Assembly: GCA_965219575.1 (NCBI GenBank)
Contig: OZ244779.1
Coordinates: 492,769-556,768, forward strand
Source: Candidatus Oxydemutatoraceae bacterium
GTDB taxonomy: Bacteria; Pseudomonadota; Gammaproteobacteria; Poriferisulfidales; Oxydemutatoraceae
Reading direction: 5' to 3'
DNA length: 64,000 nt
Part shown: positions 1 through 64,000 of the stretch, piece after piece
How the letters are laid out: each line of letters begins with the position of its first letter
How positions within the stretch are numbered: the stretch's first letter is position 1
Program-made: the position numbers and the translations under genes
Notes under the pieces: generated by a model
What the model was told of the DNA's origin: nothing
The model's database searches: none
Seen by the model: only the letters and a program-made list of their open reading frames with translations

Positions 1-192
1 GCTTTTACTCTCGCAATGAAGCGAACAGCATACGAAAAACAAGCCGGCATTTGTGTCACCTGTAAAAAGCATTTTGACTTTTCCGACATGCAAGGCGACC
101 ATATCACCCCGTGGATTGAGGGAGGCAAAACCACTCCCGAGAACTGCCAAATGCTATGCAAAGAATGCAACTGCCGCAAATCCTCAAACTAA
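1..192 (+). CDS. C-terminal end of an HNH endonuclease-domain protein (5' part outside window)
   Basis: Frame 1 reads ...GICVTCKKHF...GDHITPWIEGGKTTPENCQMLCKECNCRKSSN*: CxxC, DH, N and CxxCN HNH pattern; stop at 190-192. Confidence 0.85.
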   Translation, partial: AFTLAMKRTAYEKQAGICVTCKKHFDFSDMQGDHITPWIEGGKTTPENCQMLCKECNCRKSSN

Positions 193-605
193 CCCCCCAC
201 CCTTCTCTTCTTAAACAAGGAGACTGTACGGCTCCTATCTAAGTTGTATACTAACTTGCTGGAAGTTGAGCATGGTTAGCTAATCTGCTCCGTAGTTCTC
301 TCATAATTTTCTTTTAGATGATTTTATATTTTTTGAGATATATGCTGATGAAGTTATTGCGCAAGAAATACAGATATTGATAAATGATGTTTTATTATAT
401 ATATTAGCATTATTTTAGAAAGGCTTCAGATATATTCTTATAAAAAAGATTATGAGAAATCCTGTTGATTATAAATTTGTTAAAAATTCTAACATTAAAA
501 AAACTTGATTATGTTGTTTTTAAAATAATTTTTTCTTTATATTTCCTGCTTCTTGGCAATGAATATATAATAAATTACGATGTATATGTTTTTTTATAAC
601 ATATA

Positions 606-633
606 TTGACAAATAGAAATTTTCTACTATAAT
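606..633 (+). promoter_or_regulatory. Sigma70 consensus promoter with an internal palindrome
   Basis: TTGACA (606-611), 16-bp spacer containing the inverted repeat TAGAAA-T-TTTCTA, then TATAAT (628-633); ATG at 642. Confidence 0.75.
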
Positions 634-641
634 TAATTTTT

Positions 642-1019
642 ATGAAAGAACAACTATATACAAAAATTCTGGAAGAACAGAAAAAAAAATTAGAGAAACA
701 GATAGCATCTGCTCGCATGAAGTACTATGGCCTGAAAAGTGAATTAAAGGGAGTTATGAAAGCTATAGACGCTGTTAAGGGTAATCCTGAAAAAAAAATA
801 AACCTTAAACAAGAAATACTGACAGTATTAGAAGATAATAATCCAGAGGGGTTATATGCATCAGAAGTAGCAGCAAAAATCGAGGAGAAAAATAACTTAA
901 CTGTACTTAAACCCTCTGTCTCATCTACTTTATCACGTCTTAAAAAAGAAAAAGTCGTAGATTGCTATGACAGAAAATATACACTGAGAAAAGATGATAG
1001 CTACCTCGCAGACTTTTGA
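642..1019 (+). CDS. Small putative DNA-binding protein (N-terminal coiled coil, C-terminal winged HTH)
   Basis: 125 aa; Lys/Glu-rich heptad N-terminus, then GLYASEVAAKI...SVSSTLSRLKKEKVV wHTH-like segment. Confidence 0.6.
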   Translation: MKEQLYTKILEEQKKKLEKQIASARMKYYGLKSELKGVMKAIDAVKGNPEKKINLKQEILTVLEDNNPEGLYASEVAAKIEEKNNLTVLKPSVSSTLSRLKKEKVVDCYDRKYTLRKDDSYLADF

Positions 1020-1084
1020 TGGACTTAATATACCATCTCTCTTTATGCAAATCTATTCCTGCTATTACTATCTTTATATGGAAA

Positions 1085-1183
1085 GGAGACAACCGGTTGG
1101 CGGTATAACTATCACAACTGGGAGTGCCATTCGTAGCGGTGCCCCAGGATAGTTATGTGGGTTCGATTCCCACTGTCTCCACC
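1085..1183 (+). ncRNA. tRNA-like structured element without a canonical anticodon arm
   Basis: GGAGACA (1085-1091) pairs with TGTCTCC (1174-1180), followed by ACC; T-arm GTGGG-TTCGATT-CCCAC; hairpin ACCG-GTTGG-CGGT; long stem ATAACTATC/GATAGTTAT enclosing CTGGG/CCCAG. Confidence 0.5.
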
Positions 1184-1362
1184 TCCAATTATATCTTATC
1201 TCTCCGTAAAATCCTATTTTCTGTACGATGCCATAACATATTAGACTTGGTATGATTCTCCTTAAATTCACTAATAAACTGAAAATATTTTTTCCAATGA
1301 ACTGGAAACTAGTGGCATGAAAACTAACTTTGCAGATGAGCCTAAAATGAGGTAACCACAAA

Positions 1363-1809
1363 TCAATTCTTATCTAAAAACCTGCTTATCTTGCGCCTTA
1401 GGCGGTCTAGGTTTGATAATTCACATTCCCACACCACGATAGATTTCCAGCCCATGCGGCGTAATTTATCTCTGACTCGTTTGTCTCGCCGTCTATTACT
1501 TTCCAGCTTGGGTTTCCAAAAGCTTCGTCTGGATTTAGGCATTGTTCCTTTCGGACAGTTCTCGTGTGCATGCCAGAAGCATCCGTGAACGAAGATAGCT
1601 TTATTTAGTGATTTGAAAACCATGTCGGGACAGCCCGGCAATTCTTTGACATGTAGTCTATAGCGATAACCCATGCGGTGGGTTAATCTACGGACGGTGA
1701 TTTCCGGTTTAGTGTTTCGGGTGCGCACCGAAGCCATTAATTTACTTCTTTGAATTTTCGTTAGCGTGTCCATTGCCTCTGATGCCGTCATAACGGACGG
1801 ACTTTTCAC
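1363..1809 (-). CDS. vsr: Very-short-patch repair endonuclease
   Basis: RSKLMASVRTRNTKPE, LPGCPD, FVHGCFWHAH, W..K...N..RD and VWECE motifs; directly downstream of a C5-MTase. Confidence 0.95.
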   Translation of the reverse strand: MKSPSVMTASEAMDTLTKIQRSKLMASVRTRNTKPEITVRRLTHRMGYRYRLHVKELPGCPDMVFKSLNKAIFVHGCFWHAHENCPKGTMPKSRRSFWKPKLESNRRRDKRVRDKLRRMGWKSIVVWECELSNLDRLRRKISRFLDKN

Positions 1810-1844
1810 AAAACTATAGTGTTCTTACCCGGTAATACTTGATG

Positions 1845-2915
1845 TTAGAGTGATGTCGACATGTGCCTTATGATTGTTGTTCCCAAAGCCTTCGCCAGTT
1901 TCGGTGGCACTGCGTTTCCAATCATGCGTTGTATGGCGGTACGGTTCGGGATTTCTTCCTCGGAGCAGAATTCGTAATTTCTCGGAAAAGATTGCAGGAG
2001 CATGGCTTCTCTAAGTGTGATTGATCTGTCCTGTTCGGGATGCCCGAATCGCCCGTTTCCGATACCGGTGCAATGGGTTGTCATAGTCGGAGACGGCTTA
2101 TCCCACCACATTCTGCCGTAGTTGCAACCGTAGCTTTGTCCCGAGATTTTCTTATGGCAGTCCAATACCAAATTACTCGGCCAGTCATGTCGTGTACCGC
2201 CGTCATGCTTAGTCATACGCATGCGTTCTAGGTTCAAGGGTGAGAGGTCGGGAGCGCAGTGCATGCGATCCGTCGGATCTTCTTCGCCTGCTTTCAGAGG
2301 TGGCAGCTTTTCTATGGCTCTACGCACCGTTTCCCATTGCCCGTCATTTCGGTATGCTCCGGCGGGAACCGAAATTTTGCCTAAGCGAGAGGCTAGTAAG
2401 ACCCACCGTTTGCGTGATTGCGGGACACCGTATTCGCAACAATTAATAATTTTCCAGTCAACATGATATTTGTTCTTCGTTAAGGTTGCGAGAAATTGCT
2501 GAAACACAGCACTCCTTCGGCTCGCTAGTCCCGGAACATTCTCCATAGTAACGAATTCCGGTAATATCCCCTCTATATAACGACCGAAATGTTTCAGCAA
2601 ATCCCAGTCGTCATGAAGTTTTTTTTCTTTGGTGGTAAGTTGTGAAAACGGTTGGCACGGTGCACAACCGGCTAAGAGTCTATATTGTCCGGTTGCGAAT
2701 AGTCCGGCGACATCCGAATGGTGATTGCGAGTTAAATCCCACTCGTAAAACCGAGATCCCGGATTATTTGTTTCATAGGCATAGCGAGCCTGCCTGTCAA
2801 TATCGATGCCTGCCGCTACTCGGATACCCGCTTTACGCAATCCGTAGGTTAGACCGCCGGCACCACAAAAGAGATCTACGGCACTGATTTTCTTTGTAAT
2901 CGTTCTTTTAGACAT
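1845..2915 (-). CDS. dcm: DNA (cytosine-5) methyltransferase
   Basis: Motif I DLFCGAGG, IV GCAPCQPFS, VI ENV, VIII QSRKR, X IGNAVPP. Confidence 0.95.
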   Translation of the reverse strand: MSKRTITKKISAVDLFCGAGGLTYGLRKAGIRVAAGIDIDRQARYAYETNNPGSRFYEWDLTRNHHSDVAGLFATGQYRLLAGCAPCQPFSQLTTKEKKLHDDWDLLKHFGRYIEGILPEFVTMENVPGLASRRSAVFQQFLATLTKNKYHVDWKIINCCEYGVPQSRKRWVLLASRLGKISVPAGAYRNDGQWETVRRAIEKLPPLKAGEEDPTDRMHCAPDLSPLNLERMRMTKHDGGTRHDWPSNLVLDCHKKISGQSYGCNYGRMWWDKPSPTMTTHCTGIGNGRFGHPEQDRSITLREAMLLQSFPRNYEFCSEEEIPNRTAIQRMIGNAVPPKLAKALGTTIIRHMSTSL

Positions 2916-4709
2916 TAATGGATTTTATAATAGTTTCAATTCTTTGAATCTGCTTGCTTGCCTTTTCTTGAGCCTCTATATATTCTTTATATTGTTTCTC
3001 GGCTTGAGATATGATTTCTTGATATGTCGTTACCCTAATACCACTTTCTTGAAGAGTTCTTTTACCTGTTTCCATTTCATCGGGACTCTCCCAACCAATA
3101 GGAAATTCTCCTAGAATAATAACACCTTCCACGATGTTATCTTTTCTACCTGAGTCTTTTAATTCTTTGGAAACAGCACTCATATATTCGCGGATTTGTT
3201 TTGCTAAATCAAAATGGTTGAGTTTTCTTCCGGGTCTCTTAAGTTCTATCACCACATGTTGTTCGGGTGCTTTTTTGTATTGAATATCAATTCTTAATTC
3301 TTTTATCCTCTCTACTTCTTTGCCGGTTTTATCGTCAAGTTCTTTCCAACGTCTTTTTACCCGTTTTTCCAACTTTTGTTCTGCACAAGCTCGATCCCAG
3401 GAGGGATCTAATAACCACAAATGATCATATATATGTTCTTGAATAATTTTCTCTAGTTGCTTTTCATTTACATACTTTTGCAATTTATTTATGATTTCTA
3501 GACGCCCTTCGGTTATAGTGTAATAACTCATTGCTTCGATTTCATCTTGATTTCTGAACAATTCTGAGAATTGTTCTAAATTGTCTAAAGAAACATTGCT
3601 CAGAGCGTCTAAATTACCCCTCATACGCATTTGTTCTACAGCAGGTACGAAATGGCGAATTATATCTCTTTTCCTATCGCTGTCGTCAAGTGTTGCAGTA
3701 TATTTAAACAATCTATTGGTTATTTTTTGAGCATCTTGAGAAAGTTCGTCGTACCATTCTTTTATATCTTTATTTTTGCCAAGAATATCCTCTTTGGCTC
3801 TATCAGTTCTTAATTTGTGCCAATCTCCACATATATGTGTAACTAGACTCCTAATGCTTTCTTTAACATTTTGATAACGGTCGTCATTCTGATTTAAGTG
3901 TTGTCTGCCACTGGTTGCCATATCTTCTTCATCATCCCTGTCAAGATAATTTGCATGGATTTCTCCTATAAGATATTTTACGGCAACATCTCCCTTACCT
4001 AAGCTGTGTAATATATCCTCTTGGGCCAATCTACCGCGCATCATGATAGCGATATTATTAAAATTCTCGCCGCCGTCATCCATTAACTGGTTGACTTCGA
4101 ATACTGAACCAACCCATCCCGACAACCTGCTACCGTTATCTTTAATCAAATTTTTATCAATATGCTTATGCAAAGAATTGCAACAGGCTTTCTTAATTTC
4201 CGCTGCTTTGTCTTTATCTCCAAAAGTCCAGAGTTTTGAATTTTAGAGAAATAATTTCTGTCGCTTACGCTCACCTCGTCATTATTTACAAAAACCTTGA
4301 AATGATACTTATCTCCGATTATCGAGAATCTTCTAGATAGACGTTCTCTTAAATACTTATGTAGCCCCCTTGATTTATGTCGAAAACTAGTAAGTTCTAT
4401 TCTAGTGCCACAATCAAAGTTTATTTCACTATTTATTTCACTTTCATCTAGTTCATTCGGATAGTAATCGTTTTTTCCCTGAATTGCTTTTTTTATCTCG
4501 GGATACGACAATTCAAGCCCAATTTTCTTTCCTTCTTTAACCGAATACACCTTAACTTCATTAGCTATTGAGAATAGTGCCAATCTACCGATTCCTTTTC
4601 TCCCCATAACCGGTCGCTCATATTTTGGTGTTTTCTGTTCATTGGCATCCCGCCGCCGATAACCAATGGTGAGATATTTTTTTGGGAATTATATACTTAA
4701 ATACATAAA

Positions 4710-4868
4710 TCAGTCTCGCTTCTCTAGCTTAAAGCGAGTATTTAGTTCCTTAGTTGTGGGGTTTTTGTTCTGATACTTTGTGCGATTAGGGGTAGGCTTT
4801 AGCAACACCTCTTTTATAGCTTCCTTAAAATCCCTTTCGTTTATTGGTTTATGATCTTTAGGGTTCAT
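4710..4868 (-). CDS. 52-aa passenger ORF inside IS1595
   Basis: MNPKDHKPINERDFKEAIKEVLLKP...FKLEKRD*, translated by hand; below the ORF-track cutoff. Confidence 0.45.
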   Translation of the reverse strand: MNPKDHKPINERDFKEAIKEVLLKPTPNRTKYQNKNPTTKELNTRFKLEKRD

Positions 4869-4961
4869 TTCTTAAACTTTCGCTTACTTCACTTGACAAC
4901 GCTGGCAACATACTTGTTGGCGATTGCAGCTGTGTTATGAAACCGCTCTAAGCTATCCACT

Positions 4962-5921
4962 TTAATTACTGCCGGTAAGTTCTTTATAACTTAATCGCTT
5001 ACCCAAAAAGCCTTTAGCTAGTGCTGCCATGCGCTCTAGGGTATCTACTTGACAGTTTCCTTTGTTCAATCTAAAAGAAAACTCATCTACATATCTCGGC
5101 AAATGCTTTATGCTGACATGATGATAAGTTCCGCTTAATCCGCGCTTAAGCAAAGCCCATACGCTTTCTATGCCGTTGGTATGTGTCATGCCATTGACAT
5201 ATTCCTTCACCAAATGATTGACTGTATCATGTTTGTAGAGCATACCACTGACACTCAAATAACCTGAATGTTCATCAGTATATAATTGGCTACCGATTTC
5301 TACATTGCTAGTTATTGCTCTGTGTAGTGTAGGTTGCTTGGTGTTTGCAACTGGCATCGCTTTAGTTCTACCGCATCTCTCGCGCATGCCGAGTATGATA
5401 GATTTCCCAACCACACCTCTGCCAGATTTCAACTGCTTGTTCTCGTGCTTGTTCCGTTCCTTACCACCAATATAGGTTTCGTCTATTTCCACTGAACCCG
5501 ATAGCTTAAAAGCACCTTGCTTGCATGCCTCACGGACACGCTGTAGCATAAACCAAGCCGACTTTTGAGTAATGCTTAATTCCTTTGATAGCTGTAAAGA
5601 CGATACACCTTTACGCGCCGTTAGAATTAAATAACAAACAATCGCCCATTTTGTTAAAGGCAATTTTGAAGCATGCATTAGCGTCCCAGTTTTGACCGTA
5701 AATGTGTATTGTGGACTACACGAATTACAGCAATAAGCGTGCTGGTGTTGCTTATCTCTACGCTTAACTATGTTATCCTCTGAATTGCATTTAGGACATA
5801 CTGGGGTGCCGTTCCAACGCACAGCTTCAAACCATTTACTCGCTTTGTATTCAGTGGAAAACATCTTTTGCAACTCTAGTATGCCGATTGTTTTAGCTCG
5901 TCTTTTCATGTTTATCTCCAT
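4962..5921 (-). CDS. IS1595-family DDE transposase
   Basis: Zn ribbon CPKC...CNSC, HTH, then VEIDETYIGG, YTDE, HTNGIESVW and HLPRYVDEFSFR. Confidence 0.95.
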   Translation of the reverse strand: MEINMKRRAKTIGILELQKMFSTEYKASKWFEAVRWNGTPVCPKCNSEDNIVKRRDKQHQHAYCCNSCSPQYTFTVKTGTLMHASKLPLTKWAIVCYLILTARKGVSSLQLSKELSITQKSAWFMLQRVREACKQGAFKLSGSVEIDETYIGGKERNKHENKQLKSGRGVVGKSIILGMRERCGRTKAMPVANTKQPTLHRAITSNVEIGSQLYTDEHSGYLSVSGMLYKHDTVNHLVKEYVNGMTHTNGIESVWALLKRGLSGTYHHVSIKHLPRYVDEFSFRLNKGNCQVDTLERMAALAKGFLGKRLSYKELTGSN

Positions 5922-6461
5922 AGGTTATTTGTGTATCATTGTGTCACAAAATTAAAATAAATAAAACCTTAAATAACCCTTGAATTATATAGCTTTCATT
6001 AATCAGTTATGTATTTAAGTATATAATTCCCATTTTTTTTGGATGTCATCCCTGTTCATACCGTGACCGTCGTCTTTGATTACGATTTTGTCTTCGCTGG
6101 TCAGTATATCGACTCGTTCGGCATCGGCATCCCATGCGTTTGCTACTAATTCTGCGAGAGCAGCCGGAAATCCGCTGTATAGTTTGACACCTAGGTCGTC
6201 AATAGTGCCTAGGCTTACTTTCATGTATAAAGGTTTTTGCTCTTCAGCCATAACAAAGTTTTATCCGATTCAAGGGTTCGCCATATTATAGTCTATATAT
6301 GAGACAACCTTCCGCTAAGCAAGCGTAAGCCATAAATTAGGATGTAATCCCAAGTAGATATGTAACTAAAAATGGGGTAATGTCTATGCCATGCAGGGTG
6401 CTCTGCTTCTACTGTTCTTTCGCTGTTTAGGACGCAATATTTAGATTTTGTAAGAGGTTAC

Positions 6462-6489
6462 GCCACTTGCCCGACTGGAGCAAGTGGCA
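6462..6489 (-). terminator. Inverted repeat downstream of the Rpn gene, possible terminator
   Basis: GCCACTTGC-N10-GCAAGTGGC about 50 bp past the Rpn stop. Confidence 0.35.
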
Positions 6490-6537
6490 ATTCTATGCAA
6501 CAAGTGGCAGTGCTATTTGTGCAATGACAACACTTTT

Positions 6538-7533
6538 TCAATCGGCGGTTGTATCTTTTAGCTGTTCAATCTCAGTGGCGGATATACCTATCACCTCGGA
6601 AATCTCGGAAATCTCGTAACCTTTTTGTAGCATGTTCAGAGCGATTTCGTGATTCCTTGCTGTTTTACCTTTGCCCATTCCATCGGCATGCCCTTCTCGC
6701 AAGCCTTTCTCATAAAAACCACGCTCTTCCAATCTATCATCCAACTTTTGTATCTTTCGCACCATAGAAACTAGGTCTAATCTCCCATCTTTTGATACCT
6801 TCTCTAAATGTTCTAGTATCATTTTTGTCTCTTTGTCTTGTGATAGGTGTGCTACTTCTTCGTCTGTGAGATCGGCCGCTTTCTTCATAATGTAACACCA
6901 TCTTTCCTTCATATCGACTAGTTCAAAGCAGCTTTCTTTGAGTTTACTCAATTCCACCATCACCAATCTGGAACGCTGATTGAGCTCGTCATGCGGCTGT
7001 CCATTCGAATACCATATCGGTTGGTGTATATAGTCCGGTGAGTCTTCGAATAAAACGAGATCTTCAAACATCAACACATAGGCTGGTCTCCCTCTGTAAA
7101 AAATCCCTCGCTTCGCTAGCACAAAGTAAGGCGGCACTCTATCCAAGAAGTGGTCTTCAATAACCGCCGGCATCTCCACATTGACATTTTTGCCACTACT
7201 CAATGTCACCTTAAAGTCCAATATGATATGCCTATTATTCGGTGCCACCGACATTATAAAATCATCTTCCCAGCGTAGTTTGTCGCCCGGTTGATTTTGT
7301 TTGATGGTCTTTTGCCTATGGGAGAATATTTTGTCTAATTCTCTAGGTCTTAGAATGAATACATCCGAGATCTTATCGGTAATAGGCAAGAAACATTCAA
7401 ACAAGGAGATGAGTACTTGTTTATTGCTCGTAAAAAACTTTTTGAAAACGGCATCTTGTGTAAGTGATAAATATTTAGTTTGTTCCATGATAAATCTCCT
7501 GAGTTTTGATTGAAAACTCATAGTGTGGATCAA
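6538..7533 (-). CDS. Rpn-family (PD-(D/E)XK transposase-like) nuclease
   Basis: DAVFKKFF...LISLF, ILDFKV...NVEM, and C-terminal EKGLREG...IALNMLQKG.EISEI..VIG; likely start ATG 7488 after AGGAG. Confidence 0.85.
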   Translation of the reverse strand: MIHTMSFQSKLRRFIMEQTKYLSLTQDAVFKKFFTSNKQVLISLFECFLPITDKISDVFILRPRELDKIFSHRQKTIKQNQPGDKLRWEDDFIMSVAPNNRHIILDFKVTLSSGKNVNVEMPAVIEDHFLDRVPPYFVLAKRGIFYRGRPAYVLMFEDLVLFEDSPDYIHQPIWYSNGQPHDELNQRSRLVMVELSKLKESCFELVDMKERWCYIMKKAADLTDEEVAHLSQDKETKMILEHLEKVSKDGRLDLVSMVRKIQKLDDRLEERGFYEKGLREGHADGMGKGKTARNHEIALNMLQKGYEISEISEVIGISATEIEQLKDTTAD

Positions 7534-7556
7534 TATTCAATAACCTGAAAAAACAT

Positions 7557-7590
7557 TCCGATGAACGGTAGTAAATATCCGATAAACGGT
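7557..7590 (-). promoter_or_regulatory. Paired LytTR/AlgR-type boxes upstream of the Rpn gene
   Basis: Minus strand ACCGTTTATCGGA and ACCGTTCATCGGA with 21-bp period; same arrangement at 60500-60533. Confidence 0.5.
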
Positions 7591-7897
7591 GTGAGGTTGT
7601 ATAAAAACAGGCGGAATTATATCGACCTTCCCTCATTTTTAGGACCGCCTGCAAAGTTAGTTTTCATGTTATTGTCTGCGCAAATACACTTTGAAATAAC
7701 ATAAGTATTAATAGTCATTCTGCACAATTGGTTATAGGCAAGATAACCAATTCAAGTGGTATTGCCATCATATATAAAAAGGCAAGAGTGACTGTAGAAA
7801 ACTGATGGATAGATTATAATGAAGTCCGCCACACAGTGCATTGTCAACGATGCTCGGTAAGCGCGGTAAAGTCTATAATTACTCAGCCTAAGAATGC

Positions 7898-9868
7898 ATG
7901 ATGGGAAAACGATTTGATACAGAACTAGAACAACTAGAGCATACATATAAATGGGCTATAGGTGTTGATGTATCAAAAATATCTTGCCTAATCAGAAACT
8001 CTTGTGGTCTTCCTCTGCTATCCGTTGGATCAGGAGGTTCTTTATCAGCTGCAGAGTTTCAAGCCCTTCTTCATAGAACTCTATTTTCGTCCATTGGGCA
8101 GGCTGTAACACCCGTTGAATTAATCTCAATGCTTCCGAGAAATAGGGAAGTTGCAGTTTGGTTTATGTCGGCTAACGGTGACAATATCGATATTTCCCGA
8201 GCCTTTAAGCACACGGCCTTGCATGAAATGAAGTTTGTCAGTGCATTGGTTTGCCGAAAAGAGAGCAAGCTACATAAGCTATCAACAGAATATGAATATA
8301 CAAAGTGTTTTCAATTTCCTATCCCTTCCGGGAAAGACGGTTTTCTTGCAACTAATTCGCTTCTTGTTTTCCTAGTTATCCTCTATAGAGCGTACGGTGA
8401 GGTAATTAAAGAAGTAAATAAGACAGTAGGTTTATCTAAAACACTAAACGCATTAATCAGAAAGTGCCTAGCAAATTTTAGTGGTCTTAAGGACATCAAA
8501 AAAAACGCAGCACCGCTATGTAATAAAAAATCCATACATGTTTTATACAGCCTTGACCTAAAACCTGCCGCATTGGATATTGAATCAAAATTTACGGAGG
8601 CGGGACTCATCTCTTCCCACTTGGCGGATATCAGAAATTTTGCCCACGGCAGACATAATTGGTTCTCAAAGTATGAGGCAGACAGTGGCGTTATTGCCTT
8701 ATCAACCAATAATGATTATAAAGTGATAGAAAAAACGCTTGCCTTATTACCGAATACAATTCCTAAGACTCATATTTCTTTTAATTACTTGGGTGGTGTT
8801 GAAGTAATTGTGGGAATAGTATTATCAATGCACTTGACAAATTGGCTTGGGAAAGAAAGAGGCATTGATCCGGGACGGCCTGGGATTGCGTCCTTTGGTT
8901 CAAAAATATATAGACTGGCAGCTAATCCAGGGTTTGTTACCTCAGTAAAGAAAAAGGAAGCAGCTATAGAAAGAAAAAGAAAATTAGCCCCTCTAAATTA
9001 TGGTAATAGGAGCGAGCAACTATGGGTTGATGCGCATAATAAATTTACCCGAAAGCTTGCAGCAGCGAATATAGGCGGGGTTGTTTTAGATTATGACGGA
9101 ACGGTTGTGGATAGCGATAAACGTTGGGATCCGCCGGGCGCAAGAATGATAAGTGAACTGATAAGATTGTTAGAAGAGAACATGGTTATAGGTTTTGCAA
9201 CAGGTAGAGGAGACTCAATAAGGGATGATTTGCAACAAGTTATTCCAAAGAAGCTTTGGGGTAAGATATTGATAGGTTACTATAATGGTGCTGAATTAAA
9301 ACACTTGTTAGAAAATACAGACTTGAGAACTGCCTCTGACCCTATACCGGAACTAAAGTTACTATCTACTAAATTAAAAAAGAATATTTTTTTACATTCA
9401 GTTGCTGACTTTAAGCAAAAAGAATATCAACTAACCGTAAAATCGAAAGAAAACAAACCTCTTTCGGAGACATTTTTATGGGACTTGGTTCAAGATGAAT
9501 TTCATCAATATCTGGAGCATAAAGGAGACGAGCTTTCTGAGTTTTCTGGGCATAGAGCAAAAATTCTTCGCTCCAGTCATTCAGTAGATATAATTGCAGG
9601 GGATGTATCTAAACTATCTGTAGTAAAAGCAATCAGACAAAATATACAGGAAAATTCTGAGATCTTGAATATTGGAGATAGAGGGAGATGGCCTGGCAAT
9701 GATGCCGAACTTCTCAAAGAAACTCTGTCTTTAAGTGTTGATGAGGTTTCGTATTCTTCAGAGACTTGTTGGAATCTGTGTCCAGCCGGTATCCGAGGCG
9801 CACAAGGCACCCTTTATTATCTTAGCCGATTGAAAAGAAAAAATGGAACCATGAGGTTTTTTCCGTAG
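7898..9868 (+). CDS. SIS (sugar isomerase)-like domains fused to a HAD-family phosphatase
   Basis: SIS-like VGSGGSLSAA, SANGDN, GFLATNS, NFAHGRH; HAD motifs DYDGT, ATGRG, K and GDRG...GND. Confidence 0.8.
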   Translation: MMGKRFDTELEQLEHTYKWAIGVDVSKISCLIRNSCGLPLLSVGSGGSLSAAEFQALLHRTLFSSIGQAVTPVELISMLPRNREVAVWFMSANGDNIDISRAFKHTALHEMKFVSALVCRKESKLHKLSTEYEYTKCFQFPIPSGKDGFLATNSLLVFLVILYRAYGEVIKEVNKTVGLSKTLNALIRKCLANFSGLKDIKKNAAPLCNKKSIHVLYSLDLKPAALDIESKFTEAGLISSHLADIRNFAHGRHNWFSKYEADSGVIALSTNNDYKVIEKTLALLPNTIPKTHISFNYLGGVEVIVGIVLSMHLTNWLGKERGIDPGRPGIASFGSKIYRLAANPGFVTSVKKKEAAIERKRKLAPLNYGNRSEQLWVDAHNKFTRKLAAANIGGVVLDYDGTVVDSDKRWDPPGARMISELIRLLEENMVIGFATGRGDSIRDDLQQVIPKKLWGKILIGYYNGAELKHLLENTDLRTASDPIPELKLLSTKLKKNIFLHSVADFKQKEYQLTVKSKENKPLSETFLWDLVQDEFHQYLEHKGDELSEFSGHRAKILRSSHSVDIIAGDVSKLSVVKAIRQNIQENSEILNIGDRGRWPGNDAELLKETLSLSVDEVSYSSETCWNLCPAGIRGAQGTLYYLSRLKRKNGTMRFFP

Positions 9869-9875
9869 AGAGAAG

Positions 9876-11006
9876 ATGAATAGAGAACTCGGTTTTGAAA
9901 ATTTAGAGAAGATTATGGGATGGGATGATGAAGATGCCCAGAAAGAATCCGATTGGCTTCGTTTTATGTCTAAATATAAGTACGATGATTATAGGGGATA
10001 TCTTGTTGGTGCAAGGTTTATTGAAAGTCTAGTTATCTGGCTTCAGCAATTTGAATCTAAGGATCAAAAAGCGGCTTATGAATATATAAAAGAAAACTTA
10101 ATTTATATCGGTCCTGCTGAAATACAACGACTTATTGGGAAATTTTTTTATGAAGAAGTGCAAAAAAATCTGAGAGAAAAAGTTGCCAAAACTCTGGGTG
10201 TTCCAGAGTATATGGTTTGGTCTTCAGAGAGAAGCGTGGATGAGTTTAAATCTGAAATTCGGAGAACATTGTTTATGGGGTTGAGTGATGGCGCACGTTT
10301 GGACTCCTTCAGAAGAGCTAATGCAGACATATCGAATGAGCAAGTTGTAATAACTACAGAGATTAATAATATCAAATGGGAGGACTTGCTTAAAGAGCTT
10401 GCCGATGACTCTAAAGATAAAGGTAAAGACAAGGAAAAACAAAAATTTGAGAGGGTTTATTTAATTGATGACTTTACTGCTTCTGGAACTAGTCTGATAA
10501 GGGAAGAAAAAAAAGAACTTAAAGGAAAATTAAAAAAGTTTGCCGATGCTCTAAAGCAAGCCCAAGAAAATTTAACAGAGCGTCTTTTTGTAAATAGATT
10601 TCAAATAATAGTCCACCATTATATTGGCACTTATCAAGCGAAGGAAAAAATTGAACAACTATATAATGAACCTTGGATTAAAAAAGAATTGGATATACCC
10701 GATATTCGATTTTCGTTTGGTATGCTTCTTCCTAAAGATATAAGGCTTATCCGCTCTTCCGAAGAGAAATTCGCAGATTTATGTAAAAAATATTACGATC
10801 ATTCTATATACGATGAGCACTTTAGAAAAAGTGGAGCTCCAGACGGAAAATTTGGATATGCTGAATGTGGCATCCCTCTAATCCTATATCACAATACACC
10901 CAATAATTCTCTTTCATTATTGTGGGCAGAAACTAAGGGGGATGAAGGGCATACTATGAAGCCCTTATTTAAAAGAGGACAACGTCATAAGGAATGGTCG
11001 GGATAA
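9876..11006 (+). CDS. Phosphoribosyltransferase-like protein (PRTase-CE-like)
   Basis: PRPP-loop-type motif VYLIDDFTASGTS; C-terminal FGY...L..YHNTPNNS..LLW...PLF.R. Confidence 0.75.
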   Translation: MNRELGFENLEKIMGWDDEDAQKESDWLRFMSKYKYDDYRGYLVGARFIESLVIWLQQFESKDQKAAYEYIKENLIYIGPAEIQRLIGKFFYEEVQKNLREKVAKTLGVPEYMVWSSERSVDEFKSEIRRTLFMGLSDGARLDSFRRANADISNEQVVITTEINNIKWEDLLKELADDSKDKGKDKEKQKFERVYLIDDFTASGTSLIREEKKELKGKLKKFADALKQAQENLTERLFVNRFQIIVHHYIGTYQAKEKIEQLYNEPWIKKELDIPDIRFSFGMLLPKDIRLIRSSEEKFADLCKKYYDHSIYDEHFRKSGAPDGKFGYAECGIPLILYHNTPNNSLSLLWAETKGDEGHTMKPLFKRGQRHKEWSG

Positions 11007-11010
11007 AATT

Positions 11011-12942
11011 ATGATTAATCCCTTCAAGAAAAGAGCCACTGAGTATTTGCGTGATGATGTGGCATTTTTGTCTGTCATTGCTCCGGAACCGTTGCATACA
11101 TTTTTTGAAAAGTATGCTAAAGAAGGGAAACTATATGACCGTCTTAGTATGATTGTTGGAACACCAGGAAGTGGCAAAACGATAATCTCACATCTACTAC
11201 AATATCAAACTGTTCAAACACTATTAGCAAATCCTCTTGCTGATCAATATAAACGATTAATTTATGCTCTCAGAGAATGTGGAATAATTGAAGTTTCAGA
11301 AAATACATTTTCTAGTACATTCGTTGGTTGTCGAATCCCGATGGAATCTGAATATAGAGACTTTTGGGAATTGCCCTATGACGACAATATCAAAATGGGA
11401 TTGCTCAAGTCCTTTTTACAGGCGCGCGCCATGCTTTCATGGTTAAAAAACATTGACATTGATCCTAATGTTGATCTTTTATCAGTAAAAATTCAGTTGC
11501 GTGAAGGTGCCGGTGTTGCCCAAAACAGTCTAGGGGGAAATGATGGCAAAAGCCTATTTGAAAAGGCTAGGGACATTGAGTCCTCTATATACGAAATAGA
11601 AACCGCTTTGGTGCCGCCCTCGGAAGAGAAATTGAGTAGTAACATTGCATCAGGATCTTATCGTCCTTTTGACGCAATAGAGTGTTTTGTTGTCAATAAA
11701 ACGGATGGTCCTGCTTCGCTAAGACCTATGGTAATGCTTGATGATATTCATACCTTACATCCTAAACAATTATCAAATTTAGTTAATTGGTTAGCAAAAA
11801 GAGAGATGAAAATTGCTAGATGGATATTTATGCGACTGGATACAATAACACCTAAATCTATCTTTTTAGGGGAACTACATACAAACTATGATGTTGAATA
11901 TGAATCACCCATCAAGCAGAGCAGAGAAATCACTTATATTTGGTTGCAAGATCTAGAAAATAGAAAAGAAGCACGATCCGAATTTCAAAAAATGGCACAA
12001 ACTATGGCAAATAAATATCTACAACGCATGCCAATATTTGACCGCCAAGGGTTAACGGATTTTTCCGGTCTTCTTAACAAAAAAGTTGAGCCTATTAGCG
12101 ACCCTAAAATGAACAAACTGAAAAATAGGGTTGAAAAATTTGTCTCTAAAATAAATATCCATGAACAAATTTATCAAAAATTTGAAAAGGATATTGAATC
12201 GTATTTTTTAGGTGCAAAAACTATTGATAACTCAAAGGACGTAAAGTTGGCAATGCTTTACATTATGCTGAATAGATACCTAAAAAGAGTGCCTCAAAGG
12301 AGCTTATTTGATCAACCAGAATTCAAGCCGATTAAACCTAGTTCTGGTTTAGTAGATGGTGCAAAGATATTTCTTATGCATGAGTATGATCGCCCATACT
12401 ATTATGGGGTAGATACTGTTTGTCGTGGGAGTTCCGAAAATGCAGAGCAGTTTCTGCAATTATCTAGCCGGCTTGTGGACAAGATGGAAACAAGGATAAT
12501 TAGATCTAAGCCCGCGAACTTGTCCCCAGATTATCAGCATAAATTACTTAAAGAGCGCGCAGAAGAGATAGTTAAAGAATGGGATTTTCCAAGGAGCCGT
12601 GAAGTTAAAAAGTTATGTAAACTTATGGCTAAAGAATGTTTGGAAAAGAGCCGCGAACCCAACGCTCCTTTGAATGGAGGGGCAAATGCTATTGGTATTC
12701 CACGGGATGAGTTTGAAAAAATACTATCGGAATCGCAATATTCAGAGTTGAGAGAAATTTTAAAGTTTGGAATGGCATATAATGCAATTACTATGAAGCC
12801 CAGGCACTCTACCAAAAATAAATTATGGACTCTAATAGAACTGTCTGGGCCGATGATTATTTTTTCTGGTCTGACATTATTTAGAGGTGGGTTTTTAGAG
12901 AGAACTGTAAACGATTTATTAAGCTGGCTTAAAGAAGAGTAA
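11011..12942 (+). CDS. P-loop ATPase (ORC/CDC6- or STAND-like)
   Basis: Walker A GTPGSGKT and Walker B VMLDD; N-terminal NPF..RATE. Confidence 0.75.
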   Translation: MINPFKKRATEYLRDDVAFLSVIAPEPLHTFFEKYAKEGKLYDRLSMIVGTPGSGKTIISHLLQYQTVQTLLANPLADQYKRLIYALRECGIIEVSENTFSSTFVGCRIPMESEYRDFWELPYDDNIKMGLLKSFLQARAMLSWLKNIDIDPNVDLLSVKIQLREGAGVAQNSLGGNDGKSLFEKARDIESSIYEIETALVPPSEEKLSSNIASGSYRPFDAIECFVVNKTDGPASLRPMVMLDDIHTLHPKQLSNLVNWLAKREMKIARWIFMRLDTITPKSIFLGELHTNYDVEYESPIKQSREITYIWLQDLENRKEARSEFQKMAQTMANKYLQRMPIFDRQGLTDFSGLLNKKVEPISDPKMNKLKNRVEKFVSKINIHEQIYQKFEKDIESYFLGAKTIDNSKDVKLAMLYIMLNRYLKRVPQRSLFDQPEFKPIKPSSGLVDGAKIFLMHEYDRPYYYGVDTVCRGSSENAEQFLQLSSRLVDKMETRIIRSKPANLSPDYQHKLLKERAEEIVKEWDFPRSREVKKLCKLMAKECLEKSREPNAPLNGGANAIGIPRDEFEKILSESQYSELREILKFGMAYNAITMKPRHSTKNKLWTLIELSGPMIIFSGLTLFRGGFLERTVNDLLSWLKEE

Positions 12943-12944
12943 AC

Positions 12945-14087
12945 ATGACTGTCTCCTCTGGAGGGAATGGAAATAGATGGGAATTATGTATCGACCACTA
13001 CGACGATGCAGTGTCCGAATTTTTTGAGCAACACTTTTCGGAAGAACATAGGGAGTGCCTTTTCATTGGAAGCGTAGGATTTGATCCTAGAAGTAACATC
13101 ATAGTTAAAGAATTATGCTCTATTATGGAAGAGCGTTTACATATTATCTTACTGGAAGAGATACGTTCTAGCTCCGATTTAGAGTTAGTAAAAAGAACAA
13201 AGGGAAATATAGCCGAAGCTAAAAACCTATCTTCCCAAACCAAAGTTTTAGAAATAAATATATTTTCAGAACATGATGGGGCTGTAGTTGGAGGTATCGG
13301 TATTCTCAATCGCATAAAAGAAATAGATATTACTAACTATGCTGATATTGTTATTGATATGAGTGTATTTTCTGTTGGTGTCAGCTTCCCTCTCGTTAAA
13401 TATATTTATGAATGGGCAAATAACGCTAAAAAGCCCGTTAATGTTCATTTGACATTTACTTCTAATAACGAACTAGATTCTTACATATCTGAATCTTCGA
13501 CTTTAACTGATTATGCAACCAATGTTAGAGGATTCCCAACCCCCAATTTGTTGGGGGCAGGAGAAAAAGCGAAACTTTGGCTTCCTCTAATGTCTACCGA
13601 TAAAGAGAGGATTTTGAGTAAAATTTATGATAGAACAAAACCGCATGATATCTTTCCTATTTTTCCATTTCCATCAGAAGATCCTAGAGAAGGAGACAAA
13701 CTTGCCGCTATTTATTATAGGGAAGAGTTAGGAAGCCTTTGGGAAGTTGACCCACAAGATTTTATATATACAGACGAAGAAAGACCTCTGGATATTTACC
13801 GAACTATTATGAGAATTAATGAAGACCGTGAACTGGTATTTAAGACATTTGGCGGATCAATGCTAATTTTATCTCCTCTAGGTAGTAGAATGCCAGCTAT
13901 TGGTATGTTGATGGCTGCACTAGAAGGCGGGTTTCCTGTCGTGTATGTTGAGACATTAAATTATCATGTCGAGGATTGGGGAAAAGTTGATGAAACATCA
14001 CAGGAGGAGAATATGGAAATTGCCCATTTTTGGCTTTACGGGGAAGCCTATTATAATGACAAAAAGAAATTTGAATCCTTGAAATAA
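12945..14087 (+). CDS. Hypothetical alpha/beta protein of the PRTase-ATPase operon (possibly CARF-like)
   Basis: 380 aa, 2 bp after the ATPase; FIGSVGFDPRS, IVIDMSVF and LSPLGSR..AIG segments; fold guess is inference only. Confidence 0.6.
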   Translation: MTVSSGGNGNRWELCIDHYDDAVSEFFEQHFSEEHRECLFIGSVGFDPRSNIIVKELCSIMEERLHIILLEEIRSSSDLELVKRTKGNIAEAKNLSSQTKVLEINIFSEHDGAVVGGIGILNRIKEIDITNYADIVIDMSVFSVGVSFPLVKYIYEWANNAKKPVNVHLTFTSNNELDSYISESSTLTDYATNVRGFPTPNLLGAGEKAKLWLPLMSTDKERILSKIYDRTKPHDIFPIFPFPSEDPREGDKLAAIYYREELGSLWEVDPQDFIYTDEERPLDIYRTIMRINEDRELVFKTFGGSMLILSPLGSRMPAIGMLMAALEGGFPVVYVETLNYHVEDWGKVDETSQEENMEIAHFWLYGEAYYNDKKKFESLK

Positions 14088-14098
14088 ACAAGTGGATT

Positions 14099-15148
14099 AT
14101 GAATAGATACCTACCAAGCGTTTATGGCACAGGCTTAGTTTCGCTAGACATTATTATAAGTATGCGCCCCGAAGAGCATTATCACTGGTCTGGTGGTACA
14201 TGTGGCAATGTTCTGACCATATTAAGTTATTTAGGATGGGAATCTTTTCCTATCGCTCGGTTAAATTCCGATGCTGCCTCAGTTCGTGTGAGAGCAGATA
14301 TGGAACGCTGGAATGTTCGCTTAGATTATGCCGAGCAATCACCTACGACCAGTACTCCGATTATTGTCCAAGAGAATTCGATCAATAGGCAGGGGCTATC
14401 CGTTCACAAATTTCACTGCAGACAGTGTCCTAGATGCGGCGCAGGGCTTCCAAATCACAAGGCAGTTACTCTTTCGGCTACTGAGCGGATAAAAGATGAT
14501 GTCTCGCAAGGAACCCTTTTCTTTTTTGATAGAACCTCTCCCGGTGCCATTAATCTTGCAAAACACTTCAAACGTATTGGGGCAATTATATTTTTTGAAC
14601 CATCTGCCAAGTCGGACTTAAGACAGTTAAAGCAGGCTCTAATGCTTGCAGACATCGTTAAATATTCGGATAAAAGATATCTTGAGCCAATGTCGGATAT
14701 CAAAGGTGCCACTTCTGCTTTCCTTGAGATTCATACTCTGGGGAGTGAGGGTTTGCGATATAGAACCCATGCCTCAAGCAGACTTAGTAGAAGATGGAAG
14801 AGATTACGGACTTTTCAGGCACGGCAATTCAAAGATAGCTGTGGTTGTGGTGATTGGACAAGTGCTGGTTTAATATCAAAGCTTTGTAATAGAAAAGCAG
14901 CACGCTTGAGAGGGGTATCAGAAAATTCCGTTATTACCGCACTAAATTATGGACAGGCTTTAGCGGTGTGGAACTGTGATTTTGAAGGTGCTAGGGGAGG
15001 AATGTATCAAGTAAAAAAACTTACATTTAAGAAACATATTCAACAAATACTTAAAGCTGGTGTTCTAAAAAGAGGAAATCGTACAAAAACACTAGAAAGC
15101 GAAATTTTTGATAGTGAAAGTTGTTGCTGCTACAGCTTAAGTGCATAA
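14099..15148 (+). CDS. PfkB/ribokinase-family carbohydrate kinase with a Cys-rich insert
   Basis: GGTCGNV...LSYLG and DSCGCGD (PfkB DxxGxGD signature); CRQCPRCG insert. Confidence 0.85.
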   Translation: MNRYLPSVYGTGLVSLDIIISMRPEEHYHWSGGTCGNVLTILSYLGWESFPIARLNSDAASVRVRADMERWNVRLDYAEQSPTTSTPIIVQENSINRQGLSVHKFHCRQCPRCGAGLPNHKAVTLSATERIKDDVSQGTLFFFDRTSPGAINLAKHFKRIGAIIFFEPSAKSDLRQLKQALMLADIVKYSDKRYLEPMSDIKGATSAFLEIHTLGSEGLRYRTHASSRLSRRWKRLRTFQARQFKDSCGCGDWTSAGLISKLCNRKAARLRGVSENSVITALNYGQALAVWNCDFEGARGGMYQVKKLTFKKHIQQILKAGVLKRGNRTKTLESEIFDSESCCCYSLSA

Positions 15149-15171
15149 GCCTTTTGATTGGCGGGAGTAGA

Positions 15172-15276
15172 AAACATTCTCCCCAAATTTAGTACTAATA
15201 CTAAAGTTAGATTCCCCGATTAACTGGCAGCATAAAAACTAACTTTTTAGACGGACCTAAAAATGGGGTAACGTCA
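15172..15276. mobile_element. ~105-bp miniature derivative of the IS3 at 28721-29934
   Basis: Left part ATTCTCCCCAAATTTAGTACTAATACTAAAGTTAG and right part AAAATGGGGTAACGTCA resemble the reverse complements of the two ends of the full IS3. Confidence 0.7.
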
Positions 15277-15376
15277 TTCCGAGCGGTAATTTCTCAACAG
15301 CCACCCTCGGCAACTGCCCCATGCAAAGGCTTTACATTTATAATATGTGTTAGGGTTTTGCACGGGATAGCGTCGA

Positions 15377-18300
15377 TTGAATATTTTGGTTTTGAGGATT
15401 TTAGCGAAAGTTCTAGCGATATTCTTTTTGGGGGCAGGCATGCAGTCGGTTACCGCACAATCACAGGAAATGGGCGATCCGCTATACGATCGGCAATGGC
15501 ATCTTGAAAATACCGGGAGAAATACCAGCCAAGGCATTCCCGGCGAGGATATCAATGTAGAACCAGTTTGGAATACAACGCTTACGAATGGGGTAAAAAT
15601 AAGAGGGCAAGGTACATACATTGCCATAGTAGACGGAGATTTACCCATTGCAAGGCAATCTACTATAACCGAGCTGTTGGCTCACCCGGATCTAATAGAA
15701 AATATATCAACTCGGCACAGCGTTGATTATTATCCTTCGGTGATCGATGACGATAGTCATGCTACCGCCGTAGCGGGTATTGCTGCGGGGCGTGGTTATA
15801 ACGCAATAGGTGTTAGGGGTGTGGCACCTTGGGCAAAAGTTTATAGCTTGAATATTTTAGGATTACCTAACGGTAATAGGAGTATTTCGAGAATTATTGA
15901 GAGGTCGGTTGGCTTAGATGCAATGGTTCGCCACACCACAATAACCTCGGTTTCCAATAACAGTTGGGGGAGTCTGGATCCCTTTAGACCGTCCGGTGAC
16001 GCTCTTGTCGCATGGGAAATGGCAATAGAAACCGGCATTAGGAATGGGTTCCATGGCAAAGGAACAGTCTACACTTGGGCCGGCGGAAACGGGAGTTGTA
16101 TTAGCAGAAGAATAGCGTCTAACCGCTATGAACAAGTTTGTAACATAGACACTTCAAATTATGACGGCAGGGCAAAGTATCATGCAGTCGTTGCCGTATG
16201 TTCGGTGGATAATCAAGGAAGACATCTTGCGTTCTCGGAACTTGGTGCCAATTTATGGGTTTGCGCCCCATCGCGAGGGATTACTACAACTTCTAGAGGT
16301 AGGAGGGTCATTATTAGAGATAGGACTATTATTTCAACCTATAGGCATGACTTATACACGACATCGTTCGGCGGAACCTCTGCTTCAACTCCAATGGTCA
16401 GCGGTGTGGTGGCATTGATACGACAAGTCAACCCGAGTCTTAGCTGGCGCGATGTAAAATTAATTCTGGCTAATTCCGCAAGGCAAAACGACCCCGAGGA
16501 CGATGACTGGGCACAAGGTGCCGTAAAGTATGGTTTATCCGGCGATGAGGACGAGGCGCGATATCACTTTAACCACAAATATGGATTCGGTGTTGTCGAT
16601 GCACAAAAGGCGGTTGAACTGGCGCAAGGGTGGATCAATCTCCCTCCCGTAGCAACAACATATACCGAAGTAATCAACCGCAATATAGACCTTAGGCTAA
16701 GTGCCGATAATCTCGTTATTAATAGCAGTATATCCGTGCAGTCCGATATCAATTTTATCGAGCATGTGCAGGTTCCTATCGGATTAACACACCCTCTAAT
16801 CCAAGATTTAAGCGTTGAATTGACCTCACCTTCGGGTGTTACTTCAGACCTAATAATACCATCCACTTATCCCATCAGTAGTACTAGTTCATACGCAATC
16901 GGTGTTAGCGGCTTTTGGCGTTTCGGTTCAAGCGCGCATTTAGGCGAAGATCCGTCGGGGGTTTGGAGGTTAAGATTTGAAAGCACTAGGCCTACAACCG
17001 GCACTTTGATTACATGGGGAGTTAGAATACGCGGCTATCAAATAAAAATGGATGCTACCTCCGCCGTCGGGTTATCAGGCAAAAATGTAGTCGAAACTCC
17101 GCTGCCCTTGTCTTTGATCGGTGCAAGTTGGGAAGAAGATTTGCAGCCCGAAGATTTTAGGCTGAAAAATGCGCCGACAGGATTGCGCATTGCAAGTGTA
17201 AGTCGTACTTCCGATACACAGGTTGCGCTGAATCTTGCGTTGGATGGGAGGCTTGCGAGGGACTACCTCTTTCAAGTCGAAGCAACGACAAGTACGGTTC
17301 CAAACATCAGAAACTCACTTATTAGCGACGACATATCAATCGTATTGGAAGTGCCCGAAGCACCGCTGCTAGAAATTACTGCTCAACCGGAGCAAGCGAT
17401 AGAAGCGGGAAATAGCGCAGAGGTAGAAGTCTCGGTGGCAGATAATAATTTTGATGTCGGCGATCGTGTCACATTGACGGCGGAGTCATCGAGCCGAACG
17501 ATTGTGTCGGTGACGACATCGGCGAAAACCGATGAGATAACGACTAATACGAGCATTACCTTCATGCTGACCGCTGTGCAAGGTGGAGAAGCGATGGTTA
17601 CATTTACCGCAACCGATAGTAGAGGATTGAGCGTTAGCAAGACGATATTGGTACGTGTTGATGCAATGCCGACCGGTCGTGTCGGCATAACACCGGACAG
17701 CGATGATAGATGGTTGCTACATGGGACTTCAACGATAATGGATGCAAACGGCATCGCCGAGAAAAATTATCGGTGGTATAGAAACGATCGAATAATAAGT
17801 GGAGCAACCGGTGATAGCTATGAGATACCGGACAATAGAAATGGACGAGCCACAGGAACACGCTATAGATTAGAAGTATCGGTTGTGGACAATATAGGAC
17901 AATCGGTGACCACTCAATCCAATACGATCACGGTCGCAAACGAAGCACCCGTTATTGATGGACAGATTACTGCTTTGCCGTCTCCGGTGGAGGAAGGTCG
18001 GGAAACAGTAATCACTGTTCCCGCCGGAGATGCAAACTACGATAGCTTGACTTATAGCTGGAGTGCGACCGGTGAGCATAGCGGAATAAATATATCCGGA
18101 AACCCGGCAACATTGATCATTCCGCCCGACTTTGTAGATGCTGCATCCACCGAGACAACGGCGAACTTGGAAGTAGTGGTGGATGACGGATCTGCCGCCA
18201 CGACAGGAATGGTGTCGGTGGTGGTACACAAGATAAATAATGGTTCTTTGACTTTAAGAATTTCCATAGCGGTAGGAAGTCGTGCGACAACATTAACGGC

Positions 18301-18637
18301 AGAGGTGTTATCCGACGACCCCGACGGTGGAACGAGCGGGACTGTGGTGTATCAATGGCAAGTATGTGAAGGGAGTAGAGGACGTTGTCCGCCGCCGCAG
18401 CAATGGCAGAATATTGATGAAGCCACTCAAACACAGTACATCATATCGGGTTCTAGCATTTTAGTAGGAAACAATCGATTCTCTCTGGTAGAAGACAGTA
18501 GCATATTTCGCATTCAAGCAACTTATCGCGACGGTCAAGGTTATCAAGAGAATGTTCGCTCGGCAGAACGTATTTATACGACTCGCCCGGTACTTAGGAT
18601 TCGCTCTAAAGTATTTTTGGAGGGTCCTCTCCAATAG
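15377..18637 (+). CDS. Secreted S8 subtilase (kexin-like, with P-domain) followed by Ig-like repeats
   Basis: Signal peptide; catalytic IVDGD, HATAVAG and GGTSASTP; oxyanion AGGNG; YGFGVVDA; P-domain GEDPSGVWRL; Thr/Ser-rich beta repeats; ends LRIRSKVFLEGPLQ. Confidence 0.9.
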   Translation: MNILVLRILAKVLAIFFLGAGMQSVTAQSQEMGDPLYDRQWHLENTGRNTSQGIPGEDINVEPVWNTTLTNGVKIRGQGTYIAIVDGDLPIARQSTITELLAHPDLIENISTRHSVDYYPSVIDDDSHATAVAGIAAGRGYNAIGVRGVAPWAKVYSLNILGLPNGNRSISRIIERSVGLDAMVRHTTITSVSNNSWGSLDPFRPSGDALVAWEMAIETGIRNGFHGKGTVYTWAGGNGSCISRRIASNRYEQVCNIDTSNYDGRAKYHAVVAVCSVDNQGRHLAFSELGANLWVCAPSRGITTTSRGRRVIIRDRTIISTYRHDLYTTSFGGTSASTPMVSGVVALIRQVNPSLSWRDVKLILANSARQNDPEDDDWAQGAVKYGLSGDEDEARYHFNHKYGFGVVDAQKAVELAQGWINLPPVATTYTEVINRNIDLRLSADNLVINSSISVQSDINFIEHVQVPIGLTHPLIQDLSVELTSPSGVTSDLIIPSTYPISSTSSYAIGVSGFWRFGSSAHLGEDPSGVWRLRFESTRPTTGTLITWGVRIRGYQIKMDATSAVGLSGKNVVETPLPLSLIGASWEEDLQPEDFRLKNAPTGLRIASVSRTSDTQVALNLALDGRLARDYLFQVEATTSTVPNIRNSLISDDISIVLEVPEAPLLEITAQPEQAIEAGNSAEVEVSVADNNFDVGDRVTLTAESSSRTIVSVTTSAKTDEITTNTSITFMLTAVQGGEAMVTFTATDSRGLSVSKTILVRVDAMPTGRVGITPDSDDRWLLHGTSTIMDANGIAEKNYRWYRNDRIISGATGDSYEIPDNRNGRATGTRYRLEVSVVDNIGQSVTTQSNTITVANEAPVIDGQITALPSPVEEGRETVITVPAGDANYDSLTYSWSATGEHSGINISGNPATLIIPPDFVDAASTETTANLEVVVDDGSAATTGMVSVVVHKINNGSLTLRISIAVGSRATTLTAEVLSDDPDGGTSGTVVYQWQVCEGSRGRCPPPQQWQNIDEATQTQYIISGSSILVGNNRFSLVEDSSIFRIQATYRDGQGYQENVRSAERIYTTRPVLRIRSKVFLEGPLQ

Positions 18638-18889
18638 AACTGCCGATTGAGACGGTAGGTCAATCGGCAATTTAATTTTAGTCCGCCCGTAACGCGTTGG
18701 CCGGCACGATTTATACATTCATCCATTCAATTTATGGAAACCAAAACCATACGGCGCAAGCGGTTGGTGTCGTGCAGAACGGTACTTAAGGGCAGACACA
18801 CAGGTCTGCCCCTACGGCTTGGTGGTTATTATAAATTCACGGCGCAAGCGGTTACGGTTGCACGCTGACGATACTTTTTCAACAGCCCC
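18638..18889. repeat. Modular dispersed repeat (REP-like hairpins and a TTTTTCAACAGCCCC end)
   Basis: Contains GCCGATTGA-N9-TCAATCGGC, AGGGCAGAC..GTCTGCCCCTAC and the ATTTATGGAAACCAAAACC module shared with other copies. Confidence 0.8.
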
Positions 18890-18890
18890 A

Positions 18891-18955
18891 TTTCTTTTCT
18901 TTGGGCGTAGGCTTGTCAAAGCGCACTCGGAAAAAACCGTCGTCTAAGCGATTTA
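18891..18955 (-). pseudogene. Fragment homologous to the AAA ATPase gene at 26286-27476
   Basis: TTCTTTTCTTTGGGCGT..GC.TGTCAAAGCGCAC.CGGAAAAAACC.TCGTCTAAGCGATT matches ~26491-26552. Confidence 0.7.
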
Positions 18956-18959
18956 CTGT

Positions 18960-19217
18960 GATACTTATCCTCGCTGCCCGAAAATGAATGCCGTAGATGA
19001 GAGATTTAACCGCACTATTCAAGAAGAGTTTGTCATCTACCATGATGATATTTTAATGAGTGATTTATTGTTGTTAAACGATGTATTATTTGAATATCTT
19101 AGTCGGTATAACTTCAGGAGACCGCACCAAAGTCTAGCCTATAAAACACCGGCACAACAGCTTGCTTCCTTTTGCCCTCATTTGTCCAATATGTCATGGC
19201 ATCGTATAGTTTATTGA
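18960..19217 (+). pseudogene. C-terminal fragment of an integrase-core (IS481-like) transposase
   Basis: YPRCPKMNAVDERFNRTIQEEF...YNFRRPHQSLAYKTP; N-terminal half missing. Confidence 0.8.
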
Positions 19218-19288
19218 CAAATAGAAATTTCCTATTACAATTAACTTTTATGAAAGAGCAGCTATATATGAAAATTCTGGAAAAGTAG
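19214..19288 (+). promoter_or_regulatory. Diverged copy of the 606-680 promoter and gene start
   Basis: TTGACA-16 bp-TACAAT, then ATG 19250 encoding MKEQLYMKILEK* (compare MKEQLYTKILEE at 642). Confidence 0.75.
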
Positions 19289-19298
19289 AGAGAAAATT

Positions 19299-19523
19299 AT
19301 GACGAAAACTCCAATGCAATTGATAGTGACCATTCTTGTGATAGTTGGTGCCCTTAACTGGGGAATATTTGGTTTATCCCAATTATTCGGTTCTAGTGGT
19401 TGGGACCTAGTAACATGGTTACTTGGATCTATTCCTGTGCTAAAAAGCATAGTATTTGTGGTTGTTGGTTTAGCAGGTTTGTTCGCAATTGTTCAAGTTG
19501 CACAGTCCTATAAATCAGAATAA
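19299..19523 (+). CDS. DUF378-like small membrane protein
   Basis: LVIVGALNWGIFGL...DLVTWLLG...VVGLAGL pattern. Confidence 0.8.
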   Translation: MTKTPMQLIVTILVIVGALNWGIFGLSQLFGSSGWDLVTWLLGSIPVLKSIVFVVVGLAGLFAIVQVAQSYKSE

Positions 19524-19567
19524 ATGCACGGTTAATTAGACCTTAACTGGTTTATATTCAGGCGGTG

Positions 19568-19790
19568 CCTTCGCATCACCGCTCTAACGAATCGTACTCA
19601 TTAAACGGTCATGAGCGATGGCATGAAAGAAATTGCCGGCGATGGCGTATCCGGCATCATCGCTCTAATCTTCGGACAAGCCCAAAGTAGCAATAACCAT
19701 GCCCATATCAAATTCATGCCTCTTGAGTTTTCCCATCCTGATACCCAGCTATAATCGGTGAACCGGTAAATAGCGTTTGGGGTGGTTGTA
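19568..19790 (-). pseudogene. Degenerate, internally deleted fragment of a paralog of the GHKL gene at 22071-23915
   Basis: DNA aligns by eye with ~23096-23255 and ~23360-23410 (LFTGSPIIAGYQD vs LFTGSPILAGHQD). Confidence 0.75.
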
Positions 19791-19792
19791 TT

Positions 19793-20317
19793 GTGGGACT
19801 GTTGAAAAAGTATCCACGAACTGTAGGGCTGGTACATTCCCCTCCTTTGGAGGGGTGGCAGGCGCAGCCTGACGGGGTGGTCGCTGGGGTCTTGCACAAT
19901 GTCACGCCGATTAACCTACTGGCTTAATCGGCAGCTTTGTTCTGCCCGTAACGCGTTTCGCCTGCACGATTTATACATTCATTCATCCAGTTTATGGAAA
20001 CCAAAACCATACGGCGCAAGCGATTACGGCCGTGCAGAACGGTACTTTTTCAACAGTCCCACATGGGGCTGTTGAAAAAGTATCCACGAACCGTAGGGGC
20101 GGACTAGCATGTCCGCCCGTAGCGCGTTGGTCGGCACAATTTATACATTCATCCACCCGATTTATGGAAACCAAAACCATACGGCGCAAGCGATTACGGC
20201 TGTGCAGAACGGCACTTTAGGGCGGACATGCCAGTCCGCCCCTACAGCGGTTTATAAATATTCACGGCGCAAGCGGTTGAGTTTGAGCGATGCCCGCACT
20301 TTTTCAACAGTCCCACA
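19793..20317. repeat. Two tandem MITE-like modular repeats
   Basis: Each is bounded by GG(G/A)CTGTTGAAAAAGT...ACTTTTTCAACAGTCCC and carries GTAGGGGCGGAC..GTCCGCCC or CCCCTCC..GGAGGGG hairpins. Confidence 0.85.
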
Positions 20318-20347
20318 TTTCTACTTTGGGTTGACATCTACACAATG

Positions 20348-21214
20348 TCACAGCCGTTCGGCTATTTTTTCTATTTCTTTTTGGTTGGATTGTGGGGTTT
20401 GCACTTCAATCGCTTTCCATACGCTCAGGTATCCGATTTGGTCAATGATTTTTTCCAATTTTTTATTGTCAATTTTTTTGTTTTTTTCGAGAAATAGCAA
20501 TAGTCCGCCGAATATGTTTTCCGAACTTATATAGCTTTTCCCGCTATGCATTTTTGCAGAAAACCCAGCATAATATTTTTCATCTAGAATTTTCAGTATA
20601 AGGCTGGGTTCCCTATCTATAATGTTGGACATTTTATCTGCCCACCGCCATCGCCAGTAGGCCTTTCCGAGATGAAAATCATTAAATACGATTCTCGTAC
20701 CTCTTGGTATCGGATTGCACATAGAGCGTAAAACTCTTCTAACACGCTTGTCTATTTTTCCTACCTCGCCGGATGCTAGGGCATTGTCAATCATATAACT
20801 GCCTGTGCCATTTGTATCCTTAGAGTCCGATGCCAAAAAAAGTGGCTGGATCTGATCATTCTCGATCATCTTGATAATCATATAACCCCAGAAATTACAC
20901 TTGCAGGCGACTTCATCGGGTAGCTCCTTAAATGCTTGCCAGATTTTTTCTTGAGTATCATAAGGCGGGTGAATGAATTCTCGCTCGGTAAATTGGTGTG
21001 TAAAATTAACCAGTTGACCATCGCTAGAATTATCCAGCAACTTCTTGTGTTTTAAGTGTCTTAGAAAATCATTTTTTCCCAATTTACAAGCAGCGAGAAA
21101 TTCTCTTTGTTCCTCCGAGCCTTTATTCTTATTCAACTCCTTACCAAAATCCTCCCAGAGCTCTCCATCAAGTATTTTATATTCACTCATCATCGGTTTC
21201 TGTTCTGATTTCAC
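20348..21214 (-). CDS. Hypothetical protein, last gene of the PP-loop/GHKL operon
   Basis: 288 aa, overlaps the upstream gene; FWGYM and LGKAYWRWRW segments; no family recognised with confidence. Confidence 0.7.
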   Translation of the reverse strand: MKSEQKPMMSEYKILDGELWEDFGKELNKNKGSEEQREFLAACKLGKNDFLRHLKHKKLLDNSSDGQLVNFTHQFTEREFIHPPYDTQEKIWQAFKELPDEVACKCNFWGYMIIKMIENDQIQPLFLASDSKDTNGTGSYMIDNALASGEVGKIDKRVRRVLRSMCNPIPRGTRIVFNDFHLGKAYWRWRWADKMSNIIDREPSLILKILDEKYYAGFSAKMHSGKSYISSENIFGGLLLFLEKNKKIDNKKLEKIIDQIGYLSVWKAIEVQTPQSNQKEIEKIAERL

Positions 21215-22049
21215 TTAGAGCGTAGGGATTCATTTTTGTAGATGCCAAACTTGGATCAAAGTCTTCATCCTCCCAGCTTTTTCCTGTTTTATGCTCTAGC
21301 ATTTGCAGGTGATTCAATAGTGCACCACCTATTTGGTTCTCCTCATGATTTAAACTCTGCATATATGCATAGGTTGCGCATAATGCTTGGGTAGCGATAG
21401 CCGAACCCATTGCTTCATCAATGCCATGGGGCTTTTCTTGATGAACTTTTACCAGTTGGTCATAAACATCTTTGCCACAATACAAACGAACAGGGGTCTC
21501 ACCCTCTCCAGCATGTTCCCTGACCTTGACTTCCATCTCACCATCGCCAAGTTCTTTTTTATGGACAAAATCCATTAAATAGAATAAGTCGCCTGTAGAG
21601 AAGGTTAGTTTGGGACCTATAGCAATGCGGGCATGTCTAGGTATGAAGAGAGACTCACCCAGTCTCCAAAAGTTTTTCAATCCCGATGAATCATCCACCG
21701 TAATTTTTGTGTCCTCCGAAGCGATAATGCTGGGCATAATCTCCGGAGCATAAGAAAAGTCTATCGGTATGGTTTGCGCAATAGTTATGGCTCCTTCTTG
21801 CATGGATGAACTACTTTTGTCATATAAGTGATGTTGTCGCTCGGAACTATCCCTGTAAAGCAACCTAACGGAAAACTGCGCTTTACCTTGTTCCAGTAAG
21901 TTTGAAATGAATGAATGACCTTTGAGACTGTGTTTTAAGTATATTTGGTTGTTGTCTTTTTTGGCTTTGACTTCATAAGCAATGGTTTCTATAAAATCAC
22001 TGCTGTCCCTTCTTAAAATCGGAAAATCAAGTATTAGATTATCTAGCAC
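21183..22049 (-). CDS. Hypothetical acidic protein of the PP-loop/GHKL operon
   Basis: 288 aa, beta-rich N-terminus starting FPILRRDSSDF; 21 bp after the GHKL gene. Confidence 0.7.
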   Translation of the reverse strand: MLDNLILDFPILRRDSSDFIETIAYEVKAKKDNNQIYLKHSLKGHSFISNLLEQGKAQFSVRLLYRDSSERQHHLYDKSSSSMQEGAITIAQTIPIDFSYAPEIMPSIIASEDTKITVDDSSGLKNFWRLGESLFIPRHARIAIGPKLTFSTGDLFYLMDFVHKKELGDGEMEVKVREHAGEGETPVRLYCGKDVYDQLVKVHQEKPHGIDEAMGSAIATQALCATYAYMQSLNHEENQIGGALLNHLQMLEHKTGKSWEDEDFDPSLASTKMNPYALSEIRTETDDE

Positions 22050-22070
22050 TTTGGCAACTCCTCGGATTTT

Positions 22071-23915
22071 TTAGCGTCGTTTCAACCCTAGCATGGGTGA
22101 TAAAGCGACTTTCATGTCTCCGATATCATCCGGTTTTTCAATTTCGGCAATCAAGTCGTATTCTCTATCTTTACGCAACGAACCCAATTTGATCTGAGTT
22201 TTACTATCATCGGAAACCTTGATTGTCTCACCGTTCAATTCGGCTGTTATGAAGTCAAGATCAGTGCCTTTTCCCTCATCACTATCTTCTCCTAGACTCA
22301 TTGACAAGTACACATCATCTCTAGCATTTTCTTGTTGTGTGGGAGTAATCCTTAACCGCACTTGCCATTTGCTACCGTTGTCTATATATCTAACGGCAGT
22401 CCTTGACTCTAGTAATCTGGAAATAACGGTTGGTGTGGGGTTTCCATTATCCTCTCTCGGTACTCGTTCTTTTTTCGGTTTGGGCGGTTTCCTTGATTTA
22501 GGAGTGGGACATGCTTCTTTGCTTTGTCTGTCCGATTTTTTGACACCGCTGACATTTTCCTTTGCTTCATTAGGTAGGGTGAATAACGGCAAATCAACAG
22601 AAGTCCGTTCTATCTTTTTTAAATAGCCAGCCTTCATCTCTCTGCTTAATTCTCTCAGTAGCCTTTTCAGCTCTTTCTCATATTCTTTGACAAGTAGACC
22701 TCTCTGCAATCTATTATGATAGGGTCCTTCGGCATTTTTTACTAACTCAAATAATTCTGGAGCATTATGTTTATCAATATCAATAATTGCGGTAAAAGGT
22801 TCAAAATCTGGTTCTTTTCTTAAGTTGTTTACGTCCGTAGATAACATGGAGTCGTGGCGGGCGACGACCATCCCATTCCTAACCAGTATGATAGCGGAAT
22901 TGGTGTTTTTGTCGCTTTTGATGCACACATGGACCTTATCGGAATTACTAAGTGCAATGATTTTTTGCGAACCTTGCTCTTGAAGCGTCTGCCACGCTTG
23001 AAAGACCATTTTGCCTGATAGTATATTGTCTCCCCGTGCTTGTTTAACCTCTTTTTTCCCGCCGATCAGTTGTTCAACTCGGTCATCGGAGATTTCCTTC
23101 GCATCACCGTCCTTATGAATGGTAATGTTTAAACGATCATGAGCGATGGCATGAAAGAAGTTACTAACGATGGCGTATTCGGCATCATCGCTCCAATCTT
23201 CGGACAAGCCCAGAATAGCAACGACCGTGCCGGTATCAAATTCGTGCATCTTGGGTTCGATAAAAGCTGGAGGTTTGCTGAGGTAAGTGAACTTTGGATT
23301 TTTTTCATTCTCGGGCTTCTCCGTTACAATCCTGCCTCTATTGCCTCGTTCAGCGTCTACATCCTGATGTCCGGCTAAAATTGGTGATCCGGTAAATAGT
23401 GTTTTTGGAGTGCCGTTGTCCTTATACTTTGAGGCATAAAGCACATAGCGGAGCGATGAGAGCGAATAGCTCGATAAATTACCCACCCCATAGGAACCGC
23501 CTGACTCTTCATCACCTTTGATACTATGACCTCCTGCCAGCATGCCGTCGAGCCGATCTGGGTTCATTCCCACGCCATTATCGGCAAACATTAGTACTTC
23601 TAGTTCTTTTCTCTTTAAGGCTTCTTTAATTGGCGCAATCCTTTGTTCTACGTTTTTGTTGTAACTTCCCTTATCTTTTACTGTCTTAATGGCTTTATCT
23701 AAGACTTCTCTGTATTTTTCAATATGTGGAATTTCACTTACGGAGATTGTTTCGATGTATATATCTACTTTGCACTTATTGTGTGCTTCTTTGGAAGCAT
23801 CTAGTGCATTTTGCAGTAACTCTCTAATCGGATTCGTGTAGCCTTCTTTTTTATCCGCCAAGTCACTTCCGGTAAATCCTTCCATTTTGCCGAGCCTGAA
23901 ATAAAGTTCTGACAT
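22071..23915 (-). CDS. GHKL-family ATPase
   Basis: N-box RELLQNALDA, G1 DNGVGM, G2 GGSYGVG, G3 GTVV; Pro/Lys linker and beta-rich C-terminal domain. Confidence 0.85.
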   Translation of the reverse strand: MSELYFRLGKMEGFTGSDLADKKEGYTNPIRELLQNALDASKEAHNKCKVDIYIETISVSEIPHIEKYREVLDKAIKTVKDKGSYNKNVEQRIAPIKEALKRKELEVLMFADNGVGMNPDRLDGMLAGGHSIKGDEESGGSYGVGNLSSYSLSSLRYVLYASKYKDNGTPKTLFTGSPILAGHQDVDAERGNRGRIVTEKPENEKNPKFTYLSKPPAFIEPKMHEFDTGTVVAILGLSEDWSDDAEYAIVSNFFHAIAHDRLNITIHKDGDAKEISDDRVEQLIGGKKEVKQARGDNILSGKMVFQAWQTLQEQGSQKIIALSNSDKVHVCIKSDKNTNSAIILVRNGMVVARHDSMLSTDVNNLRKEPDFEPFTAIIDIDKHNAPELFELVKNAEGPYHNRLQRGLLVKEYEKELKRLLRELSREMKAGYLKKIERTSVDLPLFTLPNEAKENVSGVKKSDRQSKEACPTPKSRKPPKPKKERVPREDNGNPTPTVISRLLESRTAVRYIDNGSKWQVRLRITPTQQENARDDVYLSMSLGEDSDEGKGTDLDFITAELNGETIKVSDDSKTQIKLGSLRKDREYDLIAEIEKPDDIGDMKVALSPMLGLKRR

Positions 23916-23927
23916 ACCTTCTCCTAA

Positions 23928-25181
23928 CTAGTCTGTACAATTACAAGGGATATAGCTTTCATCCTCCAGATAATCTGCATCCGTGTTGTCAAACTGATTT
24001 TTGATAGCGGGATAAACCCAGTGATTGGTTGCTCCAAAAAAGCTGATATAAGCCACATTTCTCTTTGATTTGATTGGTCTTTTTTCTGCTTTCAGATCAC
24101 GACTATACTTGCGCTCCATTTCAATCCACCAGTCTATCGATGCGGGCGTGTTATCGGGCATGTTTTGAGATAGTTCACTTTGCGCAATCTGTATCAATTT
24201 CCTTTTACCCTTTAATGGGCAATACACACAGTTCGAGAAAATCCCGTTATCGGGTAGGTCTAAATCAAACGGCTGCTTTTTCCAAAAATCAATGACATCC
24301 TGCTTAGAGATATTATTATCTACTAACGGTGCGTAAATGCTTTCTTTTGGTGGTTGCTCGGTAGGAGATCGCCTTTTTTGGTTTTGCGAGTATGCAATTC
24401 TGTCTCTGATTTTCTCTACTCGGATTTCTTCGTCCTTTCGTATGCCCAAACAGGAAACATACGCGATCGCTTTATCACCGAACAGTTGACCTTTGCCGCC
24501 TAGAACCGAATTTTTGATTGACTCGTTATTCATGCACAACTGGCTTTTCGTAAAGTCTTTCCACATCGCAGCTTCTCTGACAAAGGTTTGTTTTCTGGAA
24601 AACGATTTTTTTGCTAATAAGATATTATCCGGTGTCTTCCCTCCATTGGCTCGGTGATGTCGGATGACTTCTTCTGCGCTCATTTTGGGTTCATTGCCGG
24701 TATGTCCGAGTCGTTCAATCCCCTCTTTCTGTGCCAACCAATCCGATAGAAATTCATTGGTGATCCTGATTTTCAAAGTTTTAGTGCAGATTCTAGACTG
24801 CATGTTGGGCAGAAATCCTGCATGTGAGACCATTTCTTCAAACGCTTCTCCTTGCCAGCGATAGCCGTGTGGGTTGTCCTCACTGAGTGGAAATTCATTG
24901 ACTAAGCGATATGTAGAGTTGCGCATCCATCCATGTCTGCCCGCATCCTCATAGGTTTGATATTCAACCCAGAAAAACGGGATATTATATTTATCCTCGA
25001 CTAACTGTTTCATATTTCTTGTAAATGCGTAGGTCGCCGGGTGCTCTGCAGATGTGTTGTTGAAGACAATCACGTCTCCTCTTTCTGGGCATAATGTGCC
25101 TTGCTTGAGCAGCTCCATCAGCATCATTCCCGATGAGCGGCCACCTGAAAATTTTACGATGTGTGGTTTGTTCATCGGCAA
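23928..25181 (-). CDS. PAPS-reductase-superfamily PP-loop protein, lambda NinC-like, with putative metal/Fe-S cysteines
   Basis: FSGGRSSG, NTSAEHPATY, RICTKTLK, GIRKDE, FWKKQPFDL, NCVYC and terminal PCNCTD. Confidence 0.85.
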   Translation of the reverse strand: MPMNKPHIVKFSGGRSSGMMLMELLKQGTLCPERGDVIVFNNTSAEHPATYAFTRNMKQLVEDKYNIPFFWVEYQTYEDAGRHGWMRNSTYRLVNEFPLSEDNPHGYRWQGEAFEEMVSHAGFLPNMQSRICTKTLKIRITNEFLSDWLAQKEGIERLGHTGNEPKMSAEEVIRHHRANGGKTPDNILLAKKSFSRKQTFVREAAMWKDFTKSQLCMNNESIKNSVLGGKGQLFGDKAIAYVSCLGIRKDEEIRVEKIRDRIAYSQNQKRRSPTEQPPKESIYAPLVDNNISKQDVIDFWKKQPFDLDLPDNGIFSNCVYCPLKGKRKLIQIAQSELSQNMPDNTPASIDWWIEMERKYSRDLKAEKRPIKSKRNVAYISFFGATNHWVYPAIKNQFDNTDADYLEDESYIPCNCTD

Positions 25182-25532
25182 AGTCTATCTTGTGCAGCCG
25201 AGTAAGCTATACACCGTTTCAGCGGCTTCAGTTTGAGTATTTTGCCTTGCATCAGTGGTTTGAGGCCTCTTCGTATAAACTTGCAAGCATTCAAATAATT
25301 GTATCGGAGAAATCGTGATGTGATGATGATATTGCATTAGGAATCTTTTCCAGAATGTTAGTATAAATGTGCTAATCGTAGCACTTTGCGGCAATGTAGT
25401 CAAAGATATAGTTTCTTCGACCTCTGGCAAAATTTACTGTTAATACTGGAGGAAGTTATCTAATTAACTGGAAACTAGTAATATGAAAATGCGCTTCGCC
25501 CGTTTTTTAATTTCTATTGCGCTTCATTTCCG

Positions 25533-26108
25533 CTATTTCTTCACCATTTCCATTTTAGAAGCCTCGATAGCCTCTTCCAGTTTCTCTTTTAACTCGGCGA
25601 TGGCTTGCTTGGTGTTCGCATGATTTTCCTTGAGTATCTTGGCGTGTTCCACAATTGCTTTTTCTGGTTCATCTACGCTTTTCCCTATTTTTTGATACAG
25701 TTGCAGGAGGTCGTTGTTGCGATGTAGCAAATCAATCATACACTTTGAAATGACATAAGTATTGATAATCATTTTGCGCAATTCGTCATCGGCAAGATAA
25801 CCGATAGAGGAAGCGTTGCCATCGTAGATAGTGAAGAAATTCTTGCCCATCGGATAGTGAATAGGAAAAGGCTGGTTTTCGCCTAGTTTTTCTATTTCCT
25901 TCCCGACATTTTCGTAATAACCATCCCATATAATTGTTATCTCGCTATGAATGGCTCGGAGCAGGTTTTCAACCAGTCCTTGTTCTTTTTGCTCGGCTGC
26001 CTTTCGTTGGCGGGATAAACTTACCAGTAGTGCTATTATGGTAAGCGCACTGCCGATTACACCGGCAACAATAGCCATGATAGCGATACCATATAATATG
26101 AATTCCAT
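25533..26108 (-). CDS. Hypothetical protein with N-terminal transmembrane helix
   Basis: 191 aa; AGGAG RBS; hydrophobic residues 1-31 then a helical domain. Confidence 0.65.
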   Translation of the reverse strand: MEFILYGIAIMAIVAGVIGSALTIIALLVSLSRQRKAAEQKEQGLVENLLRAIHSEITIIWDGYYENVGKEIEKLGENQPFPIHYPMGKNFFTIYDGNASSIGYLADDELRKMIINTYVISKCMIDLLHRNNDLLQLYQKIGKSVDEPEKAIVEHAKILKENHANTKQAIAELKEKLEEAIEASKMEMVKK

Positions 26109-26285
26109 GTTTTACTCCTGATTAAGGTGAAGTGGATGTTCCAATGAGAGTTTATTGTATGCTACTTCCGACTTTCCTCAAAGACAACGATCTGCCCGGA
26201 GACAAGCGGTTTAGGTTGTGAACCATCCCTTCAGGCGGAGCCTGCCACCCTCACAGGAGGGAATAGCTGGTCTACAGATTTAGTT

Positions 26286-27476
26286 CTATTCCGGCATGAT
26301 CCTTTTCATAAAGCTGTCAAAGAGAGGGACTGTAAACTCTGTATCTCCATGAGAGGGGCTGTAGATCATTCCTTTTTTTATCAGTTTGTTTCTTAAAGGG
26401 GCTACACTTTGAGGGCTGACCCCTAATTTTTCGGCTATATCTCCTGAGCGATGACTTCCGCCACCGAAAGAGGCTAAAGCTCTAAGGTATTTCTTTTCTT
26501 TGGGCGTGAGCCTGTCAAAGCGCACCCGGAAAAAACCCTCGTCTAAGCGATTCAACGAATGTTTGTTCGCTTTTTTTACAACATCCAAAGTGATTATTTT
26601 TGAGTTGGATAAATTCCAGCATTGGTATCCCCACTCTTGTAAAAAATAAGGGTAGCCTTTTGTTTTGTTAAAGATCTCTTCGAGGGCTTTTTTATCAAAG
26701 CGTACATCAAAGGCTTCGGTAGGTTTTTGAAGGGCTTGAAAGGCAAGTTCTTTTTCAAGAGGTCCGAGATGAGGAAAGTCAAACATTCTTTCTGCATAAG
26801 ACTTTGAAGCCCCTACAAGGCTTAGCAGTTGAGGCAGTCCCGCACCTATCATTATCAGAGGAAGTTGTTTTTGCACGATTCTATGAAAAGCCATAATAAG
26901 CGCGCTGAGTTCTTTTTTTGATAAGTATTGAAGTTCATCTAGTATCAGGACTAAAACTGCATTGTGTTCTTTTATAGCTTCACCGACATGTTCCAAGAGA
27001 ATAGGAACATCGATTTCCAAATCACCGCTATCGGCAGAGCCTTTTTCCGGTTCAATATCTAAATCTAAACTTATTTCAATATCGCCGTACTTTAGCTTCA
27101 GGGATTTCAAAAAGCTCTTAAGTATACGAAAAGCCTTTTTAATTTTTTGACTATTTCCTTTATTTTGAAGGCTAAACAGTAGCTTTTGCAGATGAACGGC
27201 CAAGGTTGTAGAAAAGTGTTTTTTCTCATGAGCTTCTATATAGATGGAGTAGCAGTTGTATTTTTCTACAATGCCGTCAATTTTGTTCAAAAGAACCGTT
27301 TTCCCTACCCCTCTTAAGCCTACTAACAGGAAACTTTTTTCTGATTTTCTGCGGTGGAGTCGGGCTAGGGCGAGACGGGCTTTTTCTAAAATCTCCGAGC
27401 GACCTACCAGTGCCGGCGGAGGGGCTCCTGCGCCCGGAGAAAAGGGGTTTTCTATCTTATGTTCTTCGTAGTCCAT
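26286..27476 (-). CDS. AAA+ ATPase with C-terminal winged helix
   Basis: NPFSPGAG, Walker A GLRGVGKT, Walker B LILDELQ, GYPYFLQ and R..LIKKGMIY. Confidence 0.9.
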   Translation of the reverse strand: MDYEEHKIENPFSPGAGAPPPALVGRSEILEKARLALARLHRRKSEKSFLLVGLRGVGKTVLLNKIDGIVEKYNCYSIYIEAHEKKHFSTTLAVHLQKLLFSLQNKGNSQKIKKAFRILKSFLKSLKLKYGDIEISLDLDIEPEKGSADSGDLEIDVPILLEHVGEAIKEHNAVLVLILDELQYLSKKELSALIMAFHRIVQKQLPLIMIGAGLPQLLSLVGASKSYAERMFDFPHLGPLEKELAFQALQKPTEAFDVRFDKKALEEIFNKTKGYPYFLQEWGYQCWNLSNSKIITLDVVKKANKHSLNRLDEGFFRVRFDRLTPKEKKYLRALASFGGGSHRSGDIAEKLGVSPQSVAPLRNKLIKKGMIYSPSHGDTEFTVPLFDSFMKRIMPE

Positions 27477-27681
27477 AGGTGAAATATACCAAGTTTATCC
27501 GAATATATCAAAATTTTAGTATATTTAGGTAAACTTGGTATATTTTCGGAATGGCAGTAACAGTTTTACGATGCCAGATACATATGGGACCCTGTAAATC
27601 ACTGACACTCACTTAAAATCATCGCTGGTATTCAGGGGAGTTTCCCGATAAACAGAGCAACTAAATAAAGATCACTAACCA

Positions 27682-27798
27682 CTGGGCATTCAAATCGAAC
27701 ATTCCGATGAGTTGGAGACACTGCGTTCCCGTATGGATGCTGCCGATATCACCACATACGGGGATGGTGAAACGACTTGTTGCTATGCTAAATCCGAT
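27682..27798 (+). pseudogene. Fragment of an ArsI/CadI-family (glyoxalase-like) gene
   Basis: LGIQIEHSDELETLRSRMDAA...ETTCCYAKSD; no start and no normal C-terminus. Confidence 0.6.
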
Positions 27799-28007
27799 GA
27801 TGTGACATTCAAGCAATTAAGAGAGCGCATAGAGGGAGGAACTGTTACGTTTTGTTTCTGACGATTGATGCTACAATAATCACCAGTTATTAGTAAGAGA
27901 GGGCTGATATAAAAATAAACCATAGTGCATCGCTAGAGGATTAGTAGAAAACGCAATAACTTGTTTGATTTTTTACCGGCGAGGTACTAATAATCGGAGA
28001 TATAAGA

Positions 28008-28433
28008 ATGAGAACAACTTTTCTGGAGCTTCTATCAAATGATCCTATATTTTAGGGAATTATATACTTAAATACATAAATCACTCTCGCTTCTCTAGCT
28101 TAAAGCGAGTATTTAGTTCCTTATTTGTGGGGTTTTTGTTCTAATGCTTTGTGCGATCAGGGTAGGCTTTAGCAACACCTCTTTTTATCTCCATAGGTTA
28201 TTTATGTATCATTGTGTCACAAAATTAAAATAAATAAAACCTTAAATAACCCCTGATTTATATAGCTTTCATTGATCAGTTATGTATTTAAGTATATAAT
28301 TCCTATATTTTATGGGTTGTTAATAAGTATCATGGCTTTTTACCTTGGCTGTGGTATCGTAAAATTTATAAATGATATCCTAGATCTTGTATGGAAATGC
28401 AAAGACCGAATAAAGAATAAGAACAAAGATTAA
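28008..28433 (+). pseudogene. Small membrane-protein gene interrupted by an IS1595-derived MITE
   Basis: Excising the MITE gives MRTTFLELLSNDPIFYGLLISIMAFYLGCGIVKFINDILDLVWKCKDRIKNKNKD*. Confidence 0.7.
28055..28304. mobile_element. 250-bp non-autonomous IS1595 derivative (MITE)
   Basis: Same ends as 4684-6031 with the transposase deleted; 8-bp target duplication ATATTTTA (28047-28054 / 28305-28312). Confidence 0.9.
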
Positions 28434-28761
28434 TAACTACCGTATTACCTAACTCACTTTGGAGGAAACCAAGTTTACGGACATAAGTTAGATGTCGCCA
28501 TTCTGCCTGCAAAGTTCTTCAGAGAAAGAACGATTATCAGCAACGCTGCCCAGCCCTATCTGCGAAGAACCACTAAGTGTATTCAGTGGTGCTTGGGGGA
28601 TTATGGTATAATTCAAAGAACCTTAGATTAACGAATTTAAGTAATTGAATAGAACTGAAAATAAACGGCTATGAACAGACATTTGAATGACACACATCAG
28701 CAGGAAAGACGCAATGAAAGTGACGTTACCCCATTTTTATTACCATATACAAAGTTAGTTT

Positions 28762-29586
28762 TCATGCTATAGCCTCCGCAAATACACTTGGGGGTTGATA
28801 ACCCAATGCGCTGTGCGGACGCACTTCATTATAATCTATTCGCCAGGCTTCTATAATCTCTCTCGCCTCTTTTATTGAACGAAACCAGAACTGGTTCAGA
28901 CAACCGTCTCGGAACTTGCCGTTGAAACTTTCTACAAAGGCATTCTGGGTCGGTTTGCCGGGTTGGATAAAGTCCAATTCCACCTGCTGATCTCGGCTCC
29001 AGTGGAACATCGCCTTGCATCTAAACTCGGTGCCATTGTCGCAGACGATGCGTGCCGGCTTCACACCGAGCCATTCTATCAATTCGGATAGATAGTTTGC
29101 TACGCGTTGACCGGTGATCGAAACATCAACAATCTGTCCGACACATTCACGGCTGAAGTTATCTACTATGTTCAATACCCGAAAGCATCTGCCGTCGCTA
29201 AACTGGTCATGCACAAAGTCCATTGACCAGCACTCATTCACCGTTGCCGGTGTTTTCGGCACGCCACGCGGATGACACAGCTTCTTGCGCTTCTTGGTTC
29301 TCAATTCGAGCCTGAGCTTCTTATAAAGCCTATAGGTACGCTTCACATTGACGACCCGGCCTTCGCTCTTCAAAAGCGCATGCAACATCTTATAGCCATA
29401 ATGTGGATATTGCTTTGCCTTCTCCAATAACGCAGCTTCCAGTTGACGATCTTTATCGGCTTGGTTGCCCTGATAGCGATATGCAGTGCGACTAATACTG
29501 GCAAGGGCACACGCAGTGCGTTCACTATGCCGACCCGCGCTCACTAGATCTTTGACAATCTGCTTGCGTTGCGCCGGCTTTACCAC
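28762..29586 (-). CDS. IS3 transposase OrfB (DDE)
   Basis: WSMDFVHD, CDNGTEF, PGKPTQNAFVESFNG and RPHSALGY. Confidence 0.95.
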   Translation of the reverse strand: MVKPAQRKQIVKDLVSAGRHSERTACALASISRTAYRYQGNQADKDRQLEAALLEKAKQYPHYGYKMLHALLKSEGRVVNVKRTYRLYKKLRLELRTKKRKKLCHPRGVPKTPATVNECWSMDFVHDQFSDGRCFRVLNIVDNFSRECVGQIVDVSITGQRVANYLSELIEWLGVKPARIVCDNGTEFRCKAMFHWSRDQQVELDFIQPGKPTQNAFVESFNGKFRDGCLNQFWFRSIKEAREIIEAWRIDYNEVRPHSALGYQPPSVFAEAIA

Positions 29587-29846
29587 TTTTTTGATAATAC
29601 CTCCTTAAGTGTTTCACACTGCATCACCGATTCAGCCAATAGCTTCTTGAGCTTGCTATTATCGGCTTCAAGCTCTCGCAGGCGTTTAGCTTCTGCCACT
29701 TCCATGCCATTATACTTGCTGCGCCAGCGATAAAATGTCTGTTCGGCGATGCCTAGATCACGACAGATATCGATTACTTTCATGCCGGCTTCGTTTGACT
29801 TTAATGCCTTAATGATTTGTTCTTCACTAAAACGTTTTCTCTTCAT
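29580..29846 (-). CDS. IS3 transposase OrfA
   Basis: MKRKRFSEEQII...TFYRWRSKY...RLRELEADN.KLKKL; overlaps orfB at an A-rich site. Confidence 0.92.
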   Translation of the reverse strand: MKRKRFSEEQIIKALKSNEAGMKVIDICRDLGIAEQTFYRWRSKYNGMEVAEAKRLRELEADNSKLKKLLAESVMQCETLKEVLSKKW

Positions 29847-30405
29847 GTTAAGTTCTCCTGTAATGTTTTTAACTTCTCTAGTTTATCGGAAAAACTAACT
29901 TTAAGCATTAGTACTAAATTTTGGGAGAACGTCAAAAGTATTAGCTTAGTTGATTTACTAACGCTGCTACTCATTGGCATAATAGGTTCGGCTATAGTTC
30001 TTTGGGGGATTCTAGAAGACGATATTATTGTTTATACGTTAGGAATAATTATTATGTGTGTTCTTTTAGCTTATGGTGTTATGAAATTTATCATAAATGT
30101 CTTAAATCTTGTTTGGCGACTCAAAGATCGCGCAAGAATAAGCGAAAGATCAATAACTAGAACCTAAACTACTGCCACCCCTCCACAGGAGGGGAATAAT
30201 ACTCTTCAACAGCCCCACATATATACTTTTTGGGTTCCGTACCCCCCTATATCTGCGGTTATTCTATGATAAAATCAGCCACAGGAAACGAGTAGCGAGT
30301 ATAGGACGAGTGATAATTCAAATAAATAGGTGGTCGGTTGATAAGGTAATCAGGCGTTGGGCGACACAACGGGTCTATGAAGTAGTGACACGGCAGTCTT
30401 AAGAG

Positions 30406-31056
30406 GTGATTTCAAAGTATATGCGTGAGCATCAAACATGCGGCAAAAGAAGTCGCTTTTTCCGGCAAAGGAGTTATGGCAATGTGCAGCAAGGTGAATC
30501 GGCACCGTATGCGGTCGTCGCTTCGGTGTTGCTATTGCTCTCCTTGCTTCTCGTGTCGGCATCTGCGTTGTATGCCGACGGACATTCGGGTTTGGGTCCG
30601 GTAATCCCCAAGGCTAAGGGTGAGCAGTGTGTAGAACCGACGGAGGTCATGCGTCGGCGGCACCACGAGTTTATATTGCATCAGCGTGATGATACCGTGA
30701 TTGAGGGGATACGCACCGAGCAATACCGATTTACCCGTTGCATAGATTGTCATGTGCAGCCGACTGCGGCGGGCGAGTATCCGCGCCACAGCGACGATAC
30801 GCATTTCTGCACCGCATGTCATCTTTATAGCAGTGTGAGCATAGATTGTTTTCAGTGCCATGCAGATCGTCCTGCGCAAGCCTACACCACTATCAAATCA
30901 AAGCCCGAATCGGACTTGAAGGCGTTATCGGATATGAAACAACCGCAAAGCGGGTTATCATTGCAGTTTATACAAAAGCATTTAGGTGATGTTGAGAAAA
31001 CAAACGGCAATGAACGAGTGAGTAGTAATGAACAAGCAAGTGGCAATGGACGATAA
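30406..31056 (+). CDS. dsrJ: Triheme cytochrome c DsrJ
   Basis: CVEP..MRRRH...HQRD.TV..GIR followed by CIDCH, CTACH and CFQCH; true start probably downstream of 30406. Confidence 0.85.
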   Translation: MISKYMREHQTCGKRSRFFRQRSYGNVQQGESAPYAVVASVLLLLSLLLVSASALYADGHSGLGPVIPKAKGEQCVEPTEVMRRRHHEFILHQRDDTVIEGIRTEQYRFTRCIDCHVQPTAAGEYPRHSDDTHFCTACHLYSSVSIDCFQCHADRPAQAYTTIKSKPESDLKALSDMKQPQSGLSLQFIQKHLGDVEKTNGNERVSSNEQASGNGR

Positions 31057-31822
31057 AAATCTAAATACTTCGGCAGCCTCCGACTTGCCTCTTTCCAAAG
31101 GGCGGCGTGAGTTTATCCGCAAGGGAGGGGCGTTGATGGGTGGATTGACGATTGCGCCGGGTGTTTTTTTATACAGCATGCCGCATGCGAAGCCGGCGGA
31201 TCAACCGGTGACCGATGCGGTGCGGTGGGGGATGTTGGTTGATGTCAATGCGTGTGCCGACGGTTGCAGTGCCTGTGTGGAGGCGTGCAACGAGGAGCAC
31301 GGTTTGCAGAGCTTGGGACGACCGGCGACCGATGCGCAATGGATACGCAAGCTAACCGTGCGAGATAAAACAACCGGGAATAAAAAATCGTTTCCGGTGA
31401 TGTGTCAGCATTGCGAGAAGCCGCCGTGTGTGGATGTTTGCCCGACGGGCGCATCGTTTCGGCGTGCCGACGGTATCGTATTGGTGAACAAGCATACTTG
31501 CATCGGCTGTCGTTATTGTATGATGGCGTGTCCTTATAAGGCGCGTTCGTTCATACACGAGACACTAACCGATCAACTGCCCCATGCCCCGCGTGGCAAA
31601 GGCACCGTCGAGAGCTGTACCTTATGCGTTCATAAGGTAGACCGTGGCGACGGCACCACCGCTTGTGTAGAGGCCTGTGAAAGAGCGGGACACAATGCGT
31701 TGATTTTCGGCGATCTGAACGATCCCGAGAGCGAGATTTCGCAGCGTTTGGGAAAATATGGAGGGACACAAATCCGAGCCGATTTAGGGCTGAACACCGG
31801 CGTGCGTTATCAAGGCATCTAA
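31028..31822 (+). CDS. dsrO: Tat-exported 4Fe-4S protein DsrO
   Basis: GRREFI Tat motif; RWGMLVD, CQHCEKPPCVDVCP, CIGCRYCMMACPY and CTLC. Confidence 0.9.
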   Translation: MNKQVAMDDKNLNTSAASDLPLSKGRREFIRKGGALMGGLTIAPGVFLYSMPHAKPADQPVTDAVRWGMLVDVNACADGCSACVEACNEEHGLQSLGRPATDAQWIRKLTVRDKTTGNKKSFPVMCQHCEKPPCVDVCPTGASFRRADGIVLVNKHTCIGCRYCMMACPYKARSFIHETLTDQLPHAPRGKGTVESCTLCVHKVDRGDGTTACVEACERAGHNALIFGDLNDPESEISQRLGKYGGTQIRADLGLNTGVRYQGI

Positions 31823-31825
31823 GCG

Positions 31826-33058
31826 ATGGAAAACACCGCGCATAAATTAATCCGTTATAGTTCTATGCCCGCGAATAGTTCGGGCTTTTTTATATTGCTG
31901 GGGACTTTCGGGTTGCTGGTATCGGCAGGCATAGCGGCTGCCTATTATATGGAACATCACGGGCATTATGTGACCGGCATGAGCAACCAAGTCGTTTGGG
32001 GCATGCCGCATGTGTTTGCGATATTTCTAATCGTTGCAGCATCGGGTGCGTTGAATGTAGCGTCGATCGCTTCGGTTTTCGGCAAGGCGGATTACAAACC
32101 GTTGGCGCGCTTTTCCGGTCTGCTCGCGGTTGCGTTGCTGAGCGGTGGGCTTGCGGTGTTGGTATTGGACTTGGGTCGCCCCGACCGTCTCATCGTTGCG
32201 ATGACCTATTACAATTTCAAATCCATATTTGCATGGAACATATTTCTTTATAGCGGTTTCTTTATAGTCGTTGCTATTTATCTATGGACGATGTCTGAGC
32301 GCAAGATGGCACCGTACATCAAATCGGCGGGTGTATTCGCACTGTTATGGCGTTTGACATTGACGACCGGCACCGGGGCTATTTTCGGGTTCTTGGTTGC
32401 CCGCCAAGCCTACGACGCTGCAGTAATGGCACCGATGTTTATTATCATGTCGTTCTCTTACGGGCTTGCGGTTTTTATTTTGGTGCTGACGACGGCGTGC
32501 TATCTAACGAAGCGTCCGCTCGGCGACTATATCTTGTTTAAGCTCAAAGACTTGCTCGGAATATTCGTTGCGGTCGTGCTGTATTTTGTAATCGCCTATC
32601 ATGTGTCTAATCTCTATGTTGCCGAACACGAAGGCATACAATCTTTTATATTGGTCAGTGGCGGTATTTATACCTCATTATTTTGGGGAGGGCAGATAAT
32701 CCTCGGCAGTTTGGTGCCGTTGGTGCTCTTTTATAGTCCGCCGACTCGGCAATGCAGGGCTGCCACATCGATCGGTTGTGTTTTGGTACTGCTGGGTGCG
32801 ATGGCTCAGTTGTATGTAATCATCATCGGCGGTCAGGCGTATCCGCTGGTGATGTTTCCGGGGATGGTGGAGCAAAGCAGTTTTTATGACGGTGTCGTTG
32901 CCGAGTATATTCCGAGTTTGCCCGAAATCGTACTCGGTGTAGGCGGCATTGCGCTGGCGTTGGCAATTTTGGTTTTTGCGCTTGCAGTTCTGGATTTTCT
33001 GCCCGATGATTTATCCGATAAACAGTTTGGTGTAGACACCACGCCGCAACCTAAATAA
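31826..33058 (+). CDS. dsrP: NrfD/PsrC-family membrane protein DsrP
   Basis: TGMSNQVVWG, DLGRPDRL, IIIGGQAYP; multiple TM helices; follows dsrJO. Confidence 0.9.
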   Translation: MENTAHKLIRYSSMPANSSGFFILLGTFGLLVSAGIAAAYYMEHHGHYVTGMSNQVVWGMPHVFAIFLIVAASGALNVASIASVFGKADYKPLARFSGLLAVALLSGGLAVLVLDLGRPDRLIVAMTYYNFKSIFAWNIFLYSGFFIVVAIYLWTMSERKMAPYIKSAGVFALLWRLTLTTGTGAIFGFLVARQAYDAAVMAPMFIIMSFSYGLAVFILVLTTACYLTKRPLGDYILFKLKDLLGIFVAVVLYFVIAYHVSNLYVAEHEGIQSFILVSGGIYTSLFWGGQIILGSLVPLVLFYSPPTRQCRAATSIGCVLVLLGAMAQLYVIIIGGQAYPLVMFPGMVEQSSFYDGVVAEYIPSLPEIVLGVGGIALALAILVFALAVLDFLPDDLSDKQFGVDTTPQPK

Positions 33059-33071
33059 AGGAGCGTTATTT

Positions 33072-34463
33072 ATGTATCAAACAATGGCCGATGTAATCGG
33101 CTCAATCAACAGTATCGTATGGGGCGCACCGATGCTGATTATTATCGTAGGGGTCGGGTTGTTTCTAACCGTAGGATTATCTTTGCTACCGCTAAGGAAA
33201 ATCGGTCATGGCTTTGTTTTGATGTGGCAGGGACGGACCTCGGAAGGTAAGGGAGATATCAGTGCTTTTCATGCCTTGATGACTTCGCTTTCGGCAACCA
33301 TAGGTACTGGAAATATCGCCGGGGTTGCAACCGCAATCGCAATAGGTGGTCCCGGTGCAGTTTTCTGGATGTGGATTACCGCATTGGTCGGCATGGCAAC
33401 CAAGTACAGCGAGGCTGTCTGTGCGGTGCATTTTAGAGAAACCGACAGTACCGGCAAGCATATAGGCGGTCCTATGTACTATATTAAGAACGGTCTCGGT
33501 TCCCAATGGAAATGGCTGGCCGGAGTTTTCGCTGCGATGGGAGCGATCGCCGCATTCGGCATAGGCAACATGGTACAGTCAAACTCGATCGCCGCCGCAT
33601 TGGATGACCAGGGTGTTTATCCTCTTGCTACCGCAGCCGTATTATTTGTGTTGATATCATTGGCACTAATCGGCGGCATCAGCCGCATTGCGGTTTGGGC
33701 GGGAAAATTGGTGCCGTTTATGACCGTTCTCTATGTGGCAAGTTCCCTAGCCATTTTGATAATCAATTACGACGCAATACCGTCTGCGCTTAATCTGATA
33801 GTGACAACTGCGTTCACCGGCACCGCTGCGACCGGTGGTTTTACGGGTGCGGCGGTTGCTATGGCGATTCAGTTCGGAATTGCAAGGGGTGTGTTTTCCA
33901 ACGAGGCGGGGTTGGGTAGTGCGCCGATCGCGCACGCTGCGGCGAGAACCAAAGGCCCGATCACTCAAGGGCATATCGCGATGTTGGGTACTTTTATAGA
34001 CACCATCATTATATGTTCTATGACGGCACTTGTGATTGTCAGTACCGGCGTATGGTCCAGCGGCGAGACCGGGGTTGACCTAACCGCGATGGCGTTCAAT
34101 GAGGTATTAATGGGCGGAAATTACATTGTTATATTTTCTTTAGTGATATTCGCTTTTACGACGATACTGGGATGGAGTTATTACGGCGAAAAGTGCTGGC
34201 AATATCTATTCGGTGTTAAGGGTGTGCCGATATACAGAGTCGCATGGGTTATAGCGGTTTTCATAGGTCCTTGGGCATTGACTTGGGAAGAAACCGCCCG
34301 CGCCGGTATAGACCTGATTTGGCTGATTGCCGACACGCTGAATGCGGCAATGGCATTGCCTAATTTGATCGCACTAGTGCTGTTGGCACCCATCGTAATA
34401 CGCCTGACCCGCAAATATTACGACAAACAATCCGTAGGAAAGGGCGAGACCGAACTCACATAA
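33072..34463 (+). CDS. Alanine/glycine:cation symporter (AGCS family)
   Basis: ATIGTGNIAGVATAI..GGPGAVFWMW, GGPMYY and ARGVFSNEAGLGSAPIAHA. Confidence 0.95.
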   Translation: MYQTMADVIGSINSIVWGAPMLIIIVGVGLFLTVGLSLLPLRKIGHGFVLMWQGRTSEGKGDISAFHALMTSLSATIGTGNIAGVATAIAIGGPGAVFWMWITALVGMATKYSEAVCAVHFRETDSTGKHIGGPMYYIKNGLGSQWKWLAGVFAAMGAIAAFGIGNMVQSNSIAAALDDQGVYPLATAAVLFVLISLALIGGISRIAVWAGKLVPFMTVLYVASSLAILIINYDAIPSALNLIVTTAFTGTAATGGFTGAAVAMAIQFGIARGVFSNEAGLGSAPIAHAAARTKGPITQGHIAMLGTFIDTIIICSMTALVIVSTGVWSSGETGVDLTAMAFNEVLMGGNYIVIFSLVIFAFTTILGWSYYGEKCWQYLFGVKGVPIYRVAWVIAVFIGPWALTWEETARAGIDLIWLIADTLNAAMALPNLIALVLLAPIVIRLTRKYYDKQSVGKGETELT

Positions 34464-34465
34464 CC

Positions 34466-34750
34466 ATTATTCCCCTCCTTTGGCGAGGTGATTGTGAAAG
34501 TGGGGCTGTTGAAAAAGTGCAGATATCGCACAAATCCAAACGCTTGCGCCGTTTGGGTTTGGTTTCCATAAATGGGATGGATAAATGTATAAATCATGCA
34601 GATACGACACAACCACCCCGTCAGGCTTCGCCTGCCACCCCTCCGAAGGAGGGGAATGTACCGCTCCTCAGGTTCGTGGATACTTTTTCAACAGTCGCCA
34701 AGGTTCTGCACAATGTCACGCCGATTGACCTACAAGTTCAATCGGCGGTT
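34466..34750. repeat. MITE-like modular repeat between convergent genes, overlapping the lipA 3' end
   Basis: GGGGCTGTTGAAAAAGT ... TACTTTTTCAACAGT plus GCCGATTGA..TCAATCGGC hairpin. Confidence 0.8.
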
Positions 34751-35681
34751 CTATTGCGCTTGCGTGATAGGAAGAACGAACCAAAGGTCCGCTCTGCACT
34801 CGCTTGAAACCCATCGCATAGCCGAGTTCCTCCAGCTCCTTGAATTCACTGGGGCTTAAATAGCGTTGCACCGGCCAATACCCGGCACCGGGTTGCAGAT
34901 ATTGTCCTAGGGTGAGGTGGTCTACGCGATGTGCGATCAAATCGTGCATGACGGCTTTTATTTCGGCTATGCGCTCTCCGAGTCCGAGCATCAAGCCCGA
35001 CTTGGTAAAGATATCGGGAAAACGGGTCTTATGTGCGCGCAATAGTTTCAAAGAACCCTCGTAATCGGCTCCGCGGCGCACATTTCTATAGAGGCGCGGC
35101 ACCGTCTCTAGGTTATGGTTAAAGACATCGCAAGGTGCTTTGCTCAATGCCGAGAGCGCATGGTCTACACGCCCTCTGAAATCGGGCACCAGTATTTCTA
35201 TTTTGATATGCCTGACTTTTTGCCTGATCGTAGAGATACAAGAAGCGAAGTGATTGGCACCGCGATCGTCAAGGTCGTCTCTATCCACCGAAGTGATGAC
35301 GACATAGTCTAAACCTAAGTCGGCAATCAGTTGTGCCAAGCGGCGAGGTTCCTCGGGGTCGAGTGGCGAGGGACGACCGTGTGCAACATCGCAAAATGCA
35401 CATCGCCGGGTGCAAATATCGCCTAAGATCATGAATGTTGCCGTGGATTGCGCAAAACATTCAACGAGATTGGGGCACTTTGCTTCCTCGCAAACGGTGT
35501 GTAGTTTTTGCTTTCTTATCAGGGTGCGCATCGCATCGACGCGCGGGTTATCTTGTAGCTTGATACGCAACCAAGACGGCTTTTTTTTGATAGCTTGCGG
35601 CTGGACCGAGGCGATATAACGAGCGGGTATTTTATCAATGCCACGGCGGTGGGTTATCGGTTCAAGGCGCGAACGAATCAT
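34716..35681 (-). CDS. lipA: Lipoyl synthase
   Basis: [28 protein letters not shown] and VRSSYHA. Confidence 0.97.
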
Positions 35682-36322
35682 GGTTTTGATAGTTCACGAT
35701 TTAACTCTTGTGCCAAGATGTCGGCTAATTGATAGCAGACATCCGAGACATTTGCCCGAATGCCGTAATCGGACATTTGGGTCATTTTGATTCCGGCAAG
35801 CCCACACGGAACGATCGAATCAAACGGCATTAAATCCATATCTACATTGAGTGCGATCCCGTGATAACAACATCCTTTATAGACGCATAATCCCAGCGAG
35901 GCAATTTTTGCTTTTGATACATACAGTCCCGGCGCACCGTGAATACGCTCTGCTACTATGCCGTAGCGTGCGAGCAGAATAATAACCGATTCTTCCAGTA
36001 AGTCGATATAGGTTCTTAATGCGATGCGCAGGCGTCTTAAATCGAGCAGAGTATACAAGATTGCCTGACCGGGTCCGTGATAACTCGTCAACCCACCTCG
36101 ATCGCTACACACCACGGGGATAGAACGATTACTCTTTATCGGATCAGATTTTGTTTGTCGGCGGCCTTGGGTGTAGACGGGTTCGTGCTCCAATAACCAG
36201 AATTGATCGCGGCTTTGCGCATTGCGGTTGTGTGTATACCGATGCATCTCACGGTAAATCGCGTTATATTCACATCGCCCTCGGTAGAGGTAATCGAAGT
36301 TTGGAGGATTAATAGTCATCAT
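35678..36322 (-). CDS. lipB: Octanoyltransferase
   Basis: [34 protein letters not shown] and PCG. Confidence 0.95.
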
Positions 36323-36430
36323 TACATATTAAACTATTAGCCGGGTTTTGCCACATAATGTTTACCGACCACCTCGTTAGGTTATGCCCGCCCTTGATGT
36401 GGAGAAGGGAAAATACCGTTTTGCACGAAC

Positions 36431-36520
36431 AGTGGGGCTGTTGAAAAAGTATTTCATAAAGTTGTAGGGGCGGACTAAAATTAAATTGCCGATTGACCTA
36501 CCGGCTCAATCGGCAGTTCC
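36431..36520. repeat. Partial modular repeat
   Basis: GGGGCTGTTGAAAAAGTA, GTAGGGGCGGAC and GCCGATTGA..TCAATCGGC modules. Confidence 0.7.
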
Positions 36521-36583
36521 ATAAGTTGATTTTCTTGTCTATCATTGTATATAATTTCCCCAATTATATAATCATCTAAAAGC

Positions 36584-37516
36584 ATGGATTCAAAACGGGC
36601 ACAAGGCAGGTTTTATACATTGGGCAATCCTTTTGTATTAAAGCCTTTCAAACAATGGGCGGAACTAGCGAACATATCTCAAACTCGTATATTAGAACCG
36701 TTTGCCGGTGCCAATCACATCGTAGATGCGCTGATTGATTTAGGGTTGTGCAGAGAATTTATCTCCTACGACATCAAGCCTAACCACAAGGAAGTCAAAG
36801 AGAGAAACACGATAGCCGATTTTCCTGAAGGGTACGATGTCTGTATCACTAATCCGCCATGGCTGGCGCGGAACTCGGCAACCCGCAGAGGCTTGCCTTA
36901 TCCCCAAACAAAACACGACGACCTCTATAAACACTGCTTGGAATTATGTCTAAACAACTGCAAAAGTGTAGCCGTGCTGATCCCTGCCAGCTATTTGCAG
37001 AGCGGACTGTTTAGGGAACGACTCGGTAGCTATATCCTTTTACACGACACGATTTTCAGTGACACCGAAAACCCCGTATGTCTTGCATTATTTAATGCCG
37101 AGGCAAGCGACGATATCTCAATCCATTACGGCGATAAACCTATAGGGATGCTGAATGCACTCGAAGAGCAATTACCCGAACCCAAACGGGATCGGCGGGT
37201 GCGTTTCAACGATCCGAACGGCAAATTAGGATTTATATCTTTTGACAATGCCAAAGAACCCAGCATCAGGTTTTGCGATGCCGAAGATATAAAAGACTAT
37301 CGGATTAAACATTCGTCCAGATTTATCACGCGCATAAGCGGAGACTTCGGAGACTTATCGGTATTGATTAAAAAATTAAACGATGCGATAGAATCATTCA
37401 GACACAATACGGAGGATATTTTTCTTACCCCCTTTAAGGGCATACGAGAAGACGGACGCTATCGTCGTAGAATGGATTTCAACTTAGCGCGAAGATTTAT
37501 CAACAGCACTTGTTGA
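36584..37516 (+). CDS. Orphan amino-(N6A/N4C) DNA methyltransferase-like protein
   Basis: G.FYT, LEPFAGAN (SAM-binding) and ITNPPW (catalytic) motifs. Confidence 0.7.
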   Translation: MDSKRAQGRFYTLGNPFVLKPFKQWAELANISQTRILEPFAGANHIVDALIDLGLCREFISYDIKPNHKEVKERNTIADFPEGYDVCITNPPWLARNSATRRGLPYPQTKHDDLYKHCLELCLNNCKSVAVLIPASYLQSGLFRERLGSYILLHDTIFSDTENPVCLALFNAEASDDISIHYGDKPIGMLNALEEQLPEPKRDRRVRFNDPNGKLGFISFDNAKEPSIRFCDAEDIKDYRIKHSSRFITRISGDFGDLSVLIKKLNDAIESFRHNTEDIFLTPFKGIREDGRYRRRMDFNLARRFINSTC

Positions 37517-37518
37517 AA

Positions 37519-38352
37519 TCAAAAAGATACCTTTATGCTGCGATGTTGCGAGCAAGGAAAACTCTGTCGCAGTTTCGCTTGTTGCTTGCAATCCGTCTCG
37601 GCGATTACCACTTGTTCGGTATCTTCTTTGGCATCGGCTACTACATATCCCCACGGTTCTACAATCGCGCTATGTCCATAAGTACTGCGGTCATTCGCAT
37701 GCCGGCCTACTTGATTCGCACCGATAACCCAGACTTGGTTCTCCACCGCTCGGGCGCGTAGCAACAACTGCCAATGCGCTTTGCCGGTATGCTGGGTGAA
37801 CGCAGAAGGAAACGCAATAATCTCGGCACCTTTAGAAAGCAGTAGCCTGAACAACTCGGGAAACCTCAAATCGTAGCAAACCGCAAGTCCGATACAACCC
37901 AGCGGTGTCTGCACAACAACCGCCTCGGTTCCCGGCTTGAAAACAGACGATTCCCTATAGCTTTCGCCTCTTTCGGGTAGGTCTACATCGAACAGATGTA
38001 TCTTTTTGTAGGATGCCACGCATTCGCCTTTGTCGTCATAAAGCAGGCACGTCCCATGAACACGTGCCTCTCCTCTTATCAGCGTAGGTACCGTGCCACC
38101 TGCTAAATAGACTTGATGCTGTGCCGCTTGGTGAGAGAGAAAATCCTGTATCTTGCCCTGTCCCTCTTCCTCGGCAATGTTCAACTGTGCCTTTAAGGAC
38201 TCACCCATAAAAGCGAAAGTCTCGGGTAGTACGATCAACCGTGCGCCTCGATCAGCCGCCTGTTTGATTAAGTCTGCACAGCGTTTTAAGTTGTCCGCCA
38301 AGTCCGAACTGCTGTTCATTTGCAGTGCGGCGCATTTGAATTTTTCCACCAT
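37519..38352 (-). CDS. Carbon-nitrogen hydrolase (Nit family)
   Basis: LPE, YKKIHLFDV and VCYDLRFPE triad; RARAVENQ and GHS. Confidence 0.93.
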   Translation of the reverse strand: MVEKFKCAALQMNSSSDLADNLKRCADLIKQAADRGARLIVLPETFAFMGESLKAQLNIAEEEGQGKIQDFLSHQAAQHQVYLAGGTVPTLIRGEARVHGTCLLYDDKGECVASYKKIHLFDVDLPERGESYRESSVFKPGTEAVVVQTPLGCIGLAVCYDLRFPELFRLLLSKGAEIIAFPSAFTQHTGKAHWQLLLRARAVENQVWVIGANQVGRHANDRSTYGHSAIVEPWGYVVADAKEDTEQVVIAETDCKQQAKLRQSFPCSQHRSIKVSF

Positions 38353-38555
38353 TTTTATCCTGAATAATTAATAAGAGCGATATATGATAGCCTGATTTTT
38401 GTGATATCTTTATTTTGGGAGTTATATAGGTAAATGGTATTTGATTGTTCTATGGGTTTGCATTGATATAATTTAACATTTCTTTGTCAAGTTAACTATA
38501 TAATTCCCTTTATTTTTATGGTAAATTATCATTAAAAACACATAAGGAGGGAAAC

Positions 38556-40046
38556 ATGCTTAAATCTAAAATTTTATCGTTTACCGTTATATCATTTGTC
38601 ATGATATATTTTTCGGCTTATAGCAACCAGGGCTATGCTCAACCGAATGATCCATTACCGCTATACGCAACATCGAAACCCACGCATGGTGGTGGACGAG
38701 GCATGGAACTCGGAGAGGGTAATTTTATACTCAGGGGTTCTCTGGAGGCGCAAATGGATTTTTTTCAAGGACACGACAACCGGCCGTTTATTGCCGGCGA
38801 AGATGCAACCAGCGTATTTAGTCGTCCGACACCCGGCACCGACACCGAACGTTTTCATATTCCCAGAGGGCGATTATCTCTGGACTGGTCTATCACTGAG
38901 AATACGAAACTGAGTCTAGGGTGGGGAAGTGATTTAGCGCGTCGTAAGAACCGCTACGGTCAGCGGCTTGAATATGTCGATAGACTTTTTATAGAGTCCG
39001 AATTTCAATACGGAACTTTAAGATTAGGATACGACAAAGCACCTTTCGGGCTGGAAAAAATTGCCGCCTTAGATACACAACCGGTGGTCGAGCGGTCTAT
39101 TGCAACCTATTATTTCAACGGCTATACTCACTGGGATAATGGCATCGGACGGCCGACAGGTTATGTTTGTAATCCCCTCGGTATAGGCACTCGCAGACAC
39201 GGAATTTATTGGTACGGCGACGGCCCGAAATACAATACGGGTTCGTTTTCCTATCACCTCGCTTACACGCGCGATCCGTATAACCCTTTCTTTAGCTACC
39301 GTAGTGCATACAGCAGACCACAAGGTCCTAACATATTCGGCGGCATTAGCTACAGCACCGATACCCGACAGGATCAATGGTGGCGACTCGGCATTAATAT
39401 GTCTTATCTGCGTTACGGCCTCGCCTATTTCCCGATACAAGGAAGAAACTACGAGCCACTGCATGCGTTCAATCCATACTTTATCTACAACACCGAAACT
39501 TCCACTTGGAGCGCAGAACTGTTTGCAAGTCACGCCAGACACGGAGAGATACAAGTGGGTAATTTTATAGATAGACCTCGGGCTGCAGAACGCACTGCGC
39601 GTACCGATTCATCACAGGCACTGGGGGCTAATCTAAGCTGGACACGCAGGCTGCCACAAGATTGGAGTATTAGCTCGAGGCTCTCGTATCTCGATACCGA
39701 CGGCGCAGGAGGCACGAGTGCTTTTATACGCGACATCGTCGCCGGCGACCGCACACCTATATTTACGGGTAACTTTGAGCGAGCCGCCTCTTTTTATATA
39801 GGTTCCAAAAAGCGCATCAACGACCACATGGAGTTCTTGGCAGGCTACGAGTACATCACACTAATGGACGATTTAGATTTCAACTTTTTCACCCAAACCG
39901 AACATCGTGGCGGTGGCAACCCTCTGAACGATATCGGCTTAGACCCGAGCGGCAATGTCATCGAACCGTCCAGAGCCTTTGCACTCAGAGGGGATGCCGA
40001 GCGAGATATACATGTGTGGCGTTTCAAGCTACGGTTTTTATTTTAA
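38556..40046 (+). CDS. Outer-membrane porin-like beta-barrel (OprO/P-like)
   Basis: Signal peptide, LRLGYDKAPFGLE, amphipathic strands, terminal KLRFLF. Confidence 0.65.
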   Translation: MLKSKILSFTVISFVMIYFSAYSNQGYAQPNDPLPLYATSKPTHGGGRGMELGEGNFILRGSLEAQMDFFQGHDNRPFIAGEDATSVFSRPTPGTDTERFHIPRGRLSLDWSITENTKLSLGWGSDLARRKNRYGQRLEYVDRLFIESEFQYGTLRLGYDKAPFGLEKIAALDTQPVVERSIATYYFNGYTHWDNGIGRPTGYVCNPLGIGTRRHGIYWYGDGPKYNTGSFSYHLAYTRDPYNPFFSYRSAYSRPQGPNIFGGISYSTDTRQDQWWRLGINMSYLRYGLAYFPIQGRNYEPLHAFNPYFIYNTETSTWSAELFASHARHGEIQVGNFIDRPRAAERTARTDSSQALGANLSWTRRLPQDWSISSRLSYLDTDGAGGTSAFIRDIVAGDRTPIFTGNFERAASFYIGSKKRINDHMEFLAGYEYITLMDDLDFNFFTQTEHRGGGNPLNDIGLDPSGNVIEPSRAFALRGDAERDIHVWRFKLRFLF

Positions 40047-40134
40047 GCGACACCGGTTCTCGGGTTTTTAAGCAAACTAATCGCTATTTGATATTAAAAT
40101 AGCTTATACTTTACACTTTCCCACAAAGCTAAAC

Positions 40135-41328
40135 ATGGAATCTATGCAAATTACATCGGAACGAAGTTCAAAAATTAGTCCCTCTAAAACCCTCAGCATT
40201 TCTGCGCTTTCCAATAAATTGCGGGCGCAAGGGAAAGACATCGCCAACCTTGCCGTAGGTCAACCCGACTTTCCTACCCCCGAACATATCAAACAAGCTG
40301 CATGCGAAGCGATTGCGCAAAATAAGACCGGCTATACCGCCGTCGACGGCGTTAGCGAACTCAAAGAGGCTATCGTAAATAAAACGAAACGCGACAACAG
40401 ACTGGATTATGAAAGCAACCAAATTATCGTTTCGTGCGGAGCCAAACATAGCCTCTACAACCTATGTCAAGCCACTCTGAACGAAGGCGACGAAGTTATC
40501 ATGCCTGCCCCCTTCTGGATTAGCTACCCCGACATCATCAAGCTCGCAGACGGCGTGCCGGTTAGTGTGGCAACCACTATGGAACGAGGCTTCAAAATCA
40601 CCGCCGAGCAATTAGAACAACACATCAACGAGCGCACGCGGATGCTAATCTTAAACAGTCCGAATAACCCCTCGGGCAGTGTCTACGATGCAGATGAATT
40701 GAGCGCACTTGCCGAGGTATTGGTCAAACACCCGCAGGTTGTTATTTGTAGCGACGATATCTACGAACATTTTGTATTTGACAATCATACTTTCTCCAAC
40801 ATTCTAAATGTATGTCCCGAACTCTATTCTCGATGCGCCATTGTCAACGGTGTCTCCAAAGCCTATTCCATGACCGGTTGGCGAATCGGATGGACTGCCG
40901 GCCCTTCCGAATTGATTGCCGCAATGAAAAAAATACAATCGCAGAGCACCTCCAACCCCTGTTCTATTTCGCAAGCGGCATCGCAAGCGGCACTGGAGGG
41001 ACCTCTGGACGATGTCTATACGATGCGAGATGCCTTTGCCGAAAGACGCGACTACCTAATCTCCGAATTGAACAATATAGACGGGGTTACGGCACCTACA
41101 CCAACGGGTAGTTTCTATGCCTTTGCCGATTTCTCCGAAGCCATCGCCCGCCACCCCGATGTCTCCAGCGACCTGGAACTTGCCGAGCAACTACTCAACC
41201 AAAGCTATGTCAGCACCGTACCGGGCATCGCCTTCGGCATAGAAAACCAATTAAGACTTTCTCTCGCAGTGAGCCTCGAAGAACTACAAAAAGCCGTTGA
41301 CAGAATCGGAAAATTTATAACCGGATAA
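40135..41328 (+). CDS. aspC: Class I/II PLP aminotransferase (aspartate aminotransferase-like)
   Basis: GQPDF.TP, NSPNNPSG, DDIY and SKAYSMTGWRIG. Confidence 0.88.
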   Translation: MESMQITSERSSKISPSKTLSISALSNKLRAQGKDIANLAVGQPDFPTPEHIKQAACEAIAQNKTGYTAVDGVSELKEAIVNKTKRDNRLDYESNQIIVSCGAKHSLYNLCQATLNEGDEVIMPAPFWISYPDIIKLADGVPVSVATTMERGFKITAEQLEQHINERTRMLILNSPNNPSGSVYDADELSALAEVLVKHPQVVICSDDIYEHFVFDNHTFSNILNVCPELYSRCAIVNGVSKAYSMTGWRIGWTAGPSELIAAMKKIQSQSTSNPCSISQAASQAALEGPLDDVYTMRDAFAERRDYLISELNNIDGVTAPTPTGSFYAFADFSEAIARHPDVSSDLELAEQLLNQSYVSTVPGIAFGIENQLRLSLAVSLEELQKAVDRIGKFITG

Positions 41329-41339
41329 TATCCATTCCT

Positions 41340-41606
41340 ATGGAAAAAGCGGTCTTAAACCAACCACAGTTTCCATTGCCAAGAGAAACTAACAGTCTAG
41401 CCGAGCTAGTAATGCTAATAATACTAGGAGGCTTCGCCGTGCTAGCAACGCTATTCGGTTCATCGTTAGAGCATCCAATTCTTTCGGCTATCATTACCGG
41501 ACTTGGTTTGCTCGGTTTATTAGCTTCCGTCATATACATCATATTAAAATCAATAAACGCTTTCATAGACCTTAGAGACCGTTTAAGAAATAAAAGCAAA
41601 GAATAA
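41340..41606 (+). CDS. Small two-TM membrane protein
   Basis: 88 aa; two hydrophobic helices and a basic tail LRDRLRNKSKE resembling the interrupted genes at 28008 and 28671. Confidence 0.6.
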   Translation: MEKAVLNQPQFPLPRETNSLAELVMLIILGGFAVLATLFGSSLEHPILSAIITGLGLLGLLASVIYIILKSINAFIDLRDRLRNKSKE

Positions 41607-41646
41607 AAAGATAATCGAGGCATGTTAGAATACCCACATCCGGCAT

Positions 41647-41722
41647 TCCTCGGTAGCTCAGTTGGTAGAGCGGGTGGCTGTTAACCACTAGGTCGGCGGT
41701 TCGAGCCCGTCCCGAGGAGCCA
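41647..41722 (+). tRNA. tRNA-Asn(GTT)
   Basis: TCCTCGG...CCGAGGAGCCA cloverleaf; anticodon loop CTGTTAA. Confidence 0.97.
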
Positions 41723-41751
41723 CTCTCCCCGACGATTTCAGAGGAACAGAC

Positions 41752-41852
41752 TATTCCCCTCCTGTGGAGGGGTGGCAGGCGCAGCCTGACGGGGTGGTCG
41801 CTGGGGTCTTGCACAATGTCACGCCGATTGACCTACCGGCTCAATCGACGGT
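41752..41852. repeat. Partial modular repeat between convergent tRNAs
   Basis: TTCCCCTCCTGTGGAGGGGTGGCAGGCGCAGCCTGACGGGGTGG plus CCGATTGA..TCAATCG hairpin. Confidence 0.75.
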
Positions 41853-41884
41853 TCTGTGCTTAACGACAATAAATGGTATCGACA

Positions 41885-41961
41885 TGGGGTGGACGATGGG
41901 GATTGAACCCACGACCTCAGGAGCCACAATCCTGCGCTCTACCGACTGAGCTACGCCCACC
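41885..41961 (-). tRNA. tRNA-His(GTG)
   Basis: G(-1)GTGGGCG...CGTCCACCCCA; anticodon loop TTGTGGC. Confidence 0.97.
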
Positions 41962-42030
41962 ATGTCTAAAGCCATTATAATTTGCGTCATCGTAGTTGCT
42001 CGCATCAACATAAACGACGGCAATTCTCTA

Positions 42031-42107
42031 TGGCGCGCCTGGCAGGACTCGAACCTGCTACCCTCGGCTTAGAAGGCCGATGCTCTATCCAAATGAGCTA
42101 CAGGCGC
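42031..42107 (-). tRNA. tRNA-Arg(TCT)
   Basis: GCGCCTG...CAGGCGCGCCA; anticodon loop CTTCTAA. Confidence 0.97.
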
Positions 42108-42136
42108 ACATACAGATTTCAATCATTATATATAAA

Positions 42137-42213
42137 TGGTCGGGGTAAGAGGATTCGAACCTCTGACTTCCTGCTCCCAAAGCAGGCGCGCTACCAGACT
42201 GCGCTATACCCCG
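42137..42213 (-). tRNA. tRNA-Pro(TGG)
   Basis: CGGGGTA...TACCCCGACCA; anticodon loop TTTGGGA. Confidence 0.97.
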
Positions 42214-42360
42214 AGCACTCGGGTATTATATCGCGTTGACACGAATATAGGGTATGAAGTATGGCGGTTGGATTTGCATACTTGTTATGTAAGCCTTATA
42301 CTTAAAAATCAATAACTTGCCGAATTTTCAATGTAAACCAAGCGGACTAAAACGATAACA

Positions 42361-43695
42361 ATGCTAGAAATTAATAAATTTATACTAAAAGATGTACGTT
42401 GCTTCAAAGGCGCAAAGGAATTCAATATACGGCCGTTGACTTTTTTGGTCGGAGAAAATAGCACCGGCAAATCAACCGTCGTGGGTTGTTTCCAAGCGAT
42501 GGCACAACATCTCAGAGAAAATAATTACTTCTCTATAAGTGGGGCTTCAATAAACTTTAACTCAGAGCCTTTTCAAATGGGAAGCTTTGAAAATATTGCA
42601 AGAAGAGCAAGACCCAAAAACAAGGAATTTGAATTGGGTTTTGAATTCATTGACAACAGAAATAATGCCTCAAAATTTCAATTGTTGGTTACTCTTGCTC
42701 AGCAAGCGAATAGTGCGAATTCTATCGTAAAACAGGCATACTTCATTTTTGACGATGGCGAAATAATATTTCTTGATGCTGGCACCACCGAGAGTAATAC
42801 AACATGGGAAATCAAAATTGAAGAGAGAAACTCCAAGAAAATTTTCGCTATTGCATTAAAAGAAGACCAAAATCACTCCCTTTTTCGTAATGTAATAGGT
42901 TTAATAGCTCACTATGAATCAGATTTTAACTCTGAAGAAGAACTTAGCTCTGAAGAAAAACAATTTATTGAATTTATTAAGGATAAGAATTGGGCGAGAT
43001 TTTTAAGTTTATACTTTAGATGTTTTTCTTTTCCCCCTACCCAACCAAAACCTAAAAGAACCTATGATCCCTTGGGCAACATCGCAACCTCAAGCGGTGG
43101 CAATATTTTTCTAATACTTAAAAATTTTAGCATCAAAGAACCCAAAGATTGGAAAAAACTATACAAAAACCTTAAAGATTTCGGCACGGCATCAGGCTTA
43201 TTCACCGATATTAAAGTAAGAAAACTTGGTGGTTCATTAAGCGACCCGTTTCAATTAGAACTTAAAATCAGAAAGGGGGCGGCTACGAATCTGATAGATG
43301 TAGGTTATGGTATCAGTCAGATATTACCCTTGTTAGTGCCCATACTAGCAAAGGAAAAGCATACTTTTTTAATGCAACAACCGGAAGTGCATTTACATCC
43401 CAAAGCTCAAGCGGCTTTCACATCATTATTGGCGACATTAGCAAAACAAAAAGATCATACTTTTATTATAGAAACACACAGCGACTACATGGTTAATCGA
43501 GCCTGCATTGATATCATGAAAGGCAACATAAAGCCGGAGGATATCTCGTTGATCTATTTGGAAGCACAGGGTAAAGATGTAGAAGTCCACAATCTATGTT
43601 TTGATAAACAAGGCGACTTTGAGGGCGACCCGCCCGATAGTTATCATGATTTCTTCTTATCGGAAAGTCATAAATTATTGGGCTGGAAAGATTAA
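42361..43695 (+). CDS. AAA_15/AAA_21-type ABC-like ATPase
   Basis: GENSTGKS, DVGYGISQILP, QQPEVHLHP and IETHSD. Confidence 0.9.
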   Translation: MLEINKFILKDVRCFKGAKEFNIRPLTFLVGENSTGKSTVVGCFQAMAQHLRENNYFSISGASINFNSEPFQMGSFENIARRARPKNKEFELGFEFIDNRNNASKFQLLVTLAQQANSANSIVKQAYFIFDDGEIIFLDAGTTESNTTWEIKIEERNSKKIFAIALKEDQNHSLFRNVIGLIAHYESDFNSEEELSSEEKQFIEFIKDKNWARFLSLYFRCFSFPPTQPKPKRTYDPLGNIATSSGGNIFLILKNFSIKEPKDWKKLYKNLKDFGTASGLFTDIKVRKLGGSLSDPFQLELKIRKGAATNLIDVGYGISQILPLLVPILAKEKHTFLMQQPEVHLHPKAQAAFTSLLATLAKQKDHTFIIETHSDYMVNRACIDIMKGNIKPEDISLIYLEAQGKDVEVHNLCFDKQGDFEGDPPDSYHDFFLSESHKLLGWKD

Positions 43696-43697
43696 CT

Positions 43698-43838
43698 ATG
43701 TGCGTGATTATAGATACTAATATGATTGTAAATTATATTAACGAGACCGAGGACATGAAACCACGCTTGTTCAGATTGAGCGGCTTCTTCAATATTATCT
43801 GCCAACACGCCGGCGATTGCCCGCATCGCAGGCGATAG
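43698..43838 (+). pseudogene. Truncated PIN-like partner of the ATPase
   Basis: Starts 2 bp after the ATPase as MCVIIDTN; composition changes abruptly after about 22 codons and it stops at codon 47. Confidence 0.45.
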
Positions 43839-43930
43839 CTAGCCACCGCGAACGCGCCCAAAAGTTTAATGCTTACAGTGCCTTCTTGTCTTTGATTTTA
43901 ATATCTATTCTCATTGTGATATACTTCAAA

Positions 43931-44029
43931 TGAGGGCTTTGCGAGTTGGATTATCAGAGTTAGGTCGCTTACATAATCTCGCTACTACCAAATGCCTAAC
44001 CATTTGGTTTAGACGTCCCATAGCCCTCA
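43931..44029 (-). ncRNA. Predicted structured RNA directly after the PBECR2-like gene (copy B)
   Basis: Closing stem UGAGGGCU/AGCCCUCA; hairpin ACCAAAUG-GUUAGG-CAUUUGGU; second stem GCGAG/CUCGC + GAUUAU/AUAAUC whose loop carries CCUAAC, complementary to GUUAGG. Confidence 0.5.
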
Positions 44030-44548
44030 CTTTTTATACAACAGCCTTCCTTCCCTTCTCCCATCAATATAGCCTATTCTGCTTGCCGGTATTGCGTTCC
44101 AAAATAAGCTGCCGTCTAGGTTCTCCCGAGCAATCACCAGCATATTTTTTTTATCCTTAAAGAGCTTAATAAAGTGACAGCGGAAACCATTTTTATATTC
44201 AGTCAACCAAATTTCATTCGGGTCAGTCAATGTGGGTATTATCCAGTTAATAAACCTTTCTCTCCGATGGCTTCGCTTCATCAATATATGGCGAATATAT
44301 TGCCGGTGAATAATAACCGGTTCAAGCGGTGTATTAACTCTTCTCCATTCTTGTCCTCTTAAAAGAAATTCATCAACTTTTTCTAGCGCACTTTCTAAAG
44401 ATTTTGCACCAACTAAAACCTTAGGTGCTTTGTCTAACAATTCATGAGGATAGTCTTTTACACCGAGTAACCCGTAGTCTTGATAATCTGGCTGACCGGG
44501 TCTTATTCCGGCGACACCTCTACCATGACCGCCGACTTGCTTAGACAT
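44027..44548 (-). CDS. PBECR2-like nuclease-fold protein (copy B)
   Basis: HI..KR...RERF...I..TL.DP.EIW...Y..G....FIKLF...L.WNA and YID..R.G.LLY pattern. Confidence 0.7.
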   Translation of the reverse strand: MSKQVGGHGRGVAGIRPGQPDYQDYGLLGVKDYPHELLDKAPKVLVGAKSLESALEKVDEFLLRGQEWRRVNTPLEPVIIHRQYIRHILMKRSHRRERFINWIIPTLTDPNEIWLTEYKNGFRCHFIKLFKDKKNMLVIARENLDGSLFWNAIPASRIGYIDGRREGRLLYKK

Positions 44549-44571
44549 TCACAGGAGGGGAATACTATGTA

Positions 44572-45297
44572 TTACCACTCTATGCTGAATAGGTAGCGAC
44601 CGCTTCTAGGGATACAGCATTTATATTTTTGCCAGAAGTTATAGCCGTAGGCTGCCTCTGCGGAGGCTTTGCCTGCCGACCAGTCATCTTTTTGTTGTGC
44701 GCGTTCGTCAAACGAGCTACATTCGTTTTCTACTCGAGGGTAAATCATTTGCCAGCGGTCGGTTGCTTCGTCGCCGACATCGCGTTGTTGAACCGAGCGT
44801 TGCTGCACACATCGGCCGGTTATCGCCAGTGTCGTATCTCGCATCTCTTGTTGCCATTGCCCACCCGAGGCGTGGCATTGTTGATAGCTTTTTGCATCGG
44901 AATCTCCCCACAGCTCCCATTGTTCGTCGTCGTGAACTTCGGCGGAGGTGATATTGTGATAGCTGTCGGGGTTGCCGCCGACTGCTTTTGCGGCGAGTTG
45001 AGAGACGATGTTCACCGGTGACTTCAGCGACAGCAATGTTGCTTCTTGCCAGGGACACTGACCGGCACTATTGGTAACCGTGAGGTCGGGTAGATAGTGC
45101 GATATTTTAGGAGTGACTCTGATACTGCACTTGGGGCTACACTTCAACCAAAAGCACAAACCGATGATTTGCCAATCCAAACACTGGACTTGCATGGATC
45201 TATATATCAACTGTGCGGTATTAAAACCCGCTAGGCTCTGCGCGGGCAATGCGCAGCATAACCACACGCAAGCGATTAACATATATTTGCTTATCTT
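44572..45297 (-). pseudogene. Duplicated TraU/TIGR03756-like gene with an in-frame 426-bp internal deletion
   Basis: Near-identical to 46001-47152 but joins GGNP directly to DSYH at the microhomology CGGGGTTGC. Confidence 0.85.
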
Positions 45298-45360
45298 AAT
45301 GAAGGATTTAGGGGTGTAGATGCGACGCGTTTCGGGCGGACTATGTGGTATACTTTCAGT

Positions 45361-45458
45361 GGGGGTTGTGTGAGTTAGATTGCTAGAGTTAGGTCGTTTA
45401 AGTAATCTTGCTGCTAACAAATGCCTAGCCATTTGGGTTAGATACCCCGCAACCCTCA
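45361..45458 (-). ncRNA. Second, diverged copy of the structured element after the PBECR2-like gene (copy A)
   Basis: GGGUUG/CAACCC closing stem (compensatory change versus GGGCU/AGCCC); CAAAUG-GCUAGG-CAUUUG hairpin; conserved GACCUAACUCU. Confidence 0.4.
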
Positions 45459-45977
45459 TTTTTTATATAACAACACACCCTTCCTTCTCCCATCAATATA
45501 ATTTATTCTGCTTACCGGTATTGCGTTCCAAAACAAGCTGCCGTTTAAGTTTTCTCGCGCAATAATAAGCATATTCTTTTTTCCTCTGAACACTTTAATA
45601 AAACGCCTGCGAAAACCGTCATTATATGCAGTTAGCCAAATTTCATTCGGCTCAGTTAATGTCGGTATTATCCAATTAATAAACTTCTCTCTCTGCTGTC
45701 CCCGCTTTATTAATATATGGCGAACATGATGCTGATGAATAATAACCGGTTCAAGCGGTGTATTAACCTGTCTCCGTTCTTGTCCCCTCAAAAGAAATTC
45801 ATCAACTTTTTCTAGCGTACTTTCTAAAGATTTTGCACCAACTAAAACTTCAGGTGCTTCATCTAACAGTTCACGAGGATAGTCCTTTACGCTGGGCAAT
45901 CCATAGTCTTTATATTTTTTTTGATTCGGTTCAACGATTGCGATGCCTCTACCATGACCGCCGACTTGCTTAGACAT
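45456..45977 (-). CDS. PBECR2-like nuclease-fold protein (copy A)
   Basis: 173-aa paralog of 44027-44548, same length with many substitutions. Confidence 0.7.
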   Translation of the reverse strand: MSKQVGGHGRGIAIVEPNQKKYKDYGLPSVKDYPRELLDEAPEVLVGAKSLESTLEKVDEFLLRGQERRQVNTPLEPVIIHQHHVRHILIKRGQQREKFINWIIPTLTEPNEIWLTAYNDGFRRRFIKVFRGKKNMLIIARENLNGSLFWNAIPVSRINYIDGRRKGVLLYKK

Positions 45978-46000
45978 TCACAGGAGGGGAATACTATGTA

Positions 46001-47167
46001 CTACCACTCTATACTGAATAGGTAGCGACCGCTTCTAGGGATACAGCATTTATATTTTTGCCAGAAGTTATAGCCGTAGGCTGCCTCTGCGGAGGCTTTG
46101 CCTGCCGACCAGTCATCTTTTTGTTGTGCGCGTTCGTCAAACGAGCTACATTCGTTTTCTACTCGAGGGTAAATCATCTGCCAGCGGTCGGTTGCTTCGT
46201 CGCCGACATCGCGTTGTTGAACCGAGCGTTGCTGCACACATCGGCCGGTTATCGCCAGTGTCGTATCTCGCATCTCTTGTTGCCATTGCCCACCCGAGGC
46301 GTGGCATTGCTGATAGCTTGTCGCATCGGAATCTCCCCACAGCTCCCATTGTTCGTCGTCGTGAACTTCGGCGGAGGTGATATTGTGATAGCTGTCGGGG
46401 TTGCGGACGACGATTTCAATCGCTCGTTGAGCAATCACTGCCCCGGCCTTGACATCGTTCGGGTTTAACACGGTGCCTCGTCGCGGATAGATACTTCCCC
46501 AGCCGTTGTCGAGTATCGGTAGGTTGTCGGTGATTCCATTGTTCGGCAACTCGCTTCTACCGACCATGCGGCTACCCGGTTTCCAGCTTTCTATCCTGTC
46601 CAAGTCGGTGCCGCCCATGCCTTGCAGTGAACTTATGTCGATGCCGCGCCAGGTCAGAACATTGAGTCCCTGTCTGGAATTGAAATAGATGTGCATCGGC
46701 TTGCTTTGGCTTTTACACAAAAAGCGCACATTAAATCTAGACCCTAGTGAGGCGGTAGGGTTGCCTATCACCATAGCGTCTTTGAACTTCATCGCATAGC
46801 GACCCAACCGTCCACCTTGTCCGGGGTTGCCGCCGACTGCTTTTGCGGCGAGTTGAGAGACGATGTTCACCGGTGACTTCAGCGACAGCAATGTTGCTTC
46901 TTGCCAGGGACACTGACCGGCACTATTGGTAACCGTGAGGTCGGGTAGATAGTGCGATATTTTAGGAGTGACTCTGATACTGCACTTGGGGCTACACTTC
47001 AACCAAAAGCACAAACCGATGATTTGCCAATCCAAACACTTGACTTGCATGGATCTATATATCAACTGTGCGGTATTAAAACCCGCTAGGCTCTGCGCGG
47101 GCAATGCGCAGCATAACCACACGCAAGCGATTAACATATATTTGCTTATCTTTTTGATTGCTGCCAT
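46001..47167 (-). CDS. TraU-like ICE protein (TIGR03756-type)
   Basis: CLDWQIIGLCFWLKC, HYLPD, WGSIYPRRG, WQMIYP and YNFWQKYKCC. Confidence 0.85.
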   Translation of the reverse strand: MAAIKKISKYMLIACVWLCCALPAQSLAGFNTAQLIYRSMQVKCLDWQIIGLCFWLKCSPKCSIRVTPKISHYLPDLTVTNSAGQCPWQEATLLSLKSPVNIVSQLAAKAVGGNPGQGGRLGRYAMKFKDAMVIGNPTASLGSRFNVRFLCKSQSKPMHIYFNSRQGLNVLTWRGIDISSLQGMGGTDLDRIESWKPGSRMVGRSELPNNGITDNLPILDNGWGSIYPRRGTVLNPNDVKAGAVIAQRAIEIVVRNPDSYHNITSAEVHDDEQWELWGDSDATSYQQCHASGGQWQQEMRDTTLAITGRCVQQRSVQQRDVGDEATDRWQMIYPRVENECSSFDERAQQKDDWSAGKASAEAAYGYNFWQKYKCCIPRSGRYLFSIEW

Positions 47168-47586
47168 CTTAGAAATCCTTGATAGACATCGTTGCCTTTA
47201 TATAAAGAGAGAGTTTTGTTTTGTTCGAAAACAACCACCGGAAGATCGTCAATCTCAACATCATACCGAGTCTGCAAATCAAAAAGGTTCATTTGTGCGT
47301 CGGCTAGTGCTTGTAGCTGTGTGCGCGGCAACCGCGCAATCGAGGCTTTAATCTCGGCGATAGACGAGTCGTTCATGTCGTTGTTTGCATACGCACCGAA
47401 CATAGCATCCAGCTCGGGGATCACGGATAGATCTACGACCCGTATATCGGAGATGGACGGTTCTTGCTTCAATCTCGAAATACCCGAGATTTCATTCGGT
47501 TTTACGCTATAGATACGAACAGTTGCCGATGCCGAGATAGTGTCTTGCGCCGAACCCGCACCGCCGGCAGCAGTTGCGCACAGCAT
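47146..47586 (-). CDS. TIGR03757/DUF1525-like ICE protein
   Basis: Y.V.IDDLPVVVF......Y.G.DV tail; the ORF-track extension to 47874 lies in a repeat, so the start is uncertain. Confidence 0.6.
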   Translation of the reverse strand: MLCATAAGGAGSAQDTISASATVRIYSVKPNEISGISRLKQEPSISDIRVVDLSVIPELDAMFGAYANNDMNDSSIAEIKASIARLPRTQLQALADAQMNLFDLQTRYDVEIDDLPVVVFEQNKTLSLYKGNDVYQGFLRWQQSKR

Positions 47587-47609
47587 CAACGCACTCAATA
47601 TATAACCGG

Positions 47610-47900
47610 GGGGGCGATGGATGAATGTATAAATTGTGCAGATACGACGGGGCTGTTGAAAAAGTATTTCATAGAGTGGTAGGGGCGGACTTATATGTCC
47701 GCCCGTAACAACGCGTTGACCGGTACAATTTATACATTCATCCATCCAATTTATGGAAGCCAAAACCAAATGGCGCAAGCGATTGAGGTTGTGCAGAACG
47801 GCACTTAAGGGCAGACATATAAGTCTGCCCCTACGCAGGTAAACATAAATTTGTCGGGTAAACATAATATTCATGCAAAACGCTATTTTGTCAACAGCCT
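47610..47900. repeat. MITE-like modular repeat inside the T4SS operon
   Basis: GGGCTGTTGAAAAGTA ... TTTTGTCAACAGCC with two GGGCGGAC/GGGCAGAC hairpins. Confidence 0.8.
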
Positions 47901-49312
47901 CATGTGACTGCCCGATGATGTTCTATAAGTGCCGAACCTTTTTTGATTGCCAAAACCAGCACTATGAAATAGGCAATAGAAAAAATCAGTGGTAAATACG
48001 AAAAGACATAAGCGATAATCAAGCGATCCATATTGACATTGAACAGACCGATCCCTTGATAAAGGCTCTCGGTCACCTTGGCATCCAATGCTGCCACCAA
48101 AACATAGATCATCGGCATCGCTTGGATGCCCAAAATCCACGCCGCATAATACAGAACACCTATCAACCTTAAGCCAGTTGCGAGCAAAAACAAAGGGATA
48201 AAAAAGTACAGTGCCAGCAAAACAATCGGTTGTATGTATGAAGCGATACGCTCGAGTAAATAAGTGTAGTTGAAAGCTGCCGACACTTGCTCGGACAACC
48301 CTGCCAAACCCGAACCCGACATATAAGCCGCATCCCCGACATGTAAAACCTTAGCCGAAGATTGAGCCGAGTTGGCGGCAGCGGAATACGCCGCACCCGA
48401 ATGACCGAGTTCCAGCGGATTTGATTTGAGCATCGCTTTGACAATACGATCTTCTACATCGCGTGAACCCGACCCTAAAATACCTGCCGTTTCTACAGGC
48501 GGTAGTTGTGCCGTTGCCTGCGCCAACAAAATCTCCTTCAACCCTTTATTCGTCCCGTCTCCCAGCCACCACGCCGAGCAGCTTCTCACCAAATTGGGTT
48601 GCCAACGTTGCAATCGGGTCGGTAATAGAAAAGCGTCGTAATAGCCCGGTGTGTCTAGATAATAACGGCTGCCCAAATAGGCAAGGTCATCCGCCGAAGG
48701 CGGCATACCGCCGCCTTCATAGCCTATGGTTTGATATTGATAGCGCGCCTGCCCGTAGCATTTGGATGCAAATTGATAGTATTCGTTCAATATCGCCGGG
48801 TCTTGTATTTTGTTCGTCCTGATAATAGTCTCTACTGCGCGCCAATCGGTGAAGCAATCCAACCCGTCAAGTATTTGATAATAAATGCCGGCACCTACTT
48901 TGTGTATCAATGCCCAAAACAGCGGGATTTTTACACCGTCGGTCTCGGCGATCAATTCTTGTTTTAAGTCCTCAAAGACGGTCATCTCCTCGAATGCCGT
49001 ACCTTTGCCGTATTCTTGACAGCCGCCCGATAGATCCAAAACCTGTACTGCATCAATCCTGAAGATCGGGAAAAAAGCGAACAGCAAAACAAGCGCGGCA
49101 ATCACCGTGCGTATTTCCAGCGAGCGATTGGTGTCTTTATCTCCGTCGCCCGCACCTGCCGTCTTATACCAAGCGGAGAACAATGCGACGATCATAACCG
49201 CCAACACGATGCCCGACGAAAATAAAATGTCGGTAAAAAAGTTATTGAGCAACCAACCGTACAGTGTGAATGCTCGCTCCCATTCCGAGAATACCGACAG
49301 GCTGACACCCAT
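47900..49312 (-). CDS. TraG N-terminal-domain membrane protein
   Basis: TLYGWLLN, IPLFWA, I.DP....E..QF...CY..AR and LGSRYY..TPGYY; C-terminal TM helices. Confidence 0.8.
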   Translation of the reverse strand: MGVSLSVFSEWERAFTLYGWLLNNFFTDILFSSGIVLAVMIVALFSAWYKTAGAGDGDKDTNRSLEIRTVIAALVLLFAFFPIFRIDAVQVLDLSGGCQEYGKGTAFEEMTVFEDLKQELIAETDGVKIPLFWALIHKVGAGIYYQILDGLDCFTDWRAVETIIRTNKIQDPAILNEYYQFASKCYGQARYQYQTIGYEGGGMPPSADDLAYLGSRYYLDTPGYYDAFLLPTRLQRWQPNLVRSCSAWWLGDGTNKGLKEILLAQATAQLPPVETAGILGSGSRDVEDRIVKAMLKSNPLELGHSGAAYSAAANSAQSSAKVLHVGDAAYMSGSGLAGLSEQVSAAFNYTYLLERIASYIQPIVLLALYFFIPLFLLATGLRLIGVLYYAAWILGIQAMPMIYVLVAALDAKVTESLYQGIGLFNVNMDRLIIAYVFSYLPLIFSIAYFIVLVLAIKKGSALIEHHRAVT

Positions 49313-49327
49313 TGCACATCAAACCTG

Positions 49328-50641
49328 TTAGGGTTGTAAGGGCGTGCGCAGCACATCGGGCGAGATATCGTTGCGTGCGCTTTGTCTTCGCTCCGCTCTT
49401 TCCAGAATACGGATGACCAAATCCGAGACAACTTTGCCGCGCGCTTCGGCTTCCATTAACAACTGATCGATCTCGGCTTCCAAACGTTTTATCGCTTGAC
49501 CCACTTCTTCGGAGATAAATCTCTTGTGCTTATAAAGGTTGGGTTCTTTAGAACCTATCAGCAATAACCGTCGGGCAAGCAGAGCCTCGTCCAAAACCTG
49601 TGCAGATGCGATTTCATTGGCAAGCCGTTCCGACAACCACTCCTGATCTAGGTCAACCTGCAAAGCTGCCACTATTTGCGGCAACATTTCCTGCGAGCTT
49701 GAACTTAAAAACTCCAGATCCTTCGGATCTATATCGTAGATTTTGTTCGCCGGTGTTTGTATTAACTGTTCCAGCTTTGCTTTGATCAACGGTTCGCGTT
49801 CGCTGACTTTGGCGTTGAGACCCAAACCCGGATAGCTTTGTGGTGCCGGCGCGCCGCGATAAATCCAAAAGCCGATATCGCCGACGATATCGGTAATCCA
49901 TTGCTTCAATTCGGTAACCACACGCCAGGTTCTGGTGTATTGATTTTCCGCCGCCGAGGTCTCGCAATCGGTGCGGGTCTCACCGTTGGCAATGCACCAA
50001 CCGGCGGCGATGGTGTGCCTCACCGGTCTAATTTGACGTTGCCCACGCCCGCCGTGTTTTTCGTCGCCGACCCAAGTAATGCCTTTATCCTTAGCCTCGG
50101 ACATCTCCTCCTGCACTTGCGCCGGCGTTTTATTTGCTTGTTGCCCTTGGTTCCATGCGTTTTCAACGGTCGCATTAAAGACATCTTGATACGGGTTGCG
50201 CCCTTGCGTTGCATCGGCAATCATCTGCTCGCAGCTTTTAACGGCAAGATTAAAACGATTTTCAAAACGCGCGGTATATTCTTGTGCCAATTCGCAAACA
50301 CCCGGCAACGCGCGACAAAACACCACGCCCGGCAACGACGAGATTACCGTTTTGGGTATGGACTCTACCGTGCTCATCGTTTCTTTAAGCCCGGTGAGTG
50401 CATAATCCACCGACAGTTTGGGATCGAATTTACTACACGCAAGCCGTGCATCCAGATTGAGTTCGGCACCCATATAAAGACTGCTTTCTCTAGGCGGTGC
50501 CGGCGGCGATCGGTTCGAGCTAAACTCTATGTAATCCTTGAGGTTGTCAATCAAGTTGCTCTGTGCGTTTAAGTCGGCGGTTGCAAACAGCAACGGCACA
50601 CAGACCCCGCAAACAAACTTCCTTAAAATACTCGCTTTCAT
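49328..50641 (-). CDS. TIGR03755-like ICE protein
   Basis: CSKFDP, SLPG...RA.PG, KSCEQM, GITWVG...GG.GQ and ALLARRLL..G..EP. Confidence 0.8.
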   Translation of the reverse strand: MKASILRKFVCGVCVPLLFATADLNAQSNLIDNLKDYIEFSSNRSPPAPPRESSLYMGAELNLDARLACSKFDPKLSVDYALTGLKETMSTVESIPKTVISSLPGVVFCRALPGVCELAQEYTARFENRFNLAVKSCEQMIADATQGRNPYQDVFNATVENAWNQGQQANKTPAQVQEEMSEAKDKGITWVGDEKHGGRGQRQIRPVRHTIAAGWCIANGETRTDCETSAAENQYTRTWRVVTELKQWITDIVGDIGFWIYRGAPAPQSYPGLGLNAKVSEREPLIKAKLEQLIQTPANKIYDIDPKDLEFLSSSSQEMLPQIVAALQVDLDQEWLSERLANEIASAQVLDEALLARRLLLIGSKEPNLYKHKRFISEEVGQAIKRLEAEIDQLLMEAEARGKVVSDLVIRILERAERRQSARNDISPDVLRTPLQP

Positions 50642-53433
50642 CGTATACCTCCGTTGGCACGTTTCTGTTTAATAGCCGCTGCGATTCGGTGAACCGCATC
50701 CAACTCGCTACAACGATGCTGCTTCATCAATTCGGCACGCACCGCTTTCTCGGATTTTTCGGTTTGTGCCAATGCCAACGACAAAGCAGGCACGACACTC
50801 CTAAACAAAGTCAGCAATATGTCGGAGACAACCACACCCTCGACATAGTCGCCCGACGCTTTTTTTGCTGACAATAGTAGCGACCTCTGGTCTTCGGATA
50901 AATGCTTAAAGCGAGCAACCTGCTCGACTTCACCTTGATCCATAGAGAGCGCAATCAACCATTCCGGTTGGTTCAACATTTCTCGGGCATTCTCCGGAAA
51001 TTGTGCCAATGTCTGCGTTGCCAACCATAGCCAAGCTCCGAAAGTCCGCCACATTGCCATAATGTTGTTGAGCGTCGGAGCAACCAACGGGTTCTTGAGC
51101 AATATGTGTGCTTCGTCTATTACGGTGAGTAGCTGTCGGTCTTCGTATTGACTACGCTCGGCAGTCTCGTTGATTTGGTTGAGCAAGCTCAAAATCGCAA
51201 CCGACAGCTGTGCTTGATAATCCTTTTTGGCAAAGCATCCCAACTCTATCACTGTAACATCGGCATCCGGCCACAAGCTGCCTTTGCGATTAAATATCTG
51301 ACCGGTCATGCCTTGACAAAACAGATCCATCGCATTGGCATACGCAATGAGTTTGTTCGCGGACGAAGCGTCCAGTAACATCTCACCTCCGCTTTGTTCA
51401 CCGCTTGCCAACGCGCGCATCGCAGCGACCACATCGGAGGTTCTGGTTTGCCGGTTTTGGCGTTGGGTGGTCTCGGCGGCGATGATGATTGCGCGTCTAA
51501 TCATGTTCATATCGGCGCGTCTCAGATCCGCCTCCTCGCGTGCATCGCCCCCGGTGATCATCAGCTTGGCGATGCTTTCCATTTCGGCTAAACGATCGCG
51601 CGACACATCGTCTGCATCGCCTCCGTCGGCACCGTCGTCGTCCACCGCAAGCAACAATTTGTGCGCATCCGCAAACGGCGGCAAGCTCACATCCATCTCG
51701 CCGATACGCACATAGTTGACGCGCACATCCAGACTTTTTAGATATTGCGCGAACAAACCGAAAGCCGGCAACGAAGTAATGACGAAAAGCCGTGGACGGT
51801 GTACCGCAATCAACTGTAGCAACATATAGATCAGGGTTGCCGTTTTGCCCGACCCGGTCGGTCCCAACATCAATAAGTGCGCGTTGCGCTTTCTATCGTC
51901 GGGGTTCAAAATATCAAAAGTGAGCGGTTGCGCACCTCTATTCCAAAACAAAAAGCCGGGGTTGCCGGTGCCGGTGCTACGCCCCCAAACCGGTGCGGTG
52001 CGTTGGATATGCTCGCTATACCAAAGTCGGCTACGGCGTATATAAGGTCTACGATCGTGGTTGCGGTCGTAAGAAAAAGGCAGGGCGCGTAAAAAACAAT
52101 CCTGCGCAATCAGGTCGTATTGCGGCGACACGACACGCAAGCCGTGCGCACTCAGAATAGATGTGGCTTGTATCGCGTTGGATTTCAATCGTTCCAGATC
52201 CTCGCCGCGCACGAAGACACCACCGTAGACCCTATAAAGTTTATGACCGGCTGCCATATATTCTTGTGCGCGGTGTGCCATCTCGTATTTGGCATTGGCT
52301 TCCGCCGAACCCCCTTTGGAGTTTTGCATCAGTTGTTGTATATGCTCGGAAATCTCCGTTTGAGAGCAGAACTGTATCGTCAAAGACAAGGTGGTGCCGG
52401 GCGGCATATTGTCCCACAGCACGCGCCGTTGCATCCCTACCTTTTGTTCGGCGGTCAACACGCCGATGGCAGGTTCGTCGACCAAGCCGTCAAAGCAAAC
52501 GAAGCGCGTCGCCTGCTTGCGAAAATACCAGTTGCCGTCGGCATCGCTACCCGGATAAACTCCCTGACACGCGCGTCTCACCAAATCACCCATGTCGTCG
52601 TCTAGTAAACCGAATCCGACTTGTGCCGTCTGCCACTGCGAAGGCTGAACATCGGCGGCGGATGTCGGAGCAAACCATTGCGTCAACCAACGACACAAAC
52701 CGGCCGGCGTATCGGCAACCAACTTGATGTTCGCCTGCGCCAGAGCATTTTTTAATTTCTCGGATACTTCCGCTATCGCATCGCCTTCTTTGTCGTTGCC
52801 ACCGTCGCGCCACAAACAAAGACGCACTCGGCGTATGCGGGCGCGCCATACACCCCCGGAAACCTGCCGGTCAAAGAACAAACCCTGCGGTTGACTCGCT
52901 TGCTCCAAATGCACACGCAACTGCTCCAGCCAACTCTGCGTAAAGCGATTTTCAGACAACCGTTTGCCGGCATAAGCCTTTAGCTGTTCGTGAACCGAAT
53001 CGAGCGAGGCTTCGTCTTCTAAGAAGAACTGCAGAAACCATAAATGCTTCTCGTTCTCCGGTATCACATTGGAAAATGCCGGCACCGCCTTATTGAATAA
53101 TGCCTTCACATAGGCATCCGATTGTCCTTCGACACCCGCCGGTATCAGCTCGAAAAATCGCCCCACATTGCTTAAGTTTCTCAGCAAAATATCGCAGCCG
53201 TTGAGGTCGGCACGCGGACCTAGATAATCCAAAAACCCCGGCGCCGAATAAAGACATCGGCTTTTCTGTCCGGGGTCGGCAACCTTCAGATAATCTCGCT
53301 GCTTGAGATGAGATTGCCCGCTACCGTCCCAGTAAAAATAAGGGGCTATATCTTTAGGAACATAAGCGGGCATCTCTTCCCTGTCGCCTCTATAAAGACC
53401 GAAATGCTTTTCCCACAAATTAAAAATAGACAT
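50638..53433 (-). CDS. Conjugative-transfer ATPase, VirB4/TraC-like (TIGR03744-type)
   Basis: WGRSTGTGNPG...NRG, NAHL...GPTGSGKT, DEAH and GAWLWLATQ. Confidence 0.93.
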   Translation of the reverse strand: MSIFNLWEKHFGLYRGDREEMPAYVPKDIAPYFYWDGSGQSHLKQRDYLKVADPGQKSRCLYSAPGFLDYLGPRADLNGCDILLRNLSNVGRFFELIPAGVEGQSDAYVKALFNKAVPAFSNVIPENEKHLWFLQFFLEDEASLDSVHEQLKAYAGKRLSENRFTQSWLEQLRVHLEQASQPQGLFFDRQVSGGVWRARIRRVRLCLWRDGGNDKEGDAIAEVSEKLKNALAQANIKLVADTPAGLCRWLTQWFAPTSAADVQPSQWQTAQVGFGLLDDDMGDLVRRACQGVYPGSDADGNWYFRKQATRFVCFDGLVDEPAIGVLTAEQKVGMQRRVLWDNMPPGTTLSLTIQFCSQTEISEHIQQLMQNSKGGSAEANAKYEMAHRAQEYMAAGHKLYRVYGGVFVRGEDLERLKSNAIQATSILSAHGLRVVSPQYDLIAQDCFLRALPFSYDRNHDRRPYIRRSRLWYSEHIQRTAPVWGRSTGTGNPGFLFWNRGAQPLTFDILNPDDRKRNAHLLMLGPTGSGKTATLIYMLLQLIAVHRPRLFVITSLPAFGLFAQYLKSLDVRVNYVRIGEMDVSLPPFADAHKLLLAVDDDGADGGDADDVSRDRLAEMESIAKLMITGGDAREEADLRRADMNMIRRAIIIAAETTQRQNRQTRTSDVVAAMRALASGEQSGGEMLLDASSANKLIAYANAMDLFCQGMTGQIFNRKGSLWPDADVTVIELGCFAKKDYQAQLSVAILSLLNQINETAERSQYEDRQLLTVIDEAHILLKNPLVAPTLNNIMAMWRTFGAWLWLATQTLAQFPENAREMLNQPEWLIALSMDQGEVEQVARFKHLSEDQRSLLLSAKKASGDYVEGVVVSDILLTLFRSVVPALSLALAQTEKSEKAVRAELMKQHRCSELDAVHRIAAAIKQKRANGGIR

Positions 53434-53816
53434 CAGAAATGCTCCGCAGGTAGTGCGTAATGATCTTTCTCGTACAAGCTGAAACCGGTTGCATAACCCG
53501 GCACCGGTGCGCCTTTGACGATATGCGGGAATACGAATAAAACGATCTTGGGGTTGGGCAACAGCGGGAAAAGCACTTCCAGTTCGTTGTTTGCGTCTCT
53601 GGTGTAAGCGGTTAAATCGGCAGAACCGTGGCGTAGCTTGCCGTCGATGCCGTCGGCACTCGCACTATGCGCCCTATATAATTCCAACATCGGGCGACGG
53701 TTGCCGTCGTGGCCCGGCAATTTGGAACCGCACCCTTCAGTCAAGGCGAGTGCCAGTATCATCACCAACCTCAAAAGCAAAGGTTGAAACATCGTATAGC
53801 TTTTTATTACTGTCAT
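53433..53816 (-). CDS. TIGR03751-like conjugal transfer lipoprotein
   Basis: Lipobox-like EGC; YTRDA.NE...LFP.LPNP...FVFPH...PVPGY.T.F.LY...YALP. Confidence 0.85.
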   Translation of the reverse strand: MTVIKSYTMFQPLLLRLVMILALALTEGCGSKLPGHDGNRRPMLELYRAHSASADGIDGKLRHGSADLTAYTRDANNELEVLFPLLPNPKIVLFVFPHIVKGAPVPGYATGFSLYEKDHYALPAEHF

Positions 53817-55083
53817 AAATAAACTCCAACGGTTGATCTACATTGATTACTACTTCCCGCTCGGGAGGCACATAAATCGCATCCCATACATCGTATCTGG
53901 ATGCCAAATAATTCCTGACATTGCCGGCCGACTTGGCAAAGCCTTCACCGATGAGCACCCGCACTTCTTCACCGGTAACACTCTCTATGGTGTTACCTTC
54001 GGGGCTGACCGTACGAGTACGCTGGTTGTCGGCATAACCTTCGCCTATGCCTTGCGCAATACCCAAAATCGCCTCGGCGGTTATTTGTTTTGCGGCGTTG
54101 CTAACGAGCTTGCCCTTAAGACAAGGATGACCGTAAGCGTCGCTCAAATACCCCAAACCTTTTTCGCTGTCGGAGGCTTCCACAAAACCGACTACCTTGC
54201 CCGGCAAAACCGCCGTGACCCGCGTCAAAACAACTCGCACACATTCAAAATTAGCGTCGCCGAATGCCCTGCCGTCCCAAATCATCTGCGCGGTATCGAC
54301 GGCATAACCGTTGGGTGCATAACCTTCCATCGTGCTGATAACTTTGATAGGCCAAGGTTCGTTCAACTGTCCGCGCACCGGCAGACGTCCTATCGCTGCG
54401 GTCAATGTAACACCTTGTATGATCGTGGCAGGCGGGATGGTGTGTGCCACCGCCTCGTCGTCGGCTGCCGCGACTGCCGATATCGCATCTATATCCAAAT
54501 ACTCGGACACACCACCGGCAAGATGTTCCGACCCATCGTCATCGGGTGTTATCACGCTTTGATCCTCTATCCACAACCAAGCAGGTTGCGCCGGAACACT
54601 CGACGGCGAATAATCGGGCACCTCCTCGTGGTACGGTGCGATCGGTTCATCCCCCGGTTTCGATATATCGAGTTGTCGGTTGCCGACACGCTCGGGTATA
54701 TTCGTTTGTTGTGCATCGGTTTGACGGGCGGTGCTGTTCTGCCGGTTCGCGAGTTTTTTAATCTCGCCGTGCAGTGTTTGCAACTCGCTATGAATTTGAC
54801 TCACCGTTCGGTTAATTTGTTCCTTAAAAGCCGATTGGTCTTCGCGTATTTCATTGATCCGAGAACCCACGGCTTTAACGGCTTCCGAAGGACTGTCGCT
54901 ATCCTGCGCCGGATAACCGGGCGATTGCGACGGCTCGGACGAAGTGGTTTGCGAGTCCGAAAAATTATCGTCTTGACCGTTTGCCAGCAACATCAGCAGT
55001 GCGACAATGCCGATGACCGCAATCAGAATATAAACTAAAGGATTGGTCTTCATCGTATCGTTAAAGTTCAGGTTCGAGCGCAT
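53737..55083 (-). CDS. TIGR03752-like (TraB/VirB10-type) protein
   Basis: N-terminal TM, coiled coil, TIP..T......TA.IGR.P, G.A.GD...CV, GYLSD.YG.PC..G and AIYVPP. Confidence 0.85.
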   Translation of the reverse strand: MRSNLNFNDTMKTNPLVYILIAVIGIVALLMLLANGQDDNFSDSQTTSSEPSQSPGYPAQDSDSPSEAVKAVGSRINEIREDQSAFKEQINRTVSQIHSELQTLHGEIKKLANRQNSTARQTDAQQTNIPERVGNRQLDISKPGDEPIAPYHEEVPDYSPSSVPAQPAWLWIEDQSVITPDDDGSEHLAGGVSEYLDIDAISAVAAADDEAVAHTIPPATIIQGVTLTAAIGRLPVRGQLNEPWPIKVISTMEGYAPNGYAVDTAQMIWDGRAFGDANFECVRVVLTRVTAVLPGKVVGFVEASDSEKGLGYLSDAYGHPCLKGKLVSNAAKQITAEAILGIAQGIGEGYADNQRTRTVSPEGNTIESVTGEEVRVLIGEGFAKSAGNVRNYLASRYDVWDAIYVPPEREVVINVDQPLEFIYDSNKKLYDVSTFAFEVGDDTGTRLD

Positions 55084-55912
55084 CGTTCGGTGTTCTATAC
55101 AACCAGCGCGATTCGGGAATGGAACGGCGCAACGGTTTATTGCCGATAACGACCAACGCAGTCACCGACTTCTCGGTATTCGCAGGTTCCAGTTTCGAAT
55201 GTGCGAGTGCTGCCGCTTTGAAGTTTCCGACGATTGCGCGAGGGTCTAAGGCAACGGTAGTTTGCAAGGTGTTTTTAAGTTCCAACAAAGTCGCATAGAG
55301 TTCGGTCGTGCGCCACGCCGCAATCGGTTTGGCAAACACTCCACCACCGCAAATAGGTTCGTTGACCCTCAAGCAACGCATAATGTCTATCAGGTCTTCG
55401 GGGTAATCGGTTGCGGTGATACACGGGTTGCCGGTTAATAACCGGCGCGGCGCATAAGCCCATTGCAACGCATAGCGGGCGAGTTCGACCATACCGATAT
55501 CGCAATTTGAATCGGCAACCGCAACTTGAGATATTGCGGTGTCCGTATCGCTACTTAACAAAATAGGTTCGCCCGGTGGATCGTCATAGCCGGCACCGAG
55601 TATCAGCACCATCTTGGTATCGGGCATCTCGGTGTCGGATATTTTGAAAATGACTTTCTGGTCTTCAAAACTTTGCTCGGCAAGCAACCAAACCTGTGAG
55701 CCTATCGTGGTTACCGATAATTTCTTATGCAACGACTTGGGTATGCCGACCTTGACCGACGCTGCCGATTTGAGCATAAAACGTCGCTCGCTCCCGACTC
55801 GCAGCTGCACTTGAATAGGCTCGTCTCTATAAACCAGTTGTAGTGTCTCATCGGCGTGCAGATAATTGTTTGCCAATAACAGTAGAAAGATAAAGAAGTT
55901 TTCGCGTATCAT
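55061..55912 (-). CDS. TIGR03749/DUF3438-like ICE protein
   Basis: PI.VQL.VG.ER, LARYA.Q..YAP.RL, P.AAW and LDPR...G.F; start ATG 55912 coupled to the upstream stop. Confidence 0.85.
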   Translation of the reverse strand: MIRENFFIFLLLLANNYLHADETLQLVYRDEPIQVQLRVGSERRFMLKSAASVKVGIPKSLHKKLSVTTIGSQVWLLAEQSFEDQKVIFKISDTEMPDTKMVLILGAGYDDPPGEPILLSSDTDTAISQVAVADSNCDIGMVELARYALQWAYAPRRLLTGNPCITATDYPEDLIDIMRCLRVNEPICGGGVFAKPIAAWRTTELYATLLELKNTLQTTVALDPRAIVGNFKAAALAHSKLEPANTEKSVTALVVIGNKPLRRSIPESRWLYRTPNDALEPEL

Positions 55913-56565
55913 TACTTGCCTCTTTCGCTCTGTTGTATCTGCTCGGCATTGCCGACAGGAATACGAATCGACGGCTTTGACGGCGCATCGAGCAGCAGAC
56001 CCCATGGGTTATACGCCGAGTTGATATCTTTGTAGACCACCGGAATATGCTCACGAATGGTGATGCCGTCTTTGATTTTGATGCCGTTCAAGCTCTCGTT
56101 CAATATCAAGTCCAACTGCACGAGCCATGCATTTCCGGCAGTCCGGCGGACCAAGCTGTGCTTGTAGACACTTGCCGGTTGCAAACTGCGCTTGCGTCCC
56201 TTGAGCTCTCCGCGCTTAGCCAAATCACTGTTTTTCTGCATTAAGAAACGGTAAAAATCATCGGTTATCAAATAACGAAGCCTTTGTATGTTGGCGGTGA
56301 AATCGTTACTGCCGTCTTCCAACCATAAATAAATTTGCTGATAAACCGAACCGGCGAATAAATAAATCTCGTGTGCTTCTATCGTGCCGGTGGTGAGCTT
56401 GGAACCAAAACGCAACTCGGGGGGTAGCGATAAACGATGCTCTCTCGCAACCCAAAACACTGCAGCGAGTAGGAGCAGACAAACGGCGAACAAACCCGCA
56501 CCGATCAGCCTCAAGGTTTTAATGTGTGCAACCAAATTGGCTTCTGCCGAATGATAACGATTCAT
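55912..56565 (-). CDS. TIGR03746/DUF2895-like ICE protein
   Basis: HI.TLR, PP.LR.GS, FA...YQQ...W..DG, GEL.GR.R and NPWGL.LD. Confidence 0.85.
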   Translation of the reverse strand: MNRYHSAEANLVAHIKTLRLIGAGLFAVCLLLLAAVFWVAREHRLSLPPELRFGSKLTTGTIEAHEIYLFAGSVYQQIYLWLEDGSNDFTANIQRLRYLITDDFYRFLMQKNSDLAKRGELKGRKRSLQPASVYKHSLVRRTAGNAWLVQLDLILNESLNGIKIKDGITIREHIPVVYKDINSAYNPWGLLLDAPSKPSIRIPVGNAEQIQQSERGK

Positions 56566-56569
56566 TTGT

Positions 56570-56899
56570 CTAAGATCCGGTGGCTTTGAAATTGCCGATA
56601 TGCCGACATTGGTGAAAATAGCCGGTCCAATAAAAGCGATCCGCCAAGTATTGCAAGTGCCAATGTCTAGGACGGCTACGCTTGAGACGGCTGTAGCAAA
56701 CGGCAACCAACCACACCGTGAAAGGTGTCATCACCATGAACACGATAAGCCCTATAAATATATTCCAAAATACGAAGCTCAGCAGAGCCGATAGCAACAG
56801 CCAAACGATGACGGCAACTACGATCACAAAGCTCAGTTCGGAACCGGTGCAACCTTTTAACATCAACGGTTCGTCGTCTAAAAAATCGGCAGGCTTCAT
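56570..56899 (-). CDS. TIGR03750/DUF3487-like membrane protein
   Basis: L..EP...KG.T..EL, two TM helices, RLKR.RP. Confidence 0.8.
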   Translation of the reverse strand: MKPADFLDDEPLMLKGCTGSELSFVIVVAVIVWLLLSALLSFVFWNIFIGLIVFMVMTPFTVWLVAVCYSRLKRSRPRHWHLQYLADRFYWTGYFHQCRHIGNFKATGS

Positions 56900-56925
56900 A
56901 TCGATCTCCACGCTAAATCCACGCT

Positions 56926-57279
56926 TTATATTTCGTTGACATACTGAACAATCTGCACCGTGCCGAAGATAATCAGCACCAGAACCAAAATCGTTGCAAT
57001 AACCGTGACCGCGAAATGCCCCCACTCGCCCTGTTCGCGTCCTTTTTTCAGCGCATTCAATAATCCGCCGCTCGCACCCAGCACCGCAATAATCAGCATA
57101 GCTACCGCAGCCACCGTGAAAATGGCTATCAGCGCATTTCTGAAATACTCCCAGAAATCACCGCCACTACCGCCGCCGAAACTCGGCGGTGTCGGCAGTT
57201 GCGCTTGCGCCACCGACCACAGCGACAACAGCACAATCGTGCCGAGCGTGGTTCGAAGTAATAATTTAATCTGTGACAT
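56926..57279 (-). CDS. TIGR03745/DUF2976-like pilin-type membrane protein
   Basis: Signal, A.AQLP..P..GGG, two TM helices with G.W..F. Confidence 0.75.
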   Translation of the reverse strand: MSQIKLLLRTTLGTIVLLSLWSVAQAQLPTPPSFGGGSGGDFWEYFRNALIAIFTVAAVAMLIIAVLGASGGLLNALKKGREQGEWGHFAVTVIATILVLVLIIFGTVQIVQYVNEI

Positions 57280-57287
57280 AAAAACAC

Positions 57288-57545
57288 CTATAGTCGGGTT
57301 GAAACCAAATAATGAACAAAAGCCATAACCAAAATGATCAGGGTCAGCGCACGCAACACCCCGAACAAAAAACTCGCCTCGGACAACACGCCGTTTTGTA
57401 ATCCTCTGCGCAACCTCATCAACCTAGCAACGAACCCTATAAAAATTAAAATGCTCAACACCGTAGAGAACAACAACTCCAAGTCGCCCATCGAAATGCC
57501 ACTGGCGGATAAAAAAGCGTCGCCGTTATAATTGCTATTCAACAT
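57288..57545 (-). CDS. TIGR03758/DUF3262-like small membrane protein
   Basis: AF..ASG start, two TM helices, expected position in the operon. Confidence 0.7.
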   Translation of the reverse strand: MLNSNYNGDAFLSASGISMGDLELLFSTVLSILIFIGFVARLMRLRRGLQNGVLSEASFLFGVLRALTLIILVMAFVHYLVSTRL

Positions 57546-58050
57546 CGGAGTAACGAGCCTTTAATCGAGTCGGTGGCAGTGCCTGAAAGCCGCGCGGCGT
57601 ATAATCGTCTGCTGCAAGGTAGCGTTTGATCGCAAAGATGACGGTATCGATGTCTACTTCAAAAGCGTCATAGTTGAATACCTTGCGTTGCTGCGGTTGC
57701 ACCTGTCGTTCGGCATTCGCTGCCAGCATTTTGGATTGCTCCAACAGCTGCACGATGTTTTTTAGATAGCTTTCCTCTTCGGTATAATCCGCTTGCAAAA
57801 CGCGATCGGACTGCAACTGCATCACCGCCTGTTGCGGCACCAGCGGTTGCCGAAAAAAATCTTGTTCTGCGTTCGTGCTCATGTTCATATTCATCGGTCT
57901 ATCTTGTTCGAAGGACATGCCGTGGTGCGCGTGGCAACCGACGATCGTTATCGGTGTTAGTAGCATCGCCGGCAACACGATGTGCGTGCGAATAGTCGCC
58001 GTTATTCTCTTTGCAAGGTCTCTTGGGTGAAACCACGGTGCGCAACGCAT
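57535..58050 (-). CDS. RAQPRD-family-like ICE protein
   Basis: E...L.....L......A..A, FNY.....DI......I..YL.....PR; start uncertain. Confidence 0.7.
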   Translation of the reverse strand: MRCAPWFHPRDLAKRITATIRTHIVLPAMLLTPITIVGCHAHHGMSFEQDRPMNMNMSTNAEQDFFRQPLVPQQAVMQLQSDRVLQADYTEEESYLKNIVQLLEQSKMLAANAERQVQPQQRKVFNYDAFEVDIDTVIFAIKRYLAADDYTPRGFQALPPTRLKARYSDVE

Positions 58051-58131
58051 AAAAACGATTCCTATTTCTAAAGCCCAAGCCGGAACGCACTATCAACATC
58101 CGCCGATAAAATAACGGAGCGCAATGCCGTC

Positions 58132-58722
58132 TCATCGTGCTACCACCGGTGCATCCCATATATAAACCTTTCGGCTCATGGTCTTATGACCACATCGGGT
58201 TTGAAGATTCACCATCGGCACCCACTCGTGCCAGCAACTCGCAAAGCTCTCTCCCATCAACAAACCGCTTAAGGTCAGTTCGTAATAGCTATCTTTATAA
58301 CCGGTACACGATTTAGCCCCTTGGGGAATCACACACATTATCGAAGTGCGACCCCCGAATTGCTTATCATCCGCAAAGCACAACGTTTTGAACTTTGAGT
58401 GACCCATTGCAGTGCAAGTCGCCCTCGGGGTGTATTTTTGGATAGCCAGATTGCCGGAACGCTCTACAACCGTATACAATAAATCCTCTTTATATCCGCT
58501 GTAAGCACCGCTGTTATCTACCGTGACTTTCATCCCTTTGAAAGTTTGTTTCATATTTCCTTTCGTTAAGACGACCACGGATTTTTCCGATTCTATCGCT
58601 TTGAAATCACTCTCTTGCATCTTCGGCAGGTCGGTAGAATCCCGTATCGATTGCGCCTCTATCGGTACCGTCATCAAAAAAGCACATAAAGCAACGATGT
58701 ATAGATTTAATTTTGAAAACAT
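58132..58722 (-). CDS. Hypothetical exported Cys-containing protein
   Basis: Signal peptide, GAGG RBS, six Cys in the mature part; no family recognised. Confidence 0.6.
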   Translation of the reverse strand: MFSKLNLYIVALCAFLMTVPIEAQSIRDSTDLPKMQESDFKAIESEKSVVVLTKGNMKQTFKGMKVTVDNSGAYSGYKEDLLYTVVERSGNLAIQKYTPRATCTAMGHSKFKTLCFADDKQFGGRTSIMCVIPQGAKSCTGYKDSYYELTLSGLLMGESFASCWHEWVPMVNLQTRCGHKTMSRKVYIWDAPVVAR

Positions 58723-58748
58723 AATAGCCTCCTCTAAGTTATGCCGAG

Positions 58749-59135
58749 CTAGCCCGGGGTTGATAAACGAGACACTTCCTGTAAATAAAGCGTCTCAAAA
58801 TTTCTGGTGTCGTCTATCAGCCGTGAACGGATACGCGCCGCAGCACGCGCGTATCGCCGCCGTTCGGCTTCGTCCTCGGATAGAATCCCTAATATTTCGT
58901 GTGGCGACAGTCTATCGGTGTCCATATAACCCTTGTATATCTCTCGCTTGAGCAGAAACTCGCGCATCTCGGACTCTTGCAAGCCCAGATGATGCATTTG
59001 ATTTTTCTGCAAAGGGCTCAATTCCAAACTGCGGAAATTGACGGTGCTGTATGATGCACCGAACATAAAGAGCAACATGCCCACAACGGATAGCCCGACG
59101 GTTAAATAGAGTTTGGTGTGGTGCTTTATTTTCAT
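58749..59135 (-). CDS. Short TIGR03759-like ICE protein (N-terminal part only)
   Basis: GL...E, LSP.EILGI.....ERRRYA and E..Y pattern; only 128 aa. Confidence 0.6.
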   Translation of the reverse strand: MKIKHHTKLYLTVGLSVVGMLLFMFGASYSTVNFRSLELSPLQKNQMHHLGLQESEMREFLLKREIYKGYMDTDRLSPHEILGILSEDEAERRRYARAAARIRSRLIDDTRNFETLYLQEVSRLSTPG

Positions 59136-59905
59136 TGCCCGTGAACCTCCTTATAAACGATTGCGTCGGCATAAAGCGTGTAGAGCCTATCGGTGGCAGG
59201 TTCGTATAAGGTCAGCGATTGCTCGGCAACCGATATGTCTTCAACTTTTAGACCGGCGAAAAAATTACCGACCGACAAACCGGTTTTTCTATTGCCCAAA
59301 GACACGATTGCCACCGCGCCGTCGTCCCAAATAGAAACGCTTAATAACTTCAACCCGACAACCGGCAACTCGTCCCGAGAGTCTTGACGCTGATCTACTT
59401 GCATTTTTTGCATGACGGTTTCGATCTGCTTCAAGGAGTCATCGAAAGTGTCGTCGGCACTTGCCAACGCCGCAACCCGGCCCGTTAAGGACTGCACCTG
59501 CGAATATAAACCCTGCAATGTTTCTGCATTGAGTGCTTTGTCGTGCGATAACTCCGACCGCATTTGTGATACCGATTGTTCGATCGAACTCAAACGCTCG
59601 TCTGCGGCATCCAAACGGCTGCCGAAATCGGAAATACTCACCGTGTTATCGGTCTCTATGTCGGCACTGCTGTCGAAGCCGTCGTACGGATAAACCGTCG
59701 GTGTGTCGTTCATAGCCTCAAACCCGATATCGGTGTTGCCGTCGGTAGACGGTCGTATCTCCGATTGAAAGCCGATAAAAATAGCAACGGTTGCAACTAC
59801 GAAAATAACGAGTGCGCCGCCTAAAGCGATCTTGGCTTTCGAGATAGACCCTGCACGAGGTGTTATGACTCCCATACTCATTTCCACTATCCCACTCGCA
59901 TACAA
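59132..59905 (-). CDS. Membrane-anchored coiled-coil protein of the T4SS operon
   Basis: TM, acidic linker, coiled coil, then beta domain L.L.SV..W.....A. Confidence 0.6.
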   Translation of the reverse strand: MYASGIVEMSMGVITPRAGSISKAKIALGGALVIFVVATVAIFIGFQSEIRPSTDGNTDIGFEAMNDTPTVYPYDGFDSSADIETDNTVSISDFGSRLDAADERLSSIEQSVSQMRSELSHDKALNAETLQGLYSQVQSLTGRVAALASADDTFDDSLKQIETVMQKMQVDQRQDSRDELPVVGLKLLSVSIWDDGAVAIVSLGNRKTGLSVGNFFAGLKVEDISVAEQSLTLYEPATDRLYTLYADAIVYKEVHGQ

Positions 59906-59915
59906 CCGGTCTGCT

Positions 59916-60476
59916 TCATTGCGTGCTTCGGCTGTCTAGCTCTTCGCCCAAAGACCACTTGAGCTTATTTAATTCGTCCCAAACCGCCTTGACTTTGTCT
60001 CTATATCTTTGCGACAAGTGCGGCGTATTTGAATGGTACGAACCCACGCCCTCCCAGATACCCTTTTGCCTAATCTTGTTTGCCAATATCCACGCACCCA
60101 CTGCGATATTTTTGCAAGGGATTTTCAAGTCTGCAGAACTGATGCCGTGCCGATCGAGTGTGTCTTTCCATACCGTATTGATTTGCATCAAACCGATGTC
60201 CCACGAACCGTTTTTGTTGTAGCGAATAGGTGTATCGGTTCTATCGGCAGTCTCTACATATTTAACCGCCAACAGCAACAACGGGTCTAATTCATACTGG
60301 TGTGCGGCGGTTGCGATGCAGACGGCAATATCCGTAGACACATCCACTTTAGTGTTGACATTGGCAGCAACGGAATGTGCAGCCAACACGATAAAGGTCA
60401 ATATATATTTAATATAGTCGTTCATATTTATACTCCTGTGCAATTTGAAATTACTCATGCGAACAGAGTATCCCAA
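59916..60476 (-). CDS. Lytic transglycosylase (SLT domain)
   Basis: C...AA..Y..DP.LL.AV..VE, N.NGS.DIGLMQIN, NI.VGAWIL and G.YHS; likely start ~60425. Confidence 0.92.
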   Translation of the reverse strand: MGYSVRMSNFKLHRSINMNDYIKYILTFIVLAAHSVAANVNTKVDVSTDIAVCIATAAHQYELDPLLLLAVKYVETADRTDTPIRYNKNGSWDIGLMQINTVWKDTLDRHGISSADLKIPCKNIAVGAWILANKIRQKGIWEGVGSYHSNTPHLSQRYRDKVKAVWDELNKLKWSLGEELDSRSTQ

Positions 60477-60499
60477 CCCGTATAACGAGTTCCGGACAT

Positions 60500-60533
60500 T
60501 CCGACGAACGGTAGCGAATATCCGACGGAAGGT
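60500..60533 (-). promoter_or_regulatory. Paired LytTR/AlgR-type boxes upstream of the T4SS operon
   Basis: Minus strand ACCTTCCGTCGGA and ACCGTTCGTCGGA with 21-bp period; ACCGTTCGTC is the AlgR consensus. Confidence 0.55.
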
Positions 60534-60594
60534 ACCGGCACTAGATATTTCGGTGCTTTGCGGTGCGGCTCATTTCGGGGTAACCGACATGTGT

Positions 60595-61305
60595 AGGGGC
60601 GAACCATTCCCCTCTCCGTAGGGGTGACAGGCGCAGCCTGACGGGGTGGTCGCCGCGTAGGGATTGTTGAAAAAATATCGTTCTGCACGACACCAACCGC
60701 TATGTGCTGTGAATTTATAATAACCACCAAGCCGTAGGGGCAGTATAAAGCCGTCGATTGAGCCGGTAGGTCAATCGGCAACTCTGATGTCCGCCCTAAA
60801 GTACCGTTCCAGAATAGCCGCAACCGCTTGCGCCATAAATTTATAATAATCACCAAGCCGTAGGGGCAGTATAAAGCCGCCGATTGAGCCGGTAGGTCAA
60901 TCGGCAACTCTGATGTCCGCCCTTAGGGTGACAGGCGCAGCCTGACGGGGTGGTCGCTAAGGGGGGCTGTTGAAAGAGTACTGTGTTTGCAAAATTGCAA
61001 CCGCTTTGCGCCACGAATTTATAATAACTACCAAGCCGTAGGGGCAGTATAAAGCCGCCGATTGAGCCGGTAGGTCAATCGGCAACTCTGATGTCCGCCC
61101 TAAAGTACCGTTCCAGAATAGCCGCAACCGCTTGCGCCATAAATTTATAATAACCACCAAGCCGTAGGGGCGGACTAACATGTCCGCCCGTAAATGCATT
61201 GCGTCTGTACGATTTATACATTTATTCATCCAATTTATGGAAACCAAAACCAAATTGCGCAAGTGATTGGATTCTTGCGATACCTACACTTTTTCAACAG
61301 CCCCG
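60595..61305. repeat. Composite repeat block with 126-bp-period units
   Basis: AATTTATAATAA.CACCAAGCCGTAGGGGC recurs at 60711, 60837, 61015 and 61141; bounded by TGTTGAAA / TTTTCAACAGCCCC ends. Confidence 0.85.
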
Positions 61306-61390
61306 CGTATCTGCACTAGTTAATTCCCCTCCTCGTCAATTAACATCGCTCACCATCCGTACGACACCTAAATAATGTATAATCGCTCTT

Positions 61391-61930
61391 ATGGCTAAGC
61401 TAACGATAATCACTTACCCCGACCCGCGCCTTCGCAAAAAGGGCGCGCCCGTCGAGGTATTCGACGAAGAGATCATACGCATCAAAAACGATATGCTGGA
61501 AACGATGTATGATGCCGAAGGTGTCGGTTTGTCGGCAACACAAGTTGATATTCAAAAATCTATACTGGTTGCGGATACCTCGCAAAATCAAGACCAACCC
61601 ATCTGCTTGGTCAATCCCAAAATTACCGAAACAAACGGACAAGAAATAATGAACGAAGGCTGTCTCTCGGTGCCCGGCATCTTCGCCGATGTGCAGCGCG
61701 CCGAACACATTGTCGTCGAAGCACAAGACGAGTTCGGAAAACCGATACGAATTGAAACCGAGGGCTTGCTTTCCGTCTGCATACAACACGAAATGGATCA
61801 CCTGCAAGGCAAACTCTTCGTCGATTACCTCTCTGCCGAAAAACGCAGACTGGTTCTGGAAAAAGTCAAAGAAATCAAACGCACCGGTGAAATACCCAAA
61901 CGAGATAAAGTTCCTTATGCGCTTGGTTGA
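61391..61930 (+). CDS. def: Peptide deformylase
   Basis: GVGLSA.Q, EGCLSVP and QHEMDHL. Confidence 0.97.
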   Translation: MAKLTIITYPDPRLRKKGAPVEVFDEEIIRIKNDMLETMYDAEGVGLSATQVDIQKSILVADTSQNQDQPICLVNPKITETNGQEIMNEGCLSVPGIFADVQRAEHIVVEAQDEFGKPIRIETEGLLSVCIQHEMDHLQGKLFVDYLSAEKRRLVLEKVKEIKRTGEIPKRDKVPYALG

Positions 61931-61962
61931 CGCAGAAGTGTTGCATCAAGCAAGCGTACCCC

Positions 61963-62895
61963 ATGAGAATTATCTTTGCCGGAACACCCGAGTTTATACT
62001 GCCGGTATTACACGCCGTCGTATCGTCTAAACACAACATCGCCGCAATTCTCACCCGACCGGATCGACCCGCCGGCAGAGGCTTGAAACAAAGCCAAAGC
62101 CCCGTCAAACAAGAAGCCCTAGCACACGGCTTGCCGGTAATACAACCCGAAGCCTACACATCGCAAACCATAAATAACATCACCGCCCTGCAAGCAGACC
62201 TGATGATCACGATGAGCTACGGCATGCTATTACCCGATGAAATTCTCGCAAGCCTACCCGTAGGCTGTGTCAACATTCATACCTCGCTACTACCGCGTTG
62301 GCGCGGTGCCGCACCCATCGCCCGTGCTATTGAAGCCGGGGATACCGAAACCGGAATCAGCCTGATGCGCACAATCCCCGAACTCGATGCAGGCCCCGTT
62401 ATCAACCAATACCGATGTTCAATTAGCGAGGACGATACGACCCACAGCTTGGAGAAAAAACTCGCCGCATTAAGTGTCGAGAAAATTGCCGACTTGCTAC
62501 GCCATGACGACGACGAGATACACACACATATAAAACAAGCCCGCAAGCAACCCGAAACAGGCATCACCTACGCTCCCAAACTTAAAAAACAAGAAGCATG
62601 GATAGATTGGAACAACTCGGCGCAACATATCGCACGCAAAATCCGCGCCTATAATCCATGGCCTATTGCACAAACCTATTTAGGCAAACGCATATTGAGG
62701 ATATGGTCGGCACGCAGCTGCGACAACGATATGGAAACCGCACGGCTCAAAACTACCAAGCGAAAAGTCTACGCAGGATGCGGCAAAGGTGTTTTGGAAC
62801 TTTTAGAAGTGCAATTAGCCGGCGGCAAACCCATGCCCGCTGCCGCCCTCGCAAACGGATATGACATTAATAACGCCTCGCTGGGCATGATTTGA
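61963..62895 (+). CDS. fmt: Methionyl-tRNA formyltransferase
   Basis: MRIIFAGTPEF, PDRPAGRG, NIHTSLLPRWRGAAPI and LDAGP. Confidence 0.97.
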   Translation: MRIIFAGTPEFILPVLHAVVSSKHNIAAILTRPDRPAGRGLKQSQSPVKQEALAHGLPVIQPEAYTSQTINNITALQADLMITMSYGMLLPDEILASLPVGCVNIHTSLLPRWRGAAPIARAIEAGDTETGISLMRTIPELDAGPVINQYRCSISEDDTTHSLEKKLAALSVEKIADLLRHDDDEIHTHIKQARKQPETGITYAPKLKKQEAWIDWNNSAQHIARKIRAYNPWPIAQTYLGKRILRIWSARSCDNDMETARLKTTKRKVYAGCGKGVLELLEVQLAGGKPMPAAALANGYDINNASLGMI

Positions 62896-62899
62896 GCCA

Positions 62900-63220
62900 C
62901 TGCCCTCCTCGTAAGGGTGGTCGTGTCGTGGGACTGTTGAAAAAGTATCCACATCGCACAAATCTAACCGCTGTGCGCCACATAATTATCCCAACCACCT
63001 GTAGGGGCGGACTGGCATGTCCGCCCGTAACGCGTTGTCCCTGCACGATTTATACATTTATTTATTCAATTTATGGAAACCAAAACCAAATGGTGCAAGC
63101 GGTTACAGTTTTGCAGAACAGTGTTTTTTCAACAGCCTCTAAGGGTCTGCAAAAAGTGCAGTGCCGGTACATTCCCCCCTGCGAAAGGGTGGCAGGCGAA
63201 GCTCACCCGCCCTCCCGTAA
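62900..63220. repeat. MITE-like modular repeat
   Basis: GGGACTGTTGAAAAAGTA ... TTTTTCAACAGCC with GTAGGGGCGGAC..GTCCGCCCGTA hairpin. Confidence 0.8.
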
Positions 63221-63284
63221 AAATATAATGTACAACTGTTTATTCAGCTATAATCTCTTATTTCTGTTTGCCATTAAATAATTC

Positions 63285-64000
63285 ATGATGAAAAAAATAC
63301 TTTTGTTCTCTTTGCTGGTTTGTACCTGCGCAGAAGTCTTTGCTCAAAATCAAGATTCTTTCGCCTGTACCTATGGCCCTAAACCCTACTGGTTTGATGA
63401 CTATTGCTCAGATGAAAACAGAGCCGGGAACAATTGTCTAAATCGACTTACCGGTATTCATAAAATCCTTGATTGGAATAAAGAGAACTTCCGTATCTAT
63501 GGTGAAACTACTACTACCATGTTTTCTCTTGAAACTAGTGGTGGTATATATGGACACCCGGCATTTCAAAGAAGTATATTAAACCCCCTTGTCGCCGGTG
63601 AGGTTTTTCAATATCTAGGAATAAGTAGAAGAGATGTATATGACAACCTCTTCCCCGGGGCTGTGGCTACTGTGGCGAATACTTTCAATTTTATGAATCG
63701 TTTTCCAGAAACTCCGTTTGACTTTGAAAATGTTCAAGCTGTTGTTGTCACCGGTACGGGAAACAGAGATCGAAATTCTCCTAGTAAAACACTTAGAGGT
63801 CTTGTAAGTGAAAATCATGACTATAGAAATCTACCTTTTCCTTTAGCGGCTGGTGGGTATGATTATAGTGGATGGCTTCGTGCCTGCAAATACCCCGACC
63901 CGGATAATGTATTCCCCTCTGATTTGTGTAGAATATATAGAGCAAGTCGGTATTCTTGCCCGGGTGCTAGTGCAGTACGAAGTATACAAGGAGCCAGTGT
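63285..64000 (+). CDS. Secreted hypothetical protein, runs off the window end
   Basis: MMKKILLFSLLVCTCAEVFAQ signal peptide; frame open to 64000; VVVTGTGN weakly resembles a subtilase oxyanion segment. Confidence 0.65.
   Translation, partial: MMKKILLFSLLVCTCAEVFAQNQDSFACTYGPKPYWFDDYCSDENRAGNNCLNRLTGIHKILDWNKENFRIYGETTTTMFSLETSGGIYGHPAFQRSILNPLVAGEVFQYLGISRRDVYDNLFPGAVATVANTFNFMNRFPETPFDFENVQAVVVTGTGNRDRNSPSKTLRGLVSENHDYRNLPFPLAAGGYDYSGWLRACKYPDPDNVFPSDLCRIYRASRYSCPGASAVRSIQGAS

Follow-up and report, generated by a model that had tools for sequence, protein, structure and literature searches.

Operons built around ORC-CDC6-like AAA+ ATPases (PF24389), in which the ATPase gene is accompanied by one for a phosphoribosyltransferase (PRTase-CE, PF24390), an HD-CE protein (PF24391) or a calcineurin-like enzyme, with CE denoting conflict effector, are the closest described relatives of the locus analyzed here. 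The ORC-CDC6-like, PRTase-CE and HD-CE names reportedly come from Nicastro, Burroughs, Iyer and Aravind, writing in NAR in 2023. In all six canonical PF24389 loci that we inspected, the gene directly 5' of the ATPase gene encoded one of these enzymes (PRTase-CE in two, HD-CE in one and a calcineurin-like phosphoesterase in three), and in five of the six a gene of 313 to 351 aa with no Pfam match lay downstream of it; canonical loci also often adjoin DNA methylases. The locus examined in this study is a cassette of five plus-strand open reading frames, g1 to g5 (positions 7898 to 15148), within a 64,000-nucleotide stretch of the genome of a Candidatus Oxydemutatoraceae bacterium (GCA_965219575.1 OZ244779.1:492769-556768), hereafter the window. 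It shares the effector, ATPase and third gene (approximately 320 to 380 aa) order of the canonical operons: g2 (PF24390) ends 4 bp before g3 (PF24389), both proteins pass the curated Pfam cut-offs, and g4 follows. The pairing of PRTase-like and ORC/CDC6-like proteins, which the original prediction had invoked, is therefore real. Unlike the six canonical loci, the cassette adds dedicated genes for an SIS-HAD fusion (g1) and a PfkB-family kinase (g5). We found no paper on this five-gene cassette in the literature. It is nevertheless less of a novelty than the original prediction supposed, since Pfam or PADLOC models exist for three of its proteins.

The gaps between the genes are 7, 4, 2 and 11 bp, and the ORF coordinates bear out the co-directional layout first proposed; likewise, the four catalytic motifs said to be intact (DYDGT, IDDFTASGTS, GTPGSGKT and DSCGCGD) were all located. 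A 364-bp intergenic region (7534 to 7897, plus strand) separates the start of g1 from a divergent PDDEXK_2 (Rpn-like) gene on the minus strand (6538 to 7533). The operon promoter is presumed to lie in this region, its placement being inferential because promoter-like sites between positions 7400 and 15500 were no commoner than in shuffled sequence (20 sites versus a mean of 23.3). Further upstream are Vsr, a Dcm methylase and a type II REase/HATPase gene that is interrupted by an IS1595 transposase, and the 3' flank carries a 1086-aa subtilase and an rve_3 fragment. Apart from the subtilase, which had not been mentioned, these flanks match the restriction-modification (R-M) and Rpn genes and IS debris described at the outset, and the window around the cassette is an island with R-M, Rpn, IS and PDC-M33A genes. 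As had been claimed, no transporter or sugar regulator was found in the part of the window from 1 to 30 kb. The cassette has a GC content of 37.7%; the window as a whole has 44.8%, and its housekeeping part (30.4 to 64 kb) 48.4%.

The five genes travel together. Among the best 80 of 168 loci ranked by g4 similarity, which span at least 11 phyla, tblastn detected g5 in 80, g3 in 79, g2 in 75 and g1 in 70, in constant order and on the same strand; since the loci were selected on g4 and many come from related alphaproteobacteria, these counts are not independent. Each of the five matches was spanned by an ORF in 67 of the 80 loci, with median intergenic spacings of -4, +9, -14 and +3.5 bp. In a set of 72,556 plasmids, g4 occurred in 19 records, every one of which lay within both the g1 and the g2 record sets (20 records each), and the full-length g1 fusion was found on plasmids only within the cassette. 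This grouping far exceeds chance: co-occurrence, which the original prediction had offered as a check on itself, was almost perfect across the 80 loci and the plasmid set. In every rearranged variant seen, g2, g3 and g4 remained contiguous, while g1, g5 and a NADAR gene shifted or swapped; g2 and g3 were fused in one of the 80 loci (L052).

Nine of the 19 cassette plasmids are conjugative, and the distribution among relatives is patchy: of 41 related genomes, two carry g4, G000 being one of them. No flanking gene family occurred in more than 5 of the 80 loci. By our own raw count, 21 of the 80 loci had integrase, transposase, resolvase, conjugation or partition genes as their nearest neighbors; a raw count of 12 of the 80 had PADLOC defense genes in that position (AbiEi, BrxA, DrmD, type III REase, PD-T7-1, CapP, HEC-01A, MTase_II and HNH), and in a further 11 loci the neighbors carried TIR, patatin, SLFN/AlbA_2, RES, STAND, DUF4365 or SLOG domains. 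Only 2 of 147 nearest neighbors were transporter-like. These variable contexts, rich in mobile-element and defense genes, agree with what the original prediction expected of the neighborhood. The cassette is thus real, tightly conserved and horizontally mobile.

The product of g2 (9876 to 11006, plus strand, 376 aa) is a PRTase-CE protein and the predicted effector. It matches PF24390 (2e-24, 87.3 bits, cut-off 27) and the PADLOC retron-type PRTase_III-A models (2.7e-17); canonical loci score 129 to 187 bits against PF24390, so that the 87 bits of g2 represent a weak match for its clade. The motif IDDFTASGTS begins at residue 197, within a family consensus, VYLIDDFxGSGTS, that we take to be the PRPP-binding loop, in which a pair of acidic residues precedes small ones. 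D198 and D199 are invariant in 22 sequences, as is the motif HNTPNN within the family, and this PRPP-type loop places g2 among the type I phosphoribosyltransferases. We mark g2 as the effector because its place in related operons, which retain the ATPase and a third gene that may be CARF-like, is occupied by HD-CE or a calcineurin-like enzyme. Classical PRTases form N-glycosidic bonds instead of breaking them, and a degradative direction for g2 is therefore an assumption. It draws on the effector swap and on what the abstract of the Nicastro paper reportedly states.

PRTase proteins are also described, in the available excerpts of PMC9122126, as probable effectors of retrons and DprA-PRTase systems with an unknown mode of action, and those of PMC13712802 present PRTase-CE families as markers of type III-A retron groups. 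Although g2 matches the type III-A retron models, the genes adjoining it are neither reverse transcriptase nor DprA-like, unlike those of type III-A retrons and DprA-PRTase (ShosTA-like) systems. A type III-A retron was accordingly rejected: g2 is flanked by g1 and g3, and no reverse transcriptase domain was present in the island ORFs scanned.

The adjacent gene, g3 (11011 to 12942, plus strand, 643 aa), encodes the ORC-CDC6-like ATPase, a predicted sensor or switch. Residues 3 to 522 match PF24389 (3.4e-11, 43 bits) above the curated cut-off of 27, and g3 again exceeded this cut-off in a whole-genome search; the canonical loci score 214 to 425 bits, making g3 a divergent member with a weak match. 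The Walker A motif GTPGSGKT begins at residue 50, and D244-D245 is invariant. More than 1438 homologues were found, some of them labeled ORC-CDC6 family AAA ATPase by NCBI. Domain searches revealed no recognizable nuclease or other killing domain in g3, and IMG/VR contained no relatives, which fits a host or plasmid system and provides no direct phage link.

The 380-aa product of g4 (12945 to 14087, plus strand), originally listed as unknown and without a match in Pfam or NCBIfam, can now be assigned as a tandem CARF protein lacking an effector domain and a predicted ligand sensor. It matches the PADLOC model CARF6--CARF_CARF_CARF (PDLC01916) over its full length (2.6e-82). When its structure model (pLDDT 81, pTM 0.84) was used in a wide VIA-align search, all of the top 20 chains were CARF proteins, the best being Can1 (6sce_A; Z 14.6, rmsd 3.3, 233 residues over 37 to 338); SAVED domains scored Z of approximately 7. 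Like Can1, one of the CARF effectors of type III CRISPR-Cas systems, g4 has two CARF folds per chain; unlike those effectors (Can1, Csm6, Can2, Card1 and Csx1) and the CBASS SAVED sensors, it has no fused nuclease or effector. Alignment of the canonical third gene with g4 by hhalign, with the canonical side compared by profile only, gave 51% probability (E 1.5e-4, 255 columns), and the two may be homologous.

Complex prediction supports binding between g3 and g4. The best control gave an ipSAE of 0.01, whereas the median for this pair was 0.72, a mark attained in 58 of 80 solved complexes and in 2 of 110 mismatched pairs; the runs shared at least 91% of contacts, with partner pLDDT of at least 84. 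The predicted interface joins g3 residues 248 to 252, beside Walker B, to a g4 loop (108 to 121). The tandem CARF architecture of g4, together with its predicted contact with g3, lends support to the original suggestion that the ATPase and the 380-aa protein act as sensor and switch.

At the edges of the cassette are the sugar-phosphate enzymes. The first gene, g1 (7898 to 9868, plus strand, 656 aa), encodes the SIS-HAD fusion originally proposed; both parts are present, and Foldseek refines the SIS part to a double-SIS phosphosugar isomerase/deaminase-like module (approximately residues 1 to 350) joined to a HAD-IIB phosphatase (approximately 390 to 656). Judged from the AlphaFold model (mean pLDDT 90.3), the SIS module is of the GlmS/NagB-II type: the PDB matches include NagB-II (8fdb_B, E 1.6e-11, TMt 0.72), 7kqa_B (TMt 0.75) and the GlmS isomerase domain (1moq). 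Among 24 family members, Pfam detected Hydrolase_3 in all and SIS in 3. Invariant residues of the SIS part are S45-G-G-S48, E229, E234 and H250-G-R-H253, with K231 nearly so; D398, where DYDGT begins, D400, T402, K572, D594 and D602 are invariant as well. In some records g1 carries the label sucrose-6-phosphate hydrolase. The last gene, g5 (14099 to 15148, plus strand, 349 aa), encodes a PfkB-family sugar or nucleoside kinase (Pfam PfkB, 8.7e-9), and a PDB profile search returned ketohexokinase (4.6e-12) and several fructokinases. The family keeps a DTCGxGD signature, which reads DSCGCGD from residue 246 in g5 itself; C110, C113 and C343 are invariant and C346 nearly so, and these cysteines may form a zinc ribbon. 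In variants PfkB may be missing or swapped for NADAR.

The double-SIS fold, PfkB kinase and HAD phosphatase are classes shared with the GlmS/NagB-II/AgaS, FrlB-FrlD and GmhA-HldE-GmhB sets. In FrlD/FrlB, a PfkB kinase and a double-SIS enzyme strip sugar adducts from amines, and in ADP-heptose synthesis GmhA, the HldE kinase and GmhB are of the SIS, PfkB kinase and HAD phosphatase classes. Unlike those sets, the cassette has no transporter, regulator or nucleotidyltransferase, and its SIS and HAD parts are in one protein. A Frl-type ketoamine or amino-sugar operon was rejected, given the lack of a conserved transporter or regulator among the flanking families and neighbors counted above. So was an ADP-heptose-type pathway: none of the five proteins has a nucleotidyltransferase domain, and the SIS part matches the double-SIS GlmS/NagB-II proteins, where a single-domain SIS of the GmhA type would be expected.

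The reading that we favor, if tentatively, is that the cassette is a self-contained mobile conflict system in which an ATPase-CARF switch controls a nucleotide-targeting PRTase, assisted by sugar-phosphate enzymes. The original proposal of a candidate defense system is supported by gene co-occurrence, genomic context, the Pfam families and the CARF identity of g4. Such a system would most likely confer anti-phage or anti-plasmid immunity through two modules. In the core module, g3 and g4 would form the sensor/switch complex and g2 would be the effector; the trigger that frees the PRTase-CE may be the binding of a nucleotide-like molecule in the CARF pocket, the recognition of invader DNA by the ATPase, or the two together. 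Once freed, the PRTase-CE would target the N-glycosidic bond of nucleotides or else deplete PRPP, and the ensuing collapse of the nucleotide pool would abort invader replication. The second module, g1 and g5, with the NADAR N-glycosidase sometimes added or substituted, would be a catabolic helper that supplies effector substrates and isomerizes and dephosphorylates the released ribose phosphate; we propose that the damage would therefore be beyond salvage. No self-protection component is obvious among the five genes, and the kinase, isomerase and phosphatase resemble a biosynthetic route at least as much as a sink.

A partial parallel comes from the PUA-Calcineurin-CE-HAD system, which, in the available portion of its description (bioRxiv 10.64898/2026.01.15.699771), depletes dNTPs and needs the HAD phosphatase to augment the effector. 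As far as that text goes, both systems combine a CE-family effector, a HAD phosphatase and a nucleotide-ligand sensor, a role that is predicted for g4; the outcome there is nucleotide-pool depletion and abortive infection, a likeness that we only propose for the cassette. The same portion describes a PUA-like sensor, a phosphoesterase rather than a PRTase effector and a C1-cap HAD, whereas g1 has a type IIB HAD fused to SIS; it describes no ATPase, CARF protein or kinase.

It is possible, though we think it unlikely, that the same conflict system uses its enzymes as a signal factory, with the kinase, SIS, HAD and perhaps PRTase activities building a ribose-phosphate or phosphoribosyl-nucleotide messenger; the tandem CARF protein would read this messenger and switch the ORC-like ATPase, the actual executor on DNA. 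The host genome (98.9% complete, single contig) has no match to Csm1, Cmr2 (Cas10) or SMODS, so that the g4 ligand must have another source; sensing of Cas10-made cyclic oligoadenylate was rejected on the lack of a Csm1/Cmr2 match. The absence of any effector fused to the g4 CARF sensor, and its docking beside the g3 ATPase site in the model, would suit this arrangement, as would the retention of catalytic motifs in all four enzymes and the correspondence of the SIS, PfkB and HAD enzymes to the GmhA/HldE/GmhB classes. PRTases normally synthesize N-ribosyl bonds. In addition, the available excerpts on the Ter system (PMC7824862; PMC5512222) propose that PRTase and HAD modules make a nucleoside-like signal. 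Against this, sister operons place HD-CE or calcineurin-like hydrolases in the PRTase-CE slot with no SIS, HAD or kinase, and an effector therefore fits that slot better than a signal synthase does. Moreover, a multistep pathway would be a slow alarm, PfkB can be absent or swapped for a glycosidase, and g3 has no recognizable killing domain.

We regard as improbable a reversible modification or toxin-antidote system, in which PRTase-CE would phosphoribosylate a target (for instance a DNA or RNA base, a nucleotide or a protein) and the host would be reset or protected through removal or processing of the adduct, either by NADAR or by PfkB together with SIS-HAD. Adduct removal by FrlD/FrlB and the reversal by NADAR of DarT modification are precedents, and a NADAR gene directly adjoins the cassette in 4 of the 80 loci, stands in for PfkB at the operon head on two plasmids and occurs in L126 and a Sphingomonas variant. 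However, the other 76 loci and the window have none, the three-enzyme reversal route is cumbersome, and the g1 fold was matched to GlmS, NagB-II and AgaS in general rather than compared with FrlB specifically. Similarly improbable is a nonimmune mobile metabolic or biosynthetic operon regulated by g3 and g4 (for ketoamine or amino-sugar catabolism or a nucleoside-like secondary metabolite, for instance): four of the five genes encode sugar-phosphate or nucleotide chemistry enzymes, g1 bears a hydrolase annotation in some records, many instances lie on large rhizobial plasmids with metabolic cargo and one adjoins an ABC transporter operon, but there is no conserved transporter, regulator or extra enzyme, and the cassette is strictly tied to conflict-system families, is patchy among related genomes and shows repeated insertion amid conjugation genes and beside defense genes.

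In conclusion, the cassette looks like an uncharacterized bacterial immune system that combines a putative nucleotide-attacking enzyme, an ATPase and a predicted ligand sensor with three sugar-phosphate enzymes. A more specific idea, which we consider rather doubtful, is that it carries out CARF-based immune signaling with no nucleotide cyclase, its enzymes assembling a noncyclic phosphoribosyl or ribulosyl nucleotide through which the tandem CARF protein gates the ORC-like ATPase. If true, both the class of second messenger and the biosynthetic route leading to it would be new.

The five genes described here very probably constitute a conflict system, whichever variant of its mechanism is considered. 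They are designated g1 to g5 and encode a SIS-HAD protein (g1, 7898-9868, 656 aa), a PRTase-CE protein (g2, 9876-11006, 376 aa), an ORC-CDC6-like ATPase (g3, 11011-12942, 643 aa), a tandem CARF protein (g4, 12945-14087, 380 aa) and a PfkB kinase (g5, 14099-15148, 349 aa), all on the plus strand of the ORF listing; these gene identities are established. In this system the ATPase-CARF complex would act as a sensor or switch and PRTase-CE as the effector; the leading variant, which we put forward tentatively, is destruction of the nucleotide pool. The original prediction, made from sequence alone, had described co-directional, AT-rich genes with intact catalytic motifs, lying between R-M/Rpn genes and IS debris. 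Each of these points was borne out: the intergenic gaps are 7, 4, 2 and 11 bp, the four motifs are present at positions 398 (g1), 197 (g2), 50 (g3) and 246 (g5), the surroundings are as described, and the GC content of the cassette is 37.7%, compared with 44.8% for the whole window and 48.4% for its housekeeping part (30.4-64 kb). A promoter and terminator scan of the cassette region yielded sites no commoner than in shuffled sequence.

The putative effector, g2, matched the Pfam PRTase-CE family (2e-24) and also fits the PADLOC type III-A retron PRTase models; the family shows no variation in the PRPP-type loop (D198, D199) or in an HNTPNN motif. g3 is an ORC-CDC6-like protein in Pfam (3.4e-11) with intact Walker A and Walker B motifs. 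A search of the ESM Atlas confirmed ORC-CDC6-like clusters and no more, IMG/VR scanned with the g3 profile contained no relatives, and PDB sequence-profile searches with g4, g2 and g3 returned P-loop matches and otherwise nothing. According to the accessible portion of one source (PMC9122126), the mechanism is known for none of the PRTase-family immune effectors. In one of the 80 loci examined below, from a metagenome-assembled genome (L052:6925-9984), PRTase-CE and the ORC-CDC6-like ATPase form a single 1,019-aa ORF, possibly a natural fusion that would back their physical association, the alternative being an assembly or frameshift artefact.

The wider ORC-CDC6-like family places g2 in a slot that other enzymes can fill. 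A sample of 401 genomes of the phylum gave 13 with PF24389 above its cutoff, and eight of the best loci were fetched; two were rearranged copies of the cassette, and six (L119-L124) were canonical operons with ATPases scoring 214 to 425 bits. The enzyme gene directly 5' of the canonical ATPase encodes PRTase-CE in two loci and HD-CE in another; the remaining three have a calcineurin-like phosphoesterase there, once with a wHTH-Calcineurin_assc domain. Directly 3' of the ATPase, five of the six have a gene of 313 to 351 aa without a Pfam match, and DNA methylases adjoin three of the six. Profile-profile comparison of this third gene with the g4 family (51% probability, E value of 1.5e-4, 255 columns, the two CARF-like loops included) is suggestive of a relationship. 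When catalytic partners vary beside an ATPase that stays the same, this usually marks the effector slot of a conflict system. Nicastro et al. reportedly named the CE families in 2023, predicting for Calcineurin-CE, HD-CE and PRTase-CE a degradation of nucleotides at phosphate or glycosidic bonds, and are said to have placed some systems downstream of new signal-making enzymes. In the accessible part of a 2026 preprint (bioRxiv 10.64898/2026.01.15.699771), "CE" stands for "conflict effector."

The proposed switch rests on g4, which has no Pfam or NCBIfam match and fits PADLOC's CARF6--CARF_CARF_CARF along its entire length (2.6e-82). An unfiltered VIA-align search with its predicted structure (pLDDT of 81, pTM of 0.84) placed nothing but CARF proteins among the best 20 chains. 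They are headed by Can1 (Z score of 14.6, rmsd of 3.3, 233 residues over positions 37 to 338), in which two CARF domains share one chain, as in g4; for SAVED domains, Z was about 7. g4 lacks an effector domain, and at 50% identity the CARF family to which it belongs falls into 814 clusters. A Foldseek search of the PDB with g4 gave tandem universal-stress-protein and KCC C-terminal domains at a TM score of about 0.2 to 0.26 and an rmsd of 17 to 19, and was uninformative. With family alignments as input, a complex between g3 (residues 1 to 630) and g4 (residues 10 to 372) was predicted at a median ipSAE of 0.72, compared with 0.01 for the best control; of 80 solved complexes, 58 scored this high, as did 2 of 110 mismatched pairs. 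At least 91% of contacts were shared among the three runs, with partner pLDDT values of at least 84. The modeling supports g3-g4 binding, which is itself a prediction. On g3, the predicted interface comprises residues 112-120, 139-146, 183-201, 248-252 (adjoining Walker B) and 525-527; on g4, it comprises the invariant DGAVVGG loop (108-121) and the interdomain linker (188-205), a disordered stretch in the monomer model.

The source of the CARF ligand bears on the principal alternative, namely, that the enzymes of the cassette make the ligand that the CARF protein reads. Because the host genome (a single contig, 98.9% complete) contains no match to Csm1, Cmr2 or SMODS, the g4 ligand in this organism does not come from a type III CRISPR system or a SMODS-type cyclase. 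We regard ligand synthesis by the cassette's own enzymes as unlikely, albeit the strongest of the competing explanations.

Under the preferred effector reading, the two remaining enzymes would assist PRTase-CE. In Pfam, g1 is a HAD-IIB hydrolase alone (residues 395-608), with no SIS domain detected in the window's protein; that domain was revealed by structure search. In the g1 model (pLDDT of 90.3), residues 1 to about 350 form a double-SIS module whose best PDB matches are the NagB-II glucosamine-6-phosphate deaminases 8fdb_B (E value of 1.6e-11, TMt of 0.72) and 7kqa_B (TMt of 0.75), with the GlmS isomerase domain also among the best structure matches. The 24 family members compared share S45-G-G-S48 (the phosphate loop), E229, E234, H250-G-R-H253 and the four HAD motifs (D398, D400, T402, T435, K572, D594 and D602) without exception, and K231 is nearly invariant. 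K231, E234 and H250 may correspond to GlmS catalytic residues, which we take as a lead only. g5 is a PfkB kinase with conserved cysteine pairs, and its PDB profile matches include ketohexokinase (4.6e-12) and several fructokinases. NCBIfam gave merely weak HAD-IIB and kinase matches to the cassette proteins, every one under the cutoff. The trigger, chemistry and phenotype are inferred. In the leading variant, PRTase-CE would, upon sensing by the switch, break nucleotide N-glycosidic bonds or drain PRPP, the kinase would supply the substrates of the effector, and SIS-HAD would isomerize and dephosphorylate ribose phosphate so that salvage fails.

The cassette is conserved as a unit. A search through 185,579 genomes, one for each species, turned up 168 stretches with a g4 relative, of which the top 80 were taken with 10-kb flanks (loci bear L-numbers), so that co-occurrence is measured from g4 outward. 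The original prediction depended on the five genes keeping company elsewhere, and they do: tblastn with the window proteins found g5 in 80, g3 in 79, g2 in 75 and g1 in 70 of the 80 loci, always in the order g1-g2-g3-g4-g5 on a single strand, with median spacings of -4, +9, -14 and +3.5 bp. Each of the five matches is spanned by an ORF in 67 loci; these include a few truncated genes, among them g1 in L041, where the contig starts, and g3 in L078, which is 334 aa long. Contig ends interrupt 8 of the other 13 loci (L011, L016, L023, L025, L040, L046, L053 and L061), and 5 appear disrupted (L017, L048, L056, L058 and L080). Record titles place the 80 loci in Pseudomonadota, Bacteroidota, Nitrospirota, Gemmatimonadota, Planctomycetota, Acidobacteriota, Chloroflexota, Actinomycetota, Poribacteria, Myxococcota and Desulfobacterota. 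The reverse check, on 72,556 plasmid records, gave 19 matches for g4 and 20 each for g1 and g2; all 19 g4 records are contained in both other sets, the surplus g1 record being a partial, HAD-only match and the surplus g2 record having 87% query coverage. RefSeq names the five products HAD hydrolase, three hypothetical proteins and PfkB kinase.

Rearranged copies reveal which part of the cassette is fixed. The order is g2-g3-g4-g1-g5 in Paenarthrobacter and in L126, and g1-g5-g2-g3-g4 in L125; plasmids of Burkholderia gladioli and Rhizobium lentis carry NADAR-g1-g2-g3-g4 without PfkB, and Sphingomonas has g1-PfkB, NADAR on the opposite strand, an HTH gene and g2-g3-g4. In every variant g2-g3-g4 is unbroken, and g1, g5 and NADAR shift or swap. 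NADAR, an N-glycosidase family that may serve as an alternative helper, directly adjoins the standard cassette in 4 of the 80 loci, and its recurrence hints at a central place for N-ribosyl bond chemistry. NADAR-family genes lie next to the cassette in L003, L008, L035, L037, L084, L087, L088 and L126. A scheme of reversible modification, as a different use of these enzymes, seems improbable to us.

The cassette is mobile and keeps no fixed neighbors. None of the window's own flank genes recurs across the 80 loci, and because no family among 770 clustered flank ORFs exceeds 5 of the 80 loci, there is no sixth conserved gene. The nearest ORFs on each side (147 proteins) include integrases, transposases, resolvases, conjugation proteins (TraG/VirD4, TrbL and TrwC), ParB or ArdC in 21 of the 80 loci. 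Conjugation genes flank the cassette in L022, L036, L085 and L125, conjugative plasmids make up 9 of the 19 plasmid carriers, and g4 is present in 2 of 41 related genomes, that of the window included. PADLOC analysis of 146 neighbor ORFs (E value of ≤1e-20) identified credible defense genes in 12 loci: AbiEi (L006, L032, L043 and L070), BrxA (L032), MTase_II (L027), HEC-01A/AriA (L044), type III REase (L045), DrmD (L050), PD-T7-1 (L054 and L065), HNH (L067) and CapP (L075). Four further rows were left out (RecD-type matches on two relaxases, a GajB fragment and mad3 on an ABC ATPase). By Pfam alone, neighbors in 11 more loci have patatin, TIR, SLFN/AlbA_2, RES, STAND, DUF4365 or SLOG domains. 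The apparent enrichment of defense genes beside the cassette is qualitative. The lack of a transporter, noted in the original prediction for the window, holds generally: of the 147 neighbors, 2 are transporter-like, L020 having an MFS protein and L066 an ABC ATPase. A metabolic, nonimmune role is given an equally small chance as reversible modification. We rejected the readings as a retron, for want of an RT, as a type III CRISPR accessory, for want of Cas10, and as a plain sugar operon, since neither a transporter nor a regulator is conserved.

In the window, the 5' flank holds minus-strand genes for Vsr (1363-1809), a Dcm methylase (1845-2915) and a type II REase/HATPase_c_3 protein in pieces (2908-4173, 4146-4607 and 6015-6251), amid which lies an IS1595-family transposase (4962-5921), and a PDDEXK_2 (Rpn-like) gene; the R-M system at 1363-6251 looks to have been inactivated via IS insertion. 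Directly 3' is a plus-strand S8 subtilase (15377-18637, 1,086 aa) that carries a proprotein-convertase P-domain as well as a bacterial Ig domain. It matches PADLOC "subtilase" weakly (6.6e-9) and was found by tblastn in none of the 80 loci. There follow an rve_3 fragment, a four-gene minus-strand cluster (20348-25181), an AAA_16 ATPase and an IS3 transposase. The cluster, possibly another candidate defense system, encodes two 288-aa proteins without a family match, a 614-aa GHKL/HATPase protein matching the PADLOC candidate PDC-M33A (7.3e-25) and a 417-aa protein with weak DndC/SspD/PAPS-reductase-like matches. Ordinary metabolism occupies the window from about 30.4 kb onward. A 310-aa plus-strand ORF there (36584-37516), possibly a remnant, has a weak Eco57I-type methylase match (2.1e-5) amid housekeeping genes for lipoyl synthase and a nitrilase-family hydrolase. 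At 41647-43695, four tRNA genes (Asn, His, Arg and Pro) precede a 444-aa AAA_15/AAA_21 ATPase (42361-43695) of a type seen in abortive-infection and OLD-like systems.

The original prediction knew of no characterized system with this makeup. We found no experimental work, and to that extent the claim stands; however, models exist for three of the five proteins (PRTase-CE, ORC-CDC6-like and PADLOC CARF6), and this kind of system is therefore already known computationally. PADLOC models matched g2 and g4, and PADLOC has none for g1, g3 or g5. The five-gene form was undescribed in a full-text literature search whose coverage stopped short of Makarova 2020 (NAR 48:8828) and Nicastro 2023 (NAR 51:11479); the accessible portions of Makarova 2014, Kaur 2020, Domainator and CoCoNuTs hold nothing relevant to the cassette. 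Nicastro 2023 or its supplement may already show the five-gene neighborhood, in which case the cassette belongs to an already predicted kind.

The cassette is of interest for its putative PRTase effector, of a class without a mechanism, with testable chemistry and a CARF protein without a known ligand source. Destruction or rewiring of nucleotide pools is an emerging theme in immunity, for which the cassette provides a compact and very well conserved test case, and the dedicated SIS-HAD and kinase genes give an unusually rich enzymatic context in which the chemistry should be tractable. g4 is an "orphan" CARF protein in genomes without the known ligand makers, and its ligand would inform the use of CARF sensors outside CRISPR. 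Since the cassette is common on conjugative plasmids, at times within transfer-gene clusters, it may play a role in plasmid-phage or plasmid-plasmid competition.

Follow-up and report, generated by a model that had tools for sequence, protein, structure and literature searches.

The four minus-strand open reading frames (ORFs) at positions 20348 to 25181 of the window, which is the whole stretch of 64,000 nucleotides analyzed here, probably constitute a DNA-marking phage-defense system, as judged from sequence comparison. In the reading that we prefer, to which we assign a probability of roughly one in two, the PP-loop enzyme encoded by gene A would write a sulfur mark on the host DNA and the proteins encoded by genes B, C, and D (the trio) would act on unmarked DNA, so that the cassette would be a mobile counterpart of restriction-modification (R-M) systems with sulfur instead of methyl groups. 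We infer from the comparisons presented below that the substrate is DNA, that the chemistry involves sulfur and yields phosphorothioate, that B-C-D is the effector, and that the function is defense. If correct, a GHKL ATPase and two proteins without known fold or function would form the basis of a widespread sulfur-marking system, a first functional handle would be gained on the PADLOC candidate PDC-M33 and on DUF6339, and a testable hypothesis would be at hand for the NinC proteins of phages. Because the trio is paired with C5-methyl, N6-methyl, or sulfur marking, it would further lend itself as a natural experiment on the reading of DNA marks by a GHKL machine.

Organization of the cassette

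The ORF listing gives the order A-B-C-D on the minus strand. The spacers are 12 nt between genes A and B and 21 nt between genes B and C, while genes C and D overlap by 32 nt with a GTG start. The true overlap of the latter pair may be about 8-11 nt, because the homologs of D align from about its residue 8. An earlier note made from the sequence of this stretch had described a tightly spaced operon that encodes a NinC-like enzyme with a PP-loop and conserved cysteine motifs as well as an intact GHKL ATPase, but contains no dndBDE, sspBC, or methyltransferase gene. This description held in all respects: the two spacers and the overlap were re-found in the ORF coordinates, the motifs of A and B were recovered as detailed in the following sections, and no Pfam, NCBIfam, or PADLOC model for dndBDE, sspBC, or methyltransferases matched A, B, C, or D.

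The surroundings of the cassette are low in GC and contain IS elements as well as other defense-type genes. The flanking genes for a TM protein (25533-26108) and an AAA_16/MarR ATPase (26286-27476) were considered as additional members and rejected, as they recurred in none of the 80 related loci described below. A promoter/terminator scan of positions 19800-26300 gave counts no higher than those in shuffled sequences.

The PP-loop enzyme

Gene A (23928..25181, minus strand) begins with TTG, with an ATG two codons downstream, and encodes a PP-loop ATP-pyrophosphatase-type enzyme of 417 aa that resembles NinC and PAPS reductases. Its PP-loop, SGGRSS at residues 12-17, fits the SGGxxS pattern near the N-terminus, and C132, C318, C321, C413, and C415 were invariant among the 12 family members aligned. 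C132, C318, and C321 were also conserved in the NinC of Escherichia phage ArgO145 and a phage PAPS-reductase-like protein in the alignment, in which the PP-loop and the C-T-x3-K, G-x-R-x-D-E, and N-C-x2-C-x2-K motifs of A and NinC corresponded to one another. The tblastn search with A detected 76 phage records at E <= 0.001; among the matches listed, the identities ranged from 25 to 31% and the named proteins were NinC or PAPS reductase. The phage proteins differ from A in being shorter (224 and 292 aa) and lacking the ~80-100 residues that A has between positions ~150 and ~235, and the ArgO145 NinC lacks the C-terminal C-x-C of A as well. We know of no function for lambda NinC. The gene encoding the latter is listed as nonessential and as that of a PAPS reductase family protein (PMC10695390).

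Against PADLOC, A yielded local matches to SspD (the best, 5.2e-08, residues 118-153 only), followed by DndC and BrxP (residues 8-73 only, E 5.6e-4). It fell below the cut-off of the DndC equivalog model TIGR03183 (19.6 bits versus 290.4; E 3.5e-4, a local match confined to residues 125-180), no Pfam family including PAPS_reduct (PF01507) matched at E <= 0.01, and the profile of A had no hit among PDB sequences at E <= 1. In the Atlas, the named clusters nearest to A were PAPS_reduct, with a score of 0.94, and 22 of the 30 hits carried the PAPS_reduct family set. The kinship of A to PAPS_reduct is suggested only by the Atlas and by the tblastn matches to phage genes so annotated. The A family amounts to 1456 sequence clusters at E <= 0.001; no close relative was found in a pattern scan of IMG/VR, and the plasmid collection contained no match to A (E <= 1e-10) or B (E <= 1e-6). 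We predict that A is a DNA-marking enzyme that inserts sulfur.

The GHKL ATPase

Gene B (22071..23915, minus strand) encodes a paraMORC-like GHKL (Bergerat-fold) ATPase of 614 aa. Bergerat motifs I (E-x3-N-x2-D), II (D-x-G-x-G), and III (the G-rich lid) are all present, and the corresponding residues, E32/N36/D39, D112-x-G114-x-G116, and G140/G143/G145, were invariant in 36 sequences and for the most part identical in 50 of 50 relatives. The same 50 relatives all shared R346, M349, E396, and H400. B matched PDC-M33A of PADLOC (E 7.3e-25, 85.7 bits) and scored 23 bits with Pfam HATPase_c_3, just under the cut-off of 25. When the profile of B was searched against PDB sequences, Hsp90 (the best, E 5.4e-4), MORC3, topo VI-B, and MORC2 came on top, all of them as weak matches. 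E396 and H400 fit the E-x3-H motif of paraMORC2 as worded in the accessible part of PMC2292703, the comparison being one of wording, not of sequence. That work predicted that paraMORC GHKL ATPases take part in R-M systems (Iyer, Abhiman and Aravind 2008, PMC2292703), and paraMORC3 has been validated as a defense protein (PMC12137116).

The C and D proteins

Genes C (21183..22049, minus strand) and D (20348..21214, minus strand) encode 288 aa each. The former protein has an FN3/Ig-like beta-sandwich at its N-terminus and is helical toward its C-terminus, the latter is all-helical and a likely divergent member of the DUF6339/PDC-M33C family, and the two are predicted partners. No hit to Pfam, NCBIfam, or PADLOC (the last at E <= 0.01) was obtained with the window C protein, and 35 of the 46 C-family members matched PDC-M33B of PADLOC (best E 3.3e-13). 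The C profile retrieved 1464 representatives at E <= 0.001, the Atlas returned unnamed clusters only, and the matches of the profile to PDB sequences were two designed helical proteins, which we take as compositional. Likewise, the window D protein had no hit to Pfam (the cut-off of DUF6339, PF19866, being 23.2 bits), NCBIfam, or PADLOC. Among the 41 aligned members of the D family, 21 matched PF19866 at E <= 0.01 (best 2.9e-10) and 12 matched the PDC-M33C models; the D profile found one designed protein among PDB sequences (E 0.13).

The structural models of C and D had pLDDT values of 88.5 and 92.2, respectively. Fold searches with the former gave generic FN3/Ig beta-sandwich matches only (best Z 8.2). 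With the latter, Foldseek detected no match in PDB at E <= 0.001, and the best Z of VIA-align (wide), 6.5, concerned the last three helices only (residues 231-288). The fold search on both 288-aa proteins, to which the earlier note had pointed, gave no functional lead, and its outcome does not establish either fold as new. No nuclease fold was found in the two high-confidence models, no catalytic-type residue of C or D is kept across the superfamily, and no nuclease or other effector domain was recognizable in B, C, or D with domain models, fold searches, and PDB sequence searches.

Four natural fusions of C and D were identified. The model of the C-D complex had an ipSAE of 0.70 versus 0.00 for the best control; 58 of 80 solved complexes attained this level, compared with 2 of 110 mismatched pairs. 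At least 58% of the contacts agreed between the runs of the complex, with partner pLDDT values of at least 82. The fusions and the complex model together suggest that C and D bind each other, and the modelled interface supports the predicted binding. Single-linkage clustering merged C and D, but we reject the possibility that they are paralogs: their BLASTP E of 0.92 means no similarity, and the merge was caused by the fused ORFs.

Linkage, distribution, and neighboring genes

Through A, 80 related loci were found, mostly in uncultured bacteria, many of which are named after marine invertebrate hosts; the bacteria carrying these loci belong to many phyla. In 67 of the loci, A, B, C, and D are encoded on the same strand and span no more than 9 kb, in two conserved gene orders, and B is present in six further loci that are cut by the locus end. 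The pairwise identities of A and B were correlated (Spearman 0.89 over 48 loci), with none of 500 permutations as high. In the midpoint-rooted tree, the 36 B proteins linked to the PP-loop enzyme formed one clade apart from the 14 other trio GHKLs. Within the order, 10 of 53 genomes possess A; within the genus, it was detected in one of the four other genomes at only 39% identity. The cassette is horizontally mobile, patchy in distribution, and island-borne.

A gene for a class-V aminotransferase of the cysteine desulfurase type (Pfam 4.6e-84) occurs in 32 of the 80 A loci, usually between A and B, and a DndB-like gene in six. The cassette in the window has no desulfurase of its own, and an IscS-like gene was found elsewhere in the genome (297.8 bits). 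A GmrSD_N/DUF262 protein is encoded inside the operon in 18 of the 80 loci, while no DUF262 gene lies within ~9 kb in the other 62. These DUF262 proteins match HEC-05 of PADLOC, not an SspE model.

We also sampled distant trios, namely 21 loci from metagenomes. A C5 methylase gene was located upstream of B in eight of them, a D12 N6A methylase gene downstream of D in three, and A in two; one further locus from a genome has the order C5 methylase-B-C-D. Both expectations of the earlier note regarding other genomes were borne out: the PP-loop gene is linked to the GHKL trio elsewhere, and trio homologs alternate between a C5 methylase and the PP-loop enzyme, with the N6A methylase as an additional alternative. 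In L085, L091, L098, L099, and L102, the methylase gene extends into the start of B. The C5 methylases linked to the trio are 337-349 aa long and cover the full Pfam C5 model (1-324). As full-length, stand-alone enzymes, they should need no targeting partner, which favors an effector role of the trio. In three of the 21 loci, NgoFVII-type enzymes are encoded between the methylase and B (L100 and L101) or upstream of B (L095), and an AIPR gene lies between two copies of the trio in L085 and L098.

Proposed mechanism and alternative explanations

In the preferred reading, A would be an enzyme of the NinC clade with Fe-S-type cysteines that activates a site on host DNA with ATP and swaps an oxygen for sulfur, a backbone phosphorothioate being the most likely product. 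The sulfur would be donated by a cysteine desulfurase, which in this genome may be the IscS-like housekeeping enzyme and in many relatives the product of a dedicated operon gene. B, as a paraMORC-like GHKL protein, is probably an ATP-gated dimeric clamp that could form, together with the C-D pair, an ATP-driven complex acting on mark-less DNA, and E396-x3-H400 is the best candidate for its catalytic or DNA-contact site. A bolder version of this scheme strikes us as rather doubtful. In this version, the nuclease-free clamp of B and C-D would shut down, rather than cut, DNA lacking the sulfur mark from a NinC-clade A that has no Dnd, Ssp, or Brx partner, the mark would represent a fifth phosphorothioate route or the first native thio-base, and, by extension, the NinC-type proteins of lambdoid and other phages would be counter-defense sulfur-writers on DNA.

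The trio could instead be a required partner of A, because the PP-loop enzymes of Dnd, Ssp, and BREX type 4 need an NTPase (DndD, SspC, and BrxC, respectively) for modification according to the accessible text of PMC12914056. It is possible, albeit not what we expect, that B-C-D is an ATP-driven module that scans DNA, selects the target, and recruits the modifier (A here, a methylase elsewhere) in a Dnd/Ssp-like manner, leaving restriction to variable extra genes such as those for DUF262, NgoFVII-type, and AIPR proteins. The cassette in the window contains none of these extra genes and would consequently be an orphan epigenetic sulfur-modification system. The swap with methylases alone does not prove an effector role, because the DndDE core is reported to be paired with cytosine methylases as well (PMC10853773, accessible part). 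A targeting module is also in line with the lack of a recognizable nuclease in B-C-D and of conserved catalytic residues in C and D, with the DUF262 proteins that take the position of SspE in Ssp systems, and with the NgoFVII-type and AIPR genes at the distant trio loci. On the other hand, the stand-alone C5 methylases should have no use for such a module, most of the A loci lack a nearby DUF262 gene, the trio on its own is a defense candidate in PADLOC, and no gene other than tdpC is required to make phosphorothioate (PMC12914056, accessible text), meaning that a PP-loop enzyme does not always depend on an ATPase partner.

The other explanations depart further from the preferred reading. We deem it unlikely that A produces a mark different from backbone phosphorothioate, such as a thiolated base or an aminated or amidated group, with B-C-D still serving as reader or partner. 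To our knowledge, DUF262 (GmrSD_N) domains are not specific to phosphorothioate, which we count for such a mark, as we do the nearest relatives of A being phage NinC-type proteins, not DndC/SspD, and the score of A below the DndC cut-off. PP-loop enzymes, moreover, include base-thiolating RNA enzymes, but the PAPS-reductase-type enzymes tied to DNA so far (Dnd, Ssp, and BREX type 4) all make phosphorothioate, as stated in the accessible text of PMC12914056. SspD, DndC, and BrxP as the successive defense-library matches of A, as well as the cysteine desulfurase and DndB-like neighbors that mirror dnd/ssp loci, likewise argue for phosphorothioate. We give very little credence to a cassette directed at something other than DNA, in which A would thiolate tRNA, other RNA, or a small molecule, with B-C-D merely travelling along as an unrelated chaperone-like or signaling module. 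The PP-loop/PAPS-reductase fold is indeed shared by ThiI, MnmA, Ncs6, and TtcA (PMC12914056, accessible text), and GHKL ATPases include histidine kinases and Hsp90, the best PDB match of the B profile. Nevertheless, DNA C5 and N6A methylases fill the slot of A in the trio relatives, the neighbors (DndB-like, DUF262, NgoFVII-type restriction enzyme, and AIPR) are DNA-directed, and the patchy, horizontally transferred distribution goes along with the setting of the cassette in a defense-type island. Finally, defense islands pack unrelated systems together and the window holds several, but that A-D are independent genes placed side by side by chance is hardly conceivable, being contradicted by their linkage in two conserved orders across phyla, the co-divergence of A and B, and the non-recurring flanks.

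Comparison with known systems

According to the accessible text of PMC12914056, DNA phosphorothioation has been established for four routes only, namely Dnd, Ssp, Tdp, and BREX type 4. In all of these except Tdp, the PP-loop enzyme is paired with a P-loop NTPase. Judging from the same text, the cassette resembles SspABCD-SspE and DndABCDE(-FGH) in that an ATPase is encoded beside a PP-loop enzyme of the PAPS-reductase type, that a cysteine desulfurase is often part of the operon or substituted by IscS, and that DndB-like and DUF262 proteins are optional neighbors. In contrast to these systems, the cassette has no DndD, DndE, SspB, or SspC (PADLOC, NCBIfam, and Pfam, E <= 0.01), and its ATPase is of the GHKL type, not the P-loop type. 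In BREX type 4, the methylase is replaced by a PAPS-reductase protein and the product is phosphorothioate (PMC12914056, accessible text); the same kind of enzyme occupies the methylase slot in the cassette, which nonetheless lacks BrxC, PglZ, and BrxL. TdpABC, of which tdpC alone suffices for phosphorothioate synthesis, is a precedent for a self-sufficient A. Figure 2A of PMC12914056 includes a small dndC-homolog cluster of 'Sulfurimonas sp.' with a DUF262 neighbor, which could overlap with the A family, because one of our loci (L062) is of Sulfurimonas.

As with the MORC/paraMORC ATPases in the accessible part of PMC2292703, DNA methylases (mostly of the cytosine type), restriction enzymes, and AIPR adjoin a GHKL ATPase at trio loci, and the invariant E-x3-H residues of B fit the motif given there for paraMORC2. 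However, neither PAPS nor PP-loop is named in that paper, and the partners described in its accessible part are helicases and nucleases, with no mention of C- or D-like proteins. The accessible part of PMC10853773 does not mention Hsp90, histidine kinase, MutL, gyrase, PAPS reductase, or DUF6339. In open-access papers and bioRxiv, we found no description of the combination of a PP-loop enzyme and the GHKL trio, nor one among the 20 top-ranked of 170 papers from a broader search, and none of 'PDC-M33' or 'DUF6339'.

PDC-M33, a three-component candidate of PADLOC, agrees with B-C-D in gene order and sizes, and B matches PDC-M33A, whereas C and D of the window are too diverged to match the models at E <= 0.01. 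The system was regarded as new in the earlier note, which holds in part: the trio appears to be a divergent branch of a candidate already catalogued, while the catalogue entry comprises the trio and the cassette described here has the PP-loop enzyme as its fixed fourth member.

Linkage and mobility of the cassette

The cassette was found to comprise four intact ORFs on the minus strand, encoding the PP-loop enzyme A (23928-25181; 417 aa), the GHKL ATPase B (22071-23915; 614 aa), and the 288-aa proteins C (21183-22049) and D (20348-21214). Intergenic distances of 12 and 21 nt, followed by an overlap between C and D, agree with the earlier note. The protein collection contained 1456 relatives of A at E <= 0.001, and 80 loci were collected through A from species-representative genomes (A-linked loci), mostly of uncultured bacteria of many phyla, many of them bearing the name of a sponge or mussel host. 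In 67 of the 80 loci, the profiles detected A, B, C and D within a 9-kb stretch of the same strand, and the linkage of the PP-loop gene to the B-C-D trio thus recurs in other genomes. Six loci end inside the cassette with B present (L009, L021, L035, L043, L045 and L058), B is broken and C and D are absent in L022, and the trio is absent in L025, L032, L061, L066, L071 and L078, little upstream sequence being available in L025, L032 and L066. Two gene orders were observed, A-B-C-D and B-C-D-A (e.g., L027, L046 and L065). The genes neighboring the cassette in the window, encoding a transmembrane protein and an AAA_16 ATPase, recurred in none of the 80 loci. Pairwise identities of A and B were correlated with a Spearman coefficient of 0.89 over 48 loci (50 trios minus the two in L052), a value reached in none of 500 permutations. 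From the linkage, the non-recurrent flanks and this correlation, we therefore conclude that the cassette travels and diverges as one unit.

A was present in 10 of the 53 genomes of the order and, of the four others in the genus, in one, where its identity is only 39%; the copies most similar to it (67-72%) belong to Nitrospirales and other Gammaproteobacteria. The cassette lies in a stretch of 0.41-0.48 GC between lower- and higher-GC DNA, surrounded by IS elements and other defence-type genes. The island is framed by mobile genes, namely an IS1595-type transposase (4962-5921), a PDDEXK_2 transposase-like gene (6538-7533), and an IS3-type element with an rve integrase core and a small ORF upstream (28762-29846). 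Directly downstream of D, a relic of a second GHKL gene (19540-19900, minus strand) matches B with 72% identity over residues 222-274 and 73% over residues 222-273, with weaker pieces back to about residue 170 and two TAG stops breaking the reading frame, which suggests that the site once carried an earlier copy of the cassette that has since been replaced or has decayed. Directly upstream of A lie the genes (25533-27476, minus strand) for a membrane/coiled-coil protein of 191 aa and for an AAA_16 ATPase of 396 aa that has a MarR-type winged helix; they may represent a small two-gene defence system of their own. Some 17 kb away from the cassette, the gene for a 356-aa C5 cytosine methylase (Pfam 3.5e-57) overlaps an ORF of 421 aa without a Pfam match (1845-4173, minus strand), probably forming a separate type II restriction-modification pair. 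A five-gene run on the plus strand (7898-15148), encoding a HAD-like protein of 656 aa, PRTase-CE (PF24390, 2e-24), an ORC-CDC6-like ATPase (PF24389, 3.4e-11), a 380-aa unknown protein and a pfkB-type kinase, resembles a further nucleotide-based conflict system within this island. Farther away (41647-43695), four tRNA genes (Asn, His, Arg and Pro) adjoin a gene for a 444-aa AAA_15/AAA_21 ATPase, a type frequent among OLD/Gabija/AbiEii-like defence genes.

Affinity of the PP-loop enzyme

A scored far below the cut-off of the DndC equivalog model (19.6 against 290.4 bits) and had no match to PAPS_reduct in Pfam. Beyond its own family, the closest kin of A were phage proteins (76 phage records by tblastn, none reaching 80% coverage of A); among the matches listed, identities were 25-31% and the named proteins were NinC or PAPS reductase. 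The Atlas likewise places A near PAPS_reduct clusters that are largely viral. In an alignment with NinC of Escherichia phage ArgO145 and a PAPS-reductase-like protein of Phage C72C1, all three proteins shared the PP-loop (SGGRSS, residues 12-17 of A), C132-T-x3-K137, G246-x-R-x-D-E251 and N317-C-x2-C-x2-K324, and A carried 80-100 extra residues at about 150-235. Because these motifs line up and the phage matches include NinC, the label "NinC-like" given to A earlier is correct. C132, C318, C321, C413 and C415 were invariant among 12 members. The Dnd, Ssp and methyltransferase models, the counterparts of which had been reported missing from the cassette, retrieved nothing from A to D except weak local matches of A to SspD, DndC and BrxP. 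In Phage C72C1 (L106, 1961-3786), a gene for a DNA methyltransferase precedes the PAPS-reductase-like gene by approximately 300 nt, a neighborhood that fits the idea of phage NinC-type proteins acting on DNA marks.

The trio and its alternative partners

B matched the PADLOC model PDC-M33A (E 7.3e-25). The window's own C and D had no match in the family models searched, and among their relatives 35 of 46 for C matched PDC-M33B, while 12 and 21 of 41 for D matched the PDC-M33C models and Pfam DUF6339, respectively. These matches of B and of the relatives of C and D point to the trio as a diverged branch of PDC-M33, a catalogued defence candidate. The C profile retrieved 1464 of 1.84 billion representative clusters at E <= 0.001 (200 at E <= 1e-30), and DUF6339 was rare, being present in one of the 401 genomes sampled from the phylum.

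A metagenome scan with the B alignment confirmed at least 21 distant trio loci with 19-33% identity to B (L083 to L103). The PP-loop enzyme accompanies the trio in at least two (L083 and L084), a C5 cytosine methylase lies upstream of B in at least eight (L085, L088, L091, L098 in its second trio copy, L099, L100, L101 and L102), and a D12 N6-adenine methylase with DUF7226 lies downstream of D in at least three (L087, L089 and L097). In eight of the 21 loci listed (L086, L090, L092-L096 and L103), mostly short contigs and including L094, of which the upstream ORF was left out of the scan, no modification gene was identified. In L085, L091, L098, L099 and L102 the start of B lies within the methylase gene, and an NgoFVII-type restriction enzyme is encoded between the two in L100 and L101. 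The single genome match of DUF6339 had the order C5 methylase-B-C-D, and its methylase shares 48% identity with the counterparts in L091 and L102. In the midpoint-rooted tree of 50 B proteins, 36 PP-loop-linked sequences formed one clade and the remaining 14 its sister group, in which D12-linked proteins were nested among C5-linked ones. The trio relatives thus alternate between methylase and PP-loop enzyme, and by this alternation and the B clade the PP-loop enzyme stands where other trio systems have their DNA methylase throughout one large branch, as the earlier note had supposed. In L085 and L098, an AIPR abortive-infection gene (Pfam 4.5e-89 and 2.8e-92) is flanked by two diverged methylase-linked trio copies, and this double trio is a recurrent composite arrangement.

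Properties of B, C and D

B retains a complete set of GHKL motifs, and its ATP-site residues and R346, M349, E396 and H400 were kept in all 50 sequences. An E-x3-H pattern, to which E396 and H400 conform, is ascribed to paraMORC2 in the wording of Iyer et al. (PMC2292703), a lead to a possible membership of B in that family. The model of D (pLDDT 92.2) was all-helical and had no structural match in PDB; that of C (pLDDT 88.5) comprised an FN3/Ig-like sandwich with additional strands and helices after it, and had generic structural matches only. Among 52 to 58 superfamily members, P10, A57, R71, A143 and G170 of C and F50, W109, I122 and W187 of D were kept, none of which is catalytic-looking. 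Among the best 150 of the 1464 C-family representatives, four (P0192, P0207, P0240 and P0259) are natural fusions, in which one chain comprises the whole of C and, after it, the whole of D. The modelled C-D complex had an ipSAE of 0.70 against 0.00 for the best control; 58 of 80 solved complexes attain this mark, as do 2 of 110 mismatched pairs, counts that are only rough for the alignments made here. At least 58% of contacts agreed between runs, with partner pLDDT of at least 82, and the predicted interface takes in C residues 66-73, including the conserved R71.

Sulfur-related and other accessory genes

In more distant A-linked loci, A and B are approximately 1.1 kb apart, and the gene between them encodes a class-V aminotransferase of the cysteine desulfurase type (Pfam 4.6e-84 in L051 and 2.6e-83 in L011), found by clustering in 32 of the 80 loci; in L083, an ORF of ~390 aa occupies this position. 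The window's genome encodes an IscS-like protein elsewhere (297.8 bits). PMC12914056 states that IscS often stands in for dndA or sspA, that tdpC alone suffices for phosphorothioate synthesis, and that the domain of the phosphorothioate-sensing SspE is DUF262. A GmrSD_N/DUF262 protein of ~600 aa, matching PADLOC HEC-05, was found in 18 of the 80 loci (PF03235 in all four scanned), and a DndB-like protein in six (PF14072, 9.3e-19, in the one scanned). [quoted passage not shown] On the same contig (G000:C1), two GmrSD_N/DUF262 genes lie at a distance from the cassette, one starting ~790 nt before the window's first base (491977-492339) and the other ~7.6 kb after its last (564404-565282); each is a possible partner that senses the modification without being linked to the cassette. 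Ten A-linked loci encode a protein of ~650 aa with a sigma-70 region-4 helix-turn-helix (L043, L051, L053, L059, L064, L072, L073, L076, L077 and L080), and such proteins (650-920 aa) accompany the methylase-linked trio too (L097:6736-9165). Another protein of ~500 aa, found in five loci, had a weak, sub-threshold methyltransferase-like match in two of three copies scanned. This association may reflect a regulatory gene or an additional module.

Proposed function and comparison with known systems

We favor a restriction-modification-like reading, with a probability of about 0.5, in which A would mark self DNA with sulfur and B-C-D would be an ATP-gated reader/effector acting on unmarked DNA, because the trio is found with complete methylases as well, which are stand-alone enzymes and should need no helper. 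GHKL ATPases adjoining methylases were predicted as restriction-modification parts in 2008 (PMC2292703). The same companionship with self-sufficient methylases weighs against the main rival, a possible reading that we hold to be clearly less probable, in which B-C-D are the ATPase/targeting module of the modifying enzyme, comparable to DndDE, SspBC and BrxC, and the variable extra genes restrict. It gains from B-C-D bearing no nuclease signature of any kind, and from the DndDE core being reported with cytosine methylases too, in the abstract of PMC10853773. Even with A marking DNA as in the favored reading, the mark may be other than phosphorothioate, which we consider unlikely beside the desulfurase-type genes and DndB-like proteins. 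A target other than DNA is very improbable, and chance adjacency of the four genes, set against their linkage in most loci, is scarcely credible.

We found no description of a NinC-clade PP-loop enzyme joined to a GHKL trio in the open literature, the search of which covered neither supplements nor the Tdp paper. Already known are the trio as a PADLOC candidate and sulfur marking instead of methylation in BREX type 4, in which, according to PMC12914056, a PAPS-reductase protein replaces the methylase and yields phosphorothioate. What is new is that a PP-loop enzyme of the NinC clade and the GHKL trio are joined in a fixed union.

Follow-up and report, generated by a model that had tools for sequence, protein, structure and literature searches.

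A structured RNA element coupled to PBECR2 nuclease genes in Mu-like phages, an ICE remnant and plasmids is a candidate convergent antidote RNA

The window analyzed here is a 64,000-nucleotide stretch of contig OZ244779.1, from the genome of a Candidatus Oxydemutatoraceae bacterium. It carries two PBECR2 nuclease genes on the minus strand, each ending at a structured element and each having a TraU-like gene as its upstream neighbour. The features of the locus are as follows.

43764..43914, minus strand: remnant of a broken Mu G-like (virion morphogenesis) gene, beginning directly past element A
43898..43925, plus strand: promoter-like site of copy A (-35 at 43898-43903, 16-nt spacer, TG at 43917-43918, -10 TATACT at 43920-43925)
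43928..44032, plus strand (proposed RNA strand): structured RNA element copy A (stem arms 43928-43938 and 44022-44032)
43959-43964 (CCUAAC) and 43995-44000 (GUUAGG), no strand assigned, letters of the minus strand: loop motifs of copy A, forming a 6-bp kissing pair
44027..44548, minus strand: PBECR2 nuclease gene copy A (173 aa; Pfam PF18810, E 7.8e-18)
44572..45297, minus strand: second TraU-like copy, lacking the first codons and about 410 bp (internal deletion); upstream neighbour of nuclease copy A
45298..45343, no strand assigned: boundary of element B with the deleted TraU copy; the first part also occurs at the single-copy locus of a related genome
45346..45354, plus strand: TG (45346-45347) and -10-like hexamer (45349-45354) of copy B, read from the sequence
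45360..45459, plus strand (proposed RNA strand): structured RNA element copy B (stem arms 45360-45368 and 45450-45459)
45388-45393 and 45424-45429, no strand assigned: loop motifs of copy B, complementary at 5/6 positions
45456..45977, minus strand: PBECR2 nuclease gene copy B (173 aa; Pfam PF18810, E 2.6e-17)
46001..47167, minus strand: TraU-like ICE gene (TIGR03756 family), upstream neighbour of nuclease copy B

Both predicted nucleases scored above the curated cut-off of the PF18810 profile (65.3 and 63.6 bits, cut-off 27.1 bits) and are identical to each other at 134 of 174 positions. In alignment, copy A falls on the C-terminal parts of full-length F proteins (378-524 aa). By this alignment, the window "nucleases" are recognizable as the severed C-terminal domain of the Mu-like phage head protein F, devoid of the MuF domain. 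For copy A, dN/dS amounted to 0.21 when compared with copy B and to 0.32 when compared with the orthologue from a related genome, and nuclease values ranged overall from 0.21 to 0.37. The text of Iyer et al. (2017, PMC5512222) places the proposed catalytic His of PBECR2 in the N-terminal helix. A His occupies this position, assigned by alignment alone, in both window copies and in most relatives; it is replaced by Tyr in some genus copies and by Arg in one viral copy, with the RNA still kept. Reading of the sequence revealed no visible Shine-Dalgarno sequence ahead of either window nuclease gene, and a PADLOC search for defence and toxin models matched 0 families.

The two nuclease-and-element copies arose as a single mosaic tandem duplication of a fragment of prophage origin and are not independent modules; the duplication sits in a decayed conjugative element (ICE remnant). 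The two TraU copies match at 99.7% over 44967-45297 versus 46822-47152. The junction at 45298..45343 lies within short-read contigs of 4 DNA runs, which come from 4 studies; the contigs of these runs bear out the junctions of the tandem copies, no single piece covering the arrangement as a whole. The G-like remnant at 43764..43914 matches residues 1-50 of the G protein and contains internal stop codons. All prophage remnants of the genome (5/5) are centred on PBECR2 and the element, and their MuF, portal and G genes survive as fragments only, except for one full-length G. A preliminary description of the locus, made from the letters of the window, had proposed a nuclease/RNA pair in which protein and RNA diverged together. 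The pairing stands, as it recurs in the three settings described below, but the two copies do not count as two independent modules, and divergence of the two partners in step is expected from linkage alone.

The stretches past both nuclease stop codons are homologous, with a mean column identity of about 80%, and the homology stops about 115 nt downstream, confirming that a homologous element begins at each stop codon. No conserved ORF was found in the element, in agreement with the initial statement that no immunity-type ORF follows the nucleases. The short overlapping peptide, which had been named as a possible conserved unit, was rejected as such, its frame being open in 5/20 family copies, and a second sequence group of elements has stops in all three frames. 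The architecture consists of a closing stem and two hairpins with complementary loops. On the minus strand, copy A (43915-44035) adopts a closed structure at -35.9 kcal/mol (z -3.68), and 0/200 shuffles were as good; this is the closed two-hairpin fold with GUUAGG/CCUAAC loops that had been described for one of the copies. The other, described as weaker with a retained closing stem and a compensatory change, corresponds to copy B (45344-45464), which folds weakly on the minus strand (-22.1 kcal/mol, z -0.38), shows a C-G to U-A change in an otherwise preserved closing stem and has GCUAGG as a loop (minus strand). The plus-strand folds reached -33.7 kcal/mol (z -2.9) for copy A and -36.7 kcal/mol (z -2.5) for copy B. 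Copy A belongs to the small number of copies whose gene-strand fold is slightly the better one. A covariance model, R1, matched copy A at 43911-44033 (120.8 bits) and copy B at 45340-45462 (111.3 bits).

The same element occurs in 20 copies across 4/5 genomes of the genus, and R1 gave no match in 48 genomes of the order outside the genus. The closing stem is kept in 20/20 genus copies. In these copies, 87.7% of cells were paired, compared to 73.3% after shuffling and 31-42% when the partners were slid, and 13/20 pairs vary on both sides. The viral subtype was paired at 82.6% with covariation at 23/32 pairs, a level reached by 0/500 shuffles, and its kissing helix was paired at 86.7% with covariation at 5/6 pairs. 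The corresponding values for the plasmid copies were 98.8% and 11/26 pairs overall, and 98.3% and 4/6 pairs for the kissing helix. Loop-loop complementarity of at least 5 bp was found in 16/40 elements versus 6% of 600 shuffles. Both the stems and the kissing loops are supported by covariation. Our results support the element as a real, selected RNA structure, most likely a small RNA gene of about 105-120 nt.

This family is apparently undescribed. Searches of Rfam 15, thresholded by the gathering score or by E-values of up to 1-10, gave no match on the elements of the window, of 3 genus loci, of 20 viral loci or of 3 plasmid loci, and no literature description of this RNA was found. The purine riboswitch aptamer and the phi29 packaging RNA resemble it in architecture only, each having a closing stem with two hairpins that pair through their loops; there is no sequence or Rfam match to either. 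In phi29, such loops link packaging RNAs to one another in a ring at the portal. GTTRRRY-like motifs and terminal stems led us to consider an integron attC-like site or a MITE, an idea dropped on account of the compensated variation in the closing-stem sequence and of the single genomic context of the element. Motifs of self-cleaving ribozymes were sought by eye and not found, and Rfam reported none. The plasmid model, R3, matched viral elements on the strand opposite to the gene in 8/9 matches at E up to 1 (best 0.003 and 0.004), and gave no match to the window subtype at that threshold. Position, architecture and short shared motifs are therefore the basis for placing the window and plasmid elements in one family, the window subtype having in common with the plasmid RNA its position, hairpin order, kissing pair and short junction motifs.

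The element accompanies PBECR2 nucleases in three settings that have nothing else in common: Mu-like phages, the ICE remnant and plasmids. It nearly always lies directly past the PBECR2 stop codon. A PBECR2 C-terminus ends at the element in 21/22 genus contexts. In a subset of Mu-like (pro)phages, it is located between the head genes F and G; among Mu-like viral contigs found by protein, 21/22 have an element starting 0-8 nt past the F stop codon, and all 3 testable elements found by RNA pattern alone sit after a PBECR2-type F end. Two DNA-pattern scans of viral contigs were carried out: the first returned 120 rows, of which model R2 recognized 1 true element, the rest being chance; a longer pattern returned 11 loci, comprising 4 known elements, 4 new true elements and 3 chance matches. 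A tblastn search of 50,697 cultured-phage records found no PBECR2-type C-terminus, and the N-terminal MuF domain alone matched 391 cultured-phage records. Phage Mu itself, whose PBECR domain is called inactive in the text of Iyer et al. (PMC5512222), lacks the element, and its F and G genes overlap. On plasmids of Enterobacterales and Pseudomonas, a solo PBECR2 gene, annotated as such in the plasmids' own records, is followed about 75 nt beyond by the element, of which there are about 70 copies. PBECR2 was found in 75 plasmid records and the element in 70, with nearly equal taxon counts, and the two are adjacent in 11/11 fetched loci whose other neighbours differ. Plasmids with the element include one of a river-water E. 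coli (NZ_CP147089.1) and others of Leclercia, Pantoea and Pseudomonas syringae. We are therefore highly confident that this is a real RNA family coupled to PBECR2, a linkage that could partly reflect shared descent. In 2 of the 3 plasmids first inspected, the nuclease gene is overlapped by an upstream gene of about 170 aa, annotated as RHH in one of them, which could be the real antitoxin instead.

The position between F and G raises the idea of a leader or translational-coupling device for the downstream phage G gene, whose start codon lies within about 20 nt past the element in 12/22 genus contexts. In viral contigs, however, the distance from the element to G varies from about 15 to more than 400 nt, whereas that to the F stop codon is 0-8 nt. 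Furthermore, the plasmid and ICE copies have no G gene, and the existence of the plasmid copies largely refutes this reading, which we regard as scarcely credible.

Several signals indicate the strand on which the RNA would be made. The promoter-like site of copy A, found by a promoter/terminator scan, ends 2 nt ahead of the closing stem arm (43928), and its predicted start falls inside the arm. Alignment rows read by eye revealed the -10 block TATACT in 18/20 family copies and the TG also in 18/20, the position between TG and hexamer being the main variable site. Copy B has no recognisable -35, and its TG and hexamer were not listed by the scan. In the plasmid loci, sequence reading identified a -35/-10 pair 6-7 nt ahead of the conserved RNA start in 11/11 and a hairpin with a U-run ending on the stop codon in 10/11; a scan of two loci confirmed the promoter in 2/2 and the terminator in 1/2. 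A U-run follows the closing stem in 21/40 elements on the strand opposite to the nuclease gene versus 1/40 on the gene strand. Read in the gene sense, cells with A·C mismatches outnumber those with G·U pairs (29 vs 13 and 22 vs 9), as do pair positions with A·C only compared to G·U only (21 vs 6), and a U·G pair of the opposite strand is kept in 9/10 plasmid rows. Composition-controlled z-scores favoured the opposite strand in 15/20 genus copies and in 9/20 of the viral set. Automated promoter distances taken from minimum-free-energy stem ends were unreliable and were replaced by a count of TAnnnT at fixed stem ends; a loose-criteria automated -10 search gave similar results for the two strands (30 vs 31 of 40). 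No public RNA run was found to contain the stretch, and the RNA runs listed included next to none of its sampled words. We infer from the signals above that the plasmid RNAs are probably transcribed opposite to the nuclease gene, and that the window copies are likely, with less assurance, to be read in the same way, from the plus strand.

This orientation bears on the proposal that the nuclease mRNA carries the element as its 3' untranslated region, co-transcribed from the minus strand and serving as a type III-like pseudoknotted RNA antitoxin. The closing stem does start at the nuclease stop codon, the best fold of copy A is on the minus strand (-35.9 kcal/mol, z -3.68), and the viral z-scores are equal between strands. 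Against these points stand the excess of A·C mismatches over G·U pairs on the gene strand, the conserved U·G pair, the promoters and the terminators on the other strand, the minus-strand z of only -0.38 for copy B, and the lack of a repeat array. We consider such a tail improbable; the RNA is probably transcribed convergently, from a promoter of its own, and not together with the nuclease.

The suggested parallel to type III toxin-antitoxin systems does not extend to their defining layout. Type III antitoxins are arrays of tandem short repeats located upstream of the toxin gene on the same strand, with a terminator in between; they are processed by the toxin and inhibit it in an RNA-protein complex. 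Here, Tandem Repeats Finder returned 0 rows over 43500-47300, there is one element per nuclease gene, and it lies downstream of the nuclease stop codon in all settings. Two testable defining features, the repeat array and an RNA upstream of the toxin, are thus absent, and with the null result of PADLOC we rejected membership in type III. Like ToxIN, CptIN and TenpIN, the locus combines a structured RNA with an adjacent endoribonuclease gene, with neutralisation by direct binding as a proposal, and tertiary pairings occur in the RNAs of both. Unlike them, the RNA is single-copy, downstream and probably convergent, and the nuclease apparently belongs to a different fold family (PBECR2/BECR). Type III toxins come from the ToxN/AbiQ, CptN or TenpN families; for the toxin-candidate ORFs here, the Pfam search gave PBECR2 only.

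The explanation that we regard as best, although at no better than an even chance, is a convergent small RNA gene that restrains the PBECR2 nuclease. The RNA would be read from the plus strand of the window, convergent with PBECR2, and its 3' end would abut the nuclease stop codon. Its own constitutive promoter would allow the RNA to be made while the nuclease gene is silent or while the nuclease is arriving from outside, and the RNA would keep its cognate nuclease in check, serving as an RNA antitoxin or immunity factor. One conceivable mode of action is binding of the RNA, by virtue of its conserved fold, to the nuclease protein, which would in principle be type III-like; the other is base pairing with the mRNA of the nuclease at its 3' end, in a type I-like manner. 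The function as antidote could equally well prove right or wrong on the present sequences.

The type I systems with 3' overlap (par/fst, txpA-RatA and bsrG-SR4) and SymE-SymR also have a constitutive small RNA convergent on the toxin gene, as predicted here from signals that fit in the plasmids, where the RNA terminator ends on the nuclease stop codon, and fit in part in the window. Type I toxins are mostly small membrane peptides. In contrast, the partner here is a soluble nuclease-fold protein of 165-173 aa rather than a small hydrophobic peptide, the overlap is confined to the 3' flank, and the RNA has conserved junction nucleotides and a kissing pair that antisense pairing does not need.

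The same promoter, terminator and strand evidence would equally suit a convergent small RNA with another job, acting in cis as an antisense RNA on the F-G operon or in trans as a cargo small RNA, with no neutralisation of the nuclease. The phage RNA is complementary to the F-G intercistronic region, and the RNA persists beside truncated nuclease fragments. However, the partner is always PBECR2 whereas the neighbour on the other side varies (G, a recombinase, PsiB, ParM or none), the element is absent from Mu-like phages with other F C-termini, and the conserved junction nucleotides and internal kissing pair are superfluous for plain antisense. We consider another job rather unlikely, if still the most serious competitor to nuclease restraint.

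Alternatively, the element could act as DNA, either as an ssi/Frpo-like single-strand structure for conjugative transfer or priming, or as a recombination site that generates nuclease-fragment arrays. Leading-region genes such as psiB and SOS-related genes are found close to plasmid copies, nuclease fragments with their element do occur as arrays and as inverted pairs, and DNA, too, tolerates G·T pairs. Yet Mu-like phages are not known to have a comparable single-strand stage, the element is bracketed by a linear -35/-10 promoter and an intrinsic terminator like an ordinary RNA gene, and the breakpoints of the arrays fall at small dispersed repeats and at an IS element, not at the element itself. 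A DNA-level function is accordingly very unlikely.

A small RNA restraining the nuclease would resemble in its layout the MuF polymorphic toxins, in which, as described in the text of Jamet et al. (2017, PMC5576092), a small immunity ORF lies directly downstream in 89.4% of 191 cases. In both, the head protein F has a C-terminal toxin-like domain, putative in our case, with a protective determinant expected immediately downstream, and the arrays of C-terminal fragments each followed by an element resemble orphan toxin-immunity modules; here, a predicted RNA gene fills the immunity slot instead of a small ORF. The nucleases belong to the same protein family, in the same settings, as the PBECR polyvalent proteins of Iyer et al. 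(PMC5512222), whose text predicts PBECR domains to be injected RNases; in phages they are joined to MuF, and in elements that have T4SS-like transfer systems they stand alone. That text, supplementary gene-neighbourhood lists aside, mentions no RNA associated with these domains. In a more specific and tentative version that we hold possible but on balance doubtful, a single-copy folded immunity RNA would block a BECR-fold RNase delivered with phage or conjugative DNA; made constitutively by the resident element, it would guard lysogens and plasmid hosts against nuclease of their own or from outside, its loops and junctions setting the cognate specificity. Such an RNA would be an antidote of a new class, present on common plasmids of Enterobacterales and Pseudomonas.

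If the reading of a convergent restraining RNA holds, a whole family of predicted injected nucleases, thought to aid phages and plasmids against host defences, would come with a dedicated and hitherto unannotated structured RNA, which would be the first handle on how PBECR2 nucleases stay harmless in the producing cell. The toxin-antitoxin repertoire would gain an RNA antidote whose fold and gene layout are both new. As their Enterobacterales and Pseudomonas hosts are culturable, the plasmid copies make the question directly testable. For structural study, the family also provides a compact, naturally occurring three-way-junction RNA in which the kissing pair covaries.

Between 60.9 kb and 43.9 kb the minus strand of the window carries a decayed type IV secretion module of the ICE type (PFGI-1/ICEclc family), with genes including TraC, TIGR03755, TraG_N and the TraU-like TIGR03756 gene. 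This module lies between a tRNA cluster and def/fmt. No integrase, relaxase or coupling protein was found among its scanned ORFs, and the gene set has probably decayed into an immobile remnant. Two 173-aa ORFs at its end exceed the Pfam PBECR2 cut-off by a wide margin, each accompanied by a structured element. The features are as follows.

41647-42213: tRNA cluster (Asn, His, Arg, Pro)
43764-43914: broken Mu-like G gene, in the sequence after copy A
43915-60907, minus strand: ICE-type module
43928-44032: RNA element of copy A
44027-44548, minus strand: PBECR2 gene of copy A
45360-45459: RNA element of copy B
45456-45977, minus strand: PBECR2 gene of copy B

Self-comparison of the window revealed a tandem duplication (43915-44982 matches 45344-46411; 44967-45297 matches 46822-47152 at 99.7% identity), and the match boundaries indicate that the second TraU copy is missing its first codons together with about 410 bp. 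This duplication is a mosaic, with TraU parts 99-100% identical and the nuclease and the stretch behind it about 80% identical; one related genome has a single unit at the same locus. In 4 runs, belonging to 4 studies, short-read contigs extend across both junctions, and therefore the tandem arrangement is not an assembly artefact. Nearby, at 42361-43838 (L012 3203-5046 among the compared stretches), lies a defence-type ABC ATPase whose best PADLOC match is NsnB (E 8.8e-42) and which is also AriA-like. An adjoining small gene, intact in a related genome (146 aa), is interrupted in the window by the G-gene remnant, which leaves about 22 codons; the pair is possibly a two-gene defence system broken in this strain.

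As the preliminary description had proposed, a homologous element of about 115 nt follows both nuclease stop codons. Copy A, at the lower coordinates, has a closed fold on the minus strand (-35.9 kcal/mol, z -3.68) comprising a closing stem, a hairpin with a 6-nt loop and the exact complement of this loop in the second arm. Copy B retains the closing stem through a compensatory change, and its loops are complementary at 5/6 positions; it folds poorly on the minus strand (z -0.38). An overlapping short peptide, named at the outset as the rival conserved unit, was excluded, its frame being open in 5/20 family copies; one sequence group has stop codons in every frame of the element.

A covariance model restricted to the closing stem plus the first hairpin matched 5 copies in this genome and 20 copies in 4/5 genomes of the genus, with zero matches in the order's remaining 48 genomes. 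Paired cells amounted to 87.7% in these 20 copies vs 73.3% in shuffled and 31-42% in slid versions, and both sides had changed in 13/20 pairs, although the copies are not independent, since they form only about three sequence groups. With both loop motifs held open, the closing stem formed in 20/20 copies, and by our own reading of these constrained folds both hairpins present the motifs in 14/20. The PBECR2 C-terminus ends at the element in 21/22 genus contexts, beyond which we found a G start (12), another sequence (5), an ICE junction (2), or other or cut sequence (3).

Three further PBECR2 copies exist in the genome. One is the C-terminus of a longer ORF carrying the end of a Phage_Mu_F domain, and at all three a Mu G-like virion morphogenesis gene starts after the element. 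Where Iyer et al. treat PBECR domains, they describe them as C-terminal domains of MuF head proteins and, in elements that have T4SS-like transfer systems, also as solo genes (PMC5512222). On the strength of the MuF-fused copy, the adjoining G starts and this description, the window nuclease genes are a Mu-like F protein's C-terminal domain that has gained a new start codon. The genome contains no intact Mu-like prophage; what is left of Mu-like genes is one full G, several fragments of G, and a single fragment each of MuF and portal, and five of its five prophage remnants are centred on PBECR2 and the element. Nuclease dN/dS was 0.21-0.37 (0.32 for orthologous ICE copies of two genomes).

Several side observations concern the state of these loci. 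An A8 run lies within the copy A ORF at about 44140-44150 (codons ~133-136), at a Lys-rich motif, and tblastn revealed a frame change exactly at residue 134 in several relatives (the site is listed with L015, L024, L025, L027, L031 and L033); this could reflect phase variation, decay or homopolymer error of long-read assemblies. Nuclease-element remnants often border insertion sequences, and an IS110-family transposase adjoins one broken remnant (L005 2191-3192). We also observed arrays in which C-terminal fragments of the nuclease each carry an element of their own (L024 1000-2300; L025 1501-1912). One array locus holds three units in series, the third cut by an IS3-family insertion, and another a convergent inverted pair of fragment and element; between the fragments lies a small dispersed repeat also present near the window tRNA genes (around 41764-41949). 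The element of L015, a 3.5-kb contig labelled Aestuariivita sp. MAG, is identical to L024 1050-1172 from a Ca. Porisulfidus genome; L015 is probably a sponge-metagenome contig assigned to the wrong bin.

A protein search of IMG/VR returned 22 contigs with C-termini 31-40% identical to the window protein. The matching open frame spans 311-524 aa in 21/22, L057 being cut by its contig end. A structured stretch of 100-125 nt starts 0-8 nt past the F stop codon in 21/22 contigs (two of these elements duplicate each other), and the remaining contig has a simple hairpin only. The minimum-energy structure was closed and multi-branched in 17/20 folded elements. In the largest subtype (10 sequences), 82.6% of cells were paired and 23/32 pairs covaried, a count reached by 0/500 shuffles, while slid versions gave 4-8 covarying pairs. 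Its loop-loop helix was 86.7% paired with 5/6 pairs covarying, and loop pairs differ completely from one contig to another, which supports the kissing interaction originally foreseen from one sequence. Searching with the RNA pattern only yielded 4 further elements, of which the three testable ones all come after an F end of the PBECR2 type (truncated in one case). Phage Mu has no element, and its F and G genes overlap; cultured phages gave matches to the MuF domain only and none to the PBECR2-type C-terminus.

Solo PBECR2 genes were found by tblastn in 75 plasmid records (Klebsiella 21, Pseudomonas 16, Leclercia 12, others). The 150-nt stretch past one such gene matched 70 plasmid records, whose taxon counts are almost the same, and a conserved core is located some 75 nt past the stop codon in 11/11 fetched loci, whose other neighbours vary (SOS-associated peptidase, recombinase, PsiB, ParM, DUF2913). 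By our own reading of the opposite strand, all 11 loci have a -35 hexamer (TTGACN in 9/11) and, after a spacer of 16-17 nt, a -10 hexamer whose last base lies 6-7 nt ahead of an invariant start sequence, and 10/11 have a GC-rich hairpin and U-run finishing on the nuclease stop codon. A promoter and terminator scan of two loci confirmed the promoter in both and the terminator in one. The predicted RNA is 161-171 nt long; on this strand 98.8% of cells are paired and 11/26 pairs covary (kissing helix, 98.3% and 4/6). A covariance model of the plasmid RNAs, run on the viral sequences, gave 9 matches at E up to 1, of which 8 fell on the elements at the right place and on the opposite strand (best E 0.003 and 0.004). 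At the same threshold it did not match the AT-rich window subtype, which has in common with the plasmid RNAs the hairpin order, loop pairing and short junction motifs. On two plasmids (L191 1050-2055; L193 981-1992), a gene of about 170 aa, annotated in one as a CopG-type ribbon-helix-helix protein, overlaps the solo PBECR2 gene or ends 4 nt before it; this layout resembles a type II toxin-antitoxin operon, with the downstream RNA also present.

For the plasmid copies the RNA likely lies on the opposite strand, where 9/10 rows keep one U·G pair that would be an A·C mismatch on the gene strand. The same strand is the favoured, if less secure, assignment for the window copies. The gene strand has more A·C mismatches than G·U pairs (cells, 29 vs 13; pair positions in the genus set, 9 vs 4), and composition-controlled z-scores favour the opposite strand in 15/20 genus copies, with no strand preference in the viral set (9/20). 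A U-run follows the closing stem in 21/40 elements on the opposite strand vs 1/40 on the gene strand. Copy A has a + strand promoter-like site with TG and TATACT that ends 2 nt ahead of the annotated closing stem arm, so that the predicted start falls within this arm. By our own reading of the alignment, the TG/-10 block is the best-conserved part of the family, its main variable site being the position between TG and hexamer; the hexamer is kept in 18/20 copies, and homology of the ICE copies stops just past the block. What speaks against the + strand is the slightly better minus-strand fold of copy A, together with the absence of a -35 for copy B in the promoter scan.

Sequence comparison establishes that the fold is under selection and tightly linked to one nuclease family in three unrelated settings, and that it bears the signals of an independent convergent transcript, which is probably constitutive. 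According to the part of PMC5576092 dealing with MuF toxins, a small immunity ORF lies directly downstream in 89.4% of 191. At PBECR2 loci this place is occupied by the RNA gene, decayed prophage remnants retain exactly the nuclease domain and the RNA, and the arrays resemble orphan toxin-immunity modules. These observations favour an antidote role of the RNA toward the nuclease. It might bind the nuclease protein, for which the conserved junction nucleotides and internal kissing pair argue by suggesting a recognised three-dimensional shape, or it might base-pair with the nuclease mRNA at its 3' end. Against an antidote, the RNA is kept by copies in which Tyr or Arg replaces the proposed catalytic His and beside truncated nucleases, the window nuclease genes have no visible ribosome-binding site, and on two plasmids the upstream gene of about 170 aa could be the antitoxin instead.

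The likeness to type III toxin-antitoxin systems initially suggested fails on two of the features that could be checked, since the RNA forms no array of repeats and does not lie ahead of the toxin gene on the same strand. The nuclease also has no PADLOC match. The layout is similar to that of 3'-overlapping type I systems, except that the partner here is a protein of 170 aa with a nuclease fold. None of the element subtypes matches an Rfam 15 family. A full-text literature search returned no description of the RNA; the gene neighbourhoods listed in the supplements to Iyer et al. and Jamet et al. might bear on this point. An RNA antidote to a nuclease would be of a known kind, and the RNA family underneath appears to be new.
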